In this document: piece by piece, positions 1 through 64,000 of the stretch
Layout of the letters: every line of letters starts with the position of its first letter
Numbering within the stretch: the first letter of the stretch is position 1
Assembly: GCA_963744145.1 (NCBI GenBank)
Contig: CAVUSO010000001.1
Span: forward strand, 7,328,001-7,392,000
DNA from: an uncultured cyanobacterium
GTDB taxonomy: Bacteria; Cyanobacteriota; Cyanobacteriia; Cyanobacteriales; CAWUOF01
Direction of reading: 5' to 3'
DNA length: 64,000 nt
Notes under the pieces: model-generated
Seen by the model: only the letters and a program-made list of their open reading frames with translations
Databases searched by the model: none
Told to the model about the DNA's origin: nothing
Made by a program: the position numbers and the translations under genes

Positions 1-1397
1 TCCACCGGTTTAGGTAAGAAATCATTACATCCAGCAGCGATCGCTTTTCCTTCATCAGCACTAGAAACACTAGCACTAGAAGCAATTATGGGGATGGTTT
101 GAGAATAATTCTGACGTACTTGTTGAATGAACTCATAACCATCCATCACGGGCATAGCTATATCTGTAATAATTAAATCTGGTTGATTTTCTCGGAGTTG
201 CTCTAATCCTTGGGCTCCATTCTCAGCTTCAATCATTATAAAACCTACATTTTTCAAGACTTCAGCTACTACTAAACGATTGACTTCTTTATCATCAACC
301 ACCAAGATAGTTCTTGGTTTACCTTGGTAACCAACGATTTTACTATTATTATCTGTAGTTGCAGCACTAATCCACCCTTGGGACAGGGGAAAATCAACTT
401 CAAACCAAAAGGTACTCCCCTGATTAAAGGTACTACTCACTTGAATTTTACTATTCATCATTGCTACCAATTGACAGCAAATTGTTAATCCTAACCCGGT
501 TCCTTCCGCACGTTTGGTTGCACTACCTACCTGTTCAAATGGTAAAAATATTTTCTCGAGCTGTTCCGGAGTCATTCCTACTCCTGTATCATCGATCGTA
601 AACCGGATTTTTACAATTTCTTCGATCTGATTTAAGACTTGGACTTTAAAAGTTACATTACCTTGGATAGTAAATTTAATCGCATTACCTAATAAATTAA
701 TTAATACTTGACGGAGAGGTTTTTCATCCGCTAATACTCCGCTAGGTAAATTTGCATCTGGTAAGTAATAGAAATTAATATCTTTTGCTTCAGCCCGAAC
801 CCGACTAATTTCGGCTACTCCAGATAAAAAAGAAGGTAAATGGAAGTCTTTGGGGAGCAATTCCATTTTCCTTGCTTCAATTTTTGCTAGATCCAAAATA
901 TCATTAATTAATGTGAGTAAATGTAACCCAGCTTGTTCAATAACATCGATTCCTTTTCGTTGTTTCGGATTTAAGTCTTGAGCGCGTTGAAAAATTTGGG
1001 TGTAACCGAGAATCCCATTTAATGGTGTGCGTAATTCATGGCTCATATTTGCCAGAAATTCACTTTTAGCTTGGTTCGCTTGATCAGCAATTTCTTTAGC
1101 TTGTTGTAATTCTATTGTACGTTCAGCTACCCGTATTTCTAAGTCTGAGTTAGTTGCTTCTAAGGTATTAAATGATTTTTGTAATTGAGTAGCCATTTGA
1201 TTAAAACAATTGGCTAATATTGCTAATTCTTTGATATTTGAACCAGGTACTTTTTCCTCTAATTGACCATGAGCAAGTGCTTGATATGCTTCACTCAAGC
1301 GATAAATTGGTTTTTGAATCGCTCTAGCTGTGAAAATTCCTAATCCCGTCGCGATCGCATCTGTTAGAATCGAGAAGTAATCCTTACTAAAAATCAA
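1..1397 (-). CDS. Hybrid histidine kinase (HAMP-HisKA-HATPase-REC); runs off the window edge; N-terminal sensor region appears missing
   Basis: Manual translation: [23 protein letters not shown] (HAMP), [22 protein letters not shown] (H-box), [18 protein letters not shown], and receiver ending [10 protein letters not shown]. Start tentative (TTG at 1397). Confidence 0.85.
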
Positions 1398-1421
1398 TCG
1401 AAAATAAGGGTATATATCAAA

Positions 1422-1528
1422 ATGAATGCCCTAACAATAGAATTACCGCTAGATGTCCCAGTTGAAGAAGCCCGATTCATACTAACGATCAAACAGTAGA
1501 AGAATTACAACAGGAGATGTATCTTTGA
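1422..1528 (+). pseudogene. Internally deleted UPF0175-like antitoxin remnant
   Basis: [24 protein letters not shown] then, in another frame, VEELQQEMYL*. Resembles the two ends of UPF0175 proteins with the middle missing. Confidence 0.45.
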
Positions 1529-1586
1529 ACTACATACAGAGCTACTTGTGTCGATCGCAAAAGTCAAACTACATAGTTAATTTCTT

Positions 1587-2507
1587 ATGAGTTCCCGTCG
1601 CATTCTCAAAACTGGTGAATCCTATCCTTTCAGCAGATACTTTGAGTTATCTTTTATTATTGATGATATTTTAGCTGAATTAGATTGTACGATCGCTAGA
1701 AAAAATTTAGCTCTAACTCAATCTTCTCAACCTGTAAACCTAGATTTTCTCCAACAACAGATTCAGCGGAATTTAGCTCACATTGATTTAGTCAATGAAA
1801 CTGCTAGACGGGAAGCTTTAATTAGTCCTGTTTTGGTTGAGGTATGCAATTTAACTGATCAGCGACTGAATATTGAATATTCTATTGAAGTCAATGATTA
1901 TCTGAAAGGAACTCTCGACTATTATATTGCTGCACCTCAAAATTTATTGGTTGTATACCAATTAACTATGAAATTGCACTTAATCTGAGGTTGATCTGTT
2001 AGGTCAGGGCAGGTTTATAATGGTGATCTGTTGGTGGCAAAATTGACTGGTGAACCTGCCCCTACCAATTTTATCCTCAATTTGCGGATTTCTGTAGTAG
2101 GGGCGGGTTCGCCCAGATTTTTGAAATTTACCAATTAATTAGAAAAACCCGCCCGGGTTCACCGAGATGTTTGACATTTACCTACTAATCATCAAAACCC
2201 ACCCTCACCCACAGATCAATATACATCAATGTATCTTCATAGTGAATTGGTAGTAGCAGCAAAACAATCGGATTTGGTGAGAGGATTTACTCAACTTGCG
2301 GTGGAATTAGTTGCTCTTGATCAATGGACTAAATCTACCTCTGATTTTATTTATGGAGTAGTTACTACTGGTGAAGATTGGTGTTTTGGCATTTACGATC
2401 GCCCAAATCGACAAGTAACTCAAGATCAAAAACGCTATCAGATTCCTGAAGATTTGTTGACACTTGTTCAGATTTTGATTAATATTGTTAGTTGCTCACC
2501 AAGATGA
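1587..2507 (+). pseudogene. PD-(D/E)xK-like (HsdR N-terminal-like) cyanobacterial protein interrupted by a MITE; restores to 206 aa
   Basis: ORFs 1587..1988 and 2229..2507 join in frame (NLLVV|AAKQSDLVRGFTQLAVEL) after removing 1956..2255. Motifs NETARRE, GTLDYY, YGVVTTG. Confidence 0.8.
1956..2252. mobile_element. MITE copy 1 (297 bp), 17-bp imperfect TIR, GTA target duplication
   Basis: Ends TACCAATTAACTATGAA / TTCATAGTGAATTGGTA; GTA at 1953-1955 and 2253-2255; near-identical to 7061..7358. Confidence 0.92.
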
Positions 2508-2512
2508 TGTTT

Positions 2513-2530
2513 GTAGTAAGCGCTTACTAC
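2513..2530. terminator. GTAG-type palindrome between convergent genes; REP-like or bidirectional terminator
   Basis: GTAGTAAGCGCTTACTAC is a perfect palindrome. Confidence 0.5.
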
Positions 2531-2541
2531 GAACGGAATAT

Positions 2542-4779
2542 TTATTGTAATCTTCTAATATGCAATTGAGCATCTTGGTAGCATCCTGTAAATCCTAAAT
2601 CTAAACAGAGACTAGATGCTTTTTGTAAATCTTCGATCGCACCTAATTTATCACCCATTTCAGCCCGAGTTTTTCCTCTCCCAGCTAAAGCATTAGCTGC
2701 ATTTGGATTGAGTCGTAATGCTTGGGTGAAGTCTTCGATCGCTTTGGGATAATCTTTCAATTCATAACGTGCTGTACCCCGATTAGTATAAGAAACTGCG
2801 TCAGCGGGATTAATCCGAATTGCTTGAGTAAAATCAGCGATCGCACCAACTTTATCATTAATTGCGGAACGAGATAGTCCTCGATTACTATAAATTTTAG
2901 GATCATTTGGGTTAAGTTGAATCGCATAGGTGCAATCTTCGATCGCTTTAGTATTATCTCCCAGGTTAAAATAAGCAATACAACGATTATCGTAAGCAAC
3001 TGTATTTTTCGGAGCTAATTTAATCGCTTGGGTGCAATCATCAATGGCTTTCTTATAATCTTTCAAATTTAGATTAGCTCCACCACGATTAGCATAAGCT
3101 TCTGCATCTTTGGGATTAATATTAATTACTTGACTGTAATCTTCCATTGCACCTTGGTAGTCAGCTAAAAAAAATCTAGCTCTACCGCGACTATAATAAG
3201 CATCTGCATCTTTAGGATCGATGCGAATTGCTTGGGTAAAATCTTCGATCGCTCCTCGTTTATCTCCAGAAGCAGAACGTGCTAAACCTCTTCCTTGATA
3301 AGCGATCGCATCATTAGGTTTCCATTGAATTGCTTGGGTAAAGTCTTGGATTGCGGTTTGATAATCTTGCAAATCATAATAACTTAACCCACGTTTATAA
3401 TAAGCATCAGGGTCATTGGGTTTGAGTCGTAATACTTGAGTAAAATCCTCAGCTGCTCCTTTTGGATCTTTTTGATCATACCGAGCTAAACCTCGGTTAA
3501 AATAAGCAGTCACATTATTGGGATCGAGTTGAATAGCTTGACTATAATCAGCGATCGCTTGTTGATAGTTTCCTAAATCATAAAAAGTATTGCCTCGTTT
3601 CCCATAAGTCACCACATCACTAGGATTAGCTTGTAGTGCTTGATTAAATTCCGTGATCGCACCTTTACCATCACCTGATGACAATTTTTCTATCCCACGA
3701 CTGTAAAAATTCTGGTTATTTAGTTGCGGTTGATGCCACCAGAAAATCAACCATCCTCCTAGCAATCCTAATCCTAATATTCCCACAATCCAACGCCACT
3801 TCAGTAATAAAGAATCAGAGATTTTATTAATAACTTCCTTCAGTTCTGGTTGGTTTTCTACTCTGGTGACGGTCGGGAAATTATCCTGAGTATTTTGAGA
3901 TGAGATCACTAGACGCGGTGGTGGTGGTGGTGCAACAATGGTAGTCCGAATTTTTTTTAAATCATCTAAAACTTCCCCTGCGGATTGATAGCGAATATCT
4001 AAGTCTAAATGAACCATTTTGTCAAGAATATCAGCTAGGGTATTATTAGGATGGGATGACAATCGCCACTTAAATTCACCATTGTTGCAATTATGAGGAT
4101 GTCTGAGATTTAATAATTCTTGAGGTGCTAATCCCGACAAGAGCTGAATCCCAATCATTCCAACTGCATAAATATCGCTACTAAACAGGGGATTACCTTG
4201 TAATTGTTCTAATGGCATATATAAAGAAGTCGGGATCGCATCGGTGGCGATCAATTTGTCCCCATTATTCAGAATTTGGGAATTGATTTCTTTAATTGGA
4301 CCAAAATTAATTAACACCATCTTGCCGTCCGGCTGGCGTCTAATTAAATTATCTGGTTTAATATCTAAGTGAATTACACCATTTCCGTGGACAAACACTA
4401 AAATCTCTAGGATTTCCTGGAGTAAACGGATCACTCGCTCTTCCTGGAGCGGGTTACCGACGACAATTTCGTGGGTTAAGGAGTTACCCGGAATAAACTC
4501 TTGGACTATATAAAATTCTTGGTTAACTTCAAAATAGGCTAGCAATTGGGGAATATGGTCATTTCTACCTAATTTTTCCAGGGATTCAGCCTTTTTTTTA
4601 AACAGAAGTTTAATAATTTGGATAGCTCTGGGGTTACTGCTCGGAGGACGAAGTTGTTTGACCACACATTGAGGATAATTAGGAAGACGTGTGTCAGCAG
4701 CTAAATAGGTTTGTCCAAAAGCACCCGAGCTGAGAACTTCTATTAATCGATAACGTCCATCTAAAAGTTGACCAATCAT
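2542..4779 (-). CDS. Ser/Thr kinase-like membrane protein with C-terminal TPR array; probable pseudokinase
   Basis: Hanks-type N-terminus (CVVKQL, HLDIKPDN, NFG), TM segment WIVGILGLGLLGGWLIFWW, about 10 TPR repeats (AI.DFTQAI.LNP). Confidence 0.9.
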   Translation of the reverse strand: MIGQLLDGRYRLIEVLSSGAFGQTYLAADTRLPNYPQCVVKQLRPPSSNPRAIQIIKLLFKKKAESLEKLGRNDHIPQLLAYFEVNQEFYIVQEFIPGNSLTHEIVVGNPLQEERVIRLLQEILEILVFVHGNGVIHLDIKPDNLIRRQPDGKMVLINFGPIKEINSQILNNGDKLIATDAIPTSLYMPLEQLQGNPLFSSDIYAVGMIGIQLLSGLAPQELLNLRHPHNCNNGEFKWRLSSHPNNTLADILDKMVHLDLDIRYQSAGEVLDDLKKIRTTIVAPPPPPRLVISSQNTQDNFPTVTRVENQPELKEVINKISDSLLLKWRWIVGILGLGLLGGWLIFWWHQPQLNNQNFYSRGIEKLSSGDGKGAITEFNQALQANPSDVVTYGKRGNTFYDLGNYQQAIADYSQAIQLDPNNVTAYFNRGLARYDQKDPKGAAEDFTQVLRLKPNDPDAYYKRGLSYYDLQDYQTAIQDFTQAIQWKPNDAIAYQGRGLARSASGDKRGAIEDFTQAIRIDPKDADAYYSRGRARFFLADYQGAMEDYSQVININPKDAEAYANRGGANLNLKDYKKAIDDCTQAIKLAPKNTVAYDNRCIAYFNLGDNTKAIEDCTYAIQLNPNDPKIYSNRGLSRSAINDKVGAIADFTQAIRINPADAVSYTNRGTARYELKDYPKAIEDFTQALRLNPNAANALAGRGKTRAEMGDKLGAIEDLQKASSLCLDLGFTGCYQDAQLHIRRLQ

Positions 4780-4897
4780 GGCAGTACCTCAGTCTGTCAT
4801 TATTTAATTTTTGCATAATAGCTAAACTCCGGAGTTTAAGCAGCATGATCAACTAATATCAATTAACCCACCCCGCTTGCAATGGTCATCGCTGAAA

Positions 4898-6283
4898 ATG
4901 TCAGAACAATTACCTAGAACTGAAACTATTGCCGCGATCGCGACTGCGATTGTTCCTCAGCAAGGAAGTATTGGTATTGTAAGGTTATCAGGATCAGCAG
5001 CCATCACGATTGCTCAACAACTTTTTCATGCACCCGGACATCAAATTTGGGAAAGCCATCATATTCTCTATGGTTACATTTATCATCCCCAAACTCAACA
5101 GCTAGTCGATGAAGCTTTGTTACTGATTATGAAAGCACCACGTTCTTACACCCGTGAGGATGTGGTAGAATTTCATTGTCATGGCGGGATCATGGCTGTC
5201 CAGCAAGTGTTACAGCTTTGTTTAGGAGCTGGAGCTAAATTAGCCCAACCTGGAGAATTTACCTTACGTGCTTTTTTAAATGGACGTTTAGATTTAACTC
5301 AAGCTGAAAGTATTGCTGATTTAGTGGGAGCGCGATCGCCACAAGCTGCTCAAACTGCTCTAGCTGGGTTACAAGGTAAATTAGCGACTCCGATTCGTCA
5401 ACTGCGAACTCAATGTCTGGACATTTTAGCGGAAATTGAAGCTCGAATTGATTTTGAAGAAGATTTACCTCCCCTAAATCAAGATCAGATTATGACTCAA
5501 TTTCAGCAAATTTTGGTCAAGGTGACGAAAATTTTGGCAACTGCTCATCAAGGTGAATTATTACGCATCGGTTTAAAAGTAGCGATTGTGGGTCGTCCCA
5601 ATGTGGGAAAATCTAGTTTATTAAATGCTTGGAGTCAAACTGATCGAGCGATCGTCACTGATTTACCTGGTACAACTCGTGATGTGGTCGAATCTCATTT
5701 AGTTGTAGGTGGTATTCCCATTCAGGTATTAGATACCGCAGGGATTCGCGCAACTTTTGATCTGGTTGAACAAATGGGAGTCGAGCGATCGCTTTTAGCA
5801 GCTGAATCCGCGGATTTAATTTTGCTGACTATTGACGCTCAAGCAGGTTGGACATCAGCTGATCAAGAAATCTATGCTCAAGTCCAACATCGTCCTCTAA
5901 TTTTGGTGGTCAACAAAATTGATTTATGTGCTAAAATTGAGCAATTAGCCTTACCGAGTCCAGTGAATCGAGTTGTCTATACTGCTGCTGCTCATCACCA
6001 AGGAATTGGTGATTTAGAAACAGCAATTTTAGCAGTAGTCAATCTAGAAAACTTACAAGCTGCCAATTTAGATTTTGCCATTAATCAGCGACAATCTGCT
6101 GCCTTAACTAGAGCAAAAATTGCTTTAGAACAAGTCCAAACCACGATCGCAGCTGAACTCCCTTTAGACTTCTGGACAATTGATTTACGTGGTGCCATTC
6201 AAGCTTTAGGTGAAATTACTGGTGAAGAGATAACCGAATCAATTCTCGATCGCATTTTTAGTCGTTTTTGTATTGGCAAATAA
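4898..6283 (+). CDS. mnmE: tRNA modification GTPase MnmE (TrmE)
   Basis: [22 protein letters not shown]-terminal [12 protein letters not shown] at 4898 preferred over TTG at 4877. Confidence 0.97.
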
Positions 6284-6449
6284 TTATGGCTTTTCGCCCG
6301 CTAATAATCTGTATACTTTTATCTTTCTTATATTATACTAATTGACAAATTTTCTAGATAGTGCTATAAACTAAATGTATCTATTTTTACCAAAGTCAAA
6401 ATTTTCAATACCTCCGCTTAAATTAACTTAGATTATTTTTTTTAAACCC

Positions 6450-6719
6450 ATGATGCAAATTACGATAGAACTTCCTCAAGAAATCGGAGAACAACTGGAA
6501 AAACAATGGGGAAATCTTCCCCAAAAAACACTAGAAGCATTTGTAATAGAAGCTTACCGTCAAGGGATACTGTCTTCGAGAGAAATCCAAAGTTTGCTGA
6601 AATTATCCTCTCGGTGGGCTACGGAAAAATTTCTGCAACAATATGATGTCTATCCTAATTATAATCAAGAAGATTTAGAACAAGATATTAAAACTATTGA
6701 AAATCTTTATCGTCCATGA
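6450..6719 (+). CDS. UPF0175-family antitoxin
   Basis: 89 aa, MQITIELP...AYRQGILS...YNQEDLEQDI; overlaps (ATGA) a PIN-like toxin gene. Confidence 0.8.
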   Translation: MMQITIELPQEIGEQLEKQWGNLPQKTLEAFVIEAYRQGILSSREIQSLLKLSSRWATEKFLQQYDVYPNYNQEDLEQDIKTIENLYRP

Positions 6720-7490
6720 TAGTTATTGCTGATACTTCTACTATCTGTTATCTAATTCTAATTGAAGAGATTGAAATTTTAGCTCAACTATTTGGAAAGA
6801 TTGTTATACCTAATGCGGTCAAAAATGAACTAATAGCTGATGACGCTCCTGACCCAGTAAAAGATTGGATCAGGATACCACCTCTATGGCTTGAAGAAAT
6901 ATCATTAACTTTAATGATAGATTCATCTTTGTCTAAGTTACATCCTGGTGAACAAGAAGTAATTATTCTGGCGGAAGAAATAGCAGCTAATTTGGTTATT
7001 CTGGACGAAAAGTCAGCTAGGAAAATAGCTTGGCAAAGAGGCTTAAAAATTATTGGTTTATACCAATTAACTATGAAATTGCACTTAATCTGAGGTTGAT
7101 CTGTTAGAGTCAGGGCAGGTTTATAATGGTGATCTGTTGGTGGCAAAATTGACTGGTGAACCTGCCCCTACCAATTTTATCCTCAATTTGCGGATTTCTG
7201 TAGTAGGGGCGGGTTCGCCCAGATTTTTGAAATTTACCAATTAATTAGAAAAACCCGCCCGGGTTCACCGAGATGTTTGACATTTACCTACTAATCATCA
7301 AAACCCACCCTCACCCACAGATCAATATACATCAATGTATCTTCATGGTGAATTGGTATTATTAGGTATTCTTGATTTAGCCGCAACCCAGAATTTGATT
7401 GATTTACCTTTGGTAATTGAAAGATTAAAAAATACAAATTTCCGAATATCTAATCATCTGGTTCAAACTCTTATAGATCGTCATCAATAA
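6716..7490 (+). pseudogene. DUF3368/PIN-like toxin interrupted by a MITE; restores to 157 aa
   Basis: MIVIADTS...LHPGEQE...LDEKSARK...GLKIIGL|LGILDLAA...NTNFRIS; in frame after removing 7061..7361. Confidence 0.85.
7061..7358. mobile_element. MITE copy 2 (298 bp), TTA target duplication
   Basis: Same ends as copy 1; TTA at 7058-7060 and 7359-7361; differs from copy 1 by one indel and one substitution that I could see. Confidence 0.92.
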
Positions 7491-7547
7491 TAAAAATGGT
7501 TTTTCAGTACATAGTATGCTAGTTTTTAAATAAAAATCCCCAAAGTA

Positions 7548-10262
7548 TTAGTTAATATGAGAATCAATCCATTTCAAAATTCCTTCATCATCAAATTCTT
7601 GAGCTAATTTCAAAATTTCCTGGCAAAAATTCCGATATTGCGGGTCAAACTCTTGTAACAGATTAACTTCCCGTTCAACTTTTTCAATATCACCGATTCG
7701 CGCAGCTTTCTGTAAAGATTCTAATTCTGCAAGGGAAGGTATAACCATTATTTTATCTTCATTCACTTCCGGTTTAACCGCAGTAAAATCCGGATTAATG
7801 ATCCATTCTATTTCCAACCGATTTCTCAATTTCTCCAACAGTTCTGGTAATTGGATTGGTTTGAGTAAAAAATCATCACTATTAAAGGGAAGTATCTGTC
7901 GATCGCTGAGAGAAAAATTATTAACAGACATCGCAATAATCGGTATTTTTTGCAATTCCGGTGAATCTTTTAGATGTCGAATCATCTCCATTCCATTCAT
8001 TTTTGGCATCACTAAATCAGTTAAAATTAAATCAGGTTTAGCGATCGCTGCTTTTTCCAAACCTTCTACTCCATCACTTGCTTCGAGCAACTCAAACCCA
8101 TAAGGTTTAAGTAAATCAATCATTAAAGTTCGACTTTCAGTGCGATTATCTACTACCAATAATTTCACTAACTCCCGACCAGTAAAACCAGTAATTATTT
8201 CTGGTTGAGTATATTTAGCTAGTTCTCCTTTTTCTACTCCTAATTCTAGGTTTAAATCAAAATGGAAATCACTTCCTGTACCTAATTCCGAAGAAACTTG
8301 TAAAGTTGAATCCATCAGTTGTAATATTTTTTGACTAATCGCTAGTCCTAATCCCGTCCCTTCCGCTTTACGTTGATTTTCTCCTACCTGTTCAAAAGGT
8401 AAAAAGATTTTATCTATTTGATCAGCAGTAATCCCTACCCCAGTATCTTGAACTGCAAACCGGATTTTTGTAGTTATTTGTCCTTGTTTAGTCACCTGAT
8501 TATTACCCAGTCCGATCACTTTCAAGGTAACCGAACCCTGATCAGTAAATTTAATTGCATTACCTAATAAATTGATTAATACCTGTCGTAACCGTTTTTC
8601 ATCAATCCGGACTCGTTCCGGTAAATTTTCGGCAAATTCACATTGAAAAATTAAATCTTTTGCTTCTGCTTTAATTCGACAAATTTCTGCTACACCTACC
8701 AAAAAACTTGGGAAATATATATCATGAACATAAATATCTAACTTTCTGGCTTCAATTTTTGCTAAGTCTAACAATTCATTAATCAGATTTAATAAATAGG
8801 AACCACTTTCATAAATAATATTGATACCTTTGCGATCGTCTTTAGTCAAATTTTGAGAACGTTGTAAAATTTGGGTATAACCTAAAATCCCATTGAGGGG
8901 TGTTCTAAGTTCATGACTCATCGAAGAGAGAAACTCGCTTTTAGCTTGATTAGCAGAGTCAGCATTTTCTTTAGCTAACTCTAATTCATGAGTTCTTTCT
9001 TTTACTTTTTCTTCCAAGGTTTGAGCATATTCAGCTAACGCTTCGTTGGCTTTTTTTAGCCGGAATTGATTATAATAATTACTAATTAAAATTCCGCTAG
9101 CGACAATTGCTAAAAATGGCGCAAAAAATGGGATTACCCAACCTTGTAAAAAAGCAGTATAGCTAATTAACCAAAGACATATTCCGGCTAAAATAATCAT
9201 CAAACCTGTACTGAGAAAGAACCAATTTTTCCCAGCAATTTTTTTCCGCAAAACCTCCCAAGTGCTAATAGCACTAACTAAAGACCACAGAACAATCCAA
9301 AGTTGATTGACCCATAGCGACCAAACTTGCAATTGATAGCGTCCATCTAAAGCACCGCTTACAATTTGACTACAAATATTCCCGTGAACTACTACACCTG
9401 GAGTAAATAATTTTTGGTTAAATAATGAATTACTATAAGGTGTTTGTAAAATATCGTTGAGACTCAGAGCTGTCACTCCAATTAAGACGATGCGATCGCG
9501 CATGAACCCAGGAGGAATCTGGTTTTTTAATACTTCAGTTAGTGATATGCTAGGAAATTTTTCTAACTGTCCTCGATAATTTAGTAAAAGCTGATATCCT
9601 CCTGTATCTTTTTGGACATAACCCCCTTCATTTCCCTGTAATGGAATCAAAGTAGTTCGACCTAAACCATATTTTTTCTGTTTTTTATCTAATATTTTTG
9701 GTTCAATTCCTTTCTGTTTTAGATAAAATAATGCTAATTTCATTCCCAAGCTTTCTTTTCCTTGCACCGACAATAAAGCTCGACGTACATTACCATCACT
9801 ATCAATGCTCAGATCGGATGCGGCAACTTGGTCAAGTTGATCTAAAGTGGGTGGAGGTGGAATTTTTTCGGGTGTGACTTTTTCCAAACCGATCAGGTTT
9901 GGTGTAGCTTTATATAAAGCAATTAACTGCTGATGTCCTGGTTCTACGGGGATGTCTCGATATAAATCCATCCCAATCACAGCAGGTTTTTGAGCCTTAA
10001 TATATTTTAGCAGTTGGGTTAAGGTCAAATCAGACATTGGCCATTGCCCGACAGCTTTAATATCAGCTTCTCCTGCTGTGACGATGACAATACGATTATC
10101 CGGTGGTTCTGATGAACGTAGACCAAAAAATTGGTCAATTGTTACCCATTCAAGCAATTGGAAAGCACCTGTGATGTTTCCAACTATGACTAATCCACTT
10201 ACAATCAGGGCAATGACAAGAATTTCTCGCCATTCTAACCATTTTCGGATCGGCAGTTTCAT
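7548..10262 (-). CDS. CHASE2-domain hybrid sensor histidine kinase
   Basis: CHASE2 motifs ([34 protein letters not shown]), 3 TMs, [13 protein letters not shown], HATPase, receiver. Confidence 0.93.
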
Positions 10263-10270
10263 TAACTAAG

Positions 10271-11542
10271 TTATAGTTGTTCCTGCAAAGGTTTTTCGGC
10301 TAAAGATTCTAATTTTACTTGCTTTAACAAATCAGACCATTCTTTGGCCAAATTTGCATCAGTTGGATGGGTGAAACGAGCTGAACTTAATATGCTCAGG
10401 GTATCATACCAAATTCCCGACTTGCCATATAAAGCTGCTAGTTGGATCACATTTAAAGACCCCGATGCTGATGGAGCTGGAACACGCTTTACCCATCCGT
10501 TAATACTGTAAGCATCCGGACGCATAATTTCACCTGGTTTGAGCAGAATGATTGACCATTGATAAGGTTTGCCCATTTCTAAAGGTGGTGCATCTTGGGG
10601 TAATTGAACCCCCACAATACCTCCAGTTTTGTGTAATTCTAGATTTGTTTGATAGTGATACAGTCGATCTTCACTATAAACACTCAAGAAAACATTCTTA
10701 GCGGGTGTATTAGGAATATAGAAAAAGAAAGTTGGATGTTCAGATATTGTTAAACCAATATTGGTGTTTGGTAATAAGGCTGTTGGATAAAGAGTTAGAC
10801 TATCGCTCCGAGAACCTCCTCCTTTGGTGCTGACGGGTTGTTGGTCATCGGTCGAGCCAAAATCTACATCTCCCCGAGAACCTCCTCCTTTGGTAATATG
10901 AGGAGTCTGATCATCAGTTGAGGTGAAATCTACATCTCCCCGAGAACCTCCTCCTTTGACGGTATTGGGAGTCTGATCATCAGTTGAGGTGAAACCGATA
11001 TCCCCTCGAGAACCTCCTCCTTTAACTGTGGTCGGAGTTTTATCCTCAATGGAGCTGAAACTGATCATTCCCCGAGAACCTCCACCCCTAACTGTAGTTG
11101 GGGTTTCGTCTTCAATTGAGCTAAAGTTGATACTGCCCCGAGAACCTCCACCTCTAACTGTGGTTGGGGTTTCGTCTTCAATTGAGCTAAAGTTGATACT
11201 GCCCCGAGAACCTCCACCCCTAACTGTGTTGGGTGTTTGATCATCAGTACCAGTAAAGTTGATACTGCCCCGAGAACCTCCACCCCTAACTGTGTTGGGT
11301 GCTTGATCATCAGTAGTAGTAAAGTTGATATTGCCTCGAGAACCTCCCCCTAACAGTTTATAGGCAGTTTCGTTAGTAGGTGGTGCAAATTGAATATCAT
11401 TTGCTGAAAAAATATGAAGATTAACTGGCACTTCACCAGCATAACTCATGGTAGCCCCTAATGCTACTGATGATGCGATCGCTACTATTCCTAGTTGACG
11501 ATGTATTCTTCTATACTGTCCAGCTTTTTTTGGCCTTTTCAT
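10271..11542 (-). CDS. Exported DUF928-domain protein with 22-aa tandem repeats
   Basis: Signal-like N-terminus; C-terminal DUF928 (GLTISEHPTFFFYIP, GKPYQW, GIWYDTL); nine GGGSR motifs. Confidence 0.88.
   Translation of the reverse strand: MKRPKKAGQYRRIHRQLGIVAIASSVALGATMSYAGEVPVNLHIFSANDIQFAPPTNETAYKLLGGGSRGNINFTTTDDQAPNTVRGGGSRGSINFTGTDDQTPNTVRGGGSRGSINFSSIEDETPTTVRGGGSRGSINFSSIEDETPTTVRGGGSRGMISFSSIEDKTPTTVKGGGSRGDIGFTSTDDQTPNTVKGGGSRGDVDFTSTDDQTPHITKGGGSRGDVDFGSTDDQQPVSTKGGGSRSDSLTLYPTALLPNTNIGLTISEHPTFFFYIPNTPAKNVFLSVYSEDRLYHYQTNLELHKTGGIVGVQLPQDAPPLEMGKPYQWSIILLKPGEIMRPDAYSINGWVKRVPAPSASGSLNVIQLAALYGKSGIWYDTLSILSSARFTHPTDANLAKEWSDLLKQVKLESLAEKPLQEQL
10805..11350 (-). repeat. 66-bp (22-aa) tandem repeat, 8 full units plus a ninth GGGSR motif
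   Basis: Period of 66 nt seen directly (e.g. gggtttcgtcttcaattgag at 11101 and 11167). Confidence 0.95.
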
Positions 11543-11887
11543 GGTAGTAAATTACCCTCTCTTTGGAATGGCTATCAACACAATTATATATTTCGTATAC
11601 TAATCTTTATCTTAGTACAACTAATTGCTTGATTCTCAACTTTATCTATTTTTTACAATTGCTTGATTCTCAACTTTATCTTTATCCGATATTTATTCAA
11701 CATTGTCTAATGTCTAGGTCACCAAAGCTTAAAATTAGCTTATTAATTCCTTAACCTAGACATCTTATAATTATACATTTTACCAAATCTGATAATTGTA
11801 TTATTCATTACTTAATTGGACTTCTTGCTAAAATAATTTGGACAGATAGCTGGCCTGCCCCATCTCTGGTCGCCATAATTTTCAGAA

Positions 11888-14617
11888 TTAAAGCCAATTA
11901 CCAACTAAAACAAAAGGAGACCAGAAAAAAGGATGTTGATACTTAGAATGGATTAAAGATATCTGAGCTTGACGTAAAGCTTCAGCTTTGCTAGAAGCAT
12001 CTGTGGTTAATTGATGATAAAAATTGATCATTAATTCAGCCGTAGATTCGTCTCGCACTGACCATAAAGTAGCCATGGTACTGCGGGCACCCGATCGCAG
12101 AGCAATTCCGGCAATTCCTAGAGCAGCTCGTCGATCGCCATCTGCTGTTTGACAAGCACTTAAGACTAAAAGTTGCAGCGGATTTGGCGATTTTCTGGAT
12201 TGGAATGCGAGTAAATCTCCAAATTCTTTGACGTTGATTTCTCCATCCCAAGTGAGGAGAAAAGTTTGTTCAGCATCAGAACTAAATTGACCGTGGGTAG
12301 CTAGATGGATGATATCAAAAGCATTTTCTTCGATTTGGCTTTTTAAACCAGTACGAGTAAATTTTTGATCAAGTAAAGTATGGGAATGGTGGTCTAATTG
12401 AGAAAGAATTTCCTTAATTTCAAGTTTGACTCCTGGTAAAGAAGGAAACCCTTGACGAGATTCAGTCAATCCAGCCGTAAGACTATGTAATCTGTTTTTT
12501 GATAAAGTTTGTGGACTGAGCAAATATAATCCCGAACTCAGAGCAACAGCATAATTTTCGATCAGGTATTGTTTGCCATCATAAAGAGCTGACATGGGAA
12601 TATTGCGGAGAAATCCATCTAAAACGAATACTATAGTTTTAATTTTTTGACGATCTAAATCTGGTTTAACTGGCTTAACCAGCCAGTTATAAACTATCTC
12701 CGAATAGCGTAACCTTTCTTGATCGGAATAGTCATAATTGAAGGAAGAATAAAGTGTTTTTAAAGTCTGATCTACTTCAATTTCAGAGAGTTTAGTAGCA
12801 TAGTGTCTGAGTGGTTGGTGAGGAACAGAAACAATCACTTCTAAGCGATCGCTCAGAAAAACAGGATAAATTACTGCTGCGGTTGGATCGATCTGGTCAA
12901 CCGCCACCGGGCCAGTTCTTAAACAAGTATCTTGGAAATAATTATCTAGTTCAGCTAATTGTAAAAATTTGATCACATTACGAGCCAGTTTCATGTCCTC
13001 TTGACTCGCATTTTCTGACAATAATAAATCGATTAGTTGGCGATGAATGGGTTCAGCGTTCTCATTAAAACTAAACTGAATTTCCCGGTTATTAGCAATG
13101 AGGTCACTGCGTAAATTTTGAATTGCCTGAAAAGCTTCTTGATAGTTAGCGAGGGCTTCTTGGCGTTTACCTTCTTGTTTAAGTAAATGACCAACTTGCC
13201 AAGCAGTAGTAACAATTAATTCATTAGAATTTTTCAGTTGTGCAATTTTTAGAGCAATTTGAGCAAGCTGTTTAGCATCTTCATCCTGTTGTTGGTATTC
13301 ATAAACCTTACTGAGTTGATTAATCGCATAAGCTTCGGCAATTTGATCGTTAATTGTTCGCGCTACATTAATTGCTTTGGTTAAATCTTGCACCCTTTCT
13401 TGCCAATTAATTACCCTGGCATTTTTTTGATTTTGATCTACCAGTTTCATCAAACTCTGGTTGAGATTGACTTGAGTAAAAACATAGTAACGACTAGGTG
13501 GAATCTGGGCAATTTCCGCTTTAACTTCAGGTAGAATGGCGATCGCTTGATCTGCCAATTTTTGCGCCACCATTAAACTTAATTGATTTAATTGAATTTT
13601 GGCTTTTAATCCAGGGTTAGTCGTAATTCTTAAGGCTTTTTTATAAAAATCAAATGCTTCTTCGATCGCATCGTAATCTCTCGCTAGATTAGCTATATCT
13701 AATAAAGTAGCAGCCCGATCATTATTAGTTATTTTCGCATCTTTAATCGCTAAACTTTTTTCGAGGACTTTGACGGATTTGGTAAATTCTCCCATTAATC
13801 TTAATGTTACTCCCAAGCTCCGTAATCCCGATGCTTTTAATACTGGATCAGGTTCTTGTTGAATTTCTTGGAGCGTTTCTTCTAACAATTTCCGACTCCG
13901 CTGATACTGTCCCATGCTCCGGATTGCTTGAGCTTGATTGATTTTGCTCCCCCACATCCCCTGAGAATTTCCGGCTTTTTTGTACAGAGATTCAGATTGT
14001 ATCCAACTTGCTAAAGCTAATTCAGCTTGTCCTGTTTTTAGTTGCGATTTTCCTTGGGTATTCAGAGCTTGTGCTAATACAGACCATCCAATTGGATCTG
14101 CTGCAGCTTGATTTTCCAATAACTTGATGCTACTTTCAATGGCTTTATCGGCCAGTTGCCATTCTCCTAAATCTTGATATGCTGAAGATATGTTAGTTAA
14201 TAATGATGCTTGGGGTAAAATTAGTTTCTCAGATGCTAGAATATTTAGGGCTTGTTGCCAAATCGCGATCGCTTCTTGATAGCGTCCCTCTTGCTCGAGT
14301 TTTCTTCCTTGTTCTATTAATCCTTCTGGTGTTTGGACTTGTTCAACCACTCCCATATTTGTTGGGACATGGGCAAAAACTGGCATCACTAGCGTTACTA
14401 ATAATAAAGCTACCAAACCTAACCCTAAATAAAAAGAAGATCTGGCTAACTTTCTCAGGAAGTTTTCCAGAAGTAATACCAATTTAATGTGAAGTTGCAC
14501 AAAGCTAAATCCCCCTAAATCCCCCTTAAGAAGGGGGACTTTTAATTCTGGCTCCCCCTTTTTAAGGGGGTTGGGGGGATCAATTCTATGCAGCTTTTTT
14601 TTGAAAAATTTATACAT
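11888..14617 (-). CDS. Exported TPR + CHAT (caspase-like, clan CD) protease
   Basis: Hydrophobic signal region, TPR-like helices, CHAT motifs IHLATHGQF and LVLSACQTA, C-terminal HPFFWSPFVLVGNWL. Start uncertain because the N-terminus contains a repeat element. Confidence 0.92.
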   Translation of the reverse strand: MYKFFKKKLHRIDPPNPLKKGEPELKVPLLKGDLGGFSFVQLHIKLVLLLENFLRKLARSSFYLGLGLVALLLVTLVMPVFAHVPTNMGVVEQVQTPEGLIEQGRKLEQEGRYQEAIAIWQQALNILASEKLILPQASLLTNISSAYQDLGEWQLADKAIESSIKLLENQAAADPIGWSVLAQALNTQGKSQLKTGQAELALASWIQSESLYKKAGNSQGMWGSKINQAQAIRSMGQYQRSRKLLEETLQEIQQEPDPVLKASGLRSLGVTLRLMGEFTKSVKVLEKSLAIKDAKITNNDRAATLLDIANLARDYDAIEEAFDFYKKALRITTNPGLKAKIQLNQLSLMVAQKLADQAIAILPEVKAEIAQIPPSRYYVFTQVNLNQSLMKLVDQNQKNARVINWQERVQDLTKAINVARTINDQIAEAYAINQLSKVYEYQQQDEDAKQLAQIALKIAQLKNSNELIVTTAWQVGHLLKQEGKRQEALANYQEAFQAIQNLRSDLIANNREIQFSFNENAEPIHRQLIDLLLSENASQEDMKLARNVIKFLQLAELDNYFQDTCLRTGPVAVDQIDPTAAVIYPVFLSDRLEVIVSVPHQPLRHYATKLSEIEVDQTLKTLYSSFNYDYSDQERLRYSEIVYNWLVKPVKPDLDRQKIKTIVFVLDGFLRNIPMSALYDGKQYLIENYAVALSSGLYLLSPQTLSKNRLHSLTAGLTESRQGFPSLPGVKLEIKEILSQLDHHSHTLLDQKFTRTGLKSQIEENAFDIIHLATHGQFSSDAEQTFLLTWDGEINVKEFGDLLAFQSRKSPNPLQLLVLSACQTADGDRRAALGIAGIALRSGARSTMATLWSVRDESTAELMINFYHQLTTDASSKAEALRQAQISLIHSKYQHPFFWSPFVLVGNWL
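14477..14614. mobile_element. MITE-family element with CCCCCTTAAGAAGGGGG-type hairpin cargo, in frame in the CHAT N-terminus
   Basis: Starts TACCAATTTAATGTGAAGTTGCAC (MITE end is TACCAATTAACTATGAAATTGCAC); other end degenerate; encodes LHRIDPPNPLKKGEPELKVPLLKGDLGGFSFVQLHIKLV. Confidence 0.7.
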
Positions 14618-16482
14618 ACTAGATTTTTGAGTTTACCTTGATCCGAGAGTTACTCGATTAACTTTAATTATTTTAAGTGTTGCTCTTGTTCACTAAAATA
14701 TTTATCACTGCTACTTTAATCTGTTATAATTTCTAGGTTAAATTTTTAGTTAACCCTAGTTTTCTAAATTTATTAGGCACTGCCAGTAATCTAGCGCGAT
14801 CGGTACAGAAAAAAGATTAAAATTAGGTTAAGCTATGTTTAAAATCCTTGACAATTCCTGGGGCGATCGGCTAGGAGCGGCGAGTTCGGCCCAGAAGCGC
14901 TCAAAACAATTTCTCCTTTTTCATTGATTTGCCATCCTGTGACTTCTCTAATTACTGGTAAGGTGGGAGTTGTTAATCTAGCCGAAGAATTAGCAGAATT
15001 TTGGGATAAGACTTGACTGGTGTAATCTGTGTAATCTTGCCAAATATCCTCACTATTAAATGGTTTGCTCGGATCATCTGATAAACCACCCCTTCTGGTG
15101 ATCTTAAACGTATCGCCACTACGTTTGGTACAATCGGCAATAATTTGATGAGAAGCATCAGCGAATTGTTGTGGTAGTTCGATTAATTCCGCACTGGTTT
15201 TAAGATCAGGAGTATTGACTTTGACATTACCAGAAATTCCAAATTGAGAAGAAGCAGTAATATTACTATCAGGAGAAAGGAACAAACCCGTAGTAGTAAT
15301 TAAAATATTACCACCGCTACCTCGGACAGCATTAGCATTAATGGTACTACCTTCAATGGCAGCGATCGTACCAGAATTAATGGTCAAATTGCCCCCATCA
15401 CCAACTGAGCCTAAAGCATCTACAATGATTTCACCACTATGGCGTAATTGCAAGGAATCTTGCACATTCAGAATCACATTACCACCCTGTCCAGATGCGG
15501 TAGAGCCAGTAATAAAGCCACCACGCTGTAATAATACATCTGTAGCATTTAACTGGAATTTTCCCGCATTTCCAGTTCCTTGATGTTGTACACCAACTCG
15601 CGCCCCATCTTGCACTGTCAGACGACCTGTATTAATAGTTAATTCACCTGTATTTCCTGAAAAATTAGGTGGCAATCCGAAATAATTGAGAATTTCATCA
15701 TTTAATTTAAAACCACTAGCTGAGATATCTGAAGGCTCTCCATCAGATTTAGTACCGCTAACCAAAATTGAGTCTGGGGCGTTAATTGTAACTTTACCAG
15801 CATTCCCAGAAGTGCTAGTTGTAGAATTTACTTGTCCGCCATCAAGAACGGTTAATTTAGGCGTATTAATCAGAGTATTACCTGCATTTCCAAATGCAAA
15901 AGTATAGGTGCTGATATAACTCGCAGCCAATAAAAGCGATGGGGGTGCTGTTCCAACCACTTCAATACTCTCAGATGCCTTGATATTAATATTACCACCA
16001 TTTCCCGTTCCATTTCCTGGTAATTCTTGTCCGATTCGATTAAGGGGAGAAGTATATATAGTTGATCCTAGTAAACCTCCATTTGTAATGCTTAATCTAG
16101 AGGTAGATAAATTCACATCACCCGCCGAGCCACTGTTATAAGTTACGCTACTGATTGCGCTATAAATAGGAGTATTATCATTACTATTTATAGCTCCATT
16201 AATATTTACTAACTGGCTAGCATCAATAGTAATATTGCCAGCATTGCCTGTTCCATTTCTAGGTGCTGGTTCTGCGATTTGGTAAGGAAATACTGCTGTT
16301 AAAATTTCACTTCCACTGTCAAGTCTCAATTGTTGGGTTGATATCGCTACATTCCCTCCATTTGATCCTCCCGAAGTATCTGACCAAATTCCCCCACTGA
16401 AATCACTTTCAAAGGAATTTATTCCATTTGCGGAGATTGAGTCAGAAGCATTAACGCTGATATCTCCTCCAATTCCATTTCC

Positions 16483-17939
16483 CAGGGTAAGAGCATCTCA
16501 ATTAGGCTTGACACAAGGATTAAGAAGGATCTAATGTAGACTCAGAGAAACAAGAAAGGAGGATTTGGAGCATATAATTATTATCCATAGCAGCGCGTTT
16601 ACTTTTCTGGCGTAAACTGCGTTTGTAAGTTGACTCGCGATTAAGAGCGTTGAGAGCTAATCGTCTGAGCAGAGAAAAGTTACGAGGACTGTGAAAAGAA
16701 CGAATGCGACAGCTATCTTCAAAAAAAGTACAATCTAAAGTCCAGTGTGCAGAATTTTCGATTTCCCAATGTTGACGAATAGCTCGACCTATGAATTCAG
16801 CATTGTTGTCTAAAGAAGTAAGATAGTATTGAGTCTCGCAAGTAGTTTTGTTCCAAAGATGACGGATACGATGAATGATGACAATACTTTTTAAACCTGC
16901 CCATAATTTGGGTTGGTAAAGGTCAGGAATGGCCGTAATAGGGAACACCCAAACTTCACGAATTTCCACCCGATGATGCCCTTTCTCAATCCGTTTGTCA
17001 TGAGTGAAATCAATTCCTGAAAAATTATTTTTCTGTGCAGTTTGGAAGAATTGTTGTACCTGATTATGTAAAGTTGGATGATTGGCTTTAAGTGTCAGAA
17101 TATAATCAGCTTTTTTATCAATAATCTTTTGAGCAATTTCGGTTTGGGTCCCCATCGCATCAATAGTAATAATTGAGCCAGCGATATCAAGTAACTCTAG
17201 TAATGCTGGAATAGCTGTAATTTCATTGGATTTATCTTGGACTTTCATTTGTGCTAAAACTAATCGTTGTTCACTAGCCCACGCACTAATCAAATGTAAT
17301 GCTGATTGTCCTTGATTTCGGTCATAGGAACCTCTGACAGTCTTCCCATCTATGGCAATTACTTCTCCTCCCATTTGAGTAACTAAGGTGTTTACCCAAG
17401 CTTGAAAACATTGCTCCAATTGGTTGGGGTTAATACTTTCAAATACTCGACGAAAGGTATCATCTGAGGGAATACCATTGGGTAATTCTAAAAACTCTTC
17501 TAGCCAAATTTGTTTACTAATCCCATAATTCTCAATGTCTTCCCAGCCTTGTGCTCCAGCTATTATGGCCAGAATTGCCATCACTAAAATGTCTATCAAT
17601 AAGTGTTTTTTTGTTCGGTTTACTCTCGGGTCTTCAACATCTTCAAAATGCTTGACTAAACTCTGTTGTATTTCCATCAAGTCAGCTACTACTTGGTTTT
17701 TCCTAGCAGAATGGGAGTTTTGTTTAGCATTAGCTATATTGATATCGAACCCTTGAGACATTTGAATATTCCTGGAGATTATGAGTTGGACGGTATAGTT
17801 TTTCACCTACCACTCTCTATGCTCTTTTGTCAACTATTTTCTCTACCAGATTTGTGATGTTCTGATCTCGATGGCTATATTTCATATTTGATGAAAATAT
17901 TCTGTATCCTCGGTGACAAAATTAGATGCGCTAACCCTG
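16483..17939 (-). mobile_element. ISAs1-family insertion sequence, 1457 bp, 11-bp target duplication
   Basis: TIRs CAGGGTAAGAGCATCT / AGATGCGCTAACCCTG; ATTCCATTTCC at 16472-16482 and 17940-17950. Confidence 0.93.
16520..17806 (-). CDS. ISAs1-family DDE transposase
   Basis: DPRVNR, GIPSDDTFRRVF, IAIDGKT, KSNEITAIP, TIDAMGTQ, HWEIEN motifs; exact start uncertain. Confidence 0.95.
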   Translation of the reverse strand: MKNYTVQLIISRNIQMSQGFDINIANAKQNSHSARKNQVVADLMEIQQSLVKHFEDVEDPRVNRTKKHLLIDILVMAILAIIAGAQGWEDIENYGISKQIWLEEFLELPNGIPSDDTFRRVFESINPNQLEQCFQAWVNTLVTQMGGEVIAIDGKTVRGSYDRNQGQSALHLISAWASEQRLVLAQMKVQDKSNEITAIPALLELLDIAGSIITIDAMGTQTEIAQKIIDKKADYILTLKANHPTLHNQVQQFFQTAQKNNFSGIDFTHDKRIEKGHHRVEIREVWVFPITAIPDLYQPKLWAGLKSIVIIHRIRHLWNKTTCETQYYLTSLDNNAEFIGRAIRQHWEIENSAHWTLDCTFFEDSCRIRSFHSPRNFSLLRRLALNALNRESTYKRSLRQKSKRAAMDNNYMLQILLSCFSESTLDPS

Positions 17940-19577
17940 ATTCCATTTCCTTGAGTTAGAGAATAAATTCCCCCTCCATTAGATAAAGTTAATCGATCTG
18001 TGGACAGAGCAATTTTTCCGCCATTTCCTCCACCCAAACTTATACTATTTAAGCCACTACCAAAGGAATAAAAAGGGTTGGCATTATTGGCGATAATATC
18101 GGTAGCATTGACAGTAATATTACCACCATTTCCCGGGGCATTTTGTCCTACCAATGTAGTGATTTGCCCCCCATTAGTTAGCATCATTTCTCTAGTTGAG
18201 ATTTTGATATCTCCTCCATTACCAGTCGCAAAATTTTCGCTACTGATCCGACTATTAGGATTTTTGTCTAGCTGAATTGGAGTAGTGCTGGTTGGTGATA
18301 CCCCATCGATGTTAATTGTATCGGCTGTGACTGTAATATTTCCAGCTATTCCTTGTCCTAAATTTAAGGTTTCGATCCGTCCCCCATCTTGAATATTGAT
18401 TTGGGGTGCAGTAACAGCGATCGCACCTCCTTGACTACTAGATCCTGATTCAATTTGATTCACAATTGCGGAACTTAAACCAGAGTTTGTCCCAGCAATT
18501 TCCAGAGATTTACTAGCAGCGATCGCGATATTACTCCCAGTTCCAATCCCATTATTACTCGCGCTAATTTGGGAACCATTGAGGATACCGATATCACCAC
18601 CAACTAAGGAAATACCACTATTACCTAGGTTGGAAACATTCACGACCGAGGAACTCAAGGTAATATTGCCAAACTGTTGCACCTGAGCATATCCTAAAGT
18701 CCATCCAGATAGATTTTGGGAAAGACTAACTTGTCCTAATTTCACGCTCCCAATTTCAATCCGTCCTCCGGTCGCGATCGCACTGGCACCTGTTAAAACT
18801 ACATCTCCACCAACTAATGCTAATGTATTTCCAGGCGCAACCGTTAAACTTCCTGAACTTTGCACTGTCCCTGAATTAGGTTGATTCCATTGTAAACCGA
18901 TCGGAACATTCATGCTCAACAATGGAGGAGCCTGTGGATTACTAGCACTATAAATACTACCATTGGATAGTTGAATACTGTTAGCGGTACTACCGAAAAA
19001 AGCACCACCAATATTTAAGCTGGTATTCGGTCCAAAAATTATCCCGTTCGGATTAGTTAAAAATAAATTTGCTCTACCGTTAGTATGAATTGAACCATCT
19101 ATATTAGAAATATTCTTACCTGTGACACGGGTGAGAATATTGTCAATTCCAATTGCATTATTAAAAAATGCTCCTGTATTCGTAGGAATCGAAAATTCTT
19201 GGAAACTATGGAAAAGTATATTACCTGATCTGGTCCCCCCTTCAATTTGAAAGGTATTCCCTTGATGGCTTACAACTGAAGGTTGAGATAACGTAGCATC
19301 AGGAACAATTTGGGCTGTTGCTATATTTGCCCAACTCAGAAATATAATTATGCTAAAACTACGGCATAGCATAGAGTTTTCCTAGGCGTATTTATAACGC
19401 ACTTATGAAACAGATTTAGTTCAAACTTACATAACCTCTTCTTAACATCCCATCGTTATATTATAATAAAACTAAGATCAGATTAAGATTAGTTTAAAGA
19501 CTATCAGTAAATAGGCGATCGGGGGATGACTCCCCCTTAAAAAGCAGGGCTATTTCATGCTCGATTCTCATATAATC

Positions 19578-19703
19578 TGACCTAACCCCCCAACCTCTTC
19601 CCTAGGAGGGCAGGGGGAGTAATTAAGATGATTAAATTGATGGGAGTGAATCAGACTCATTCTTGCTCCCCTTTCCTCTTAGGAGAGGGGTTGGGGGAGA
19701 GGT
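19578..19703. repeat. Cyanobacterial CCCCC/GGGGG hairpin dispersed repeat
   Basis: CCTAACCCCCCAACCTCTTCCC...CTCCCCTTTCCTCTTAGGAGAGGGGTTGGGGGAGAGG; inverted relative copy at 44455..44540. Confidence 0.75.
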
Positions 19704-19781
19704 TCTGCTATCAAATAATATATGATTGTATGATAATTATGCGATCGCTATATGAGCAAAAAAAATCAGCCTAAATTAAAT

Positions 19782-22700
19782 TTAGTTTAAATTCCCTTGA
19801 CAAGAGGATGGGTAGAGAAAGGAAGAAAGAGAATTTGCTTCAGATGTAACTAAAACAATTTCTCCTTTTTCATTAACTTTCCAACTATTTGCTTCCCTAA
19901 TTATTGGTAAGGTAGGAGTTATTAATTTAGCCGAAGAATGAGCAGAATTTCGTCCTAAAAATTGACTGGTGTAATCTGTCCGATCTTGCCAAATATCCTC
20001 ACTATTAAATGTTTGACTTGGCTCTTCTGATCTCCCACTCCGTCCACTTACCTTAAATGTATCTCCACTCCGTTTGGTACAACCGGCTACAATTTGATGA
20101 GCAGGATCAGTAAATTGTTGTGGTAAATTAATGAATGCAGCTACAGATTGGATATCAGGAGTATGGACAGAAACATTTCCAGACACTCCAAATTGGGAAG
20201 AAGCTGTAATCTGACTATCAGGGAAAGTAAACAATCCTTGAGTAGTAATAAAAATATTACCCCCCTCTCCTTTAACAGCATTAGCACTGATGATGCTAGT
20301 TTCCAAATTAGCTAAAGTATCTGTATTAATATTAATATTACCCCCATTCGCAATCCCTTGAGCTTGCACAGTAATTTGACTTTGATCGCGTAACAGTAGA
20401 CTGTGGGAATTAATGGTAACATTTCCCCGATCGCCCGAAATAGCTGAGACGGCAATTTGCCCATGATTATTCAGCAATACCGAATTAGCTTGAATATCCA
20501 CATTTCCAGCTTGAGAAACTCCCTGTCCGACCTGGGGAACATCAGCAATTTGGAAGTTACTTGCGTTAATTAAAGCACCATCACGAACAATTAACTGATT
20601 CGTTTTAATCGCAATATTACCCGCATCTCCGATCGCACTTGCAGCATTAGTAAATATGCCATTACTACTAATGCTATCAGTTCCAGCAAGTTCCACGCGA
20701 TCGCGAGCATTAACTGTGATATTGCCACCTTTTCCATTCCCAATACTCGAACTAGTTAGACGTACACCTACTCCCTGATCTAACAATAGCGTACCTGTAT
20801 TAATTACAATATTACCTGAATCTCCATAAAAACGAGTATTAGCAGTAATCCCGGCTGTCGTACTACCAAAAGTCCGACTACTAGCACCGATTAATTTAAT
20901 TTGATTAGCTGCATTAATAGTTAGTGTTCCTGTTTTACCTGTTCCTTGAGTATCGGTAGAAATATTTCCTTGCTGAATCAGTAAATTACCAGTATTAATA
21001 GTCAAATCTCCCCCATTACCACTGTCATTAATTCTTGCTACAATTCCGGAGGTACTGGTATTAATTAAGTTGATATCTTGGGCAGAATTTATCAATAAAC
21101 TACTCCCCATACTGTTAGGTTGGGAACTAAAGGTATTAACATTTATTTCTGCACCATTTTGCACTGTTAACGTTCTCGTATCAATTCTTAATAGTCCCCC
21201 GTTACCAGTAGCTCCTGGTCTAATTTGGGAAAATATCCCACTGCTGTCTATATTATTAGATGATACTCCTGATATCTGAATCTGATCAGCAATAATATTG
21301 AGATTACCAAGATTACCAGCACCATTGATATTACCAGCAATCCGAGCGCCATTGCTAATTAATAATTTATTAGTATTAACATTCAGATTTCCCGTGTTTC
21401 CTAGTCCAGAAGATAGGGTTAAAATCCCACTATTTACTTGTTGGTTAGGATTAAAATTGTTAGGATTTAGATTAGTAGCTTTAATCACTGATGGATTACC
21501 AGGATTAGCAACAGAAATTTGTAAAGTGTAAGTTTGTCCCGGTTGGGGAGCTTTCCCCTCTAAAGGTACATTATCTGAAAGAGTAGTATTATAAACACCA
21601 ACCGCAATCACATAAGTACCTGGTTGTTTGAGCGTAGTAGAAAGATAGGAATCGTTCCTAAATGTACTACCTCCAGCACCATTTGTGATCGGAGAATCAT
21701 CATTACTACCAAGTAATGCTCCCGTCTTGCGATCGAATAAGAATATCTGGGTATCAATATTACCTGGAGCTAGACGTACAGAAGTTTTTTCACCATAATC
21801 GATATCAAAAATAGCTTTTGAATTCGGTTGACTGGTCGCAAATTGATAGTAGTCATAAGAGGTAGTTGCTGGACCTAATGGTGTTCCCCCCTGAACTACT
21901 TGGGTTGGTGTTCCCCCTAGAACAATTTGAGTAGGTGTTCTCGAAACAGAGACATGGGGAATAGTCTGGGATGATTCTATATTTGGATTAGCTTGGGTAT
22001 TAAAATTACTGGGAACGAGCGTATAGCTGGTGACTTGATCAAAAGGATTATTAGTAAAGTTGTTACTAATCCCGTCTAATGATGCTGTATCTGTAACTTT
22101 TACATTAATATCTCCCCCATTACCTTTACTAGTGCTTGAAGTCAGAACTTGTCCTCCAGTTTGGAATTGTAAATTACCTGTATTGATCTGGATTAGTCCA
22201 CTCGGATTATTACTATTAGTTACTGTCGCGATAAAACCCCGATCCGATATATTTAAACTCCCCTGGGGATTATTAATTGTAATGTTCCCACTCGGACCAC
22301 TGGTTTCATTGAGGGAACGAGTTAAAATCCCACTAAAAAGTCCATCCGTTGTAAACCCAGAAATATCAATATTGTTCTGAGCATTAATTACAATATTTCC
22401 TGATGCTCTACTATCACTGGTGATCGTTTGAATTCGTGAACCATCTTGTAATTTTAAAGTACCCGTATTAATTTGAATCGGTTGGAAACTATTCCCAATT
22501 AAACTTTGTTGACTCAACCGAGTAGCTTGGGTAGTATTAATCGCGATCGCTCCTGATGTTCCTTGGATTTGACTAGCGGTTAAATCCAGATTATTACTAT
22601 TAAGATTAATTTCACCTCCTTGCAATTGAGCGGTTTGGAAACTAAGATCAGTTGCTAATAAAGATAAATTGCCAGAACTAGTTAAATTACTTCCTTGAAA

Positions 22701-23270
22701 TTGGATTGAATTACGGGGATTACTATATTGTAATCCGGCTGGTACATTAATAGTTAATAATGGTGGTGCTTGGGGATTAGTAGCACTAAAACTTTGATCA
22801 TTATTAAACAGAATACTATCTGATGTTACTAAATTAAGTGAACCTTTAAGATCTAGTTGAGCATGAGAACCAAAAATAATCCCATTCGGGTTAATCAAAA
22901 ACAGATTAGCATTTCCTAATACACCCAAAGTCCCGTTAATATTGGAAGAATTAACACCGGTAACCCGCGTGAATATATTAGATATTCCGACTGGATTATT
23001 AAAATATGCCGCACCTCCAGTTGGAACATTAAATTGTTGAAAACTATGAAATAAATTACTCCCTCTTGTAGTTCCACCTTGAATCAGCAATTTATTACCT
23101 TGGTTACCAACCTGAGAAGGATTCGGTAATGTTACATCAGGCACAATTTGGGCTTGGGAGATATTTGCCCAATTCACCAATATGATTAGATTCACTATAC
23201 TAAATTGACTTATTTGTTTACCAAATTTAGTCCCATTGGTATTAGTAATAAACTTTAGTAAGCTATTCAT
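19782..23270 (-). CDS. Filamentous haemagglutinin-like TpsA exoprotein with an inserted PPC-like domain
   Basis: TPS domain (NLFHSFQQF, INPNGIIFG), GNxGNxxI repeats, insert YDYYQF...DTQIFLFD...NDDS...GTYVIAV, C-terminal ITASSQFG domain. Confidence 0.92.
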   Translation of the reverse strand: MNSLLKFITNTNGTKFGKQISQFSIVNLIILVNWANISQAQIVPDVTLPNPSQVGNQGNKLLIQGGTTRGSNLFHSFQQFNVPTGGAAYFNNPVGISNIFTRVTGVNSSNINGTLGVLGNANLFLINPNGIIFGSHAQLDLKGSLNLVTSDSILFNNDQSFSATNPQAPPLLTINVPAGLQYSNPRNSIQFQGSNLTSSGNLSLLATDLSFQTAQLQGGEINLNSNNLDLTASQIQGTSGAIAINTTQATRLSQQSLIGNSFQPIQINTGTLKLQDGSRIQTITSDSRASGNIVINAQNNIDISGFTTDGLFSGILTRSLNETSGPSGNITINNPQGSLNISDRGFIATVTNSNNPSGLIQINTGNLQFQTGGQVLTSSTSKGNGGDINVKVTDTASLDGISNNFTNNPFDQVTSYTLVPSNFNTQANPNIESSQTIPHVSVSRTPTQIVLGGTPTQVVQGGTPLGPATTSYDYYQFATSQPNSKAIFDIDYGEKTSVRLAPGNIDTQIFLFDRKTGALLGSNDDSPITNGAGGSTFRNDSYLSTTLKQPGTYVIAVGVYNTTLSDNVPLEGKAPQPGQTYTLQISVANPGNPSVIKATNLNPNNFNPNQQVNSGILTLSSGLGNTGNLNVNTNKLLISNGARIAGNINGAGNLGNLNIIADQIQISGVSSNNIDSSGIFSQIRPGATGNGGLLRIDTRTLTVQNGAEINVNTFSSQPNSMGSSLLINSAQDINLINTSTSGIVARINDSGNGGDLTINTGNLLIQQGNISTDTQGTGKTGTLTINAANQIKLIGASSRTFGSTTAGITANTRFYGDSGNIVINTGTLLLDQGVGVRLTSSSIGNGKGGNITVNARDRVELAGTDSISSNGIFTNAASAIGDAGNIAIKTNQLIVRDGALINASNFQIADVPQVGQGVSQAGNVDIQANSVLLNNHGQIAVSAISGDRGNVTINSHSLLLRDQSQITVQAQGIANGGNININTDTLANLETSIISANAVKGEGGNIFITTQGLFTFPDSQITASSQFGVSGNVSVHTPDIQSVAAFINLPQQFTDPAHQIVAGCTKRSGDTFKVSGRSGRSEEPSQTFNSEDIWQDRTDYTSQFLGRNSAHSSAKLITPTLPIIREANSWKVNEKGEIVLVTSEANSLSSFLYPSSCQGNLN

Positions 23271-23381
23271 AAGTCCAATATATAACCTGGTTAATAATAT
23301 TAATATTATTAATCTAATAAAGTTAAATTAAAATTAAAATTTGTTTAAACAACTAGGAACACAGCGATCGCCTTTCCCCCA

Positions 23382-23633
23382 TCAAGTCTTGAGCATAATT
23401 TTTAGCAAGGACCAAACCAAAAATAAAAAAGAAAGAAAACTAACTACAATAGCCAACCAATTAACCCCTAACCAAAATGAGTTATAATCTAATTTCTGAA
23501 AAGAACACCAAGAACACCAAATCGCACTACAGACAAGAATCACAAATAGACAGGACAAAAAAATAAACAAAGAAGCAAAACCCATCAGTGTCAGTTTGGT
23601 CACTATGTTAGTTGCTAGAAGATAAATTATCAT
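23382..23633 (-). CDS. Small hydrophobic membrane protein, hypothetical
   Basis: 83 aa with two hydrophobic segments; ATG start. Confidence 0.45.
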   Translation of the reverse strand: MIIYLLATNIVTKLTLMGFASLFIFLSCLFVILVCSAIWCSWCSFQKLDYNSFWLGVNWLAIVVSFLSFLFLVWSLLKIMLKT

Positions 23634-23898
23634 AATTGTCCCACCCGATCATCTAGGTGACTTCTTGACTTATTTCTATATGCTAACTGAATTAATAATT
23701 GAATAATTTAAGTAGAAGTTATCAGAATTAAGTAGTACCTTGTGGATCGGGATCAACTTAAAACATCAAGATTTTAACTGTTCTTAATCAATTTAATATG
23801 AGCTTAATTTTTAGACTACTGATTAGTGATTGTGGGTAAAAGCCTCCGATCGCCATGTTCAATTAAGAATTAGTTAAGGCTCATCATTAGTTTCTTTG

Positions 23899-24264
23899 TC
23901 AATTGCGTAATAATTGTTGCACAGTTCCAATTAATTCGTGAGGTTCAAAGGGTTTAGTAATATAAGCATCTGCACCTTGCTTCATTCCCCAGTAGCGATC
24001 GAATTCTTCCGTTTTAATGGAACACATGATCACAGCAACATTCTTAGTTTTTGAGTTGGATTTGAGACGACGACAGACTTCATAACCATTCATGCGAGGC
24101 ATAATGATGTCTAAGATCACCAAAACTGGACATTGCTCCTGAATTCGCTCTAATGCTTCAATTCCATCTGTAGCACTCATGACCTTTAATCCACTCTTTT
24201 GCAGGATTTCGGCCATCATCTCCCTTTGGCTCTTACTGTCTTCCACTACCATTACTAAACTCAT
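23899..24264 (-). CDS. CheY/PilH-like single-domain response regulator
   Basis: VVEDS, LDIIMPRMNGYEVCR, DRYWGMKQGADAYITKPF. Confidence 0.92.
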   Translation of the reverse strand: MSLVMVVEDSKSQREMMAEILQKSGLKVMSATDGIEALERIQEQCPVLVILDIIMPRMNGYEVCRRLKSNSKTKNVAVIMCSIKTEEFDRYWGMKQGADAYITKPFEPHELIGTVQQLLRN

Positions 24265-24456
24265 AATGCCCTTACCTGCTAGCTAGTTAATCCCACGCCA
24301 CAGTAGTGTATCCTGAGATTGATCACAGTTGTTTTTTAGCAACTTACCCATTGATGGTGATTTTCTGATCACTATTTTACTAATCTAAGAATAATTTTTG
24401 TGATTAAGTCCAATACACTTTAATATGATACTCATTTTTAGGGATGAGGGGATCAG

Positions 24457-25182
24457 CTATATTTGGTTTTCCTGACCTTGGGTATTGATGGCCAAAATTG
24501 CGATCGCGATCGCTGGTAAAAAAATTGACCAAAAATTGATGATCCGCATCAAAAACGCCCCAAGGGCTGCACCACAAATAAAACTGAGTAAAGTAATCCC
24601 AAATTTCAGTGCCCGTTGACGTAATTCCTGTTTTTTGGTAGGATCATGAGCTAGGTGGGGATCGATGGGGATCAGGTATAAGTTAACTAGATCAATGGTA
24701 AGCTGTGTTAAGTTACCAGTCATCACGGTAGTGGGTAACAGGGTGCCCAAGGCTGCACGCATGAAGCCATTTTGGATGCCCATCGCAAAAACCCCAGTTG
24801 AGCCAATAATAAAAACGATCATATCATTTGACGGATCAGTGAGGTGAGAGCCTAAGGTAATCCCCACCCAGCCGAAAATCCCTAACAGGACAGCTTCAAA
24901 CCATAAAAAAATTGACAAATGTGCGGAACGGGTATAAGTAATTACAGTGATCAAGGCGATCGCCCCAATAAAAACCGGAATCACAGCTAAACGCACCCAA
25001 ACCATATTTCCGCTAATTCCGGCTAGTTGAGCGCCTGCTACTACTAAGTTTCCTGTGACATGAGCAGTAAATAAACCATTTAGCCCGAAAAATCCAGCCG
25101 TATCTATATATCCAGCTACCCAGCTCAGAACTCCTGTTAGCAAAAGATGATAGTTTTTTTGGGTGATATTGTGGCTAACCAT
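24457..25182 (-). CDS. YoaK/DUF1275 family membrane protein
   Basis: AGYIDTAGF, FTAHVTGN, AMGIQN, TTVMTGNLT; ATG at 25182 preferred. Confidence 0.88.
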   Translation of the reverse strand: MVSHNITQKNYHLLLTGVLSWVAGYIDTAGFFGLNGLFTAHVTGNLVVAGAQLAGISGNMVWVRLAVIPVFIGAIALITVITYTRSAHLSIFLWFEAVLLGIFGWVGITLGSHLTDPSNDMIVFIIGSTGVFAMGIQNGFMRAALGTLLPTTVMTGNLTQLTIDLVNLYLIPIDPHLAHDPTKKQELRQRALKFGITLLSFICGAALGAFLMRIINFWSIFLPAIAIAILAINTQGQENQI

Positions 25183-25394
25183 TGTGGTAATTTTTTTTCT
25201 GATCGTTCTTTCTAATCCTCGAATCCCACTATACCTTACCCGTTTGATTACCAAAATTTTATTTTAAATCATGAAATAATTGTGCAATTTTGGAAAAATT
25301 ATTAGAAAATCAAAAGAATAGATAGCTAAAGCTAATATTTTTTAATTTGAGCAACAATATTTGCTTTTATTTATGATAGAGGGATGATTCATAG

Positions 25395-26153
25395 ATGAGT
25401 AAACTGAGAGCTTTAATTTTTGATGTTGATGGCACCATTGCTGATACGGAACGGGATGGACACCGTTTAGCATTTAATCGAGCTTTTGCTAATTGGGGAC
25501 TGGATTGGGAGTGGTCAGTGGAATTATATAAGGAATTAATCGCGATCGGGGGAGGTAAAGAAAGAATTTTATTTTACCAAAACCACTACCAACCGGAGTT
25601 TGTGCCCCCCATACCCCTTGATCGCTGGTTAGTGGAGTTGCATATCACAAAATCTGAATATTATCAACAATTACTGGCTAGTGGTGCAATTCCCCTCCGA
25701 ATAGGAGTAAAACGATTATTATCAGAAGCGAGGGAACAAGGGATTAGGCTCGCGATCGCCTCAACTTCGGCGCTACCGAATGTAACCAACCTCTTAACCT
25801 ATACACTAGGGTCTGAAAGTATCGATTGGTTTGAAATCATCGCTGCGGGGGATATTGTTTCAGCCAAAAAACCAGCTCCAGATATTTATCATTATGTCCT
25901 GCAAAATTTGGAGTTAAGCCCATCAGAGTGTGTAGTGTTGGAAGACTCACCACAAGGATTACAAGCCGCTTTAGCCGCCAATTTAACTACAATTATCACG
26001 GTTAATGATTATACCAAAAATGAAGATTTTGCTGGAGCCAAATTAGTATTAAATCACTTAGGCGAACCAGATCATCCTTTTGGGGCGATCGCGGGTAATG
26101 TGGGTGATGCGAGTTATTTAGATTTAAGCTTAATCCGGAGTTTAATTGCCTGA
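25395..26153 (+). CDS. CbbY-like HAD-family hydrolase
   Basis: FDVDGTIADTERDGHRLAFN, KKPAPDIY, EDS motifs. Confidence 0.9.
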   Translation: MSKLRALIFDVDGTIADTERDGHRLAFNRAFANWGLDWEWSVELYKELIAIGGGKERILFYQNHYQPEFVPPIPLDRWLVELHITKSEYYQQLLASGAIPLRIGVKRLLSEAREQGIRLAIASTSALPNVTNLLTYTLGSESIDWFEIIAAGDIVSAKKPAPDIYHYVLQNLELSPSECVVLEDSPQGLQAALAANLTTIITVNDYTKNEDFAGAKLVLNHLGEPDHPFGAIAGNVGDASYLDLSLIRSLIA

Positions 26154-26275
26154 ATTTGGGCCAGTGGAAAGCTGGAAAAATATCAAATCAAATCAGCTTA
26201 AGATCAGCTATAATTATTAAGTTATTTGAAAAACTTTGTAATTCACAGCAAAAGTCTGTTACTTTTATACCCCTT

Positions 26276-28066
26276 ATGTCTCTCCCCATCCGCAACGTCG
26301 CTATCATTGCCCACGTCGATCACGGCAAAACCACTCTTGTTGACGCTCTGCTCAAACAATCCGGTATCTTCCGTGAAGGGGAAGACATACCAGATTGCGT
26401 CATGGACTCAAACGCCATTGAGCGGGAACGGGGTATTACCATACTTTCTAAAAATACCGCCGTTACTTATAAAGATACGTTAATTAACATCGTCGATACC
26501 CCTGGACACGCAGACTTTGGTGGTGAAGTCGAGCGGGTGTTGGGAATGGTAGATGGTTGTCTGTTGATCGTCGATGCTAATGAAGGTCCCATGCCCCAAA
26601 CCCGATTCGTGCTAAAAAAAGCACTGGAAAAGGGTTTGCGTCCCATCGTATTTGTGAATAAAATCGATCGTGGACAAGCCAATCCCCTCACTGCGGTTGA
26701 TAAAGTTTTGGATCTATTCATCGAATTAGGAGCAGATGACGATCAGTGTGATTTTCCCTATTTGTTCGGTTCTGGGTTAGGTGGTTATGCTAAAACCGAT
26801 CTAGCAGCCGAAGGGGTAGATATGCAGCCCTTATTTGAAGCGATCCTCGATCATGTACCACCTCCAGTGGGAGATCCCAATAAACCGCTGCAATTGCAAG
26901 TCACCACTTTGGATTATTCCGAATATGTAGGACGGATTGTGATTGGTCGGATTCACAATGGGGTGATTAAAGCTGGTCAACAAGCTGCTTTAGTCGTGGA
27001 AAATGGCACGATCATCAAAGCCAAAATTACGAAATTAATGGGCTTTGAAGGGCTGAAGCGGATTGATATCCCCGAATCTTCTGCTGGTAATATTGTCGCC
27101 GTGGCTGGTTTTGCTAGTGCTAATATTGGTGAAACAATTACTTGTCCTAATGAACCTCAAGCTTTACCACTAATTAAGGTAGATGAACCGACCTTGCAAA
27201 TGACATTTTCTGTCAATGATTCACCATTTGCAGGTCAAGAAGGTAAATTTGTCACTTCCCGTCAATTGCGCGATCGCTTATTACGGGAATTAGAAACAAA
27301 TGTAGCATTACGGGTGGAAGAAACTAGCTCTCCGGATAAATTTCTAGTTTCTGGTCGTGGGGAATTGCACCTAGGTATTCTAATTGAAACCATGCGTCGG
27401 GAAGGTTACGAATTCCAAGTTTCCCAACCCCAAGTAATTTATCGCGAAGTCACTGGTCAACCCTGTGAACCGTTTGAATGTCTAGTCTTAGATGTACCCG
27501 AAGAAGCTGTGGGTAGTTGTATTGAACGTCTCGGACAACGCAAAGCAGAAATGCAAGATATGCGGGTCGGTACTACTGGTCGTACTCAACTGGAATTTTC
27601 CATTCCAGCTCGCGGATTAATTGGTTTCCGAGGTGAGTTCATGCGAATGACTCGCGGTGAGGGAATTATGAATCATAGTTTCCTCGATTATCGTCCAATT
27701 ATTGGCGAAATTGAATCGCGACGCAATGGAGTTTTGATTTCCTTTGAAGAAGGTGTAGCTACTTTCTACGCAATGAAAAATGCTGAAGATCGTGGTGTAT
27801 TTTTTATTACTCCGGGCACCAAAGTTTATCGGGGGATGATTGTAGGTGAACACAATCGTTCTCAAGATTTAGAGTTAAATGTTTGCAAAGCCAAGCAATT
27901 AACTAACCATCGTGCTTCAGGTGGTGATGAATTAGTGCAATTGCAAGCTCCTGTAGATATGACTTTAGAACGTTCTTTGGAATATATTGGTTCCGATGAA
28001 TTGGTAGAAGTAACACCAATATCGATTCGCTTGCGGAAATTGTCGAAGAAATTGGTGAAACGTTAA
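26276..28066 (+). CDS. typA: Translational GTPase TypA/BipA
   Basis: [43 protein letters not shown] at 26276. Confidence 0.97.
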
Positions 28067-28076
28067 TTTTGTTGGA

Positions 28077-28141
28077 GGGTGGGTAATGCTCACCCTAAAT
28101 CCAGTAGGGGCGGTAGGGGCGCAAGAGCAATACGCCCCTAC
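28077..28141. repeat. REP-like hairpins after typA
   Basis: AGGGTGGGTAATGCTCACCCT and GTAGGGGCG...CGCCCCTAC. Confidence 0.65.
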
Positions 28142-28171
28142 CAATTTTCTTGTTGGTAGGACAAAGATTAG

Positions 28172-31100
28172 ATGTGGCAGATTAATTCATCCGATATTTT
28201 TGATCTTAGAACACCCGGAGGCGATCGCTTTACTGAGTTTGTTGATGCCTTAATTAGAGCAGAAGCATACATAATGAGTGTACCCCAAGCTGAAATCGCG
28301 ACCAACCTACGGACAAATCTTGGGGATGGAGGTGTCGATACGGAAGTACGTCAAGCAATCCCTCATAGTAAAACAGGTTGGAATAGCGTCCCGACTTGTT
28401 GGCAGTATAAAGCTACTCAATTTGCCGGAATTAAACTATCAGATTTAAAAAAAGAAATCAAGAAATCCTATTCACAAGAGCTGATTAAAAAAGGTTTTGG
28501 TTATCGTTTTTGTATTGCTGACGACTTAACACCACAAAAGAAAAGAGATTGGGAAAACAGTTTAAATAATGAAGTAAAAAAGCTGAATACTTCAGCACCA
28601 GATGCTAGAGTTGTTACTGCATCTGATCTAGCTGTATGGGCAAACGAATTTCCAGCCATAGTTGTTCGATTTTTCAAAACCGCACTGAAAAAGTGCATAA
28701 CCCTAAGAGATTGGGGAAAAGAGATTTTAGCACTGACTCCAAAAAGTGTTGAAATAAAAGAATGGGCTTTGGTTAAGCAGCAACTCATAGATCATGCTAG
28801 TTTTGGCAGTCACAGTAATTCAGTTATTCAACTCATTCAAGGGGAATCCGGTGTCGGCAAAACTAGACTGGTTTACGAATCATTATCGGGTCTAGAATGC
28901 GCTCAGTCCTTAGTGCTTTATACAGTAGATGATGCTGCATTAGAGATTATCCATTCCTTGATTCGTGATCAATCAGCTAAAGTTATATTAGTAGCAGATG
29001 AATGCTTGCCTGAAACCCAATTACAACTTAAGCGTCATCTTAATAGAATTAGAGATCGGGTACGAGTTATTTGTATCGACAATTCTGGAGATGATGATTT
29101 ATCCAAAGAATCTTGGCTGACTCGGATGTCGAAAGCCGATGTTGATCAGATTTGTAAGCAAAATTTTCCAGAAATTCATCCAAAGCGTCGCCGGATCTAT
29201 GTAAATCTATCAGGTGGATTTGTCAAGCTTGCAGCCGATCTCTGTAATCAAGATTCTCAGATTGTCGAGCAGGGAAACCTAGACTCAATCGCGAGAGATC
29301 TCAGAAACTACTTGAAAATTCGCTTAAATAATGATAGTGAAAAATTACGGGTAATGGAAGCGATCGCCCTGTTCTCAAAAGTAGGATACCGGGAAGATGT
29401 TGAAGAAGAATTTAACAGCTTATGTGAACTATTAAAGTTAGAACGAAATGATACTTTAGAAAAAGCTTGGCAATTAAAAAAAGTCCCTGGGTTCATTTCT
29501 TTTGCTGGTCGATTCATTTATATCACCCCTGAAATTATTGCTGAGATCGCTTTTGAAGGTGCATGGGAAAGATGGGTTGCTTACAATCCGTCTGAATTTC
29601 TCTCCAAAATTCCCCTGGAACTTCTTGAATCTTTTCTCAAGCGTGTATCTCGAAGTGGTTCTCAGGAGGTACGCCGGATTGTCGGAGACTTTTTTCGATC
29701 TTGGTCTGCCGAAATTCAACCGATTGATTTAATGGATAATAATCAAGTAAATCGGCTCCTAATTTTAGTAGAGATTAATCCCAACGATTATCTATATAGA
29801 CTTGTCCATCTAATTGCTCAAGTTTCCTTAGAAGAACTTTTAGAAATATCTATAAAATCCGAAGACATCAAACGTTCATTAGTTTGGATAGCCGAACGAA
29901 TGGCTAATTTTTATGAGTTCTTTTTAGATTCAGAATCAATTTTATGGAAACTAGCAATTGTTGAAATAGAGTCTAATATAGGTAATAGCGCTATCCGCAC
30001 CTGGCAGCAATTTTTCCAGAATCTTAAATTCAAGAACAACGACACCTTTTACAGAAAGAATAGCTTTATTGGAACGCCGATTATTTAATGAAGATAAAAG
30101 ACAGAGAACTCTAGCTCTCAAAGGGTTGGGCAAAATTTTTGAGATAGATGAATGGCAGGTTGTCGGTTCACTGGTATTTGCTGGTAAAATTTCCCCTAAG
30201 GAATGGGAACCTGCGAATCAGTTAGAGTTTAGCCAATGTATGGAATTAGCAGTTGAGCTTTTGTCTAAAGCAGGAAATAGCTCACTACCCGATCTTCGCA
30301 ATGAGATTCTAAATATTGCTATCGAAAATATCCACTTTTTCTTAGCTAATGGCTATTTAGAGTCGATGAAAGCACTTTTTCCAATCGATAATATTCCAAC
30401 CGATGTTCTGTTCTCATTAATTAGGAAAGTGGAAGATTTCATTAAATATGATGCTCAGGCTTTCCCAGAAGTGAAGGAATGGTTACAAAACCTCATTCCT
30501 AATAATTTTCATGGTAAATTGATAGAAATTGTGGGTAAATCGCTCTGGCACTATACAGATCAAAACCAACAAGCAAATTGGCGTCAAGAGATTGAACATA
30601 TTGCCAGAGAACTTTGCGATCGCCAAGAACTGCTGCAATCCGAAATCGAGTGGCTTTGTTCACCCCAAGCAATGAGTGTATGGGCATTAGGTTATGCCAT
30701 GGGAACCTACGATGTGAATGCAAATTGTTTAGAAATTATTATGCACTCAGTAGCAGAGACACATAATACTGGTCTAGCAAGAGAATATTTAAGAAGTTTA
30801 GTGGTCAACTATCCTCAACATATTGATGTTGTCAATAGATGGATCGATAAATTTGAAATTCAGGCTCCCGCAGTTGCTTATGACTTGTTGATCGGTGGTG
30901 GTGATGCTACCAGAGCTGTACAGAGAGCATTAAACCTGATTGACCAGGGAACTCTCTCCTTAGAATATCTTAATAGTTTTGTTATTGGTATTTCTCAAAG
31001 AGCCTTATCTATAGAAGAATTTTATGAAATTTTCCAAAGGTTGATTAACTCCCTAGAAACAGAAAAAGATATTTCCATAATTAAGATTGCTCTAAAATTA

Positions 31101-31832
31101 GTTGCTTATCGTTTCAAGAACGAGGAGGAACATAATCTCAGCAGTATTAGAAAAAACTCTTCTATTGAAAGTTTGATCTGGAAACTGCTCGAATTATCAA
31201 CACCATTAAGTTTTGGAGATGCTTACCATTGGGTCCAAATTCTGAAAAGTATGGCAGAAATTGATTTAGATCGGGCAGCAAAGATTGCTAGTTTTGCACT
31301 GGTTGGTAATGGATTGAAAAAAGAAGAGGTAGAAGAAATACTGATTAACATGGCTAAAGATCATCCCGATTTAGTAATGAACCGATTAGGGGAAGTTATA
31401 ATTGACGAAAACCAAGGATGGCATTTCTTAATTGAAGACTACCGCTTTTTGTTCCAATCACTTCCTCTTAATGCTCTAAAAAACTGGCTTCGTTCAGTAG
31501 GTGTTGTTGGAGCGCGGAAGATTGCCATAAATCTACCGATTCCATACCTAGATGAGAATGGTCAAATTGTCATACCACCACTGACAGAGTTTGTTTTATC
31601 AGAATTTGAAGATGATGAAGATACCTTTCAACGTTTCTGTAAGGGAGCGCACAGTCTTCAGAGTTACGTTGGTAATATAGCATCTCAAAAGAAGCAAGAA
31701 GCAGAGATTGCCAAAAAATTCCTGAATCATCCGTTGCACAGAATTAGGGAATGGGCACTTTATGAGATTGATCGTTGTAACCAGGAGGCTAAATATTGGC
31801 AGCAAAGTGATGAAGAGATCCAAATTGGTTAA
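28172..31832 (+). pseudogene. Restriction-like nuclease + P-loop (STAND-like) NTPase + helical repeat protein, ~1219 aa, split by a +1 frameshift at ~30011-30017
   Basis: N-terminal DGGVD...WQYK, Walker A GESGVGKT, Walker B ILVADE. ORFs 28172..30088 and 30069..31832 join as WQQFF|RILNSRTTTPFTERIALLERRL if one base is removed. Confidence 0.7.
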
Positions 31833-31914
31833 CTAGATAAATAGTATATTTATTGATGGGTATCTGCTATGATTAGCAATTAAAGTTCTCAATGTTTAAA
31901 TAGTAGGTATAGCT

Positions 31915-33000
31915 ATGCTAAATGGATACAAAATTATTGATGCTGATTCCCATATTATCGAACCTCATCAGCTTTGGGCTAAATATATTGCTCCTGAATT
32001 TAAAGACTTTGTACCTACACCAGATTTGAAAATTAAAGGAGAAGAGGTTACTCGCAAAATATCTCAGCAAGTGCGAAAAGAAGGTAACTTACAAATGATG
32101 CGATCGCATCCAAATTCTTATTTTAGTGCTTATGATGTAAAATCTCATTTGCGAGTAATCACTAAAATGGGAATTGATCTAGCTTTTATTTATCCAACTT
32201 GTGGATTGTGGTTATTTGCGATCGATACTTTACCTCCAGAAGTAATAGGTGCTTTTACCCATGCGTATAATACTTGGTTATATGAAGAATTTTGTAGCTA
32301 TAATCCGGCGGTATTAAAAGGGGTGGGAGCGATTAATCTCCATGCACCTGAGCAAATGGTTTCTGAAGTAAATTATATTGCTGAATTTGGCTGGAAAGCT
32401 GTTTTTTTAAGACCTAATCCGATCCGAGGAAGAATTTTGAGTGATCCTGTCTATGAACCATTTTGGACAGCTTGTGAAGAGTTAAATATCGCAGTGGGAA
32501 TCCATGAAGGAACTCATAGTAGTTTACCAACTACAGGAATGGAGAGATTTAATACTCGTTTTGGGATGCACGCTTGTTCTCATCCACTGGAAAATATGAT
32601 GGCATTATTAGCTTTAATTGAAGGAGGAGTATTAGAGCGTCATCCCCAATTGAGAGTAGCGTTTTTAGAATGTGGTTGTGGTTGGGTTCCCTATTGGCTC
32701 TGGAGATTAGATCAAGAATATAAAAATTTGCATTGGGAAGTAGCAAATAATGTGAGAATGTTACCTTCTGATTACTTCCGTCGTCAGTGTTTTGTCGCTG
32801 TTGAACCTTCTGAACTTTATCTAGCTCAAATTATCGAATATATTGGGGCTGATAACTTAATTTTTGGTTCTGATTATCCTCACATGGATCACAATCCGAA
32901 TATAGTTCAGGATTTACTAGCACTAGAAGCAACTTTATCCAAAGAAATTATCAACAAAATAGTTTGGGATAATCCCCAGCGTTTTTATAACTTAGTTTAA
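31915..33000 (+). CDS. Amidohydrolase_2 family metal-dependent hydrolase/decarboxylase
   Basis: IDADSH, GIHEG, FLECG, FGSDYPH. Confidence 0.9.
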   Translation: MLNGYKIIDADSHIIEPHQLWAKYIAPEFKDFVPTPDLKIKGEEVTRKISQQVRKEGNLQMMRSHPNSYFSAYDVKSHLRVITKMGIDLAFIYPTCGLWLFAIDTLPPEVIGAFTHAYNTWLYEEFCSYNPAVLKGVGAINLHAPEQMVSEVNYIAEFGWKAVFLRPNPIRGRILSDPVYEPFWTACEELNIAVGIHEGTHSSLPTTGMERFNTRFGMHACSHPLENMMALLALIEGGVLERHPQLRVAFLECGCGWVPYWLWRLDQEYKNLHWEVANNVRMLPSDYFRRQCFVAVEPSELYLAQIIEYIGADNLIFGSDYPHMDHNPNIVQDLLALEATLSKEIINKIVWDNPQRFYNLV

Positions 33001-33247
33001 TTGGTGAAAGAAATAGCCAATGTATCTCACTTTTAGGATAATAATGTCTCACTCACAATGCTGATTTTGAACTTATGTGATATGTGATAGATCAAACACC
33101 ACCCCAAATATTAGCCAATTTCAATTTCCCTGCTTAAATTTCACTCTCCTTTTCGCTTTTACCGCAGCATTAATTTAATTGTGTAACTCCTGATATAGGA
33201 GTAAGTATGGTAGGATTCTCAATGTAAATTTTATCAACTCGACGAAA

Positions 33248-33604
33248 ATGAAAATAGCTCGTACAGTCCTATTACCAATGACCATGACTGCTCTGGGTTT
33301 AGCTTCAATGTTATCTCCAGCTTTTGGAGAAGAACAATGGTATTTTTATGTTACTAACAATACTGGAGCAACACTTACAGAATTGGTTGCATCCCAAGGA
33401 GATCAATCGGGTAGCTTTGATCTTAATGGGGGAATTCCAACAGGTAAAACAGTAAAAATACTTTGGGCACAACATACCAATGATCTACCTTGTAAAGCAT
33501 TACTAAAAGCTCACTTCGATGATGGTTCAGACAGTAAGTCTGCTGAATTTGATTTTTGCAAGAATTTAGACGATCCGATTGTTTTTTCTAAGTCGAATAA
33601 TTGA
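33248..33604 (+). CDS. Small secreted hypothetical protein
   Basis: Signal peptide ending PAFG; FYVTNNTG; two Cys. Confidence 0.75.
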   Translation: MKIARTVLLPMTMTALGLASMLSPAFGEEQWYFYVTNNTGATLTELVASQGDQSGSFDLNGGIPTGKTVKILWAQHTNDLPCKALLKAHFDDGSDSKSAEFDFCKNLDDPIVFSKSNN

Positions 33605-33673
33605 TTACTATGAAAGCGATCGCTTTTTGTTAATTAAAAAGGCGATCGCATTTGACCATAAGATGTAAAAACT

Positions 33674-34234
33674 ATGTCAATTACAGAAAAAGTCTACTGG
33701 ACAAGCGGTGATTTAGAATTCTTACCTGATAATGGCAACCGTTATGAGATAATTGCAGGAGACTTATTTGTGACAAGAGCACCGCACTGGAAACATCAAA
33801 AAATTGCTGGTAATACTTGCACAGTGTTAAATAATTGGTCGAAACAGACGGGTTTAGGTGAAGCTGTAATAGCACCAGGTATTATCTTCACTGATGCTGA
33901 TAATGTTATTCCTGATGTGGTTTGGGTAAGCAATGAACGTTTAGCAAAATTATTAGATAATGCGGGACATTTGATTGCTGCACCCGAGTTAGTGGTAGAA
34001 GTGATGTCTCCAGGGGAAGAAAATGAAAAACGCGATCGGCAGTCAAAGTTAAAGTTATATTCAACTCAAGGAGTACGGGAATATTGGATTTTTGACTGGA
34101 AGCAGCAAAAAATTGAAGTTTACCGTCGGGAAAACGGGGTGTTAAAATTAGCAATGACCTTGTTTAAAGAAGATCATTTAACCAGTCCTTTGTTACCAAA
34201 TTTTCATGTATTGGTAGGGGAATTGTTTGAGTAG
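33674..34234 (+). CDS. Uma2-family endonuclease
   Basis: RYEIIAG, PDVVW, PELVVEVMSP, KLKLY...GVREYWI. Confidence 0.92.
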   Translation: MSITEKVYWTSGDLEFLPDNGNRYEIIAGDLFVTRAPHWKHQKIAGNTCTVLNNWSKQTGLGEAVIAPGIIFTDADNVIPDVVWVSNERLAKLLDNAGHLIAAPELVVEVMSPGEENEKRDRQSKLKLYSTQGVREYWIFDWKQQKIEVYRRENGVLKLAMTLFKEDHLTSPLLPNFHVLVGELFE

Positions 34235-34246
34235 AGATGATCACAA

Positions 34247-35020
34247 TTATTTTCGATCGCTAAAAGGAGCTAACCACTTCATAATTTCTTTTTTTAGCTG
34301 ATATAAATCTTGATAAACTTCTTGCTTAAACCATTGCCCAATTACATCTAGAGGTGTAAAATCTTTGCCTAATTTTGGCCAACTCAGATTTTGACTTAAA
34401 GGTGTGGTATGACTTCCTGTTAAAGTTCTGACTGTAATGAAATCAGGAAAACGTTGTTGGAGCAATTCACTTAATGGTAGGGTTTGATCAAGAGTATCGA
34501 GAGAGAACTTAATTAATAAATTTCTTCGGACTTGATAATCTTTACTAATAATTCGCTGAGTTTCTAAGGGAGAAGGAGTAAATTCTACCTCAAATACTGG
34601 GGAGATTTGCTCTAATAAAGGAATCGAGTCTCGAGCTGCATAATTATTAAAAGAAATGAGAATATTACCGGAACGCTGAATTGGAAATAAACTGCCAATT
34701 AATAATTGGATTTTTGCCCCCATGCTATGTCCTAAACCATAGATAGAAAGATATCGTCGTCGTAATGCAGAAGTAGCATATAAGCGATCGAGGGTATTTT
34801 CAAAATTATGTAATACAGTCTGAGCGATATCAATGTGGTCTAAGGTATTGACAAAAGGAGTCGCAATGATTACATATCCTTCCCTAGCTAATTCCTCTAA
34901 TAACCAACGATAAGTCAAATGGGGTGCTGTTGCGACCAATGCACCTCCCAGAAAATGGACGATCGCTACTGGTCGAGTGGGAATTAACACCCAGCTACCA
35001 TAAATTTCTTGCCAGTTCAT
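34247..35020 (-). CDS. DUF1350-family alpha/beta hydrolase-like protein
   Basis: VHFLGGA, YGLGHSMG, NILISFNN, GSHTTP. Confidence 0.85.
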   Translation of the reverse strand: MNWQEIYGSWVLIPTRPVAIVHFLGGALVATAPHLTYRWLLEELAREGYVIIATPFVNTLDHIDIAQTVLHNFENTLDRLYATSALRRRYLSIYGLGHSMGAKIQLLIGSLFPIQRSGNILISFNNYAARDSIPLLEQISPVFEVEFTPSPLETQRIISKDYQVRRNLLIKFSLDTLDQTLPLSELLQQRFPDFITVRTLTGSHTTPLSQNLSWPKLGKDFTPLDVIGQWFKQEVYQDLYQLKKEIMKWLAPFSDRK

Positions 35021-35117
35021 GATAAAATAGTTGATATGGCTTAATCAAATTGTCAGGGGTTCTCGTTGTCTTAATTAAGCATATCGCGATCGCCCCTCAT
35101 CCTATCATCCTATATAT

Positions 35118-38100
35118 ATGCTAAATCTAGATGCAATAATTAAAACTTGGCTAAAATTTATAGTATTGGTATGGCTAGGAATTGCGATCGCTGGATGTAG
35201 TGTCACTAATATTTTCCCAAATCGAGAGTCCCTACCAGAAGTTTCCCCTGTCAGTCTCCCCAAACTTCCCGATTGGATTGAAGAAATTAGTCCCAAGGGA
35301 AAAGCTGAACCCTTAGCTCAAATTTGGATCAGTTTTCACGATCCACTCATCCCGATCGAAAGTCTTGATTCCCCCGATATATCCGCAAAACTAAAACAAT
35401 TTGAAATCTTACCACCCTTACCAGGAGAATTTCGATTTTTAACTCCACGGATGGTAGGATTTCAAGCATCCCAAGCACTTCCAAAAGCAAGTCGGATTAA
35501 AATTACCCTCAAAGCAGGTTTATCGGATCTGAAAAATCACCGTCTTGATCAAGATTTAGCCTGGACATTTAATACAGAACCAATTAATCTAACTATTAAA
35601 ACGGGGAGGGAGCCAGAAAATTATAATCAAAGTGTTAATTTAAAACCAACGATAGCAGTTACTTCTAATGTCGAACTAAATTTAGACTCAATTAACCAAC
35701 AGGTTAGTCTAACTCCCGAAGGAAAAAATACTAGCATTCCTTTAAAAGTAGAATTAAAACCAGCAGATTCCCCATTAAAACCCCAGCGTAAGTTTGATCC
35801 ATCACTACAGAACTGGATTTACCATGTAACTCCCCAGCAAAATCTTGATCAAGCAACTCGTTATAGCTTAGAATTTTCTCCCGGATTACGTCCAGAAAAG
35901 GGAAATCTATCTAGTACGATCGCTTTTGGAAGTCAGTTTACCACCTATGCACCTTTAAAATTTGCCGAAATTAAACTGGTGAATCAACCGACTGAAGGTG
36001 ATTCCAGTGCTAGATTTGTTAAAGGTAGTGCTGATTTAGTATTTAACAACAATATTATTCCTGATTCAGCTCGTGAAAATATTACCATTAATCCAGCGAT
36101 CGCTAAAGACAGACCAAAATTTATCCGTATAGATGATCACAGTAACTCTGTCAGTATCAATCCCTGGTCATTAGAACCCAAAACTAATTATACAATTAAT
36201 ATTGGAGCTAACCTCAAGGATGAATTCGGACAAACTTTAGGGAAACCAATGACAGTGAAATATGAAACTGGAGATGTAGCACCTGACATTTGGGCACCAT
36301 CAGGATTACATATTTTTCCAACCGGAAAAGATTTACAATTAAATATTTCTACGGTTAATCTACCCGAAGCAAAATATCAAGCAGCATTTAAAGTAGTCCA
36401 ACCAACTGATTTAGTTTATACAGATTCAGCCTATTTTACTACCGAAGGAATTAATTTATTACCTAATCCCAAAACTTGGTCAAGTTTTCCAGTCAAAAGC
36501 AAATTAAATCAGGCTCAAGATATAACAATTCCATTGAGAAAACAATTAGGTACTGATACGGGAATGTTAGCTTATGGAGTAAAAGCAAAAACTAATCGTT
36601 ACTGGGAAAAAGGTAAACAATTATGGAGAGAACCAGAAAATTATGGCATAGTACAGTTAACTAATTTGGGAGTATTTGCTCAATGGTTTCCTGATTCTGG
36701 TTTAATCAGAGTTAATCATTTAACTGATGGTGCTGCTGTTGCTAATTCATCCGTGGAAATATATGAATCTAAATTAGATGCAAAATCTTATCCTCAACCA
36801 AGTCCCTGTGCCAATGGAAAAACTGATCAGACTGGTATATTACTATTAAATAGTCAAGATTTGCAAAAATGTTTACAAGATAACCCCACCTTTACTGAAG
36901 CACCGAACCTATTAGTAATTGCTCGGGAAGGTAAAGATTGGGCATTTGTTAGGACTTTAAGTTATAGTGGTGCTTACGGTTATGGGATTAATGGAGGATG
37001 GAATAGTGGAAAACCGGAATCAAGGGGAATAATTTTCTCCGATCGACAGCTTTATCAACCAGGAGAAAAAGTTCAAACTACTACAGTTGCTTATTATCTA
37101 CAAAATGGTACGATCAAGCAAGATCAAAAAACTCGCTATACAGTAACTATAGAAAGTCCAGATGGTAAAAAGACCGATCTCGGTACTCAGATCACTAATA
37201 ACTTTGGCACTTTTTCATTAGAAATACCCCTCAAACCTAATCAACCTCTTGGTTATTATGCTCTTCGTGCTAAAGGAGAAAGTGGTGCAGAAATTACTGG
37301 TCAATTTCGAGTAGCAGAATTTAAACCACCGAATTTCAAAGTAGATTTAAAACTAGATCAAGAATTGGCACTAGTTAATGATAAAATTACCGCTAATGCT
37401 ACCAGTAATTACCTATTTGGAGCACCAGTTATGGGTGGGAAATCCACCTATTATGTGACTCGTCAGAAAGTAGAATTTATTCCAAAAGGATGGGAAAAAT
37501 TTGCTTTTGGCCCTCAATGGTTTTGGCCCGAAGAAAGTCCTACTGTTCCTAGTGATGTATTACAGCAACCCCAAACTTTAAATGAAACAGGTAAATCCAG
37601 TCAGACTATTAATATAGCAAACGATTTACCTTATCCGATGAAATATCGGGTCGATGTAGAAGTAGTTGATGTATCTAATCTATCTGTATCAAACTCCCAG
37701 ACTTTTACTGCTCTTCCTAGCGATCGCTTAATTGGTTTACAAAGTAATTTTGTTGCTGATGCTAATAAAGCTGTTCCAATTCAAGTTATTGTGACCGATC
37801 CGACAGGAAAAGTAAAAGAAGGTGAAACAGTACGGATAGAATTGCAACAGATGAAATATAACAGCGTCACCCAAGTAATAGAAGGAAGCAAAACTCCTCG
37901 GAATCAAATAGAATATAAAACGATCGCTAAAACAGAAATAAAATCAGCAGCTACCCCCCAATCGATCGCACTAATTCCTCGTGAGTCAGGTTCTTATCGT
38001 ATCCGAGCAAATTTTACTGATGCTAAAGATGATCTGACTGTAACTGACTTACAAATTTGGGTAAGTGGTGATAATCAAGTCAGATGGGAACATAAAAACT

Positions 38101-40850
38101 CACGGGAAAATTATTTAGAAGTTAAATTAGATCAAGACTCCTATAAAGTAGGTGAAACCGCAACAGCTTTAATTCAATCACCCTATCCAGAAGCAGAATT
38201 ATATTTTGCTGTAGTACGTCATAAAATTCTCTATCAAAGCATCACTAAAGTTAAAGGTGGTGCCCCACAAATTAAGTTTACTGTAACTCCAGAAATGTTA
38301 CCTAATGCAGCAGTAGAAGCAGTTTTAGTACGTCAAGGTGTCCCTTTAAACCAGGTAGAACCAGACACATTAGAAAACTTAATGCAAGTCGGGTTTGCTC
38401 CCTTTAAAACCAGTTTAGAAGATAAATATTTACAAGTACAAGTTACTCCTACCCAAGCACAAGTCGAACCCGGTACAGAGCAAACAGTACAACTACAATT
38501 GCAAGATCATCAAAATCATCCAGTCTCAGGACAATTTACTGTGATGGTAGTAAATGAATCAGTATTGCAATTAAGTGGTTATCATCCACCAGATTTAGTC
38601 AAAACTATCTATGCACAACAAGCAATTTCCACTCGTTTCGGAGATAATCGTAGCGATGTAGTCTTAGAACCAATGTCTTCACCTCTAGCAAAAGGATGGG
38701 GTTATGGAGGTGGATTTTCTACAGCAGCAGCTAATACTCGTACTCGTAAAGATTTTCAAGCTTTAGCTTATTATAATGGCTCAATTCTTACCGATCCAAA
38801 AGGAAAAGCTCAGATTAACTTTAAATTACCAGATGATCTGACTACCTGGAGAATAATGGCAATTGCTAGTAGTGAAGACCTAAGATTTGGTAATGGGGAT
38901 GCGACATTTATCACAACTAAACCATTAATTTCCAATCCCCTATTACCTCAATTTGCCCGTCCTAGCGATCGCATTGAAATTGGTTTATCTGTTACTAATA
39001 ATACCCAGGAAACTGGAAACTTAGCAATTACCGGTTCTGTCAATGGTGGGATAAAATTTGATCACAATAATCCTACCACGGTCAACCTCAAAACCCAAGC
39101 AAAAACAGGAACTAATGCTTATCATTTTCCCATAGTTGCTATTAACCCTGGTAAATCTCAAGTCAAGTTTACCACGGAATTAAATCATGGAAATGATGCT
39201 TTTGAAGTTCCCTTAGAGGTAAAACCTTTAGAAATTACTGAACAAGTAGTAGAAACAGGAACCACTAACAATCAAGTCAAAATTCCATTAAACGTAGATC
39301 AAAAAGTTGTTTCCAATGTAGGAGGATTAGAAATTTCTCTCGCAAGTACCTTAATCCCAGATATAATTGCACCAGCACAGGAAGTTTTAAATAATGAACA
39401 ATTACCATTTTTAGAACCAACTGCAAGTCAATTAGCGATCGCCACTAATCTGCAAATCTTATCACCAAAATATCATCAATCCTTAGCATCATTCAACCCT
39501 AGTCAAACCGCTACCCAATCGCTGAGTCAATTACAAAAACTCCAACAACCAGATGGTGGTTTTGCTGATTTTCCTGGACAAAAAACCTCCGATCCTTTTC
39601 TTTCTCCTTATACAGCACAAACTTTAGCACAAGCAGCACAAGTTTTTCCTAATTTAGTAGATTCAGGAATGGTGACTGCTCTGAATACTTACCTCAAGAA
39701 AATTCTGGCTGATCCCGGACAATATGAATTCTGTAAACAACAACTTTGTCAAAATCAAATCCGCTTAGAAGCTCTGATCGCTTTAGCAGCAATGGGAGAA
39801 AAACGCAATGATTTTCTGTCAGATATTTATACAGGACGGAATGATTTTGCTCTAGTCAATCAAATCAAACTAGCAAGTTACCTAACTCAATTTCCTGAAT
39901 GGAAACAGCAGTCAAAAACACTCTTTGACAAAATCAAGGAAACCATATATCAAACTGGACGTACAGCAACCATTAATATCCCTGAAAATTGGAATTGGTT
40001 AGGTTCAATTACCACAACCCAAGCACAAGCTTTAAGACTAGCGATCGCCCAAAATAGCAAACCAGAAACCATAGATCGATTACTAACAGGACTCTTAGCA
40101 CTACGACGGAATGGTACTTGGGAAAACACCTACGATAATGCCGAAGCACTCACAGCATTGGTAGAATATAGTAAACTTCAACCCACACCACCAAATTTTA
40201 ATGCTACCGTAAAACTAGCAAACAAAAAATTAGATTCAGAGAAATTTGAAGGTGATCGTCATCCTAATTCATTAACTAATGTCGCAATGGATCAGTTACC
40301 TCGCGATCGCCATGATCTGATCTTAGAAAAATCCGGTCAAGGTACACTACATTATTTAGTAGCTTATCGCTATCGCTTACAAGGAAATCAACCAGGACGG
40401 TTTAACGGTTTACGAGTAACGCGAGCAATACGTGGAGCAAATCAGACAGAAATATTACGACAAATAGGAATGTATGCAACAGATGAACCTTTAAGTGTAG
40501 CAGCAGGACAAGTATTTGATATTGGGTTAGAAATTATCGCTGATCATCCCATGAATCAAGTAGTAATAACTGATTATCTTCCAGCCGGATTTGAAGCAAT
40601 AGATACTAGTTTTAAAACTGCTACTAAAGCAGTGAAAGTAGAAAAGGACGATTTTGGATTTAAAAATATCTATCGCGATCGGATAGTTGCTTATAGCGAT
40701 CGACTATCACCAGGAATTTATAGCCTACATTATCTAGTACGTTCAGTGACACCAGGCACATTTATCTGGCCCGGTGCTGAAGCTCATTTACAATATAGCC
40801 CAGAAGAATTTGGGCGATCGGCTTCATCCAGTTTAGTGATCAAAGAATAA
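35118..40850 (+). CDS. Bacterial alpha-2-macroglobulin family lipoprotein
   Basis: Lipobox IAGC, DRQLYQPGE, AEFKPP, LPDDLTTWR, LPAGFE, PGAEAHLQYSPE. Confidence 0.93.
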   Translation: MLNLDAIIKTWLKFIVLVWLGIAIAGCSVTNIFPNRESLPEVSPVSLPKLPDWIEEISPKGKAEPLAQIWISFHDPLIPIESLDSPDISAKLKQFEILPPLPGEFRFLTPRMVGFQASQALPKASRIKITLKAGLSDLKNHRLDQDLAWTFNTEPINLTIKTGREPENYNQSVNLKPTIAVTSNVELNLDSINQQVSLTPEGKNTSIPLKVELKPADSPLKPQRKFDPSLQNWIYHVTPQQNLDQATRYSLEFSPGLRPEKGNLSSTIAFGSQFTTYAPLKFAEIKLVNQPTEGDSSARFVKGSADLVFNNNIIPDSARENITINPAIAKDRPKFIRIDDHSNSVSINPWSLEPKTNYTINIGANLKDEFGQTLGKPMTVKYETGDVAPDIWAPSGLHIFPTGKDLQLNISTVNLPEAKYQAAFKVVQPTDLVYTDSAYFTTEGINLLPNPKTWSSFPVKSKLNQAQDITIPLRKQLGTDTGMLAYGVKAKTNRYWEKGKQLWREPENYGIVQLTNLGVFAQWFPDSGLIRVNHLTDGAAVANSSVEIYESKLDAKSYPQPSPCANGKTDQTGILLLNSQDLQKCLQDNPTFTEAPNLLVIAREGKDWAFVRTLSYSGAYGYGINGGWNSGKPESRGIIFSDRQLYQPGEKVQTTTVAYYLQNGTIKQDQKTRYTVTIESPDGKKTDLGTQITNNFGTFSLEIPLKPNQPLGYYALRAKGESGAEITGQFRVAEFKPPNFKVDLKLDQELALVNDKITANATSNYLFGAPVMGGKSTYYVTRQKVEFIPKGWEKFAFGPQWFWPEESPTVPSDVLQQPQTLNETGKSSQTINIANDLPYPMKYRVDVEVVDVSNLSVSNSQTFTALPSDRLIGLQSNFVADANKAVPIQVIVTDPTGKVKEGETVRIELQQMKYNSVTQVIEGSKTPRNQIEYKTIAKTEIKSAATPQSIALIPRESGSYRIRANFTDAKDDLTVTDLQIWVSGDNQVRWEHKNSRENYLEVKLDQDSYKVGETATALIQSPYPEAELYFAVVRHKILYQSITKVKGGAPQIKFTVTPEMLPNAAVEAVLVRQGVPLNQVEPDTLENLMQVGFAPFKTSLEDKYLQVQVTPTQAQVEPGTEQTVQLQLQDHQNHPVSGQFTVMVVNESVLQLSGYHPPDLVKTIYAQQAISTRFGDNRSDVVLEPMSSPLAKGWGYGGGFSTAAANTRTRKDFQALAYYNGSILTDPKGKAQINFKLPDDLTTWRIMAIASSEDLRFGNGDATFITTKPLISNPLLPQFARPSDRIEIGLSVTNNTQETGNLAITGSVNGGIKFDHNNPTTVNLKTQAKTGTNAYHFPIVAINPGKSQVKFTTELNHGNDAFEVPLEVKPLEITEQVVETGTTNNQVKIPLNVDQKVVSNVGGLEISLASTLIPDIIAPAQEVLNNEQLPFLEPTASQLAIATNLQILSPKYHQSLASFNPSQTATQSLSQLQKLQQPDGGFADFPGQKTSDPFLSPYTAQTLAQAAQVFPNLVDSGMVTALNTYLKKILADPGQYEFCKQQLCQNQIRLEALIALAAMGEKRNDFLSDIYTGRNDFALVNQIKLASYLTQFPEWKQQSKTLFDKIKETIYQTGRTATINIPENWNWLGSITTTQAQALRLAIAQNSKPETIDRLLTGLLALRRNGTWENTYDNAEALTALVEYSKLQPTPPNFNATVKLANKKLDSEKFEGDRHPNSLTNVAMDQLPRDRHDLILEKSGQGTLHYLVAYRYRLQGNQPGRFNGLRVTRAIRGANQTEILRQIGMYATDEPLSVAAGQVFDIGLEIIADHPMNQVVITDYLPAGFEAIDTSFKTATKAVKVEKDDFGFKNIYRDRIVAYSDRLSPGIYSLHYLVRSVTPGTFIWPGAEAHLQYSPEEFGRSASSSLVIKE

Positions 40851-40895
40851 AATCATCTAAAATTTAGAATAGTTAGATTTTAGGAATATTGCTTA

Positions 40896-41003
40896 ATGAA
40901 TAACGATTTAATCTTGTTTTTGGCTGGGATTGGAGTATTAATTCTCTATCTAATCTTTTCCGCAGCAACAGAGATGGGAACCAAACTCCCTTGGCGAAAA
41001 TAA
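40896..41003 (+). CDS. 35-aa single-TM small protein, absent from the ORF track
   Basis: MNNDLILFLAGIGVLILYLIFSAATEMGTKLPWRK*; AGGA upstream; its duplicated 3' end differs only at synonymous positions. Confidence 0.7.
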   Translation: MNNDLILFLAGIGVLILYLIFSAATEMGTKLPWRK

Positions 41004-41006
41004 GAG
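40967..41006 (+). repeat. 40-bp direct repeat, left copy (att-like)
   Basis: AACAGAGATGGGAACCAAACTCCCTTGGCGAAAATAAGAG; 38/40 identical to 43767..43806. Confidence 0.9.
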
Positions 41007-41021
41007 TAATGTCAGATGGGG

Positions 41022-41181
41022 TATGTCTCGACTACGCCTTGTGTTGAGCGTAGTCGAAACATCGACACAAGGGTTCATCAAGGTGATCTGTGGGGCAGGG
41101 CGGGTTCATTAATACCTCGACTGCGCTCGGCACAAGGGTTATTTGTGTGTGACAAATTAATCGGTGAACCCGCCCCTACAG
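41022..41181. repeat. Composite REP-like cluster
   Basis: CTCGACTACGC...GCGTAGTCGA, CTCGACTGCGCTCGGCAC, GGGCGGGTTCA...TGAACCCGCCCCTAC. Confidence 0.75.
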
Positions 41182-41266
41182 GTGATAAACCTATTCGGAT
41201 CTGGTCTGATTTACCAAAAAAAAATCTGAAATTCAAGATAAAAATATTAGCATTATTCCTAATATT

Positions 41267-41899
41267 TCACTGATCGAAATTAAACTGAGGAAATTTTTCA
41301 CTTAGGCTTTGACCAAAATAATGCTGACACCAAAACTCTGCTATTTCTAACAACATCGGAATCGATTTAGGAATCAACCCTGTCCCAGATAGCGGTTCAT
41401 ACTCTTCTGTACATTCTCGAGCGAGTTTATAAGCCCAGAATTCAAAGTCTGACTTCAAAAAACAACGCAAAGCATAATCAATTTTGAGCAGGTTTCCACT
41501 CCGAACAAAATGAATCGTTGTCCAGTGAACACGACGAATATCATCACCTTGCAAATCCTTAATTTTTTTCAAAATTTTGTAAATTTCTTCGGTATTTTCC
41601 AGCGTAGACTCTTGAGTCTGTTTTTCCATCAATGCGATCGCTTCAGCAACAATTGTTTGATCGAGTTCCCATTCTTCAGATGAGAAATTTTCAGGACAAG
41701 ATTCCTCATTCATCTTTTCTTGGACTCGTTTAGCGATATAAAGACCAAACTTTCTAGTTGCTGATTGATCTGAACAGAGACTTTTGATGCTAACTAAACG
41801 AGTAATAGCTATAGCAAATCTACTAGATTGAAGTTCTTCTACTGTTATCAACCATTTTTTGATAATGTTCGCAATTTTGGTCTGTCCATTTTTTTTCAT
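41267..41899 (-). CDS. Hypothetical protein
   Basis: Open frame; ATG at 41899 (MKKNGQ) preferred; no recognised motif. Confidence 0.65.
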   Translation of the reverse strand: MKKNGQTKIANIIKKWLITVEELQSSRFAIAITRLVSIKSLCSDQSATRKFGLYIAKRVQEKMNEESCPENFSSEEWELDQTIVAEAIALMEKQTQESTLENTEEIYKILKKIKDLQGDDIRRVHWTTIHFVRSGNLLKIDYALRCFLKSDFEFWAYKLARECTEEYEPLSGTGLIPKSIPMLLEIAEFWCQHYFGQSLSEKFPQFNFDQ

Positions 41900-42189
41900 A
41901 TTAGTCAACCTGGGCAATAATTTCTGCGGTATGTCTTTCAGATCAGATATCTTTGGGGGATAGAATAGAAAGATAGCAAAATTTGGGTAAACTATCTTCA
42001 CTTGGCAGATTAAGTTTGATTACATTAGAGATAGCGATCGCAATTATATCACAAGCGATCGCCAAAAATTATCACAACTAGAATCGCGAAATCCATTTAT
42101 ACTGTTTGAATAAGGCGATCGCAATATCAACCACCTACTTAAATACTATTATTTACGGATCACCTTGATCAAACTGCCATCATAAAGGA

Positions 42190-42450
42190 ATGAAGACCAC
42201 CAACTATTTTAATAATTTTGCTTCTCAAAAGCATTCTGAAATTCAACCAGAATGGATCGAGCGAGTATTAACCAATCCGGTTAAAAAACAAGTACAAACC
42301 AATAATCGGATATGTTACTGGGGTAATATTGAAGAAGCGGAAGGTCGAGTTTTACGGGTAATTACTCTGGAGGATGGAGAAACTGTTCATAATGCTTTCT
42401 TTGATCGTAACTTTTACAAACGACAACAGCGAGGTGAAGAACCACGATGA
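42190..42450 (+). CDS. Putative toxin (DUF4258/RelE-BrnT-like)
   Basis: 86 aa, EWIERVLTNP...GRVLRVITLEDGETVHNAFFDR; ATGA overlap with a DUF2283 gene. Confidence 0.7.
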   Translation: MKTTNYFNNFASQKHSEIQPEWIERVLTNPVKKQVQTNNRICYWGNIEEAEGRVLRVITLEDGETVHNAFFDRNFYKRQQRGEEPR

Positions 42451-42653
42451 AGATTCAATATTTTTCTGATACTGATACCTTAGCGATCGCCCTAACCAAC
42501 AAAACCGTAGTTTTTACCGACGCAATTACTGACGATCTCATCTTAGATTATGACGATGAAGGTAAAATAGTCGCTATTACCATCGATAACTATTCTAAAA
42601 ATGTCGATGCTGTTAATCTTCAAACTTTCAATTTACCTGTGTTAAGTCTCTAG
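42447..42653 (+). CDS. DUF2283-family putative antitoxin
   Basis: MKIQYFSDTDTL...LDYDDEGKIVAITI. Confidence 0.8.
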   Translation: MKIQYFSDTDTLAIALTNKTVVFTDAITDDLILDYDDEGKIVAITIDNYSKNVDAVNLQTFNLPVLSL

Positions 42654-42849
42654 TTTCCCATCTAGCGATCATAGTTATCAATAGCGATCGCGACTATCTG
42701 GCCGTCTCTTGTTACTGGATGCGATCGTTAATCAATCAGAAAATGGGAGATAATGCGATCGCGAAAACTTGAAATATTCCTCTTTTTTAGCAGATATGCG
42801 ATCGCGTTCATAGGATAAGAAAACTACATAAATATGTGCTAATTTTTCT

Positions 42850-43750
42850 ATGCGTCGAGACTCAATCTTTTACAAACTCTTCCAACAGTCACCCACCCTA
42901 TTGTTCGACTTACTCCCAAATTCTCCTAGGAATGCCAACGAATACCGTTTTGACTCAGTAGCAGTCAAAGAACCAAAATTTGAGATCGATGGAGTATTTC
43001 TGCCACCAGATACGAGCAATGTAGGTATTATTTATTTCTGTGAGGTCCAATTTCAGAAAGATCAAAAGTTATATGAACGCTTATTCAGTGAAGTATTTTT
43101 ATACTTCTACCGGAATCGAAAGCGTTATGCTGACTGGCAAGCAGTAATAATTTATCCAACACGCAAGCTCGAACAGAATAATCTTCATCCCTATCGGGCA
43201 CTGCTCAACTGCGATCAGGTGCATCGAGTATATCTAAATAAACTAGGGGAGATGGGACAGTTACCTTTAGGGATAGCATTAATGCTCCTGACAACTGTCG
43301 AAGAAGAACAAGCAGTCTTAGAAGCACAATATTTACTGGTGCGTGTCCAACAAGAAATCACCGAGCCACAAACAAGTCGTGCCATAATAGAGCTGATCGC
43401 AACAATCATGGTCTACAAATTTACTAATTTAAGTAAACCGGAGGTTTTAGCAATGATCGGAGTGGAATTACAGGAAACTAGAATTTATCGTGAAATTAAA
43501 GAAGAAGGACGACTTGAAGGACAACAAGAAGGACGACTTGAAGGACGACTTGAAGGACGACAGCAGGAAGCTACTAATCTAGTTCTTCGTCTTTTGTTGC
43601 GTCGTGTGGGAGAGTTATCTGAAAGATCTCAGAGGACGCATTTCCCATCTACCCTTATCGGTGCTGGAAGATTTAAGTGAGGCGCTATTGGATTTTCATA
43701 GTCGGGATGATTTGTTAGCTTGGTTAGAGGTTCAATCCGGACAATCTTGA
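42850..43750 (+). pseudogene. Rpn-family (DUF2887) nuclease/putative transposase with C-terminal DUF4351, +1 frameshift at ~43622-43624
   Basis: MRRDSIFYKLFQ, IDGVF, EVQFQ, EGRL repeats. The shifted frame gives DLRGRISHLPLSVLEDLSEALLDFHSRDDLLAWL*. Confidence 0.85.
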
Positions 43751-43766
43751 TTCTTCCTCTTTTTAT

Positions 43767-43806
43767 AACAGAGATGGGAACCAAGCTACCTTGGCGAAAA
43801 TAAGAG
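43767..43806 (+). repeat. 40-bp direct repeat, right copy (att-like)
   Basis: AACAGAGATGGGAACCAAGCTACCTTGGCGAAAATAAGAG, exactly 2800 bp from the left copy. Confidence 0.9.
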
Positions 43807-43988
43807 ATACAATTCTAAAAAATTTTCCTCAAATCATCGACATAGTTCCGGTGAAACGTCTCTATTTATCATCTTTTATAGCGTCTTCCAGATGTCTGAA
43901 GTATAGCATAATCAGGCTATCCCCTGTAATTCATGCGATCGTAAAAATGGATAGTCAACGAATTTATAATCACAATCAACCAGGATTT

Positions 43989-44048
43989 GTAGGGGCAGGT
44001 TCACCAATCAATTCTGCTGCAAACCGATCACGATCATAAACCTGCCCA
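43989..44048. repeat. REP-like inverted pair
   Basis: GTAGGGGCAGGTTCACC...AAACCTGCCC. Confidence 0.65.
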
Positions 44049-44059
44049 ACCAACACAGA

Positions 44060-44449
44060 TCAATCACAAGCAACTTTCACCGATCGCCATTCACGCCAAA
44101 TCTTATGGTCAACCCATCCGACCCCACCGATCGACTCGCACAATGGAGAGAGCAAGAGACGGGGAACAGCAATCCAAGGTAAATTAGAGATAAAATTCTC
44201 TGACAAAAAATACAGCAAATGGGGAGTAACTGCCAAGGGGAAAGCCGCATAATCAGCTAAATTAAAATATTCAGGGAAATAATCGGCAAATTTAGATAAT
44301 TTCTCGATCGCTTCTTCATAATCGGGTTTTTCCCGATGTTGATCTAAGACTTCATCTAATTTCTCCCAAGATATATAATCAATTTCTAGCTCTAATGACG
44401 ATTCAGTGAAATTTGTCTCAGTAATTGGTTGTCCTCGCAGCGATCGCAC
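44060..44449 (-). pseudogene. Gene fragment with YAAFPLAVTPHLLY...PWIAV..LLLSPLC motif
   Basis: Motif resembles a helical region I recall from larger cyanobacterial multidomain proteins; flanked by repeats; no good start. Confidence 0.45.
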
Positions 44450-44454
44450 AGATT

Positions 44455-44540
44455 GACCTCTCCCCCAACCCCTCTCCTAAGAGGAAAGGGGAGTAAAAAT
44501 GATCTTTCTCCCTAGGGAAGGGGGTTGGGGGGTTAGGTTT
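44455..44540. repeat. CCCCC/GGGGG hairpin dispersed repeat
   Basis: CCTCTCCCCCAACCCCTCTCCTAAGAGGAAAGGGGAG...GGGAAGGGGGTTGGGGGGTTAGG. Confidence 0.75.
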
Positions 44541-44718
44541 TTCTTTCAGCCAAAAATAACTTATCCCCGTTTCATAAATTGGCACTACAGATGATCCGGG
44601 GACTATCTGTAGTCAGAATGGCAAGAATTTGTATTATCTTTTCATACTTTTTCAGTAAACCCTATCTATAAGGCTTTTCCCTATTCTCCCAGCTCAAAAA
44701 CTTTTTTGCCTTCAACCC

Positions 44719-44760
44719 TTGACAATCTTGTAGTATGTATGTAGTATATAAATGTAGGAC
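44719..44760 (+). promoter_or_regulatory. Sigma70-type promoter of the tRNA array overlapped by TGTAGTAT direct repeats
   Basis: TTGACA (44719-44724), 17 bp, TAGTAT (44742-44747); TGTAGTAT at 44729 and 44740, TGTAGGAC at 44753. Confidence 0.8.
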
Positions 44761-44834
44761 GAAAGGGAAACCGCTAAAAAGCTGCAACCGGGAACTATCT
44801 GTACATTGAAAACTGAATAATGCTGAAAAACCAT

Positions 44835-44909
44835 AGCGGGATAGAGTAGTGGTCACTCACGAGTCTCATAAGCTCGTCTAGGAAGGTTCAAATCCTTCTC
44901 CCGCGTCCA
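44835..44909 (+). tRNA. tRNA-Met(CAT), initiator-like 1:72 mismatch, CCA encoded
   Basis: Acceptor AGCGGGA/TCCCGCG; anticodon arm CGAGT-CTCATAA-GCTCG; T-loop TTCAAAT. Confidence 0.85.
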
Positions 44910-44914
44910 AATCT

Positions 44915-45003
44915 GGAGAGGTGGTCCGAGGGGTTTATGGCATCTGTCTGCTAAACAGAATCGGTTTTTAATACCGACACAGGTTCAAATCCTGTTCTCT
45001 CCG
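44915..45003 (+). tRNA. tRNA-Ser(GCT)
   Basis: GGAGAGG/TCTCTCC; TCTGT-CTGCTAA-ACAGA; long variable arm. Confidence 0.88.
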
Positions 45004-45009
45004 CTTGAT

Positions 45010-45084
45010 CCCCCGGTAGCTCAGTTTGGTCAGAGCATCCGTTTGAAGCACGGAGGGTCGTCAGTTCGATCCTGACCTGGGGGG
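45010..45084 (+). tRNA. tRNA-Phe(GAA)
   Basis: CCCCCGG/CTGGGGG; TCCGT-TTGAAGC-ACGGA. Confidence 0.88.
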
Positions 45085-45091
45085 TTGAAAT

Positions 45092-45163
45092 TGCCTCATA
45101 GCTCAATGGCAGAGCGAGCGGCTGTTAACCGTGAGGTTGTAGGTTCAAGTCCTACTGAGGCAG
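45092..45163 (+). tRNA. tRNA-Asn(GTT)
   Basis: TGCCTCA/TGAGGCA; GCGG-CTGTTAA-CCGT. Confidence 0.9.
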
Positions 45164-45183
45164 TTTGGATTCGTTTAATAAAT

Positions 45184-45257
45184 TGAGGAGTCGCCTAATT
45201 GGTATGGCACCGCTCTTTGAAAGCGGAAAAGCGCAGGTTCGATCCCTGCCTCCTCAG
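45184..45257 (+). tRNA. tRNA-Gln(TTG)
   Basis: TGAGGAG/CTCCTCA; CCGCT-CTTTGAA-AGCGG. Confidence 0.9.
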
Positions 45258-45288
45258 TTTCTGGCATTGCTAGAAATTATCATAACTC

Positions 45289-45364
45289 GCTCCTGTAGCC
45301 CAATCGGAAGTAGGCGGCTGCCTTAAAACCAGTCTAGTGTGAGTTCGAGTCTCACGCCTGAGCA
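45289..45364 (+). tRNA. tRNA-Leu(TAA), degenerate or pseudo
   Basis: D and T arms intact, loop CTTAAAA; acceptor stem mispaired (GCTCCTG vs GCCTGAGC); C:C mismatch in the anticodon stem. Confidence 0.65.
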
Positions 45365-45368
45365 TACA

Positions 45369-45442
45369 CGGGATGTAATTCAGTGGTCAAGAAGCCTTGG
45401 TTTGGGGCCAAGGAGTCGTTGGTTCAAATCCAACCATCCCGA
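45369..45442 (+). tRNA. tRNA-Pro(TGG)
   Basis: CGGGATG/CATCCCG; CTTGG-TTTGGGG-CCAAG. Confidence 0.9.
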
Positions 45443-45446
45443 TTTT

Positions 45447-45520
45447 ACCCCTGTGATGTAATAGGAAAACATCACTTGTCGAGAACGAGTGTTTTAGAGG
45501 TTCAAGCCCTCTCAGGGGTA
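45447..45520 (+). tRNA. tRNA-Leu(GAG), short variable loop, C33
   Basis: ACCCCTG/CAGGGGT; ACTTG-TCGAGAA-CGAGT. Confidence 0.75.
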
Positions 45521-45564
45521 CTTGGCTCAAAGCCAATTTTTGCTACTCTCAGGAGTATTTATTG

Positions 45565-45639
45565 GGGTCGTTGGCAGAGCGGATATGTAGCTCCCTTTTA
45601 AGGAGACTGATCCAGGTTCAACCCCTGGGCGACCCACCA
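45565..45639 (+). tRNA. tRNA-Lys(TTT), CCA encoded
   Basis: GGGTCGT/GCGACCC; CTCC-CTTTTAA-GGAG. Confidence 0.85.
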
Positions 45640-45708
45640 ATTAGACACAGATCATCATAAAAAGGAGTAAAAAAATGTCTCAACGGCTAGAATTAAACAT
45701 ATCAAGAG

Positions 45709-46032
45709 ATGACTTTCGCAGTTGGAGCAAACCAAAATCTATCCTGTGAACTTTGCGAAAGAGAGATGGAACGTTTAACCGCCCATCACCTTATTCCCAG
45801 ACAAAGTACCAAACGCCAGAAAATAGAAACAAGTCCAACGATCGATATCTGTTCAGCTTGCCATCGCCAAATCCATGCTTTATTTGATAACAAATATCTC
45901 GCTAAAGAACTAAATACCCTAGAAAAGCTGAAGCAAGAACCGCAAATGCAAAAATTTCTTGCTTGGGTGAAAAAACAAGATCCGGGTAAGCGGGTAAGAG
46001 TTCATCGGCAAAATCAGAAAAATTTCCCTTGA
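45709..46032 (+). CDS. Small HNH endonuclease-like protein inside the tRNA array
   Basis: CELCER...HHLIPR...CSACHRQIH. Confidence 0.88.
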   Translation: MTFAVGANQNLSCELCEREMERLTAHHLIPRQSTKRQKIETSPTIDICSACHRQIHALFDNKYLAKELNTLEKLKQEPQMQKFLAWVKKQDPGKRVRVHRQNQKNFP

Positions 46033-46058
46033 ATAAATCTTTCATTCTTGCTATTGTT

Positions 46059-46133
46059 GCCCCTGTGATGTAATTGGAAAACATCACTCGCTTAGAACGA
46101 GTGTTTTTGCAGGTTCGATGCCTGTCAGGGGTA
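46059..46133 (+). tRNA. tRNA-Leu(TAG), short variable loop
   Basis: GCCCCTG/CAGGGGT; ACTCG-CTTAGAA-CGAGT; paralog of 45447..45520. Confidence 0.82.
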
Positions 46134-46141
46134 TGATTAAC

Positions 46142-46209
46142 CTAAATGTGGTGTCAATGGCAAACGGTCTTGTCAACCGTCTATGCGATTTCAACCCTCA
46201 CCAGATCCA
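46142..46209 (+). pseudogene. Possible eroded tRNA (TGT anticodon, Thr-like)
   Basis: Perfect ACGGT-CTTGTCA-ACCGT arm and TTCAACC T-loop remnant; acceptor and D arms broken. Confidence 0.4.
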
Positions 46210-46612
46210 TGAATAGACCGGAACGATTACTAATCTGGTTGTATGAATATTTACCATTCCCCTTCAATAGTTCATGCGATCGCACATTCTCCTTAACCAT
46301 CAGTAAACTTACTCAGTTTATTAGTACCTATTTTGCTAGGATAAAAAATTTATGATTACCGTGATGTAGCTCACACTAAATCAATGATTAACCTGAACAT
46401 TCTCTTGGTATTATATCACATTTGGTAAGAGATTTACATCACTAAAATCCATCAATAATATCACAACTTACCCAGACCGACATCACCTAGATCAACTTGG
46501 CGATCGCCGATGCTATAATAAAATAAAAAAATAAATATCTGTACTAAAAATCAATTAGTCTAGTAAAATGGCTAGTTATTCGCGGCAACTCTCGGCTCAG
46601 GTGAGAGGACTA

Positions 46613-47494
46613 ATGATGTTTAATCCTACTGAAATATTAATTAGTGACTTCGTCCAACAGTTAAAAACTGGCTACCATCGCACTTATGGGGGCTACAAAC
46701 AAGACTATGCAGAAATTTTAGCCTGGGCGGGCAGCATGGCCCTAGAGAATATTGCCAATAGTGATGCTCTCTATCATAATGTTGAACATACAATTTTTGT
46801 GACCTTAGTGGGTCAGGAAATTTTGCGTGGTAAGCATATCCGTGAGGGTGGAGTTTCCTGTGAAGATTGGCTCTACTTTATCATTTCCTTGGTCTGTCAT
46901 GATATTGGTTATGTGAAAGGAGTTTGTCGCCACGATTTATCCGAAAATTCCTTATATGCTACGGGTGTGAATGGCACAATGGTTCGCTTGCCAGTTGGCT
47001 CAACTGATGCAAGTCTTACTCCTTATCATGTAGATCGGGGTAAACTTTTTATTGAAGAACGGTTCGGTGGTCATAAACTGATTGACGCGGAACAGATTAA
47101 GTATAATATTGAACTCACTCGTTTTCCAGTTCCAAATGATGAAGATCATCAAGATACCATCAATTATCCTGGTTTAGTTCGCGCTGCTGATTTAATCGGG
47201 CAACTCAGTGACCCACGCTATCTGCAAAAGATTAGTGCCTTGTTTTATGAATTTGAAGAAACTGGTACTAATAAAGTTTTAGGTTATAGTCATCCTGGAG
47301 ACTTGCGCCAAAATTATCCTAAGTTTTACTGGAATGTAATCTATCCCTATATTCAAAATTCTGTACCTTACTTAAATCTAACTCAGTGCGGTAAACAGAT
47401 TTTAGCCAATCTGTATGCGAATGTGTTTGCGGTGGAACATTCTCTCTTGGAAACAATGGTAATCCCTACTGCTAATCAAGCGATCGCTAATTAA
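46613..47494 (+). CDS. HD-domain metal-dependent phosphohydrolase (Npun_R2479-like)
   Basis: DALYHNVEHT, CHDIGY, RAADLIGQ; start may be 46568. Confidence 0.88.
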   Translation: MMFNPTEILISDFVQQLKTGYHRTYGGYKQDYAEILAWAGSMALENIANSDALYHNVEHTIFVTLVGQEILRGKHIREGGVSCEDWLYFIISLVCHDIGYVKGVCRHDLSENSLYATGVNGTMVRLPVGSTDASLTPYHVDRGKLFIEERFGGHKLIDAEQIKYNIELTRFPVPNDEDHQDTINYPGLVRAADLIGQLSDPRYLQKISALFYEFEETGTNKVLGYSHPGDLRQNYPKFYWNVIYPYIQNSVPYLNLTQCGKQILANLYANVFAVEHSLLETMVIPTANQAIAN

Positions 47495-47524
47495 AGATTT
47501 TGGTAATTTTAACTAGGTTTTTAA

Positions 47525-47550
47525 TTGGGTGAAACTGCTTTTTCACCCAA
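47525..47550. terminator. Hairpin between convergent genes
   Basis: TTGGGTGAAA-ctgctt-TTTCACCCAA. Confidence 0.6.
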
Positions 47551-47563
47551 ATGATATTTCTGA

Positions 47564-48034
47564 TTAGTTCAACCGCGCAGTACATTCCAAAAGTAGTTTT
47601 TGATTAATTAAAGCATAAGGTTGAATTTCTAAGGCTTGACGAAATGCTTGAATAGCACTCCGATAATCTCCCAATGCTGCGTAACATAATCCTAATCCGT
47701 GCCAAGCTCCAAAATGGATGGGATTGAGACGAATTACTTCTTGACAATCAGCGAGAGACTTGTTGTATTGCCCAGTAGTAAAATATAGTACCGCTCTGCG
47801 ATTCCAGACTTCAGCAAAATCAGGCATTTTGGCGATCGCTTCCGTTAGGAGTGCTTCTGCTTGAGTTATTTCTCCTGTTTCTACTAACGATTCAGCACGT
47901 CTGAGTAGTTCAAACCCAATTGCTCCCTTTTGCTGAAACCAGATCTGCCATAATTGGGATGTTGCCTGATTGCGGATTGTTTCATCAGGATCTTTGAGAT
48001 TTTCCAATAACTTAGGGATAGATGATTTATCCAT
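47564..48034 (-). CDS. TPR protein
   Basis: ATSQLWQIWFQQKG, AEVWNRRA, HFGAWHGLG; ATG at 48034 preferred. Confidence 0.88.
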   Translation of the reverse strand: MDKSSIPKLLENLKDPDETIRNQATSQLWQIWFQQKGAIGFELLRRAESLVETGEITQAEALLTEAIAKMPDFAEVWNRRAVLYFTTGQYNKSLADCQEVIRLNPIHFGAWHGLGLCYAALGDYRSAIQAFRQALEIQPYALINQKLLLECTARLN

Positions 48035-48064
48035 ATTTCTGTCGTTTTTACAGCCTAATATCAA

Positions 48065-50020
48065 TTATACATTTTTGCTGATCATGTTCCAATTGAGAGT
48101 CGATTTCAGATGGGAGCTATTTTTAGACATCTGCTCTAAATCCAGATTTTTGGGCGCTAAAAACTCTCCAGAGCCAAAAGACTGATCTGATGACAAATAA
48201 ATCGGAAATTCAATGATAAATTCTACTCCTCCTTGAGGTGGGGTTTGAATTAAAATTTGACCTTGATGTACTTTTACCACAATTTGATAACTAATCGCCA
48301 GTCCTAATCCTGTTCCTTTACCAATTGGTTTAGTCGTAAAAAATGGATCAAATATTTTGGATTTAATTTCCTCGGAAATCCCGACCCCATTATCAGCGAT
48401 CGCGATCCTGACCCAATCGTTTAATTTGGATACTATTTGCGTGGTAATGGTGATTTTTTTATCTGGTTTATCTCCAGCTTCTAAAGCATCAATTGCATTA
48501 CTCAGGATACTCATAAAAACTTGATTTAGTTGGCTATGGTAACATTCGATTAATGGTAAATCTCCATAATTTTTGATGACCTGAATGCGATCTTTCAGTT
48601 TATGCTGTAGGAATAATAAAGCATTATCTAAACCTTCATGTAAATTCGCTTTTTTATATTCTGCTTCATCTAAGCGAGAAAAATTTCGTAAGGATAAAAT
48701 CATCTGGCTAATCCGTTCAGAACCGATGTTGATCGAATTGAGCATCAGGGGTAAATCATTGGCAATATATTCTAATTCTATTTCAGTTTCAAAAGTAGTA
48801 ATTTCTGAATTTAGTCCAGCAAAATTGTCCCTATATAAATTTACCAACTGCATTAATTTTTCCACATATTCACGAACATAAGGTAAATTCCCATAAATAA
48901 AACTTACAGGATTATTGATTTCATGAGCTAGCCCAGCTACAATTAAGCCTAAACTAGACATTTTTTCGCTTTGTACTAATTGCACTTGAGTTTGTTTTAA
49001 GCTGGCTAAAGTTTGGTTGAGCTCTTCTGCTTGTTGGGAGAGAAGTTGAACTTGTGTTTGCGTTTTTTCAAATAACTGAATCTGTCTCCATGTACCGACT
49101 AGCGCGATCGCAATCAATATTCCTAAAATTGTGGCTAGAAAATTAAGAGAGTTGAGTTGGGATTCGAGATTTTCGCGGGGAATAACTAGAGCAATTGACC
49201 AGTCAGCTTCATCCAAAGGTGCATAAGCAACATATTGCCAAATTCCATCGATTTGAGCTAAGTCAATTCCTTCCTTTTTATTGACCATGTTCCGTGCGAT
49301 CGCTTGGAGAGCAGAATCTTTAGCTTCAATAAAACTAGAAGCAGGTTTTTCTAGAGTTCCCCTTAATTTTGGATCAGGATGGACAATTATCCTTCCTTCA
49401 GAATTAAGTGCAAAAGCATAACTACCTTTTCCTTGTTTAAGCTGATTCACCACCTCAACGACCCGATTGATTTTAATTGCACCACCAAGTACCATTTTGG
49501 GTTGAGCATTATTAATAATAGGGGCACTAATAATGATTTGGACAATTCCTGTAGTCCGACTAATCAGAGGATCAGAAACATAAACTTTTCCAGCTAGAGA
49601 TTTTTGAAACCAGACCCGATCCAAAATATTTTGACCAGGGGCAAAACCTACTTTAGTAGTAAAATAGGAACCATCAGAGTTAACATAGGTAATATGACTA
49701 TATTCTTGCAGACGTTCTACCTCTGATTTTAAATAAGGTCTAGCTCTTTCCCAATTCATAGATTGCACGATAGGAGAATGAGCAATCGTTTCTACTTCAG
49801 CTTTACGGGTAGCTAACCATTGATCAATATCATTAATACCTTGTTTAACTTCTAATAAAGCTTTTTCTCTTAAATGTCCCAAAATTAGCTCTCGGACAAT
49901 TTCATAACTGATTAATGCTATGGTACTAACTGCTAAAGTTGTTCCCACTAGAATTAAAAAAACTGCTAAATGACGTGATCGCGGCTTTTTTTGGTGGAGA
50001 ATTTGCCATAGAGAGGACAT
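48065..50020 (-). CDS. Cache-domain sensor histidine kinase
   Basis: Two TMs flanking a Cache-like region ([19 protein letters not shown]); [25 protein letters not shown]. Confidence 0.92.
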
Positions 50021-50147
50021 TTTGCTATTTCCCGATTAAAGCAGGTATGATGATTCTCTCCGACATCATTCTACCTAGTCAACCAACCTTATGCCCAACC
50101 ACAACAGCCCCGTTTAGCTGCTAGCTTGCTTTATTCCCAATTCATAA

Positions 50148-50229
50148 TGCGGATGAAAGGACTTGAACCTTCACTCCTTTCAGAACCAGAACCTAAATCT
50201 GGCGCGTCTGCCAATTTCGCCACATCCGC
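50148..50229 (-). tRNA. tRNA-Leu(TAG), canonical long variable arm
   Basis: GCGGATG/CATCCGC; CCAGA-TTTAGGT-TCTGG. Confidence 0.95.
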
Positions 50230-50425
50230 ACACTTGATCTACTATAACATAAAACTACTGACGCGCAAGATATTTTCCCAAATTAGCCAAAAAAAAATAA
50301 TCAGGATAACTCCCAAATCATCTTGCTGTAGAATAAGGCTTATAATACTCTCAGTAAAAATTAGGGCAAGTTTAGCCCAGACAATTCAGTAAAAACAACC
50401 AACCAAAAGTACCTATTGACAGTAA

Positions 50426-52351
50426 GTGCAATGGATGATGATGGATGATAAACGTCGTGAAGCTGATCTTAATCTGATCCAAGCACTACTCAGTAGTTCG
50501 AGTGGTGACATACCTGATTTGCTAAAGACCAACCAAGATTTGATTGATATTGGTTTGTTGCAAACAATGGAACAGATTGCGGTAATTTTAGATGAAAGGG
50601 TAGATGGCAATCAGGCGGTTTTTTTAAGAAATATCGCTGCCCAACTAGCGGCCCAAGTTGGTTTAGTCCTACCCAATACCCGTGAAAGTGACTCAAGCTT
50701 TGCTTTAGCACCAACTTTCTTAGCGAAAGTCTTACAAGTTACCTTAGAAAGTAATGGCGATCGCGAAGTAATCTATAACCACTTGATTGAAAATTTAAAC
50801 CAAATTGATGAGCAATTGGCCCAAAAGTTGCGAGCTTGGGGTATGGCTACTCTGCGGGAAATTAGAGCAGAAGAAGCCCAGTCAGTGACCAAAGTGGTGG
50901 GGAATTTTAGCAATCGGATTCGGGATTTTCCGCTCGGAGATATTGCTAGTAACTTGGAAATCGCGATCGCTGGTTATGAAGTAGTAGCAACTATATATAC
51001 TCGGGAAAATTTTCCCATCCAGTGGGCTACTAATCAAAATAATCTGGGCATAGCTTATTGTCAACGAATCAAGGGCGATCGACAAGAAAATTTAGAAATG
51101 GCAATTCGCTGTTATCAAAGAGCTTTACTGATTAGAACTAGCAGCGTTTTTCCCGCTCAATGGGCCAAAACACAAAATAATCTGGGGTTAGCTTACCTCG
51201 AACGTGAACAAGGAAATCGTTCGGAAAATATAGAAATAGCCATTAGGTGTTATGAAAGTGTCTTACAAATCCGCACCCATGAACTTGTACCCTGGGAATG
51301 GGCTATGACCCAAAATTATTTAGGGATAGCTTATTTGCAACGTTTACAAGGAAATCGGGCAGAAAATGTGGAAATGGCAATCAAATGTCTGAATCATGCA
51401 CTGACCGTCTATACCATTGTCAATGCGCCCGAAAATTGGGCCACTAGCCAAAGTCATTTAGCTAATGCTTATTTAGAGCGTAGAACAGGAGATCGGGGAG
51501 CTAATTTGGAGCAAGGAATCGTTTGTATTCACAATGCTTTGAAAATTTATAACATGAGAGCTTTTCCCCAGGATTGGGCGAATTGTCAAAAGTTATTAGC
51601 GACCATGTATATATATCGTCACCAAGGTAAGCATTCTGATAATTGGGAAACAGCGATCGCTTGTTACGAAAATGCTTTACAAGTTTATACTTTAGAAAAA
51701 TTTCCCCAACAATGGGCAGGAATCCAAACTAAGTTAGCAGCACTCTATCGTCAGCGTCATCGTGGTCATCGGGTGGAAAACTTGGAAAAAGCGATCGCTT
51801 ACTATCAAGCAACTTTACAGGTTTATAACTACGAAAAATTTCCCCAACAGTGGGCAAAAGTTCAAAATCATCTGGGCACTACTTATATTTATCGCATTCA
51901 TGGTGATCGTTCTCGCAATTTCCAACTAGCGATCGCCGCTTATGAAAAAGCCTTGACGATCTATACTCTCACTACATTTCCTCAAGATTATGCTCAAACT
52001 TTATTTAATTTGGGATTAGTTTATAAAAAAGCCAAACAGTTTCAGTCAGCCTATAATGCTTTAGAATCAGCGATCGCGGCTGTGGAATTTCTCCGTGAGC
52101 AAATCAGCTCTAATCAGTCAGCTCAACAAAAATTAAGTAGAAGGTATGCTAAACTCTATCGTTATATGGTGGAAGTTTGTTTGGAATTGCGGAAAAATCA
52201 GCCCCAGTATTATGTCAAAGCGATTGAATATACTCAACTTAGTCAAGATTCAAAATTGAAACAACTTTTGGATGCTTCTAATAATGTTGATCATACTGCG
52301 ATTACTGGTGATCTAATTATTAAAATGCCTACTCCTGATTCTTTAGTCTAG
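50426..52351 (+). CDS. TPR-repeat protein (WAxTQNNLG type) without a CHAT domain
   Basis: About 9 repeats of WA.TQNNLG.AY..R..G.R.EN.E.AI..Y; start may be a downstream ATG. Confidence 0.85.
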   Translation: MQWMMMDDKRREADLNLIQALLSSSSGDIPDLLKTNQDLIDIGLLQTMEQIAVILDERVDGNQAVFLRNIAAQLAAQVGLVLPNTRESDSSFALAPTFLAKVLQVTLESNGDREVIYNHLIENLNQIDEQLAQKLRAWGMATLREIRAEEAQSVTKVVGNFSNRIRDFPLGDIASNLEIAIAGYEVVATIYTRENFPIQWATNQNNLGIAYCQRIKGDRQENLEMAIRCYQRALLIRTSSVFPAQWAKTQNNLGLAYLEREQGNRSENIEIAIRCYESVLQIRTHELVPWEWAMTQNYLGIAYLQRLQGNRAENVEMAIKCLNHALTVYTIVNAPENWATSQSHLANAYLERRTGDRGANLEQGIVCIHNALKIYNMRAFPQDWANCQKLLATMYIYRHQGKHSDNWETAIACYENALQVYTLEKFPQQWAGIQTKLAALYRQRHRGHRVENLEKAIAYYQATLQVYNYEKFPQQWAKVQNHLGTTYIYRIHGDRSRNFQLAIAAYEKALTIYTLTTFPQDYAQTLFNLGLVYKKAKQFQSAYNALESAIAAVEFLREQISSNQSAQQKLSRRYAKLYRYMVEVCLELRKNQPQYYVKAIEYTQLSQDSKLKQLLDASNNVDHTAITGDLIIKMPTPDSLV

Positions 52352-53259
52352 TCAATATTAATCCCTAATGCTTGCAAGCGATCGCGCAATTTTTGTTGTT
52401 GTTGACGTTCGATTTCTAAAGCTGCGATCGCATTAGCTCTTTCCGATTCAGCAAGTAAAGCTTTTTGACGTTCGATTTCCTTTGCTTGTCGCTCTTGTTC
52501 TAAGATAGCTTGAGTTTGTTCTAAATTAGCTTGAGTTTGTTCCAAATCAGCTTGAGTTTGTTCCAAATCAGCTTGAGTTTGTTCTAAATTAGCTTGGGCA
52601 ACTTCAGCTTTTTCTGTACCCAATAAAATCAAATTCCCCTCACGGTCATAAAATCTAGCCCAAGTAGCACTTTCCTTTAAAATTGTTCCTGTCCATGTCC
52701 CTAACCATAACTCCAAGACTTCACACCATAACCAACCCCTGTCATCGGGCACCATTTCCTGATAAATTCCATTTAACCCTAAATACCATCCCTGTAATGA
52801 TTCTGGTTGGAACGGGTCATACAGAAAATAATTTCTCGTCCGAAAGGTTTGTTCGTAAATTTTCTTCTTCTCGTTTTTGTCTTGATTGGCGGTAGTTGGT
52901 GAGATTAATTCTACAATCACATCAGGATAACGTCCTTGTTCTTCCCACAAGATCCAACTTTTCCTTTCTTTAGTCCCATCCACATCTAAGACCACAAAGA
53001 AATCAGGTCCACGAAAATCCTGACTTTTGACCTGTTTACTACTAAAATAAATAAACATATTGCCACCAGCAAAATAGTCATTTCGTCCTAAATTAGCTTG
53101 ATGGACAGCTTCAATCAACGCATTCATAGCGATCCGATGACGATTACTTTCCAAGGGTTCTCCGTCGTCATAAATTAAGTCTGTTGGGGGTAAAGGGATG
53201 AGCGAATCTGGTGCTACCAAATTTGATAAGGATTCTTCTTGGATCAGGTTGGTAGACAT
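52348..53259 (-). CDS. Uma2-family endonuclease with coiled-coil tail
   Basis: DDGEPLES, RGPDFFVV, PDVIVELIS; heptad repeats QADLEQT. Confidence 0.9.
   Translation of the reverse strand: MSTNLIQEESLSNLVAPDSLIPLPPTDLIYDDGEPLESNRHRIAMNALIEAVHQANLGRNDYFAGGNMFIYFSSKQVKSQDFRGPDFFVVLDVDGTKERKSWILWEEQGRYPDVIVELISPTTANQDKNEKKKIYEQTFRTRNYFLYDPFQPESLQGWYLGLNGIYQEMVPDDRGWLWCEVLELWLGTWTGTILKESATWARFYDREGNLILLGTEKAEVAQANLEQTQADLEQTQADLEQTQANLEQTQAILEQERQAKEIERQKALLAESERANAIAALEIERQQQQKLRDRLQALGINID
52507..52596 (-). repeat. 21-bp tandem repeat (~4 copies) encoding heptads
   Basis: AGCTTGAGTTTGTTC(C/T)AAAT(C/T) units. Confidence 0.85.
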
Positions 53260-53445
53260 ATTTTAATATATCACTTATGGGATTATCAACATTTTATCAT
53301 AAAAAAAACTTGGTAAGTGGGAAACGAGCGCGGCATTGGCGATCGCTCCCTAATATCCCAGTCTGAAAAACCTTTTCTGAGTTTCCCCTGTTTCGACGGT
53401 TGTGGGGGTTCTATAATGAAATTCAACCAAAGCAACTAGATTACT

Positions 53446-53838
53446 ATGGAAATTTCAATACAAGAACAAGTATCAGCATTGAGAGAACGAGTTAGCCAGG
53501 ATGAGACGGAATTTGGGAAAAGAACCAATATTTTACTTGATGAAATCCTCGTACTTCAGGCAGAAAATTCTTCCTTTGACAAGAAGTTAGACAGCCTTAC
53601 TGAAAGAATGGATTCCCTCACTGAACGAGTAGATTCCTTAGCATATAGCCAGCAGCAATTGACAGCTACTGTCACAAGCTTGTCCGGATTAATGATGGAA
53701 TTAGCGCAACGCAATATCGCATTAGCACAACGGGATAACGAATTAGCACAACGCAGTGCAGAAGATCGAGCCGAGATCAGACGCATCTGGGAATATTTAC
53801 AACTGCAACAGAGAAACCAAGGCAATGGACAAGGTTAA
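53446..53838 (+). CDS. Coiled-coil hypothetical protein
   Basis: DSLTER and LAQR heptads; C-terminal EIRRIWEYL. Confidence 0.75.
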   Translation: MEISIQEQVSALRERVSQDETEFGKRTNILLDEILVLQAENSSFDKKLDSLTERMDSLTERVDSLAYSQQQLTATVTSLSGLMMELAQRNIALAQRDNELAQRSAEDRAEIRRIWEYLQLQQRNQGNGQG

Positions 53839-53929
53839 CAAAACTAATCAACCGGATTCAATCGCTGTAATTATTTATAGCTAAAGTTTTCAAGCTTTAT
53901 ATCTGTTTGATTAGTATTTGAAAGGTTCA

Positions 53930-54598
53930 TTAAGGGTGAATTTGACTCAAAACGACTCGCAAACGATCGTAATCATCCTTCAGCAACATATTTAGCGATC
54001 GCCCAGCTTTGACTAACCAATGACGATCAGCTTTCCGTAATTGATAAACTTCCCGAATTGCCGCTGCGGTTAACGCTTCTACAGGTGCTCCCATGACTTG
54101 GAGTAAAGTCCGGAGAAAATCGAACTGTTCAGTAAAGTAGATTACCTCTTCTATTTCACACTGATAAACAGCTTGATGAATTTGGGGAGGACGGGGGGGA
54201 ATATATTGATACACCTTACCGGGCATATTTTTAGCACCATTCTGATGAGACTGAGGTTGTTGAAAGCCTACAATTGCTGCTCGAAACTCAGTTTTTAACA
54301 TCGCAAAAATTTGCGGTTGCTGCGATCGCAATTCTGACAATGATAACCCTAATGCTCGGGCTCGATGAACTGAATCGATTGGTGCAGTAGTAGCAGCATA
54401 AACTACCGCATACACTTGATTACCTGATTCTTCATCAACAGCTTTCACCCAACTACCAAAAGGTGGCATAATGGGAAAACTTAAGTCTGCTGGTTCTAAA
54501 CACTGCGCTAAAAATTCTGTTGTTGCCGTTTCAATTACTTCCCCAATATGATGAGGATGACGATTTCCAGCAGTAAACTGGGGTAAGGGTAAACGCAT
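53930..54598 (-). CDS. HAS-barrel domain protein
   Basis: MRLPLPQF, PPFGSWVK, PIDSVHRARALG, LLKDDYDRL. Confidence 0.82.
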   Translation of the reverse strand: MRLPLPQFTAGNRHPHHIGEVIETATTEFLAQCLEPADLSFPIMPPFGSWVKAVDEESGNQVYAVVYAATTAPIDSVHRARALGLSLSELRSQQPQIFAMLKTEFRAAIVGFQQPQSHQNGAKNMPGKVYQYIPPRPPQIHQAVYQCEIEEVIYFTEQFDFLRTLLQVMGAPVEALTAAAIREVYQLRKADRHWLVKAGRSLNMLLKDDYDRLRVVLSQIHP

Positions 54599-54661
54599 AA
54601 TCTTGTTACTAAAAATAATCACTTGAGGTCATTGATCAGTAATCAATCAATGACCAAAATC

Positions 54662-54859
54662 CTATTTAGCCTTTTTGCGACCAGCGGTAGCATCAACGAC
54701 TTCTAACTCCGTTAAGCGGAAAGTTACCAATTTATCCCAGTTACCACCTTCAAAAAGTACAGCAACTTTACCATCACTAACTCGTTGAACTTGACCTTGA
54801 AAACGATAATAAGTATCGCTGGGATTCTTTACACGAACTGCGGCTCCTGGTAAAATCAT
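54662..54859 (-). CDS. ndhS: NDH-1 subunit NdhS
   Basis: ILPGAAVRV...[24 protein letters not shown]. Confidence 0.93.
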
Positions 54860-54938
54860 AATTCCTGCCAATGGTAGTAAAAAACAATTATTTTGGGCTG
54901 ATCAATCAAATTATAATTGATCATCACCAATCCCACTC

Positions 54939-56193
54939 CTAAAACTTTAAGCGACGATAATTAGATACTGATTCGACTAGACCGATCGCCAAAAAATTAG
55001 TTAACATGGCCGAACGTCCATAACTGAGCCAGGGGAGCGGAATCCCTGTAATGGGGGCAATTCCGATTGTCATGCCAATATTAACGAGCATTTGAAAGAC
55101 AATCATCGAAAGAACACCAATCGCTAACAGAGAACCAAAATTATCGCGGGAGTTTTGGGCAATAATCACTAATCTTAAACAAATCAACCAAAAAGTAACC
55201 AGGACTAATAAACAGCCAATAAAGCCTAACTCTTCACCGATCGCGGAAAAAATAAAATCTGTATGTTGTTCCGGAATGAAGTTGAGTTGAGTTTGAGTAC
55301 CTTGATTGAGTCCCCGTCCCCAAATTTCCCCAGCTCCGATCGCAATCCGGGACTGAATTAAGTGATATCCAGCCCCTAATGGGTCTTTATCGGGGTTCAG
55401 AAACATAATCAAACGGTCTTTTTGATAATCTTTTAACAATCCCCAGAGAATATCACCCAACTTACCACAGATGACATTGACCGCGATCGCACCCAACCCA
55501 CCCAACCAGGGCCAAGGGAGGGTACGCCAAGCAATGAATCCCATGATCGGGACCCAGAAAAACCAGATGTGCATAAATCCGCTATAGAGAATCGCGGATA
55601 CAAAAGGAGAAATCAACAATAACAACCAGCCCGGATTAGCACCAGCCCAATAGAGCATCCCAAAAGTAATCGCTCCGAATACCAAAGAAGTGCCTAGATT
55701 TGGCTGTAAAAATACTAAAACCCAGGTAACCGAGGTAACCGAAAGAGCTTTAATTACGACCCGAATACTAGAAGCACTTTCCCCATGTAATAAAGCGGCA
55801 AGTGTAATAATCACTCCGAGCTTGGCAAATTCTGAGGGCTGAACGTGAAAACCAGCAATATTAATCCAACGCTCTGCTCCATTGGCACTCGTCCCAATGA
55901 ACATCACCGCAATCAAAGAAATATTAATAAATCCATAGATGATCCATTTCCACTGAATCAAGATATCGTAACGCCAGACGGGCAATGAGCATTACTAACA
56001 ACACACCAATCCCACCCAAAATCCAATGGGGCCACCAATCAATTTGGTTGCGGTGTAATTCGGTACTGCGAATCATCACCCCACCAAAAAAGGTCAGACC
56101 AGTAGTTAGGGCTAATAGGGGCCAATCTAGCTCTTGCCAGGGTTGTAACCAATATCGGAAACGAAATCGGTTGAAGGGCTTTTCCACAAACAT
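54939..56193 (-). CDS. rodA: Rod shape-determining protein RodA with an apparent +1 frameshift at ~55977
   Basis: QPSEFAK, QPNLGT, GYHLIQSRIAIG, PEQHTDFIF, LPWLSYG. The two ORFs join as LIAR|WRYDIL if one base is removed. Confidence 0.88.
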
Positions 56194-56230
56194 ATTTACA
56201 AAATTAGAGAAAAAGAAGTTAGTTGGAAAT

Positions 56231-57301
56231 TTAAGTCAAAGCAGCGATCGAGACTTGAGCAGCAATCCGAGCAGCGATCGCACTCAATGCTCGGGCTGAA
56301 GCTGACTCGGGAGCGGATACCACGATCGGGATACCCTGATCACCCCCAGCGCGGACAGGAATTTCGAGAGGAATACAACCTAATAAAGGGATTTCTAATT
56401 CAGTAGCAGTTTTTGCACCACCACCTGAGCCAAAAATGTCATATTGGCGATCGGGTAAATCGGGGGGGATAAAATAACTCATATTTTCAACAATGCCCAA
56501 GATCGATACTCCTAATTGCTGAAACATTTTCAAACCTTTGCGAGCATCTAAGAGAGCAACGGACTGAGGTGTAGTGACAATGACCACTCCTGACATTGGT
56601 ACTGATTGAGCTAGGGTTAATTGGGCATCACCAGTACCAGGGGGCATATCAACAATGAGATAATCTAGTTCTCCCCACTGGACTTGGTAGAGAAATTGAC
56701 GAATGATTCCATTTAGCATCGGACCGCGCCAAATTACAGGTTGATCTGGGTCAATTAAAAAAGCCATAGAGACTAGCTTGACACCATAATTAAAAGCAGG
56801 CTCTAATACCTGTCCCTGGGGAGATGAGTGGACAGTAATTTGGGCATTGGTCAGACCCAGCATCGCTGGGGCATTTGGGCCGTAAATATCGGCATCAATT
56901 AAACCAACTTTGGCACCGGTTTGGGCGATCGCTACAGCCACATTCACAGCTACCGTACTTTTGCCCACACCACCTTTCCCACTAGAAATGGCCAGAATAT
57001 TTTTAATTCCCGGAATTCCGGATCGATCTGGCAATTCTTTTTGAGTCGGTGTTTCGGCAGTCACCTTGACGAAAACATTCTTCACACCTGGTAAAGTTTT
57101 CACAGCACGTTGACAGTCTTCCACAATAAATTCTTTTAAGGGACAGGCTGGTGTAGTCAGGACTAAAGTCAGACTGACATCACCTGAGTCGATGCTAATA
57201 TTACGAATCATATTCAATTCCACTAGGCTTTTGTGCAGTTCCGGATCTTGCACTGGTCTTAATATTTCTAAAATTGCACTGGGATCAAGCTGATTGGACA
57301 T
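56231..57301 (-). CDS. apbC: Mrp/NBP35 Fe-S cluster carrier ATPase
   Basis: TTPACP, SGKGGVGKST, DADIYGP, DMPPGTGD. Confidence 0.93.
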   Translation of the reverse strand: MSNQLDPSAILEILRPVQDPELHKSLVELNMIRNISIDSGDVSLTLVLTTPACPLKEFIVEDCQRAVKTLPGVKNVFVKVTAETPTQKELPDRSGIPGIKNILAISSGKGGVGKSTVAVNVAVAIAQTGAKVGLIDADIYGPNAPAMLGLTNAQITVHSSPQGQVLEPAFNYGVKLVSMAFLIDPDQPVIWRGPMLNGIIRQFLYQVQWGELDYLIVDMPPGTGDAQLTLAQSVPMSGVVIVTTPQSVALLDARKGLKMFQQLGVSILGIVENMSYFIPPDLPDRQYDIFGSGGGAKTATELEIPLLGCIPLEIPVRAGGDQGIPIVVSAPESASARALSAIAARIAAQVSIAALT

Positions 57302-57536
57302 AAGATTAAGCTCCAAATTTTAGTTTTGGGGGTAAAAAATTCTTAATGGATCTTAACCTGAGTGTCTACATTTATTAGTTGAGTTTTACCGGTTGTAGTA
57401 GTCTGGAAGCATGGGTGCAAATTTAGTTGGCTGAGAATCTTTGATTCTCAAAATCTCAAAGGCTAGGTTTTGACTGATATATTTTCCGCAAAACTAGGTT
57501 ATATATTTGCAGGAAGAACATACACAAGTAAAAATT

Positions 57537-58562
57537 ATGACGGCTTCATCAATTTCCGAGGTAATTACTACCAATCCGTTACCCGCTCAGGACTCTAAGG
57601 TGAGAGTGAGTGAGTTCATGCGCCAAGTACAAGATGAAATTTGTCAAGGACTAGAACAACTAGACGGAAGTGGTAAATTTAAAGAAGACAGTTGGGATCG
57701 TCCCGAAGGGGGTGGTGGTCGTTCACGGTTGATGCGCGATGGTAATGTATTTGAGCAAGGTGGGGTGAATTTTTCCGAAGTTTGGGGAGAACAATTGCCC
57801 CCATCGATCTTAGTCCAACGTCCAGAAGCGGCGGGTCATGGATTTTATGCCACCGGGACTTCGATGGTGTTGCATCCCCGTAATCCTTATATTCCCACGG
57901 TTCACCTCAATTATCGCTATTTTGAAGCTGGTCCAGTATGGTGGTTTGGCGGTGGTGCTGATTTAACACCTTATTACCCTTATGCTGAAGATGCGATCCA
58001 TTTCCATCGTACCCTTAAAGAAGCTTGCGATCGCCACCATCATGAATATTATCCAGTATTCAAACGCTGGTGCGATGAATATTTTTATTTGAAACATCGA
58101 CAAGAAGCACGGGGAATCGGGGGTCTCTTTTTTGACTACCAAGATGGTCAAAGCCAATTATATCGCGGTCCAGATCAACATGGTGCGGCGGCTACCTATA
58201 GTCAGCAAATCCAAAACCTCCCAGTCCGCAGTTGGGAAGATTTGTTTGCGTTTATCCAAGAATGTGGTCGGGCATTTTTACCGGCTTACGCTCCGATTGT
58301 CGAACAACGTCGTACTCTTGAGTATGGCGATCGGGAACGTCAATTCCAACTATATAGACGCGGACGCTATGTGGAATTTAACCTAGTCTACGATCGAGGC
58401 ACCATCTTTGGTCTGCAAACCAATGGACGCACAGAAGCAATTCTGATGTCGTTACCTCCCTTGGTACGTTGGGAATATTGTTATCAGCCAGAACCCCATA
58501 CCCATGAAGCCCAACTCTATGAAACTTTTCTCAAACCGCAAAATTGGGCCGATTCCGAATAG
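57537..58562 (+). CDS. hemF: Oxygen-dependent coproporphyrinogen III oxidase
   Basis: [43 protein letters not shown]. Confidence 0.97.
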
Positions 58563-58819
58563 GCTTGTGCAATGTCTAAGTTAAACTACTGGAAGTAAGC
58601 AAATAATTAAAGGGTGATAATTTGTTTGTAGCCTGTCGAAAATTAAATTAGTCTCGACAGTCGCCCTCACAGGTTAGCCCATTGACCCATATTCACTGGA
58701 GACATCATCCTTAGATATCACCAGACAATTACCAAAGATGTGATTGTCTCAAATTACTAGGGTTGAGGGCCGGTGCAAACTTTGTTGTAAAGATTAACAA
58801 TTTTTGAGGGAGAGGATCA

Positions 58820-59191
58820 GTGATCCACATCGAGCAGAAAACCCACACGACTCAGGATGGCAACACCGTAATTGTCTTGGCACCTACCGGACGCTTAGAT
58901 ATTACCACCGCTTGGCAATTTCGTTTAAAGTTACAGGAGTGCATTTCCAAACTCAGTCGCCATGTAGTGGTGAATTTGGGCCAAGTTAATTTTATCGATA
59001 GTTCTGGTCTCACATCTCTAGTAGCAGGAATGCGAGATGCAGACAAGGTTAAAGGCAGTTTCCGTATATGTAACGTTCATCCAGAAGCCAGATTGGTGTT
59101 TGAAGTCACAATGATGGATTCTGTGTTTGAAATTTTTGAAACAGAACAAGATGCACTAGAGGGTGTGCCCCGCAGCACTATGGCCAGCTAA
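58820..59191 (+). CDS. STAS-domain anti-sigma factor antagonist
   Basis: GRLDITTA, VNFIDSSGLTSLV. Confidence 0.92.
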   Translation: MIHIEQKTHTTQDGNTVIVLAPTGRLDITTAWQFRLKLQECISKLSRHVVVNLGQVNFIDSSGLTSLVAGMRDADKVKGSFRICNVHPEARLVFEVTMMDSVFEIFETEQDALEGVPRSTMAS

Positions 59192-59459
59192 ATTTAGCTT
59201 GATGCTCTTGACATTCCCACCCCGACTGGGGATGGGATTTGCCAAAGTTTTTGAGTTTAAATATCGGCAAATTGGGAATTGACTGGTTCAATTAGATTGT
59301 CATGTCCGTTGCTACCGGTCATGGCTTCTTGTTTCATGGACTGAAAATAACGGGGATTACTAATCAAGCATGAGTGATGAAGTGATAATTGATCTGTGAT
59401 CTTGGCAAACTTGACTTTAAAGGAGACAATGGGATCAAGTCGCCCTCAGTGTCTATCCA

Positions 59460-60209
59460 GTGAATAACGTTCGTACTGTATCCGATACTAAACGAGCTTT
59501 CTATACCCATCACACTCGCCCGATTAACTCAGTTTATCGCCGGGTCGTGGAAGAGTTGATGGTAGAAATGCATCTGCTTTCAGTCAATATCGATTTTCGC
59601 TATGACCCCATTTATGCCCTCGGTGTGGTCTCCTGCTTTGACAAGTTCATGCAGGGCTATACTCCAGAACGAGATAAAGACTCGATCTTTAAAGCCCTAA
59701 CTCAGGCTTTAGGGGAAGATTGTCAAAAGTATCGACAGGATGCTCAACGATTGCAAGTAGTGGCTAATCAACTTGCAGGTCAAGATTTAGTGGCAGCTCT
59801 GTCACAAAAAGAATTTGTTGATGGTGCGGTCGATTTACGCGAAATTATCTCCGGGATTGCTAATAATCCACGATTTAAATATAGTCGTCTATTGGCAATT
59901 GGTCTTTTTACTTTGTTAGAATTAGCAGAACCGGAATTTGTCAAAGATGAAAAACAGTTGCTAGAAACGTTCAAGCAAATTTCTGAGGTGTTAAATCTCT
60001 CTGTAGATAAAATCCAAAAAGACCTCGAATTGTATCGTAGTAATTTAGAAAAAATGCTTCAAGCCCGCATTGTACTGGAAGATACAATGCAAGCAGAACG
60101 AAAAAAACGCCAACAACGTGACAACGAGAAAGATGCAGTAGCGCATTCTGCTAGTGATGTTACTGAATCAACCCCAATGTCAGATCCTGCTCAGGAACAA
60201 GATCCTTGA
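59460..60209 (+). CDS. psb29: Photosystem II biogenesis protein Psb29/Thf1
   Basis: RTVSDTKRAFY, YRRVVEELMVEMHLL, KYSRLLAIGL, KDLELYRSNLEK. Confidence 0.95.
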   Translation: MNNVRTVSDTKRAFYTHHTRPINSVYRRVVEELMVEMHLLSVNIDFRYDPIYALGVVSCFDKFMQGYTPERDKDSIFKALTQALGEDCQKYRQDAQRLQVVANQLAGQDLVAALSQKEFVDGAVDLREIISGIANNPRFKYSRLLAIGLFTLLELAEPEFVKDEKQLLETFKQISEVLNLSVDKIQKDLELYRSNLEKMLQARIVLEDTMQAERKKRQQRDNEKDAVAHSASDVTESTPMSDPAQEQDP

Positions 60210-60543
60210 TGTGATTAGCTAGATCCCGAAAAGTCGTCATTGTTGCTGGGATGATGATCTGTCTAACATTGGTGCCCGAGGACAATAATTCAGGAGAAAA
60301 AAATGTTCATGAAGTAAAATTAGCGTGATTGCAGTTTTTCTTACATTGTGGAAATAACTGCAATCAATCAGGATCTGATTCACTGATATTTATGGTCATT
60401 AGTAGTCGGAGAAAAGTAAAATTAATCAACCGTCGAGAAAACAATTTACTGATTTCTCAACTCCAATCATCAGCAGCAAATGTAGTTAATATTTAGAATT
60501 ATTGATTTGTAGGTTTAAGTTTTAAAGTCTGTGGGAGTCGGTT

Positions 60544-61368
60544 GTGGTTAGTGATAAAATTCTAATTATCGATGACAGCATTGTGATTCGGATGAGTTTC
60601 CGACAAATGTTACCTCTGGGTAACTTAGAAATTTTGGAAGCTAAGGATGGTAATGAAGGACTTAATCTAATTTATCAACAACAGGTAAGTTTGATTATGT
60701 TAGATTGGATTATGCCCCGGATGAGTGGTTGGGACTTGTTTCAGAAAATTCAGCTTGAACCAAAGTTTCGAGGGATTCCCTTAGTGGTAATGTGTGGTAG
60801 ACGAGAAGAGGTAACTGAAAAAATTGCCGAGCCTTTTGAAAATTTTGAATTTCTGGAAAAACCGTTTAATCACAATACTTTGGTGTCCGCGATCGCTAGA
60901 GCTTTTGCTAAAGTTAATCTTCCTTGTTGGTTACAGGAAAAAGAACTGGTTACACCAGGGTCTGATGAACCGACAAATTTAAACTCCTTCACATCTGATC
61001 AGGTCGTGATTGGTAATCAAAATCCACTCACGGAAAATTCTGGGGTAATGGAGTCTTTAGCGAAAATTAAACTAAATTTAGAAAGTCCCAATGCGGAACA
61101 AAGGATTCCAGCGATTAGGTCAGCATTAAAATATGGTCCTGATGGGTTAGATTTAGCAATTCATGCTTTAAAAAATGAATCGGAAGAGATCAAAATTGCG
61201 ATTTTAGAACAGGCACATAATTATGGTGAAGAAGGGATAGAATTATTAATGCAAGCATTAAGAGATCGATCGGAACAGATCCAACAAACTGCGTTTTGGT
61301 TACTTTGGGATCGGACCGATCCTGGAGTAACTGAGGCATTAATTAATTTTTTAGCTAATAAACGGTAG
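60544..61368 (+). CDS. Response regulator receiver fused to HEAT-like repeats
   Basis: ILIIDDS, LDWIMP, EKPF; C-terminal ALKYG/AHNYG...ALRDRSEQIQ repeats. Confidence 0.8.
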   Translation: MVSDKILIIDDSIVIRMSFRQMLPLGNLEILEAKDGNEGLNLIYQQQVSLIMLDWIMPRMSGWDLFQKIQLEPKFRGIPLVVMCGRREEVTEKIAEPFENFEFLEKPFNHNTLVSAIARAFAKVNLPCWLQEKELVTPGSDEPTNLNSFTSDQVVIGNQNPLTENSGVMESLAKIKLNLESPNAEQRIPAIRSALKYGPDGLDLAIHALKNESEEIKIAILEQAHNYGEEGIELLMQALRDRSEQIQQTAFWLLWDRTDPGVTEALINFLANKR

Positions 61369-61397
61369 AATTGACAAAAAACTGCAAGAGTTAACCA

Positions 61398-62273
61398 TCA
61401 GCTATAGGAGGTGCCAGGATGGTTGAAAAAAGAGCCGATCCTGGATAAAAATGAGGGTTCCAGGCTTTTATCCCGATCAATTCCTTCCCGCTGAGAATAG
61501 ATCTGAAAATCATTAAAATCAAAAATTTGTCCACGTTTGACAAATCCACAAAATCCTTCTAGTTGAGCATCAGGAAGTTTACCAGGCTGATAATGATACA
61601 GCCAAATTTTATTTTTAATTTCTATTGGTAACTGGAGTAAATCTTCATAATGGGCATGAACACCAGTTTTATTTTTGGTAGTTTCGCAATCGTGGAAAAT
61701 TAGATCGGCATGATCGTACCAATGACCAATTAGCTCAGGACAAAATTGGGTATCTGTTGTAAAAAATACTTTTATCCCATTGAGTTGAAAAAATAAACCA
61801 TAACTATAAATATGATCATATTTATCAGTTATATGTACAGTTGGTGCCATTTGAAACTTAATATTTTCCCAGATAAAATAGTCATTCTTAGTAATTTTTT
61901 GGATCTCAAAATAAGTCTCTAATTCCGCAACTTCACCTTGAATTGACCTCATACTCCCAGCTAAACTGTTATCCCATAATTCCTTAACTAAATTTTCAGA
62001 TAAATAAAGTTTTGGTCTGCTACAACGGAAATCAAATTTGGTACTAAACCCAACATATTCAAGTCCTCCTGTATGGTCAGCATGAATATGACTAATATAA
62101 ATATCTGTAAGATCCAGATGGGAAAAACCTGCGTAGTGAATCGAATGTCTTATGTCTGAACCGCAATCAATTAGGAGTTTCCGGTTTTGGTCATTAATTA
62201 ATAGGAGATTAGACTGAAAGTTATCTGCACCAACAGTAAAAGCTGAACCAGATCCTAAAAACATTAATTTCAT
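61398..62273 (-). CDS. MBL-fold metallo-hydrolase
   Basis: FLGSGSAF, LIDCG, SHIHADH, TTDTQ, HDCE, WLYHY. Confidence 0.9.
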   Translation of the reverse strand: MKLMFLGSGSAFTVGADNFQSNLLLINDQNRKLLIDCGSDIRHSIHYAGFSHLDLTDIYISHIHADHTGGLEYVGFSTKFDFRCSRPKLYLSENLVKELWDNSLAGSMRSIQGEVAELETYFEIQKITKNDYFIWENIKFQMAPTVHITDKYDHIYSYGLFFQLNGIKVFFTTDTQFCPELIGHWYDHADLIFHDCETTKNKTGVHAHYEDLLQLPIEIKNKIWLYHYQPGKLPDAQLEGFCGFVKRGQIFDFNDFQIYSQREGIDRDKSLEPSFLSRIGSFFNHPGTSYS

Positions 62274-62354
62274 TATTTTTCCTTTTTTACTAAGTCATTT
62301 TCGCGATCGCTGTCTGAGTTTCTACTGATTGATTAAATCTTGATCAACTAGAAC

Positions 62355-64000
62355 TTAGTTAGGGTAGGATTGACCTATCGGTAGGATCGACTTATAAAGG
62401 TTCTCAAACTTGACTTCGACTTGGGGAGGTACGGCAGTAAAATAAACATAAAAACTACCATTTTCTCCGGATTTTTCTAAAACTTTAGCATATATATCTT
62501 CATCCTGTTGCTGTTGATTTTGAGATTGATCATTAACATCATCAAGTAAGTTGATCTTAATATTAGTCAACGGTGCTAATGGATGATCTGAAGTAACTAA
62601 AGCACCTTTAGGGGAAAGCTTAATTAAGCTACCTAGAAACAAATCGGCACTAACGTTTTTACCATCTAAAATTGCATATTTCAGGTCAATTTTGGTTGGT
62701 AGTGGTAAGTAGATTTCTTCTTTTTTAGATAAATAAATATTATATTTACCACCAATCCCACCGACATCATAGATCGTAATCGGCTCTTTAATCCCCTTTG
62801 GCTGGACTTGGGTCGCCCCGTTAATCTTAATAATTGGCCCAGCTGCGGCCAGGGTAGACTCAGAGATCAGGATTTGACTTTCTGTGGTATAGGATTCAAT
62901 CCGGTAAGTTAAATTTACTTGACTACCAACTACACCATACTTAGTCCGTTTGGTCGAGCCGATATTACCAACCACCACTTCACCTGTATTAATCCCTATT
63001 CCCATTTTTAGGGCTGACAATCCTAAATTTTTCATCTCCTGATTGACTGCTTCCATCGCTAATTGCATGACCAAAGCACAGGCGATCGCCCGTTCAGCAT
63101 CATCCTCACGGAGCGTGGGTGCACCAAATAAAACTAAAATACCATCCCCCATAAATTCATCAATAGTTCCTTGATAGGAAGTAATCACATCAGCCATATA
63201 TCCTAAGTAGAGGTTGAGGATTTTCACCACATCTTCAGGGGGCAAACGTTCTGCTGTTGCGGTAAATCCTCTTAAATCAGAAGTTAAAATCGTAATTTTG
63301 CGTCGTTCTCCACCCAGTTTTAAGCCTTCGGGGTTTTCTAGTAAATTAGAAACCACATCGTCCGTCAGATAACGTCCAAATGTTTCGCGAATATCCCCAG
63401 CAGATTTTGCTATATAAGTAGTGACTCCTAAAGCTGATCCACCCAAGGCTAATAACGGGGGAACTAATGGAATCCACCATCCTTCCAGAAAAGCTAAATA
63501 GCAGCTTAATAACAAAAGGACAGCAGCTAAAGTCATACTGGTAATTACTAATAGGGATTTAGCATTTCGCTGCATCCAAATCAATGTCGTGCCTAGGACC
63601 GACCAGGAGAAAATCCATAACCATTCGGTAATTTTTGGCCAGGTTTTAATCATGGTTCTGCCTAACATGGCTGAATTCACAAGCTGGCTAATTACATTAG
63701 CATGGATCTCAATTCCCGAAGTAGGACGCTGTAGTTTGAAGAAGTTATTAGTAAAAGGAGTAAAGAAAAGATCCTGAAGACTGGCTGCACTAACACCAAT
63801 TAAGACAATGCGATCGCGCATTAATCCTGGGGGAATTTGGTTTTGTAATACCTCTGTCATGGTAATTCGCCGAAAACTTCCGGCTGGTCCACGATAGTTA
63901 ATCAGGATCTGATATGCTCGATCGCTAGCTTGAACATAGCCACCATCATTGTGTTGAAAAGGAATGAGAATTGCTTGACCTAGCTGATATTTTTTGGTAA
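62355..64000 (-). CDS. CHASE2 adenylate/guanylate cyclase (class III), 5' end outside the window
   Basis: CHASE2 tail, 3 TMs, SDLRGFT, FMGDG, GNIGSTKRTKYGVVGSQVNLTYRIES; frame stays open to the window end. Confidence 0.92.
   Translation of the reverse strand, partial: TKKYQLGQAILIPFQHNDGGYVQASDRAYQILINYRGPAGSFRRITMTEVLQNQIPPGLMRDRIVLIGVSAASLQDLFFTPFTNNFFKLQRPTSGIEIHANVISQLVNSAMLGRTMIKTWPKITEWLWIFSWSVLGTTLIWMQRNAKSLLVITSMTLAAVLLLLSCYLAFLEGWWIPLVPPLLALGGSALGVTTYIAKSAGDIRETFGRYLTDDVVSNLLENPEGLKLGGERRKITILTSDLRGFTATAERLPPEDVVKILNLYLGYMADVITSYQGTIDEFMGDGILVLFGAPTLREDDAERAIACALVMQLAMEAVNQEMKNLGLSALKMGIGINTGEVVVGNIGSTKRTKYGVVGSQVNLTYRIESYTTESQILISESTLAAAGPIIKINGATQVQPKGIKEPITIYDVGGIGGKYNIYLSKKEEIYLPLPTKIDLKYAILDGKNVSADLFLGSLIKLSPKGALVTSDHPLAPLTNIKINLLDDVNDQSQNQQQQDEDIYAKVLEKSGENGSFYVYFTAVPPQVEVKFENLYKSILPIGQSYPN

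Follow-up and report, generated by a model that had tools for sequence, protein, structure and literature searches.

Exported CHAT proteases are numerous in cyanobacteria, and we know of no substrate for any of them. A direct ligand of CHASE2 was likewise not found in the literature searched, in which DUF928 is scarcely treated. The cyanobacterial CHAT protein HetF cuts between R117 and S118 (PMC9457339), and other TPR-CHAT proteins cut after Met or Leu (PMC11506125). In Magnetospirillum, the gene for the MtxA protein (PDB 4Z29) is followed by a gene for a CHASE2 adenylate cyclase (PMC4439547); deletion of mtxA gave no phenotype. A gene set that brings these families together with two-partner-secreted TpsA exoproteins was not described in the literature searched; each domain family was already known.

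The window, by which we mean the whole stretch of 64,000 nucleotides that was analyzed from an uncultured cyanobacterium, contains the features listed in Table 1. The original prediction placed 5 genes on the minus strand; the strand was correct for all of the genes, but the span contains 7 ORFs of at least 200 amino acids. It had also proposed 2 TpsA proteins, and the TPS domain was indeed found in both genes (PF05860 and TIGR01901), but the TpsA2 gene is split by an insertion sequence that had been overlooked. The element, which we take to be of the ISAs1 type, is flanked by an 11-bp target duplication, and the genome holds 11 full-length copies that are near-identical; with the element removed, the TpsA2 frame would be 1,021 amino acids long. 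As claimed, the DUF928 gene ends 8 bp from the start of the kinase gene. The remaining intergenic gaps are 345, 221, and 409 bp, and the genes are therefore not assignable to one operon. A promoter scan identified 51 sites, compared to 60 expected by chance, and none of the named families in NCBIfam covered the gene system. It was also noted that near-identical DNA was present in one soil metagenome run, in short contigs that neither spanned the insertion sequence nor resolved the repeat number.

Table 1. Features of the locus, with positions counted from the first nucleotide of the window
Feature	Positions	Strand	Basis
TpsA1, filamentous haemagglutinin-like exoprotein, 1162 aa, intact	19782..23270	-	Pfam TPS
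TpsA1 C-terminal tail, predicted CHAT-docking module	19782..20123	-	motif
TpsA2 5' part: signal-like start and TPS domain; runs into the insertion sequence, then stops	17882..19372	-	
Insertion sequence, 1,457 bp, outside the system	16483..17939	-	Pfam, genome copies
DDE_Tnp_1 transposase in the insertion sequence	16520-17806	-	Pfam
TpsA2 3' part, severed from its start; ORF 14839-16329 from TTG 16329	14839..16482	-	
TPR-CHAT caspase-like protease, 909 aa from the first ATG, predicted exported	11888..14617	-	Pfam, alignment
DUF928 protein, 423 aa	10271..11542	-	Pfam; PF06051 the only family matched
Nine tandem 22-codon units, predicted cut sites after Arg	10808..11401	-	sequence
CHASE2-HisKA-HATPase-REC kinase, 904 aa, predicted receptor	7548..10262	-	Pfam, hydropathy, motif positions

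The original prediction had named non-conserved linkage as a refutation. In the neighborhood survey, the combination of TpsA, CHAT, DUF928, and CHASE2 recurred both in cyanobacteria and beyond, and the gene set thus stood, except that a fifth member, TpsB, had been left out. The set of TpsA, TpsB, TPR-CHAT, DUF928, and CHASE2 was tighter in Proteobacteria, Desulfobacterota, Verrucomicrobiota, Nitrospirae, Nitrospinota, and Myxococcota, as judged from record titles. The non-cyanobacterial loci were the best 80 of 301, are related by kinship, and were found by a C-terminal pattern of DUF928 rather than by the Arg motif described below; among the 38 of them that spanned at least 15 kb, CHASE2 was present in 37, TpsA (TPS) in 34, CHAT in 33, and TpsB (ShlB) in 31. 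Linkage is looser in cyanobacteria, where 11 of 53 DUF928 loci had no partner within about 10 kb, all 4 kinds were found together in only 18, and only 34 of 85 CHASE2 matches had DUF928 nearby. Paralogue expansion was also evident, with 85 CHAT and 56 TPS matches. The order TpsA-CHAT-DUF928-CHASE2 was seen at 4 further loci (L032, L044, L046, and L081), and 36 of the 56 DUF928 genes in 8 cyanobacterial genomes had CHASE2 no more than 3.5 kb away, compared to a mean of 0.87 and a maximum of 5 at random. In this genome, 9 of 16 DUF928 genes had CHASE2 within 3 kb (a mean of 0.26 and a maximum of 3 in 2,000 random trials), and 6 of 16 had CHAT within 3 kb, which equals the random maximum. Furthermore, DUF928 and this CHAT subfamily were present in the same 19 of the 61 genomes sampled, and their copy numbers were correlated (Spearman 0.85). 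No TpsB gene was found among the ORFs scanned at the locus, and 2 ShlB genes were identified elsewhere in the genome. Taken together, it is very likely that TpsA, TpsB, TPR-CHAT, DUF928, and CHASE2 constitute one functional system.

The DUF928 protein consists of a signal-like N-terminus, 9 units of 22 amino acids, and a core with Ig-like and helical parts (residues 241 to 419). The repeat expansion noted earlier was confirmed, in that the 9 units are spaced by exactly 22 residues and each of them ends with GGGSR. Units 2 to 9 follow the pattern G-x-[IV]-x-F-x7-P-x-[TS]-x-[RK]-GGGSR, while unit 1 is more diverged. In the homologs, the expanded element is the GG[ST]R unit itself, in 2 to 9 copies. 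The Arg residue of GG[ST]R was kept in 55 of 56 cyanobacterial homologs and in 81 of 81 others, the latter from the best 80 of 301 non-cyanobacterial loci; it is as conserved as the Trp residues of the core, and the residue that follows is mostly small. The Arg-bearing unit had low pLDDT values of 51 to 57 and is predicted to be unstructured. In a quick tree inferred from 101 DUF928 cores, the repeat-expanded forms clustered (5 changes compared to 33 after shuffling), and the expansion may have had one or two origins; the expanded label of locus L032 is probably false. The 5 longer forms retrieved were all repeat-expanded proteins, and fusions of DUF928 to CHAT or CHASE2 were not found among these 5. 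A PatS-like reading of the repeat, for which we compared it with RGSGR, presumably the PatS motif, was dropped because the units end with GGGSR and are conserved outside heterocyst formers.

The CHAT domain (PF12770) scored 204.9 bits in Pfam, where the cut-off is 24, and TPR_12 was also matched. The catalytic dyad was found to be intact as predicted, with ATHG corresponding to H775 and SAC to C822. These two residues, E733, and D856, the last of which we take to be the S1 residue, were invariant in 37 of 37 aligned CHAT domains. Signal-like N-termini had been proposed for both CHAT and DUF928, and inspection by eye and hydropathy agreed, with hydrophobic stretches at residues 34-50 and 57-74 in CHAT and at residues 16-33 in DUF928. 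The signal-like end of CHAT, between VFA and H at approximately residue 83, sits behind a repeat-containing extension, and its start codon is therefore uncertain; targeting may be to the thylakoid instead of the periplasm. The best structural matches to a model of the homolog at locus L034 were Csx29, DdvA, and separase, and a sequence search for a relation to separase gave no match. We infer the Arg specificity of CHAT by analogy, borrowing it from HetF and separase.

The DUF928 protein has an export signal, as judged by hydropathy, and tandem units that end in a conserved basic residue, as in a multi-copy precursor. Since the Arg residue is near-invariant within a disordered unit, and HetF provides a precedent, a cut after Arg is favored, and we consider it fairly probable that CHAT cleaves DUF928 at this position. 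If so, the cleavage product rather than intact DUF928 probably sets the output of CHASE2. Alternatively, DUF928 could remain uncut and serve as a co-receptor, with the Arg unit in a CHASE2 pocket, or as a pseudo-substrate inhibitor of CHAT, in which case the repeats would raise avidity and CHAT would have a different protein as its true target, for instance the CHASE2 ectodomain. The conservation extends far upstream of the Arg residue (Y/F-x-P-P, G-x-P), which exceeds the needs of a bare cut site, and DUF928 is linked more tightly to CHASE2 than to CHAT. The folded core is also conserved and resembles MtxA, which adjoins a CHASE2 cyclase: the best fold match was the C-terminal domain of MtxA (Z 10.0, rmsd 4.0, 146 residues aligned; Foldseek E 2e-4). 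This resemblance to MtxA also favors CHASE2 as the receptor of a cleavage product. By sequence, DUF928 did not belong to the MtxA families: it matched only PF06051 in Pfam and gave no match to MtxA in PDB, and the Atlas offered a weak lead (0.78). However, exact head-to-tail units that end with Arg, mostly followed by a small residue, are the pattern of a multi-copy precursor, and the matched occurrence of DUF928 and the CHAT subfamily over the sampled genomes also argues against an uncut protein, which we regard as unlikely.

The input to the protease was examined through the C-terminal tails of the TpsA proteins. The tail motif reads C-x(n)-F-x3-G-R-G-G-L-P and is degenerate in TpsA1 (SGRSGRSEEP), in which the only Cys residues are C1064 and C1157. 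The 3' part of TpsA2 holds the motif (15040-15174) and 2 Cys residues, and about 30 other tail-bearing TpsA proteins are encoded in this genome. The tail is tied to CHAT because of natural fusions. At locus L034 and at all 8 loci retrieved from its genus, the tail precedes TPR-CHAT as an N-terminal fusion; 7 of these 8 have the order DUF928-CHASE2-fusion without an intervening TpsA, and the tail-TPR-CHAT fusion locus L191 is split downstream. Two TpsA-TpsB fusions join the tail to the TpsB N-terminus. In this genome, none of the 13 TpsA-CHAT fusions has either the tail motif or the CHAT Cys. That Cys is kept in 12 of 12 free TPR-CHAT proteins of the genome and in 52 of 54 aligned homologs; C565 (ELDNYFQDTC) is the sole Cys of CHAT here besides C822. 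As the tail fusions were all seen in a single genus and the TpsA-CHAT fusions in a single genome, they represent few independent events. When a natural tail-TPR-CHAT fusion was modeled with AlphaFold (68 rows), TPR-CHAT was predicted with confidence (pTM 0.85), but pLDDT values were below 50 for residues 1 to 71, which include the tail; no tail was placed on CHAT, and neither docking nor a disulfide was structurally supported. The 125 C-terminal residues of TpsA1 contain no TAAG site. On balance, the fusions suggest that the TpsA tail binds or regulates TPR-CHAT, possibly via a bond between a tail Cys and C565.

The tail could also be a Cys hook that keeps the filament in TpsB and is clipped by CHAT under the control of CHASE2 and DUF928, in an inside-out release of the adhesin resembling CdrA/CdrB with LapG/LapD. 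A hook of this kind anchors CdrA, which is freed by a periplasmic protease (PMC13405001). Both Cys residues of TpsA1 are in the tail, and the second Cys was present in 31 of 31 motif-bearing TpsA proteins of this genome but absent from 19 of 36 non-cyanobacterial TpsA proteins matched among the best 80 of 301 loci. Conversely, the tail Arg was kept in 36 of 36 of the latter but in only 11 of 31 TpsA proteins here. The tail has, however, been captured by CHAT genes that lack a TpsA body to be freed, the receptors bear output domains, and the DUF928 repeats would be left unexplained, and this alternative seems to us more doubtful than an uncut DUF928.

The predicted receptor has a transmembrane segment at approximately residues 9-37, CHASE2 at 24-331, and 3 more hydrophobic segments (Pfam, hydropathy), followed by HisKA at 440-505 (H450), HATPase, and REC at 702-812. 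No solved structure related to CHASE2 was matched by sequence. An adenylate cyclase motif was found in 52 of 59 non-cyanobacterial receptors from the best 80 of 301 loci. The kinase contained no CHAT domain according to Pfam, unlike the EACC2-caspase-CHASE2 type, in which caspase and CHASE2 are in one membrane protein (Kaur 2021, PMC8195603) rather than encoded by separate genes as here. Caspase-CHASE2 fusions flanked DUF928 in 13 of 53 loci of relatives. An apparent CHAT-CHASE2 fusion at locus L108 was rejected as an N-gap artefact.

The genes could instead form a surface or biofilm cluster under shared regulation, with no direct chain between them and with repeats that arose by neutral slippage. 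This reading would fit the long gaps, the broken TpsA2 gene, the massive paralogue expansion, and the partnerless cyanobacterial loci, but is improbable in view of compact five-gene cassettes across phyla, 3 kinds of fusion, matched presence and absence, and repeat arrays with an intact motif throughout a subfamily.

We thus return to an outside-in relay in which CHAT is gated by the TpsA tail and cleaves DUF928, whose product is sensed by the CHASE2 kinase; we assign this full chain a probability of roughly 0.4. The TpsA tail is predicted to remain in the periplasm, where it would likely gate TPR-CHAT, which in turn would likely cleave DUF928 after each GG[ST]R. The CHASE2 kinase would then be switched by the product, most likely a 22-residue peptide ending with Arg, of which the 9 copies would yield more per precursor. 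With TpsA2 broken, the input would come from TpsA1 or the other tail-bearing TpsA proteins, and the TpsB proteins would be encoded elsewhere. The gene set offers a testable answer for the CHASE2 ligand, the CHAT substrate, and the role of DUF928, in the form of a 22-residue peptide, a cut site, and a tail motif, and most of the compact non-cyanobacterial cassettes end with an adenylate cyclase, which provides a simple cAMP readout. If the relay is true, two-partner-secreted filaments are sensors that act through a caspase-like peptide cascade. A wider scheme is speculative and, as a whole, rather unlikely: the filaments would be surface or contact sensors in a widespread five-gene system, a disulfide-held tail would switch the protease on, the Arg-ended peptides cut from a hormone-like precursor would be the first defined CHASE2 ligands, repeat number would set the gain, and paralogous sets would serve cyanobacteria as numerous parallel channels.

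Among known systems, the plant metacaspase-PROPEP1-PEPR pathway has a clan CD protease that cuts after Arg to free a peptide detected by a receptor kinase, and yeast alpha-factor is made from a multi-copy peptide precursor; both are eukaryotic, involve unrelated proteins, and serve as analogies only. MtxA shares with DUF928 a signal peptide, a core with Ig-like and TPR-like parts, and an adjoining CHASE2 gene, but the identity is about 10%, a region of about 115 residues at the N-terminus takes the place of the Arg units, and the available part of the source mentions neither CHAT nor TpsA (PMC4439547). HetF-PatU3 of Anabaena is comparable in that HetF is a cyanobacterial CHAT protease that cuts after Arg (PMC9457339). 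However, HetF resides in the membrane with its TPRs in the periplasm, its substrate is a regulator of cell division and differentiation, and the system includes no exported precursor, TpsA, or CHASE2. The TPR-gated CHAT fold is shared with DdvA of Myxococcus, a periplasmic TPR-CHAT used for signaling (PMC11506125), and with Csx29 of Craspase. DdvA differs in being a transmembrane anti-sigma factor with an incomplete active site, and Csx29 is RNA-activated; both are without a separate precursor and receptor. No DdvA-type anti-sigma domain or sigma gene was found among the locus ORFs scanned. In Sinorhizobium, NsrA and the CHASE2 cyclases CyaD1, CyaD2, and CyaK combine a protein-type signal from an outer-membrane barrel with CHASE2 receptors as here, although the available part of the source describes no protease or precursor and names no direct CHASE2 ligand (PMC13001267). 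The CdrA/CdrB and LapG/LapD systems of Pseudomonas share a filamentous adhesin, a cognate pore, a C-terminal Cys anchor, and a periplasmic protease (PMC13405001; PMC4694147). TpsA1 has the CdrA-type pair of C-terminal Cys residues (C1064, C1157), whereas the LapG-type protease and the LapD-type c-di-GMP receptor are absent; instead, the system described here has a clan CD protease, CHASE2 receptors with kinase or cyclase output, DUF928 as an additional component, and a predicted direction from the outside in.

The genes for TPS exoproteins (TpsA), TpsB (ShlB profile), a TPR-CHAT protease, a DUF928 protein and a CHASE2 receptor form a real, widely conserved system, which is undescribed in the literature that we searched. 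The original prediction had described five co-oriented genes in the window; the shared minus strand held, whereas the ORF scan gave seven frames of at least 200 aa, TpsA2 being split by an insertion sequence. Pfam matches were obtained for a CHASE2-HisKA-HATPase-REC kinase, DUF928, TPR-CHAT, a DDE transposase and two TPS-domain proteins. The one frame without a Pfam match is the 3' part of TpsA2, which would be 1,021 aa long without the insertion sequence. The genome contains 11 near-identical full-length copies of this element (99.8% to 100% identity), so it was recently active. The predicted 8-bp gap between DUF928 and the kinase was confirmed, as was the intact CHAT dyad (ATHG and SAC, corresponding to H775 and C822), and the repeat expansion in DUF928 amounts to nine units spaced by exactly 22 residues. 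What distinguishes this copy of the system is the nine-unit precursor; its TpsA2 is damaged. No TpsB gene was found at the locus; two are located elsewhere in the genome.

Several other features were noted in the window (see table). The CHAT gene contains a dispersed palindromic repeat in its 5' end, which makes the start of the gene uncertain. An insert in TpsA1 that was not seen in the TpsA2 pieces had no Pfam match, and presumably resembles a pre-peptidase C-terminal (PPC) domain. The stand-alone receiver-domain gene is a possible phosphorelay partner.

Features of the window, its source genome (G000, contig C1) and related DUF928 loci (L numbers); positions are those of the window unless prefixed
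Feature	Position	Strand	Remarks
Tandem-repeat element	2104-2204		100 bp
Tandem-repeat element	7210-7310		100 bp, same consensus, just downstream of kinase
Gene locus	7548-23270	-	Seven ORFs
Palindromic repeat	14520-14580		Reads PPNPLKKG...KVPLLKGDLGG
3' part of TpsA2	14839-16329	-	
Insertion sequence	16483-17939		1,457 bp, 11-bp target duplication, interrupts TpsA2
Sequence related to palindromic repeat	about 19590-19710		Between TpsA genes
TpsA1	19782-23270	-	Intact
TpsA1 insert	about 21500-21850	-	Residues about 475-590
Receiver-domain gene	23899-24264	-	Upstream of TpsA1
Second DUF928-CHASE2 pair	63588-64000 and beyond (G000:C1:7391588-7393540)		Single-unit DUF928, across window end
Paralogous set	G000:C1:3634710-3649734		Four TpsAs, apparently frameshifted CHAT, seven-unit DUF928, short CHASE2 frame
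CHAT-like-CHASE2 receptor	G000:C1:7034274-7038408		Adjoins DUF928
Tail-TPR-CHAT fusion	L034:13162-15714	+	
TpsA-tail-TpsB chain	L035:1234-5625	+	1463 aa
TpsA-tail-TpsB chain	L048:12828-17153	-	1441 aa

The DUF928 repeat unit ends in GG[ST]R (GGGSR in the window copy), with a predicted cut after the Arg. Of 56 cyanobacterial homologues, 55 had this residue, as did all 81 of the others, and the position after it is mostly Gly or Ser; neither set was chosen by repeat similarity, although the Pfam DUF928 model does begin at the motif. The AlphaFold model (pLDDT 90.5) combines an Ig-like sandwich with a helical bundle; the first 20 residues of the model, corresponding to one unit, have pLDDT values of 51 to 57. 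The best match across both domains was MtxA (Foldseek E 2e-4; Z 10.0, rmsd 4.0, 146 aligned); the runner-up (Z 8.4) matched the Ig part only. MtxA has a signal peptide and its gene is followed by that for a CHASE2 adenylate cyclase, and the mtxA deletion is described as having no phenotype (PMC4439547). The DUF928 family comprises 7,993 representatives at 50% identity, and members with 2 to 9 units grouped in one subfamily in a quick tree. Seven proteins of 459 to 543 aa (P0123-P0127, P0147, P0151) gave two DUF928-profile matches each and are possibly tandem double-domain forms.

In the protease, H775, C822, E733 and D856 were invariant among 37 aligned CHAT domains, and the model of a homologue matched Csx29, DdvA and separase; by analogy with separase, D856 would form the S1 pocket. 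HetF is reported to cleave PatU3 between R117 and S118 (PMC9457339), and C14 members other than caspases to favour Arg or Lys (PMC9457339; PMC5756287). Craspases, however, cleave after Met or Leu (PMC11506125), and for this reason we infer Arg specificity for the window protein rather than assert it.

The best reading remains the relay of the original prediction, to which we add specific predictions for steps that are all predicted. The C-terminal tail of TpsA would remain in the periplasm and gate TPR-CHAT, which would cleave DUF928 after GG[ST]R; CHASE2 output would then be set by what is released. We assign the whole chain a probability of about 0.4. The released peptide is the favoured candidate ligand of CHASE2, because it is the part that was multiplied; the alternative is the freed DUF928 core. 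An uncut DUF928 serving as co-receptor or inhibitor seems rather unlikely.

The Cys-bearing tail motif, C-x(n)-F-x3-G-x-G-G-L-P, was present in 31 of the 32 non-fused TpsAs of 600 to 1250 aa in the source genome, in 17 of 22 at cyanobacterial loci and in 36 of 43 at other loci. A signal peptide, the tail motif and TPR-CHAT were fused into one protein at L034 and at all 8 fetched loci of the same genus (L184-L191), one of which was split downstream; the order DUF928-CHASE2-fusion was found in 7 of the 8. The mature L034 protein contains only three Cys residues, in the tail, the linker and the catalytic site. TpsA-tail-TpsB single chains, found in two genomes, place the tail at the TpsB N-terminus, which is periplasmic by the established topology. 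In all 13 TpsA-CHAT fusions of the source genome, CHAT takes the place of the tail, and both the motif and the non-catalytic CHAT Cys (C565 in the window protein) are missing, whereas all 12 free TPR-CHATs of that genome and 52 of 54 aligned homologues have this Cys. Among 36 non-cyanobacterial TpsAs, 19 had no second tail Cys; in the source genome, only 11 of 31 TpsAs retained the tail Arg. Given the fusions, the joint loss of Cys and motif, and the patchy second Cys and Arg, the sequences speak more for a putative docking module than for a cut site, and suggest a disulfide between tail and CHAT. Against this, an AlphaFold model of the natural fusion left the tail unplaced on CHAT, and any one type of fusion may have arisen only once. 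Filament shedding as in CdrA/LapG (compared after PMC13405001) would be an unlikely explanation.

DUF928 was present in 19 of 61 genomes sampled across the cyanobacterial phylum, and a profile of the window's CHAT subfamily matched the same 19. Copy numbers of the two gave a Spearman correlation of 0.85, with CHAT counted among up to 36 scored candidates per genome and kin genomes not independent. In 8 near-complete genomes, profiles built from source-genome paralogues were run over 53 loci of some 20 kb each and detected CHASE2 at 37, stand-alone CHAT at 27, TPS at 25 and ShlB at 6; all four kinds occurred at 18 loci and none at 11. Start positions put CHASE2 within 3.5 kb of 36 of 56 DUF928 genes, against a random mean of 0.87 and a maximum of 5; these cyanobacterial counts exclude one plasmid copy and two fragments. 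In the other direction, DUF928 lay near only 34 of the 85 CHASE2 matches. The window's gene order was repeated at L032, L044, L046 and L081. CHASE2 receptors with an N-terminal CHAT-like domain adjoin DUF928 at 13 of the loci L031-L083 and in the source genome; they often face a TPR-CHAT predicted to be exported, possibly as a two-protease cascade across the membrane.

The 7.7-Mb source genome, which has cyanobacterial homologues, contained 16 DUF928, 85 CHAT, 18 CHASE2 and 56 TPS matches, fragments left out. Compared with 2,000 random placements, CHASE2 was within 3 kb of 9 of the 16 DUF928 genes (mean 0.26, maximum 3), and CHAT and TPS genes were within 10 kb of 10 (mean 2.3, maximum 7) and 9 (mean 1.5, maximum 6), respectively; CHAT within 3 kb of 6 equalled the random maximum.

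Outside the cyanobacteria, 301 relatives were found by their C-terminal DUF928 pattern, and the best 80 were retained; these 80 are kin to each other and were chosen for their similarity to a single query. Record titles included Proteobacteria, Desulfobacterota, Verrucomicrobiota, Nitrospirae, Nitrospinota and Myxococcota, among others. Within these 80, the 38 long loci (15 kb or more) contained TPS in 34 cases, CHAT in 33 and ShlB in 31, and the 42 shorter loci contained CHASE2 in 29, TPS in 11, CHAT in 24 and ShlB in 21. An adenylate cyclase motif was found in 52 of 59 receptors at the best-80 loci, whereas cyanobacterial receptors vary. These counts indicate a unit of five genes, including TpsB, with an exchangeable output domain. 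The neighbourhood survey named as a check in the original prediction thus found linkage conserved in cyanobacteria and other phyla, with CHASE2 at 37 of the 38 long loci. With these counts on one side and the partnerless cyanobacterial loci on the other, a loose gene cluster is very improbable.

The full-text literature searched, which covered few subscription journals, yielded no description of the set and no mention of DUF928 beyond PMC5587647; supplementary neighbourhood tables, such as those of PMC8195603, could list the cassette. According to PMC5587647, a Nostoc WD40 cluster holds a CHASE2 and DUF928 pair, and an acid-stress response of sll1891 is cited there. CHASE2 cyclases of Sinorhizobium are reported to answer a protein signal via the barrel NsrA (PMC13001267). 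Caspase-CHASE2 fusions have been described (PMC2853523; PMC8195603), but their architecture, as presented there, differs from that of the set in the window.

What the first reader, a model, noticed from the sequence alone, without database searches (positions are those of the whole stretch)
10805..11350. DUF928 precursor has nine (R/K)GGGSR motifs spaced by variable 16-aa acidic cores, like a polypeptide signal precursor
Seen: exact 22-aa period with an invariant GGGSR(G) and diverging spacers (NINFTTTDDQAPNTVR, SINFSSIEDETPTTVR x2, DVDFGSTDDQQPVSTK and others). Neighbouring units are most alike, consistent with tandem expansion. From my recall, DUF928 proteins usually carry about one GG(A/G)SRG motif. 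Known: several clan CD proteases (separase, metacaspases, gingipain R) cut after Arg, but this enzyme's P1 preference is unknown. Inference: the motif is the site for the adjacent CHAT protease, and expansion yields up to 8 peptides per molecule (amplification or diversification), or acts as a decoy or timer.
Basis: partly seen in the sequence, partly recalled or inferred. Interest (0 to 1): 0.75.

Follow-up and report, generated by a model that had tools for sequence, protein, structure and literature searches.

The report
Nine-fold arginine-motif repeat in DUF928 protein
A secreted cyanobacterial protein of unknown function carries nine tandem copies of its family's own 22-residue N-terminal tag ending in Gly-Gly-Gly-Ser-Arg, and sits between a caspase-like protease gene and a membrane sensor gene, so it may be a protease-processed signal for a sensor whose ligand has never been found.

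Summary
ORF 10271-11542 (-) encodes a 423-aa exported DUF928 protein with nine GGGSR motifs at an exact 22-residue period. Most relatives have one motif: 87 of 120 have one and 32 of 120 have two to seven. Nine is the highest count seen, shared with two other proteins.

The spacers are not free cores. The whole 22-residue unit is the family's conserved N-terminal tag, with R 100%, G 100%, P 97% and F 81% over 211 units. In other arrays the invariant Gly and Arg use different synonymous codons in different units, so each copy is under selection.

The gene lies in a conserved, apparently undescribed cassette: TPS protein, TPR-CHAT protease, DUF928, CHASE2 sensor. CHAT lies directly upstream in 34 of 40 multi-unit loci and CHASE2 directly downstream in 31 of 38. 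All parts carry export signals.

Cleavage by CHAT after Arg is plausible, because HetF, a cyanobacterial CHAT protease, cuts after Arg (PMC9457339). It is unproven. AlphaFold2 predicts the array as ordered beta structure (pLDDT 71-83), while a single-unit relative's tag is predicted disordered. My best reading, at 0.4, is a CHAT-processed pro-ligand for CHASE2.

The parts
10271..11542 (-). DUF928 gene, 423 codons plus stop (protein P0001)
   Evidence: ORF list and translation. Pfam PF06051 matches aa 241-419, E 6.1e-47, 160 bits against a cut-off of 26.
11438..11542 (-). N-terminal export signal, about aa 1-35: basic stretch, hydrophobic core, then ...SYA/GE
   Evidence: Read from the sequence. 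AF2 models a helix at aa 12-28. 82 of 84 DUF928 ORFs in the loci have a hydrophobic segment in the first 60 aa. The cleavage position is inferred, not computed.
10808..11401 (-). Array of nine 22-residue units (aa 48-245), each ending in GGGSR. Unit 1 (11336-11401) is the divergent, ancestral-type unit with F-x-P-P.
   Evidence: Unit coordinates and identity matrix, TRF period 66, unit-HMM scores of 29-36 bits for all nine.
10274..10807 (-). DUF928 globular part (aa 246-423): short low-confidence linker, beta sandwich, then three helices
   Evidence: AF2 pLDDT is 80-97 for aa 251-410 and 47 for aa 241-250. Foldseek gives Ig/fn3-like sandwiches, and MtxA C-terminal domain 4z29 covers both sandwich and helices.
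11888..14617 (-). TPR-CHAT protease gene directly upstream. The ORF as listed is 909 aa; the true start is probably later, before the hydrophobic segment ...LGLGLVALLLVTLVMPVFA.
   Evidence: Pfam CHAT at aa 638-907, E 2.4e-60, plus TPR families. H775 and C822 are invariant in 40 homologues. N-terminal hydrophobic segment in 49 of 52 full-length homologues.
7548..10262 (-). CHASE2 hybrid histidine kinase gene. It starts 8 nt after the DUF928 stop.
   Evidence: Pfam CHASE2 at aa 24-331 (E 6.6e-62), plus HisKA, HATPase_c and Response_reg. CHASE2 is directly downstream of DUF928 in 31 of 38 multi-unit loci.
14839..19372 (-). TPS-domain (two-partner-secretion type) gene upstream of CHAT, split by an IS. 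N-terminal half 17882-19372, transposase 16520-17806, C-terminal half 14839-16329.
   Evidence: Pfam TPS and DDE_Tnp_1. The two halves align to residues 40-576 and 624-1098 of one intact 1119-aa homologue.
19782..23270 (-). Second, intact TPS-domain gene (1162 aa)
   Evidence: Pfam TPS E 1.1e-47 and NCBIfam TIGR01901.

Best explanation
The gene encodes a periplasmic DUF928 protein whose flexible N-terminal tag has been tandemly duplicated to nine copies. The tag is about 22 residues with the pattern V-x-F-x-P-P...P..T.G-G-G-S-R. The protein belongs to a conserved extracytoplasmic signalling cassette: TPS protein, TPR-CHAT protease, DUF928, CHASE2 sensor kinase. Most likely each tag is a docking-plus-cleavage site for the exported CHAT protease. 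The distal F/P part would dock at a fixed 17-residue distance from the scissile Arg, and CHAT would cut after that Arg. Processing would convert DUF928 into the signal read by the CHASE2 kinase encoded 8 nt downstream. That signal could be the released 22-mers, the freed globular domain, or both. Multiplying the tag would raise the number of cuts or peptides per molecule. Shown here: the array, its homology to the family's single tag, selection on every copy, the conserved gene order, intact catalytic residues, and shared export signals. Inferred: cleavage, its position after Arg, and the CHASE2 read-out.
For: (1) Arg is present in 211 of 211 units of multi-unit proteins and 25 of 25 single units. 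G-3 is 100%, P-9 97%, G-4 90% and F-17 81%. (2) Within single arrays the invariant residues use different synonymous codons. For example, the L005 Arg is CGG, CGC, AGA or CGT, and CGN and AGR mix in L006, L014, L020, L021 and L025. So each copy is kept by selection on the protein, not only by recent duplication. (3) TPR-CHAT is directly upstream on the same strand in 34 of 40 multi-unit loci and 13 of 30 single- or no-unit loci. CHASE2 is directly downstream in 31 of 38 and 16 of 30. (4) The CHAT catalytic His and Cys are invariant in 40 of 40. (5) 49 of 52 full-length TPR-CHAT and 82 of 84 DUF928 ORFs have N-terminal hydrophobic export segments, and CHASE2 is an extracytoplasmic sensor domain, so all parts can meet in one compartment. 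(6) In a single-unit relative the tag is predicted as coil at pLDDT 52-57, ahead of a domain at 90-98, so it is an accessible tail. The window's last GGGSR lies in the segment with pLDDT below 50. (7) Precedent: HetF, the founding cyanobacterial CHAT protease, cleaves PatU3 between R117 and S118, and R117A/D/H abolish cleavage (PMC9457339, passages). Separase cuts after Arg, and a periplasmic TPR-CHAT exists in DdvA (PMC11506125, passages). (8) The tag is modular. In 2 of 80 loci it also sits on other exported proteins encoded between CHAT and DUF928: a 155-aa acidic protein in L020 and a COP23-domain protein in L046. It is absent from the CHAT, CHASE2 and TPS proteins themselves (0 of 58, 0 of 74, 1 of 40).
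Against: There is no direct evidence of cleavage. AlphaFold2 models units 1-8 as a regular two-to-three-strand-per-unit beta structure at pLDDT 71-83, and a folded array would hide sites. The motif persists where no CHAT lies within 7 kb (6 of 15 single-unit and 2 of 26 multi-unit ORFs have CHASE2 only), so the adjacent CHAT is not obligatory. The whole unit is conserved, unlike the variable cores of typical multi-core precursors. CHAT specificity varies across the family, since the DdvA paper says craspase target sites vary. The loci set is biased towards close relatives by the search patterns used.
Confidence: 0.4

Rival explanations
1. The tags are not cut. They are multivalent binding epitopes. 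Each 22-residue unit binds the CHASE2 periplasmic domain (or the TPR superhelix of the protease), and nine copies cluster several receptors or raise avidity. DUF928 then acts as a co-sensor or scaffold.
For: CHASE2 is linked to DUF928 at least as tightly as CHAT. Within 7 kb, 22 multi-unit ORFs have both, 2 have CHASE2 only and 2 have CHAT only; single-unit ORFs split 7, 6 and 2. DUF928 and the kinase gene are 8 nt apart. The only solved structure that covers both halves of the DUF928 domain is MtxA. MtxA is itself an exported protein whose gene is followed by a CHASE2 adenylate cyclase gene (PMC4439547, passages). Conservation of the whole unit, not only the residues around Arg, fits a binding epitope. 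TPR domains are peptide-binding modules (general knowledge).
Against: It does not explain why an intact protease is so often the upstream gene (34 of 40), nor why an Arg preceded by three small residues is the single most invariant feature. No binding evidence exists.
Confidence: 0.25
2. The array is a structural beta-solenoid or rod with one coil per 22 residues. It acts as a spacer or stalk that holds the DUF928 domain at a set distance, and the Gly-Gly-Gly turn and the Arg/Asp residues are structural.
For: AF2 gives a strictly periodic strand pattern (E72-76, E84-86, E94-98, E106-108 and so on) with pLDDT 71-83 over aa 51-200. The period is rigid within arrays, at 22, or 23 or 24 throughout a given array. 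V/I at -19, F at -17, A at -10 and V/I at -5 could form a small core.
Against: The same unit, with the same invariant residues, is present once in 87 of 120 relatives, and a single unit cannot form a solenoid. There it is predicted disordered. Arrays of two to four units are common. The family-wide unit carries about three Pro and five to six Gly in 22 residues. Confidence decays to 47-63 over the last two units. Repeat alignments can create spurious inter-repeat contacts in AF2 (general knowledge).
Confidence: 0.2
3. The repeat is a functionally neutral slippage or unequal-crossover expansion of a 66-nt unit, tolerated in a flexible tail.
For: In the window the motif codons GGA GGT TCT are identical in 9 of 9 units and neighbouring units are most alike, as expected for recent DNA-level expansion.
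Against: Arrays occur in many genera with divergent unit sequences. In other arrays the invariant Gly and Arg are kept through synonymous and multi-step codon changes. No frameshifted or decayed units were seen in the window.
Confidence: 0.05
4. The units are PatS/HetN-type RGSGR morphogen peptides.
For: Only a loose resemblance in composition: the window has RGGGSR or KGGGSR. The PatS pentapeptide is recalled from memory, not from a call.
Against: No RGSGR pentapeptide occurs in P0001. The basic residue at -5 is a local feature of the window's clade, since V, T or I dominate at -5 family-wide. The protein is exported by a signal peptide.
Confidence: 0.02

Closest known systems
HetF-PatU3 of Anabaena PCC 7120 (CHAT protease and its substrate; PMC9457339, passages read)
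   Same: A cyanobacterial CHAT-domain cysteine protease with TPRs and a single specific substrate, cut after an Arg that is strictly required. The residue after the cut is small (Ser there; Gly or Ser here).
   Different: In that paper HetF has a transmembrane segment with periplasmic TPRs, and its substrate is a cell-division and differentiation regulator. Here TPR and CHAT both follow an N-terminal export segment, the candidate substrate is exported, the site is repeated nine times, and no cleavage has been shown.
Separase and other TPR-CHAT proteases, including periplasmic DdvA of Myxococcus (PMC11506125, passages read)
   Same: The TPR-plus-CHAT architecture. Separase cuts after Arg in an unstructured motif. 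DdvA shows that a TPR-CHAT module can work in the periplasm as part of a signalling relay.
   Different: DdvA is fused to an anti-sigma factor and is proposed to cut itself. Here the protease is a separate protein, next to a separate candidate substrate and a two-component sensor.
MtxA of magnetotactic bacteria (PDB 4z29; PMC4439547, passages read)
   Same: An exported protein with an Ig-like sandwich followed by a helical part. It is the best or near-best Foldseek match and covers both halves (E 1.2e-3, TM 0.52, 179 columns; E 3.2e-4, TM 0.47, 166 columns). Its gene is followed by a CHASE2-domain cyclase gene, the same pairing as DUF928-CHASE2.
   Different: No sequence similarity was detectable: a DUF928 profile against PDB sequences does not find it at E up to 10. 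TM scores are borderline. I could not see MtxA's N-terminal region, so I do not know whether it carries a comparable Arg motif.
Multi-copy peptide precursors (yeast alpha-factor cut by Kex2, cyanobactin PatE-type multi-core precursors; recalled, not from a call)
   Same: Tandem copies of a short peptide, each bounded by a basic processing site, with a dedicated protease. Copy number varies between relatives.
   Different: Those are processed in the secretory pathway or cytoplasm, and RiPP cores are hypervariable between conserved flanks. Here the whole unit is conserved, the array is attached to a large conserved domain, and release of peptides is unproven.

Membership tests
DUF928 (Pfam PF06051) | Match to the family HMM above the gathering score | tested here: met
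   160.2 bits against a cut-off of 26, aa 241-419 on profile positions 2-184 of 184. All 120 listed homologues carry PF06051.
DUF928 (Pfam PF06051) | Exported protein with one G-G-(G/A)-(S/T)-R motif at the N-terminal edge of the domain | tested here: met
   The motif is present. The ninth copy (aa 241-245) sits on profile position 2. The window differs only by having eight additional copies. 87 of 120 relatives have one.
CHAT protease (the neighbour, PF12770) | CHAT domain with the catalytic His-Cys dyad | tested here: met
   Pfam E 2.4e-60. H775 and C822 are invariant in 40 of 40 aligned homologues.
Substrate of a CHAT protease (HetF-PatU3 type) | Arg at the cut site in an accessible, unstructured segment | tested here: inconclusive
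   Arg is invariant. The tag is disordered in the single-unit model, but the nine-unit array is modelled as ordered beta structure at pLDDT 71-83.
Substrate of a CHAT protease (HetF-PatU3 type) | Demonstrated cleavage by the protease, abolished by changing the Arg | not testable with these tools
   Needs biochemistry.
Multi-copy or multi-core peptide precursor | Tandem copies each bounded by a processing site | tested here: met
   Nine units, each ending in GGGSR followed by G (S after the last).
Multi-copy or multi-core peptide precursor | Variable cores between conserved recognition flanks (RiPP type) | tested here: not met
   Conservation is spread over the unit, with F-17, P-15/-14, G/D-13/-12, A-10, P-9 and S/T-6 in addition to GGGxR.
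Multi-copy or multi-core peptide precursor | Free peptides detected | not testable with these tools
   Needs peptidomics.
Beta-solenoid repeat protein | One coil per repeat in a confident model or structure | tested here: inconclusive
   Periodic strands at pLDDT 71-83, falling to 47-63. No coordinates were available to inspect, and no solenoid appeared among the Foldseek hits.
RTX calcium-binding beta-roll | Match to the RTX nonapeptide family | tested here: not met
   Pfam lists only DUF928 for P0001 at E up to 0.01.
PatS/HetN inhibitor peptides | RGSGR pentapeptide (recalled) | tested here: not met
   Absent from P0001.
MtxA-like exported partner of CHASE2 receptors | Shared fold plus a CHASE2 gene immediately downstream | tested here: inconclusive
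   The gene context matches. Fold match is TM 0.47-0.52. No sequence signal.

The most novel reading that the evidence does not exclude
DUF928 proteins are the long-missing ligand precursors of CHASE2 receptors. An exported caspase-like CHAT protease cuts after each Arg and releases up to nine related 22-residue peptides (plus the freed domain) from one precursor. The CHASE2 kinase senses them. This would be a bacterial, periplasmic counterpart of eukaryotic poly-peptide hormone precursors and of protease-activated ligand systems, with copy number (1 to 9) tuning signal gain.
Probability: 0.12. Interest if true: 0.85.

Novelty: new variant of a known kind. Interest (0 to 1): 0.6.

Why it matters
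CHASE2 is a widespread extracytoplasmic sensor domain. In the papers I read it is treated as a receptor for environmental change or for small molecules, and none names a cognate ligand (passages). DUF928 has no assigned function. Full-text search found it in one paper, which only notes a CHASE2-DUF928 cluster. No paper in the library holds both 'CHAT domain' and 'CHASE2'.

The conserved order TPS, TPR-CHAT, DUF928, CHASE2, together with an invariant Arg tag, gives a concrete and cheap hypothesis to test. It names a protease, a candidate substrate, a candidate cut site and a receiving kinase. If right, it would define a new extracytoplasmic proteolytic signalling route in filamentous cyanobacteria. 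It would also explain why the tag number varies from one to nine. If the array is instead a solenoid, it would be a case of a fold built by duplicating a disordered linear motif.

Tried and rejected
- Complex prediction of TPR-CHAT (aa 86-909, alignment A3) with four units plus linker of DUF928 (aa 158-262, alignment A2) gave no verdict (ipSAE 0.00 in both runs, controls not run). The tool also noted that the partner's own fold was uncertain. This counts neither for nor against binding.
- The first context scan with the 41-sequence alignment A1 failed because no stretch was conserved enough. The 10-sequence alignment A2 worked, but it biases the 80 loci towards the window's clade.
- A search for longer or fused relatives (742-2115 aa) found none. 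The tool calls this weak evidence.
- An exhaustive search with the nine-unit array alone found 34 proteins at E up to 0.001. By the periodic-chain count, 17 of the 31 new hits are 125-450 aa with two to nine units, and the three hits already seen are DUF928 proteins of 237-379 aa. The nine hits of 552-1482 aa are unrelated repeat proteins by inspection or lack the motif. So there is no evidence that the array occurs on large proteins.
- A DUF928 profile against PDB sequences found nothing meaningful (best E 0.12, beta-lactoglobulin).
- A TPR-CHAT profile against PDB sequences listed only TPR proteins among the best 60, so the S1 pocket could not be compared with a solved CHAT structure.
- The ESM Atlas returned only DUF928 clusters.
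- The plasmid collection gave one 69-nt match in a Nostoc DUF928 gene.
- NCBIfam has no model for P0001.
- The RTX-like calcium-binding idea and the PatS-like RGSGR idea were rejected at the sequence level.
Full report
**What is there**

The minus-strand ORF 10271-11542 encodes a 423-residue protein, P0001. Its parts, in order, are:
- a basic and hydrophobic N-terminal export signal;
- nine consecutive 22-residue units, each ending in GGGSR (aa 48-245, window 10808-11401);
- a short linker;
- a DUF928 domain (Pfam PF06051, aa 241-419, E 6.1e-47).

Tandem Repeats Finder sees the 66-nt period over 10808-11351. The Pfam profile begins on the ninth GGGSR (profile position 2), so the motif belongs to the family's own N-terminal edge. 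Units 4 and 5 are identical. Identity falls steadily with distance along the array, from 16.5 of 22 for neighbours to 7 of 22 for the two ends. This fits stepwise tandem duplication.

**How unusual is it**

Of the 120 homologues listed by the word-indexed search, 87 have one unit, 32 have two to seven, and one has none. That search found 175 proteins at E up to 0.001, and all 120 listed carry PF06051.

An exhaustive HMMER search of 1.84 billion representatives with the array alone found 34 proteins at E up to 0.001. By the periodic-chain count, 17 of the 31 new hits are 125-450 aa with two to nine units, and the three hits already seen are DUF928 proteins of 237-379 aa. The nine hits of 552-1482 aa are unrelated repeat proteins by inspection or lack the motif. 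A search restricted to longer proteins found nothing.

In 80 related genome loci, all cyanobacterial or unnamed, unit counts run 0 to 9. The period is 22 in most arrays and uniformly 23 or 24 in a few. Nine copies is the maximum I saw, shared with L046 and P0122. The multi-unit architecture is therefore a recurrent feature of one clade of the family, and the window sits at its upper end.

**What the unit is**

Aligning 211 units from multi-unit proteins gives the following conservation, counting back from the Arg at position 0:

| Position | Residue | Frequency |
|---|---|---|
| 0 | R | 100% |
| -3 | G | 100% |
| -2 | G | 93% |
| -4 | G | 90% |
| -9 | P | 97% |
| -17 | F | 81% |
| +1 | G | 84% |

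P at -15 and -14, G/D at -13 and -12, A at -10 and S/T at -6 are also conserved.

The single unit of one-unit proteins has the same skeleton: F/Y at -17, P-P at -15/-14, P at -9, T at -6, G-G-(A/G)-(T/S)-R, then G (25 units). The window's copies have drifted, with T/S/I replacing P-P, but they keep F, D, P and GGGSR.

In the window the motif codons are frozen (GGA GGT TCT in 9 of 9 units), which could reflect recent expansion or gene conversion. In other arrays the invariant Gly and Arg use different synonymous codons in different units. In L005, for example, Arg is CGG, CGC, AGA and CGT. This shows protein-level selection on every copy.

**Context**

The genes, all on the same strand, are:
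- a TPS-domain gene, here split by an IS (14839-19372);
- a TPR-CHAT protease gene (11888-14617);
- the DUF928 gene;
- 8 nt later, a CHASE2 hybrid histidine kinase gene (7548-10262).

I built local HMMs from the window's domains and ran them over 1,887 ORFs of the 80 loci plus the window. Counts use only ORFs with enough flanking sequence:

| Neighbour of DUF928 | Multi-unit genes | Single- or no-unit genes |
|---|---|---|
| CHAT directly upstream | 34 of 40 | 13 of 30 |
| CHASE2 directly downstream | 31 of 38 | 16 of 30 |
| CHASE2 directly upstream | 0 of 40 | 5 of 30 |
| TPS gene within 5 kb upstream | 22 of 35 | 6 of 21 |

Within 7 kb on either side, 43 ORFs could be scored. Multi-unit genes have both neighbours in 22 cases, CHASE2 only in 2 and CHAT only in 2. 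Single-unit genes split 7, 6 and 2. The two remaining ORFs have no motif.

The catalytic His and Cys are invariant in 40 aligned TPR-CHAT homologues. N-terminal hydrophobic segments are present in 49 of 52 full-length TPR-CHAT ORFs, typically ending ...P-A-x-A, and in 82 of 84 DUF928 ORFs. With CHASE2 being an extracytoplasmic sensor domain, all parts can meet outside the cytoplasm.

Caveat: the loci were found with patterns from the window's clade, so they over-represent close relatives.

**Structure**

AlphaFold2 on P0001 with a 41-sequence alignment gives a confident sandwich-plus-three-helix domain, with pLDDT 80-97 for aa 251-410. The segment around the last GGGSR is low-confidence (below 50 at aa 242-250). 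The array is modelled as strictly periodic beta structure with pLDDT 71-83, decaying to 47-63 over the last units.

A single-unit relative (L056, 68-sequence alignment) has its tag in coil at pLDDT 52-57, ahead of a domain at 90-98.

Foldseek finds generic Ig/fn3 sandwiches. The one solved structure that covers both sandwich and helices is the MtxA C-terminal domain, 4z29 (E 1.2e-3, TM 0.52; E 3.2e-4, TM 0.47). The MtxA paper states that MtxA has a signal peptide and that its gene is followed by an adenylate-cyclase gene with a CHASE2 domain (PMC4439547, passages read). The same pairing of an exported sandwich-helix protein with a CHASE2 receptor thus recurs in Alphaproteobacteria. The fold match is borderline and there is no sequence signal.

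**Mechanism**

I favour, at 0.4, a docking-plus-cleavage tag for the exported CHAT protease, with the processed products read by the CHASE2 kinase. The argument rests on:
- the invariant Arg preceded by small residues in an accessible tail;
- the fixed spacing to the distal F/P residues;
- selection on each copy;
- the conserved neighbouring protease with an intact active site;
- the shared compartment;
- precedent.

The precedents are these. HetF cuts PatU3 between R117 and S118, and R117A/D/H abolish cutting (PMC9457339, passages). Separase cuts after Arg, and DdvA is a periplasmic TPR-CHAT in a signalling relay (PMC11506125, passages).

A small further hint is that the tag is portable. In L020 a 155-aa exported acidic protein carries one unit right after its signal peptide. 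In L046 a COP23-domain protein carries two units at its C terminus. Both are encoded between CHAT and DUF928.

The evidence against is set out under Best explanation. The main points are the ordered AF2 model of the array, motif retention without a nearby CHAT, conservation of the whole unit, and the complete lack of direct data. The two main rivals are an uncut multivalent epitope for CHASE2 or the TPR domain (0.25) and a structural solenoid (0.2).

**Literature**

Full-text searches found DUF928 in one paper only. That paper notes a CHASE2-DUF928 cluster in Nostoc punctiforme and an acid-stress response of Synechocystis sll1891. No paper holds both 'CHAT domain' and 'CHASE2', and none holds 'CHAT domain', 'hemagglutinin' and 'cyanobacteria' together. 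Three papers hold CHASE2, CHAT and cyanobacteria. The one I opened (PMC8195603) has a single CHASE2 passage, which concerns a different caspase-CHASE2 fusion, and no CHAT passage. Seventeen papers mention 'CHASE2 domain'; I saw only their listing. Subscription journals are not covered, so a description elsewhere cannot be excluded.

**Verdict**

This is a real, selected and recurrent architecture in an uncharacterised but conserved extracytoplasmic cassette. Its 'variable core' element is wrong.

Noticed in passing
window 14839-19372 (-): The TPS-domain gene next to the CHAT gene is split by an IS with a DDE_Tnp_1 transposase (16520-17806). The two 496-aa halves align to residues 40-576 and 624-1098 of one intact homologue. 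No terminal inverted repeats were found by the repeat tool in 16250-17950.
   Followed up: partly
L020:9000-9467 and L046:9110-9799: The 22-residue unit also occurs on two other exported proteins encoded between CHAT and DUF928. One is a 155-aa acidic protein with a unit directly after its signal peptide. The other is a COP23-domain protein (Pfam E 6.5e-37) with two C-terminal units.
   Followed up: partly
PDB 4z29 / PMC4439547, against window 10274-10807: MtxA of magnetotactic bacteria may be a remote structural relative of the DUF928 domain. Its gene is likewise followed by a CHASE2-domain cyclase gene. According to the paper, the mtxA deletion showed no phenotype under standard conditions.
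   Followed up: partly
window 14380-14617 (5' end of the CHAT ORF as listed): The first ~50 codons of the listed CHAT ORF read ...PPNPLKKGEPELKVPLLKGDLGG.... Similar Pro/Gly-rich stretches head the ORFs in L008, L018, L019 and L044. This looks like a translated upstream repeat element rather than protein, and the real start is probably nearer the hydrophobic segment.
   Followed up: no
single-unit DUF928 relatives (A1, A4; L047-L064 ORFs): One-unit family members have two conserved Cys, one a few residues after the Arg motif and one in the sandwich. Both are absent from the window's multi-unit clade. They may form a disulfide that tethers the new N terminus.
   Followed up: no
window 10808-11401 (-): In the window, the codons for G-G-S of the motif are identical in all nine units (GGA GGT TCT), whereas codons of other invariant residues (F, P, G at -4) vary. 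Other arrays do not show this freezing. GGAGGT is also Shine-Dalgarno-like, but I did not examine this.
   Followed up: partly
window 62355-63998 (-), runs off the window end: A second CHASE2 protein, here fused to an adenylate/guanylate cyclase domain. Its upstream neighbour lies outside the window.
   Followed up: no
window 35118-40850 (+): A 1910-aa bacterial alpha-2-macroglobulin, a protease-trapping periplasmic protein (MG2, A2M bait region, bMG10). No link to the cassette was tested.
   Followed up: no
window 28172-30088 and 30069-31832 (+): Two long overlapping ORFs (638 and 587 aa) with no Pfam family at E up to 1e-5.
   Followed up: no
L074:6943-7773 and L079:9764-10612: Two Floridaenema DUF928 genes lack any Arg motif ahead of the domain. 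They also have neither CHAT nor CHASE2 found in their loci. With only two cases, this may be chance.
   Followed up: no
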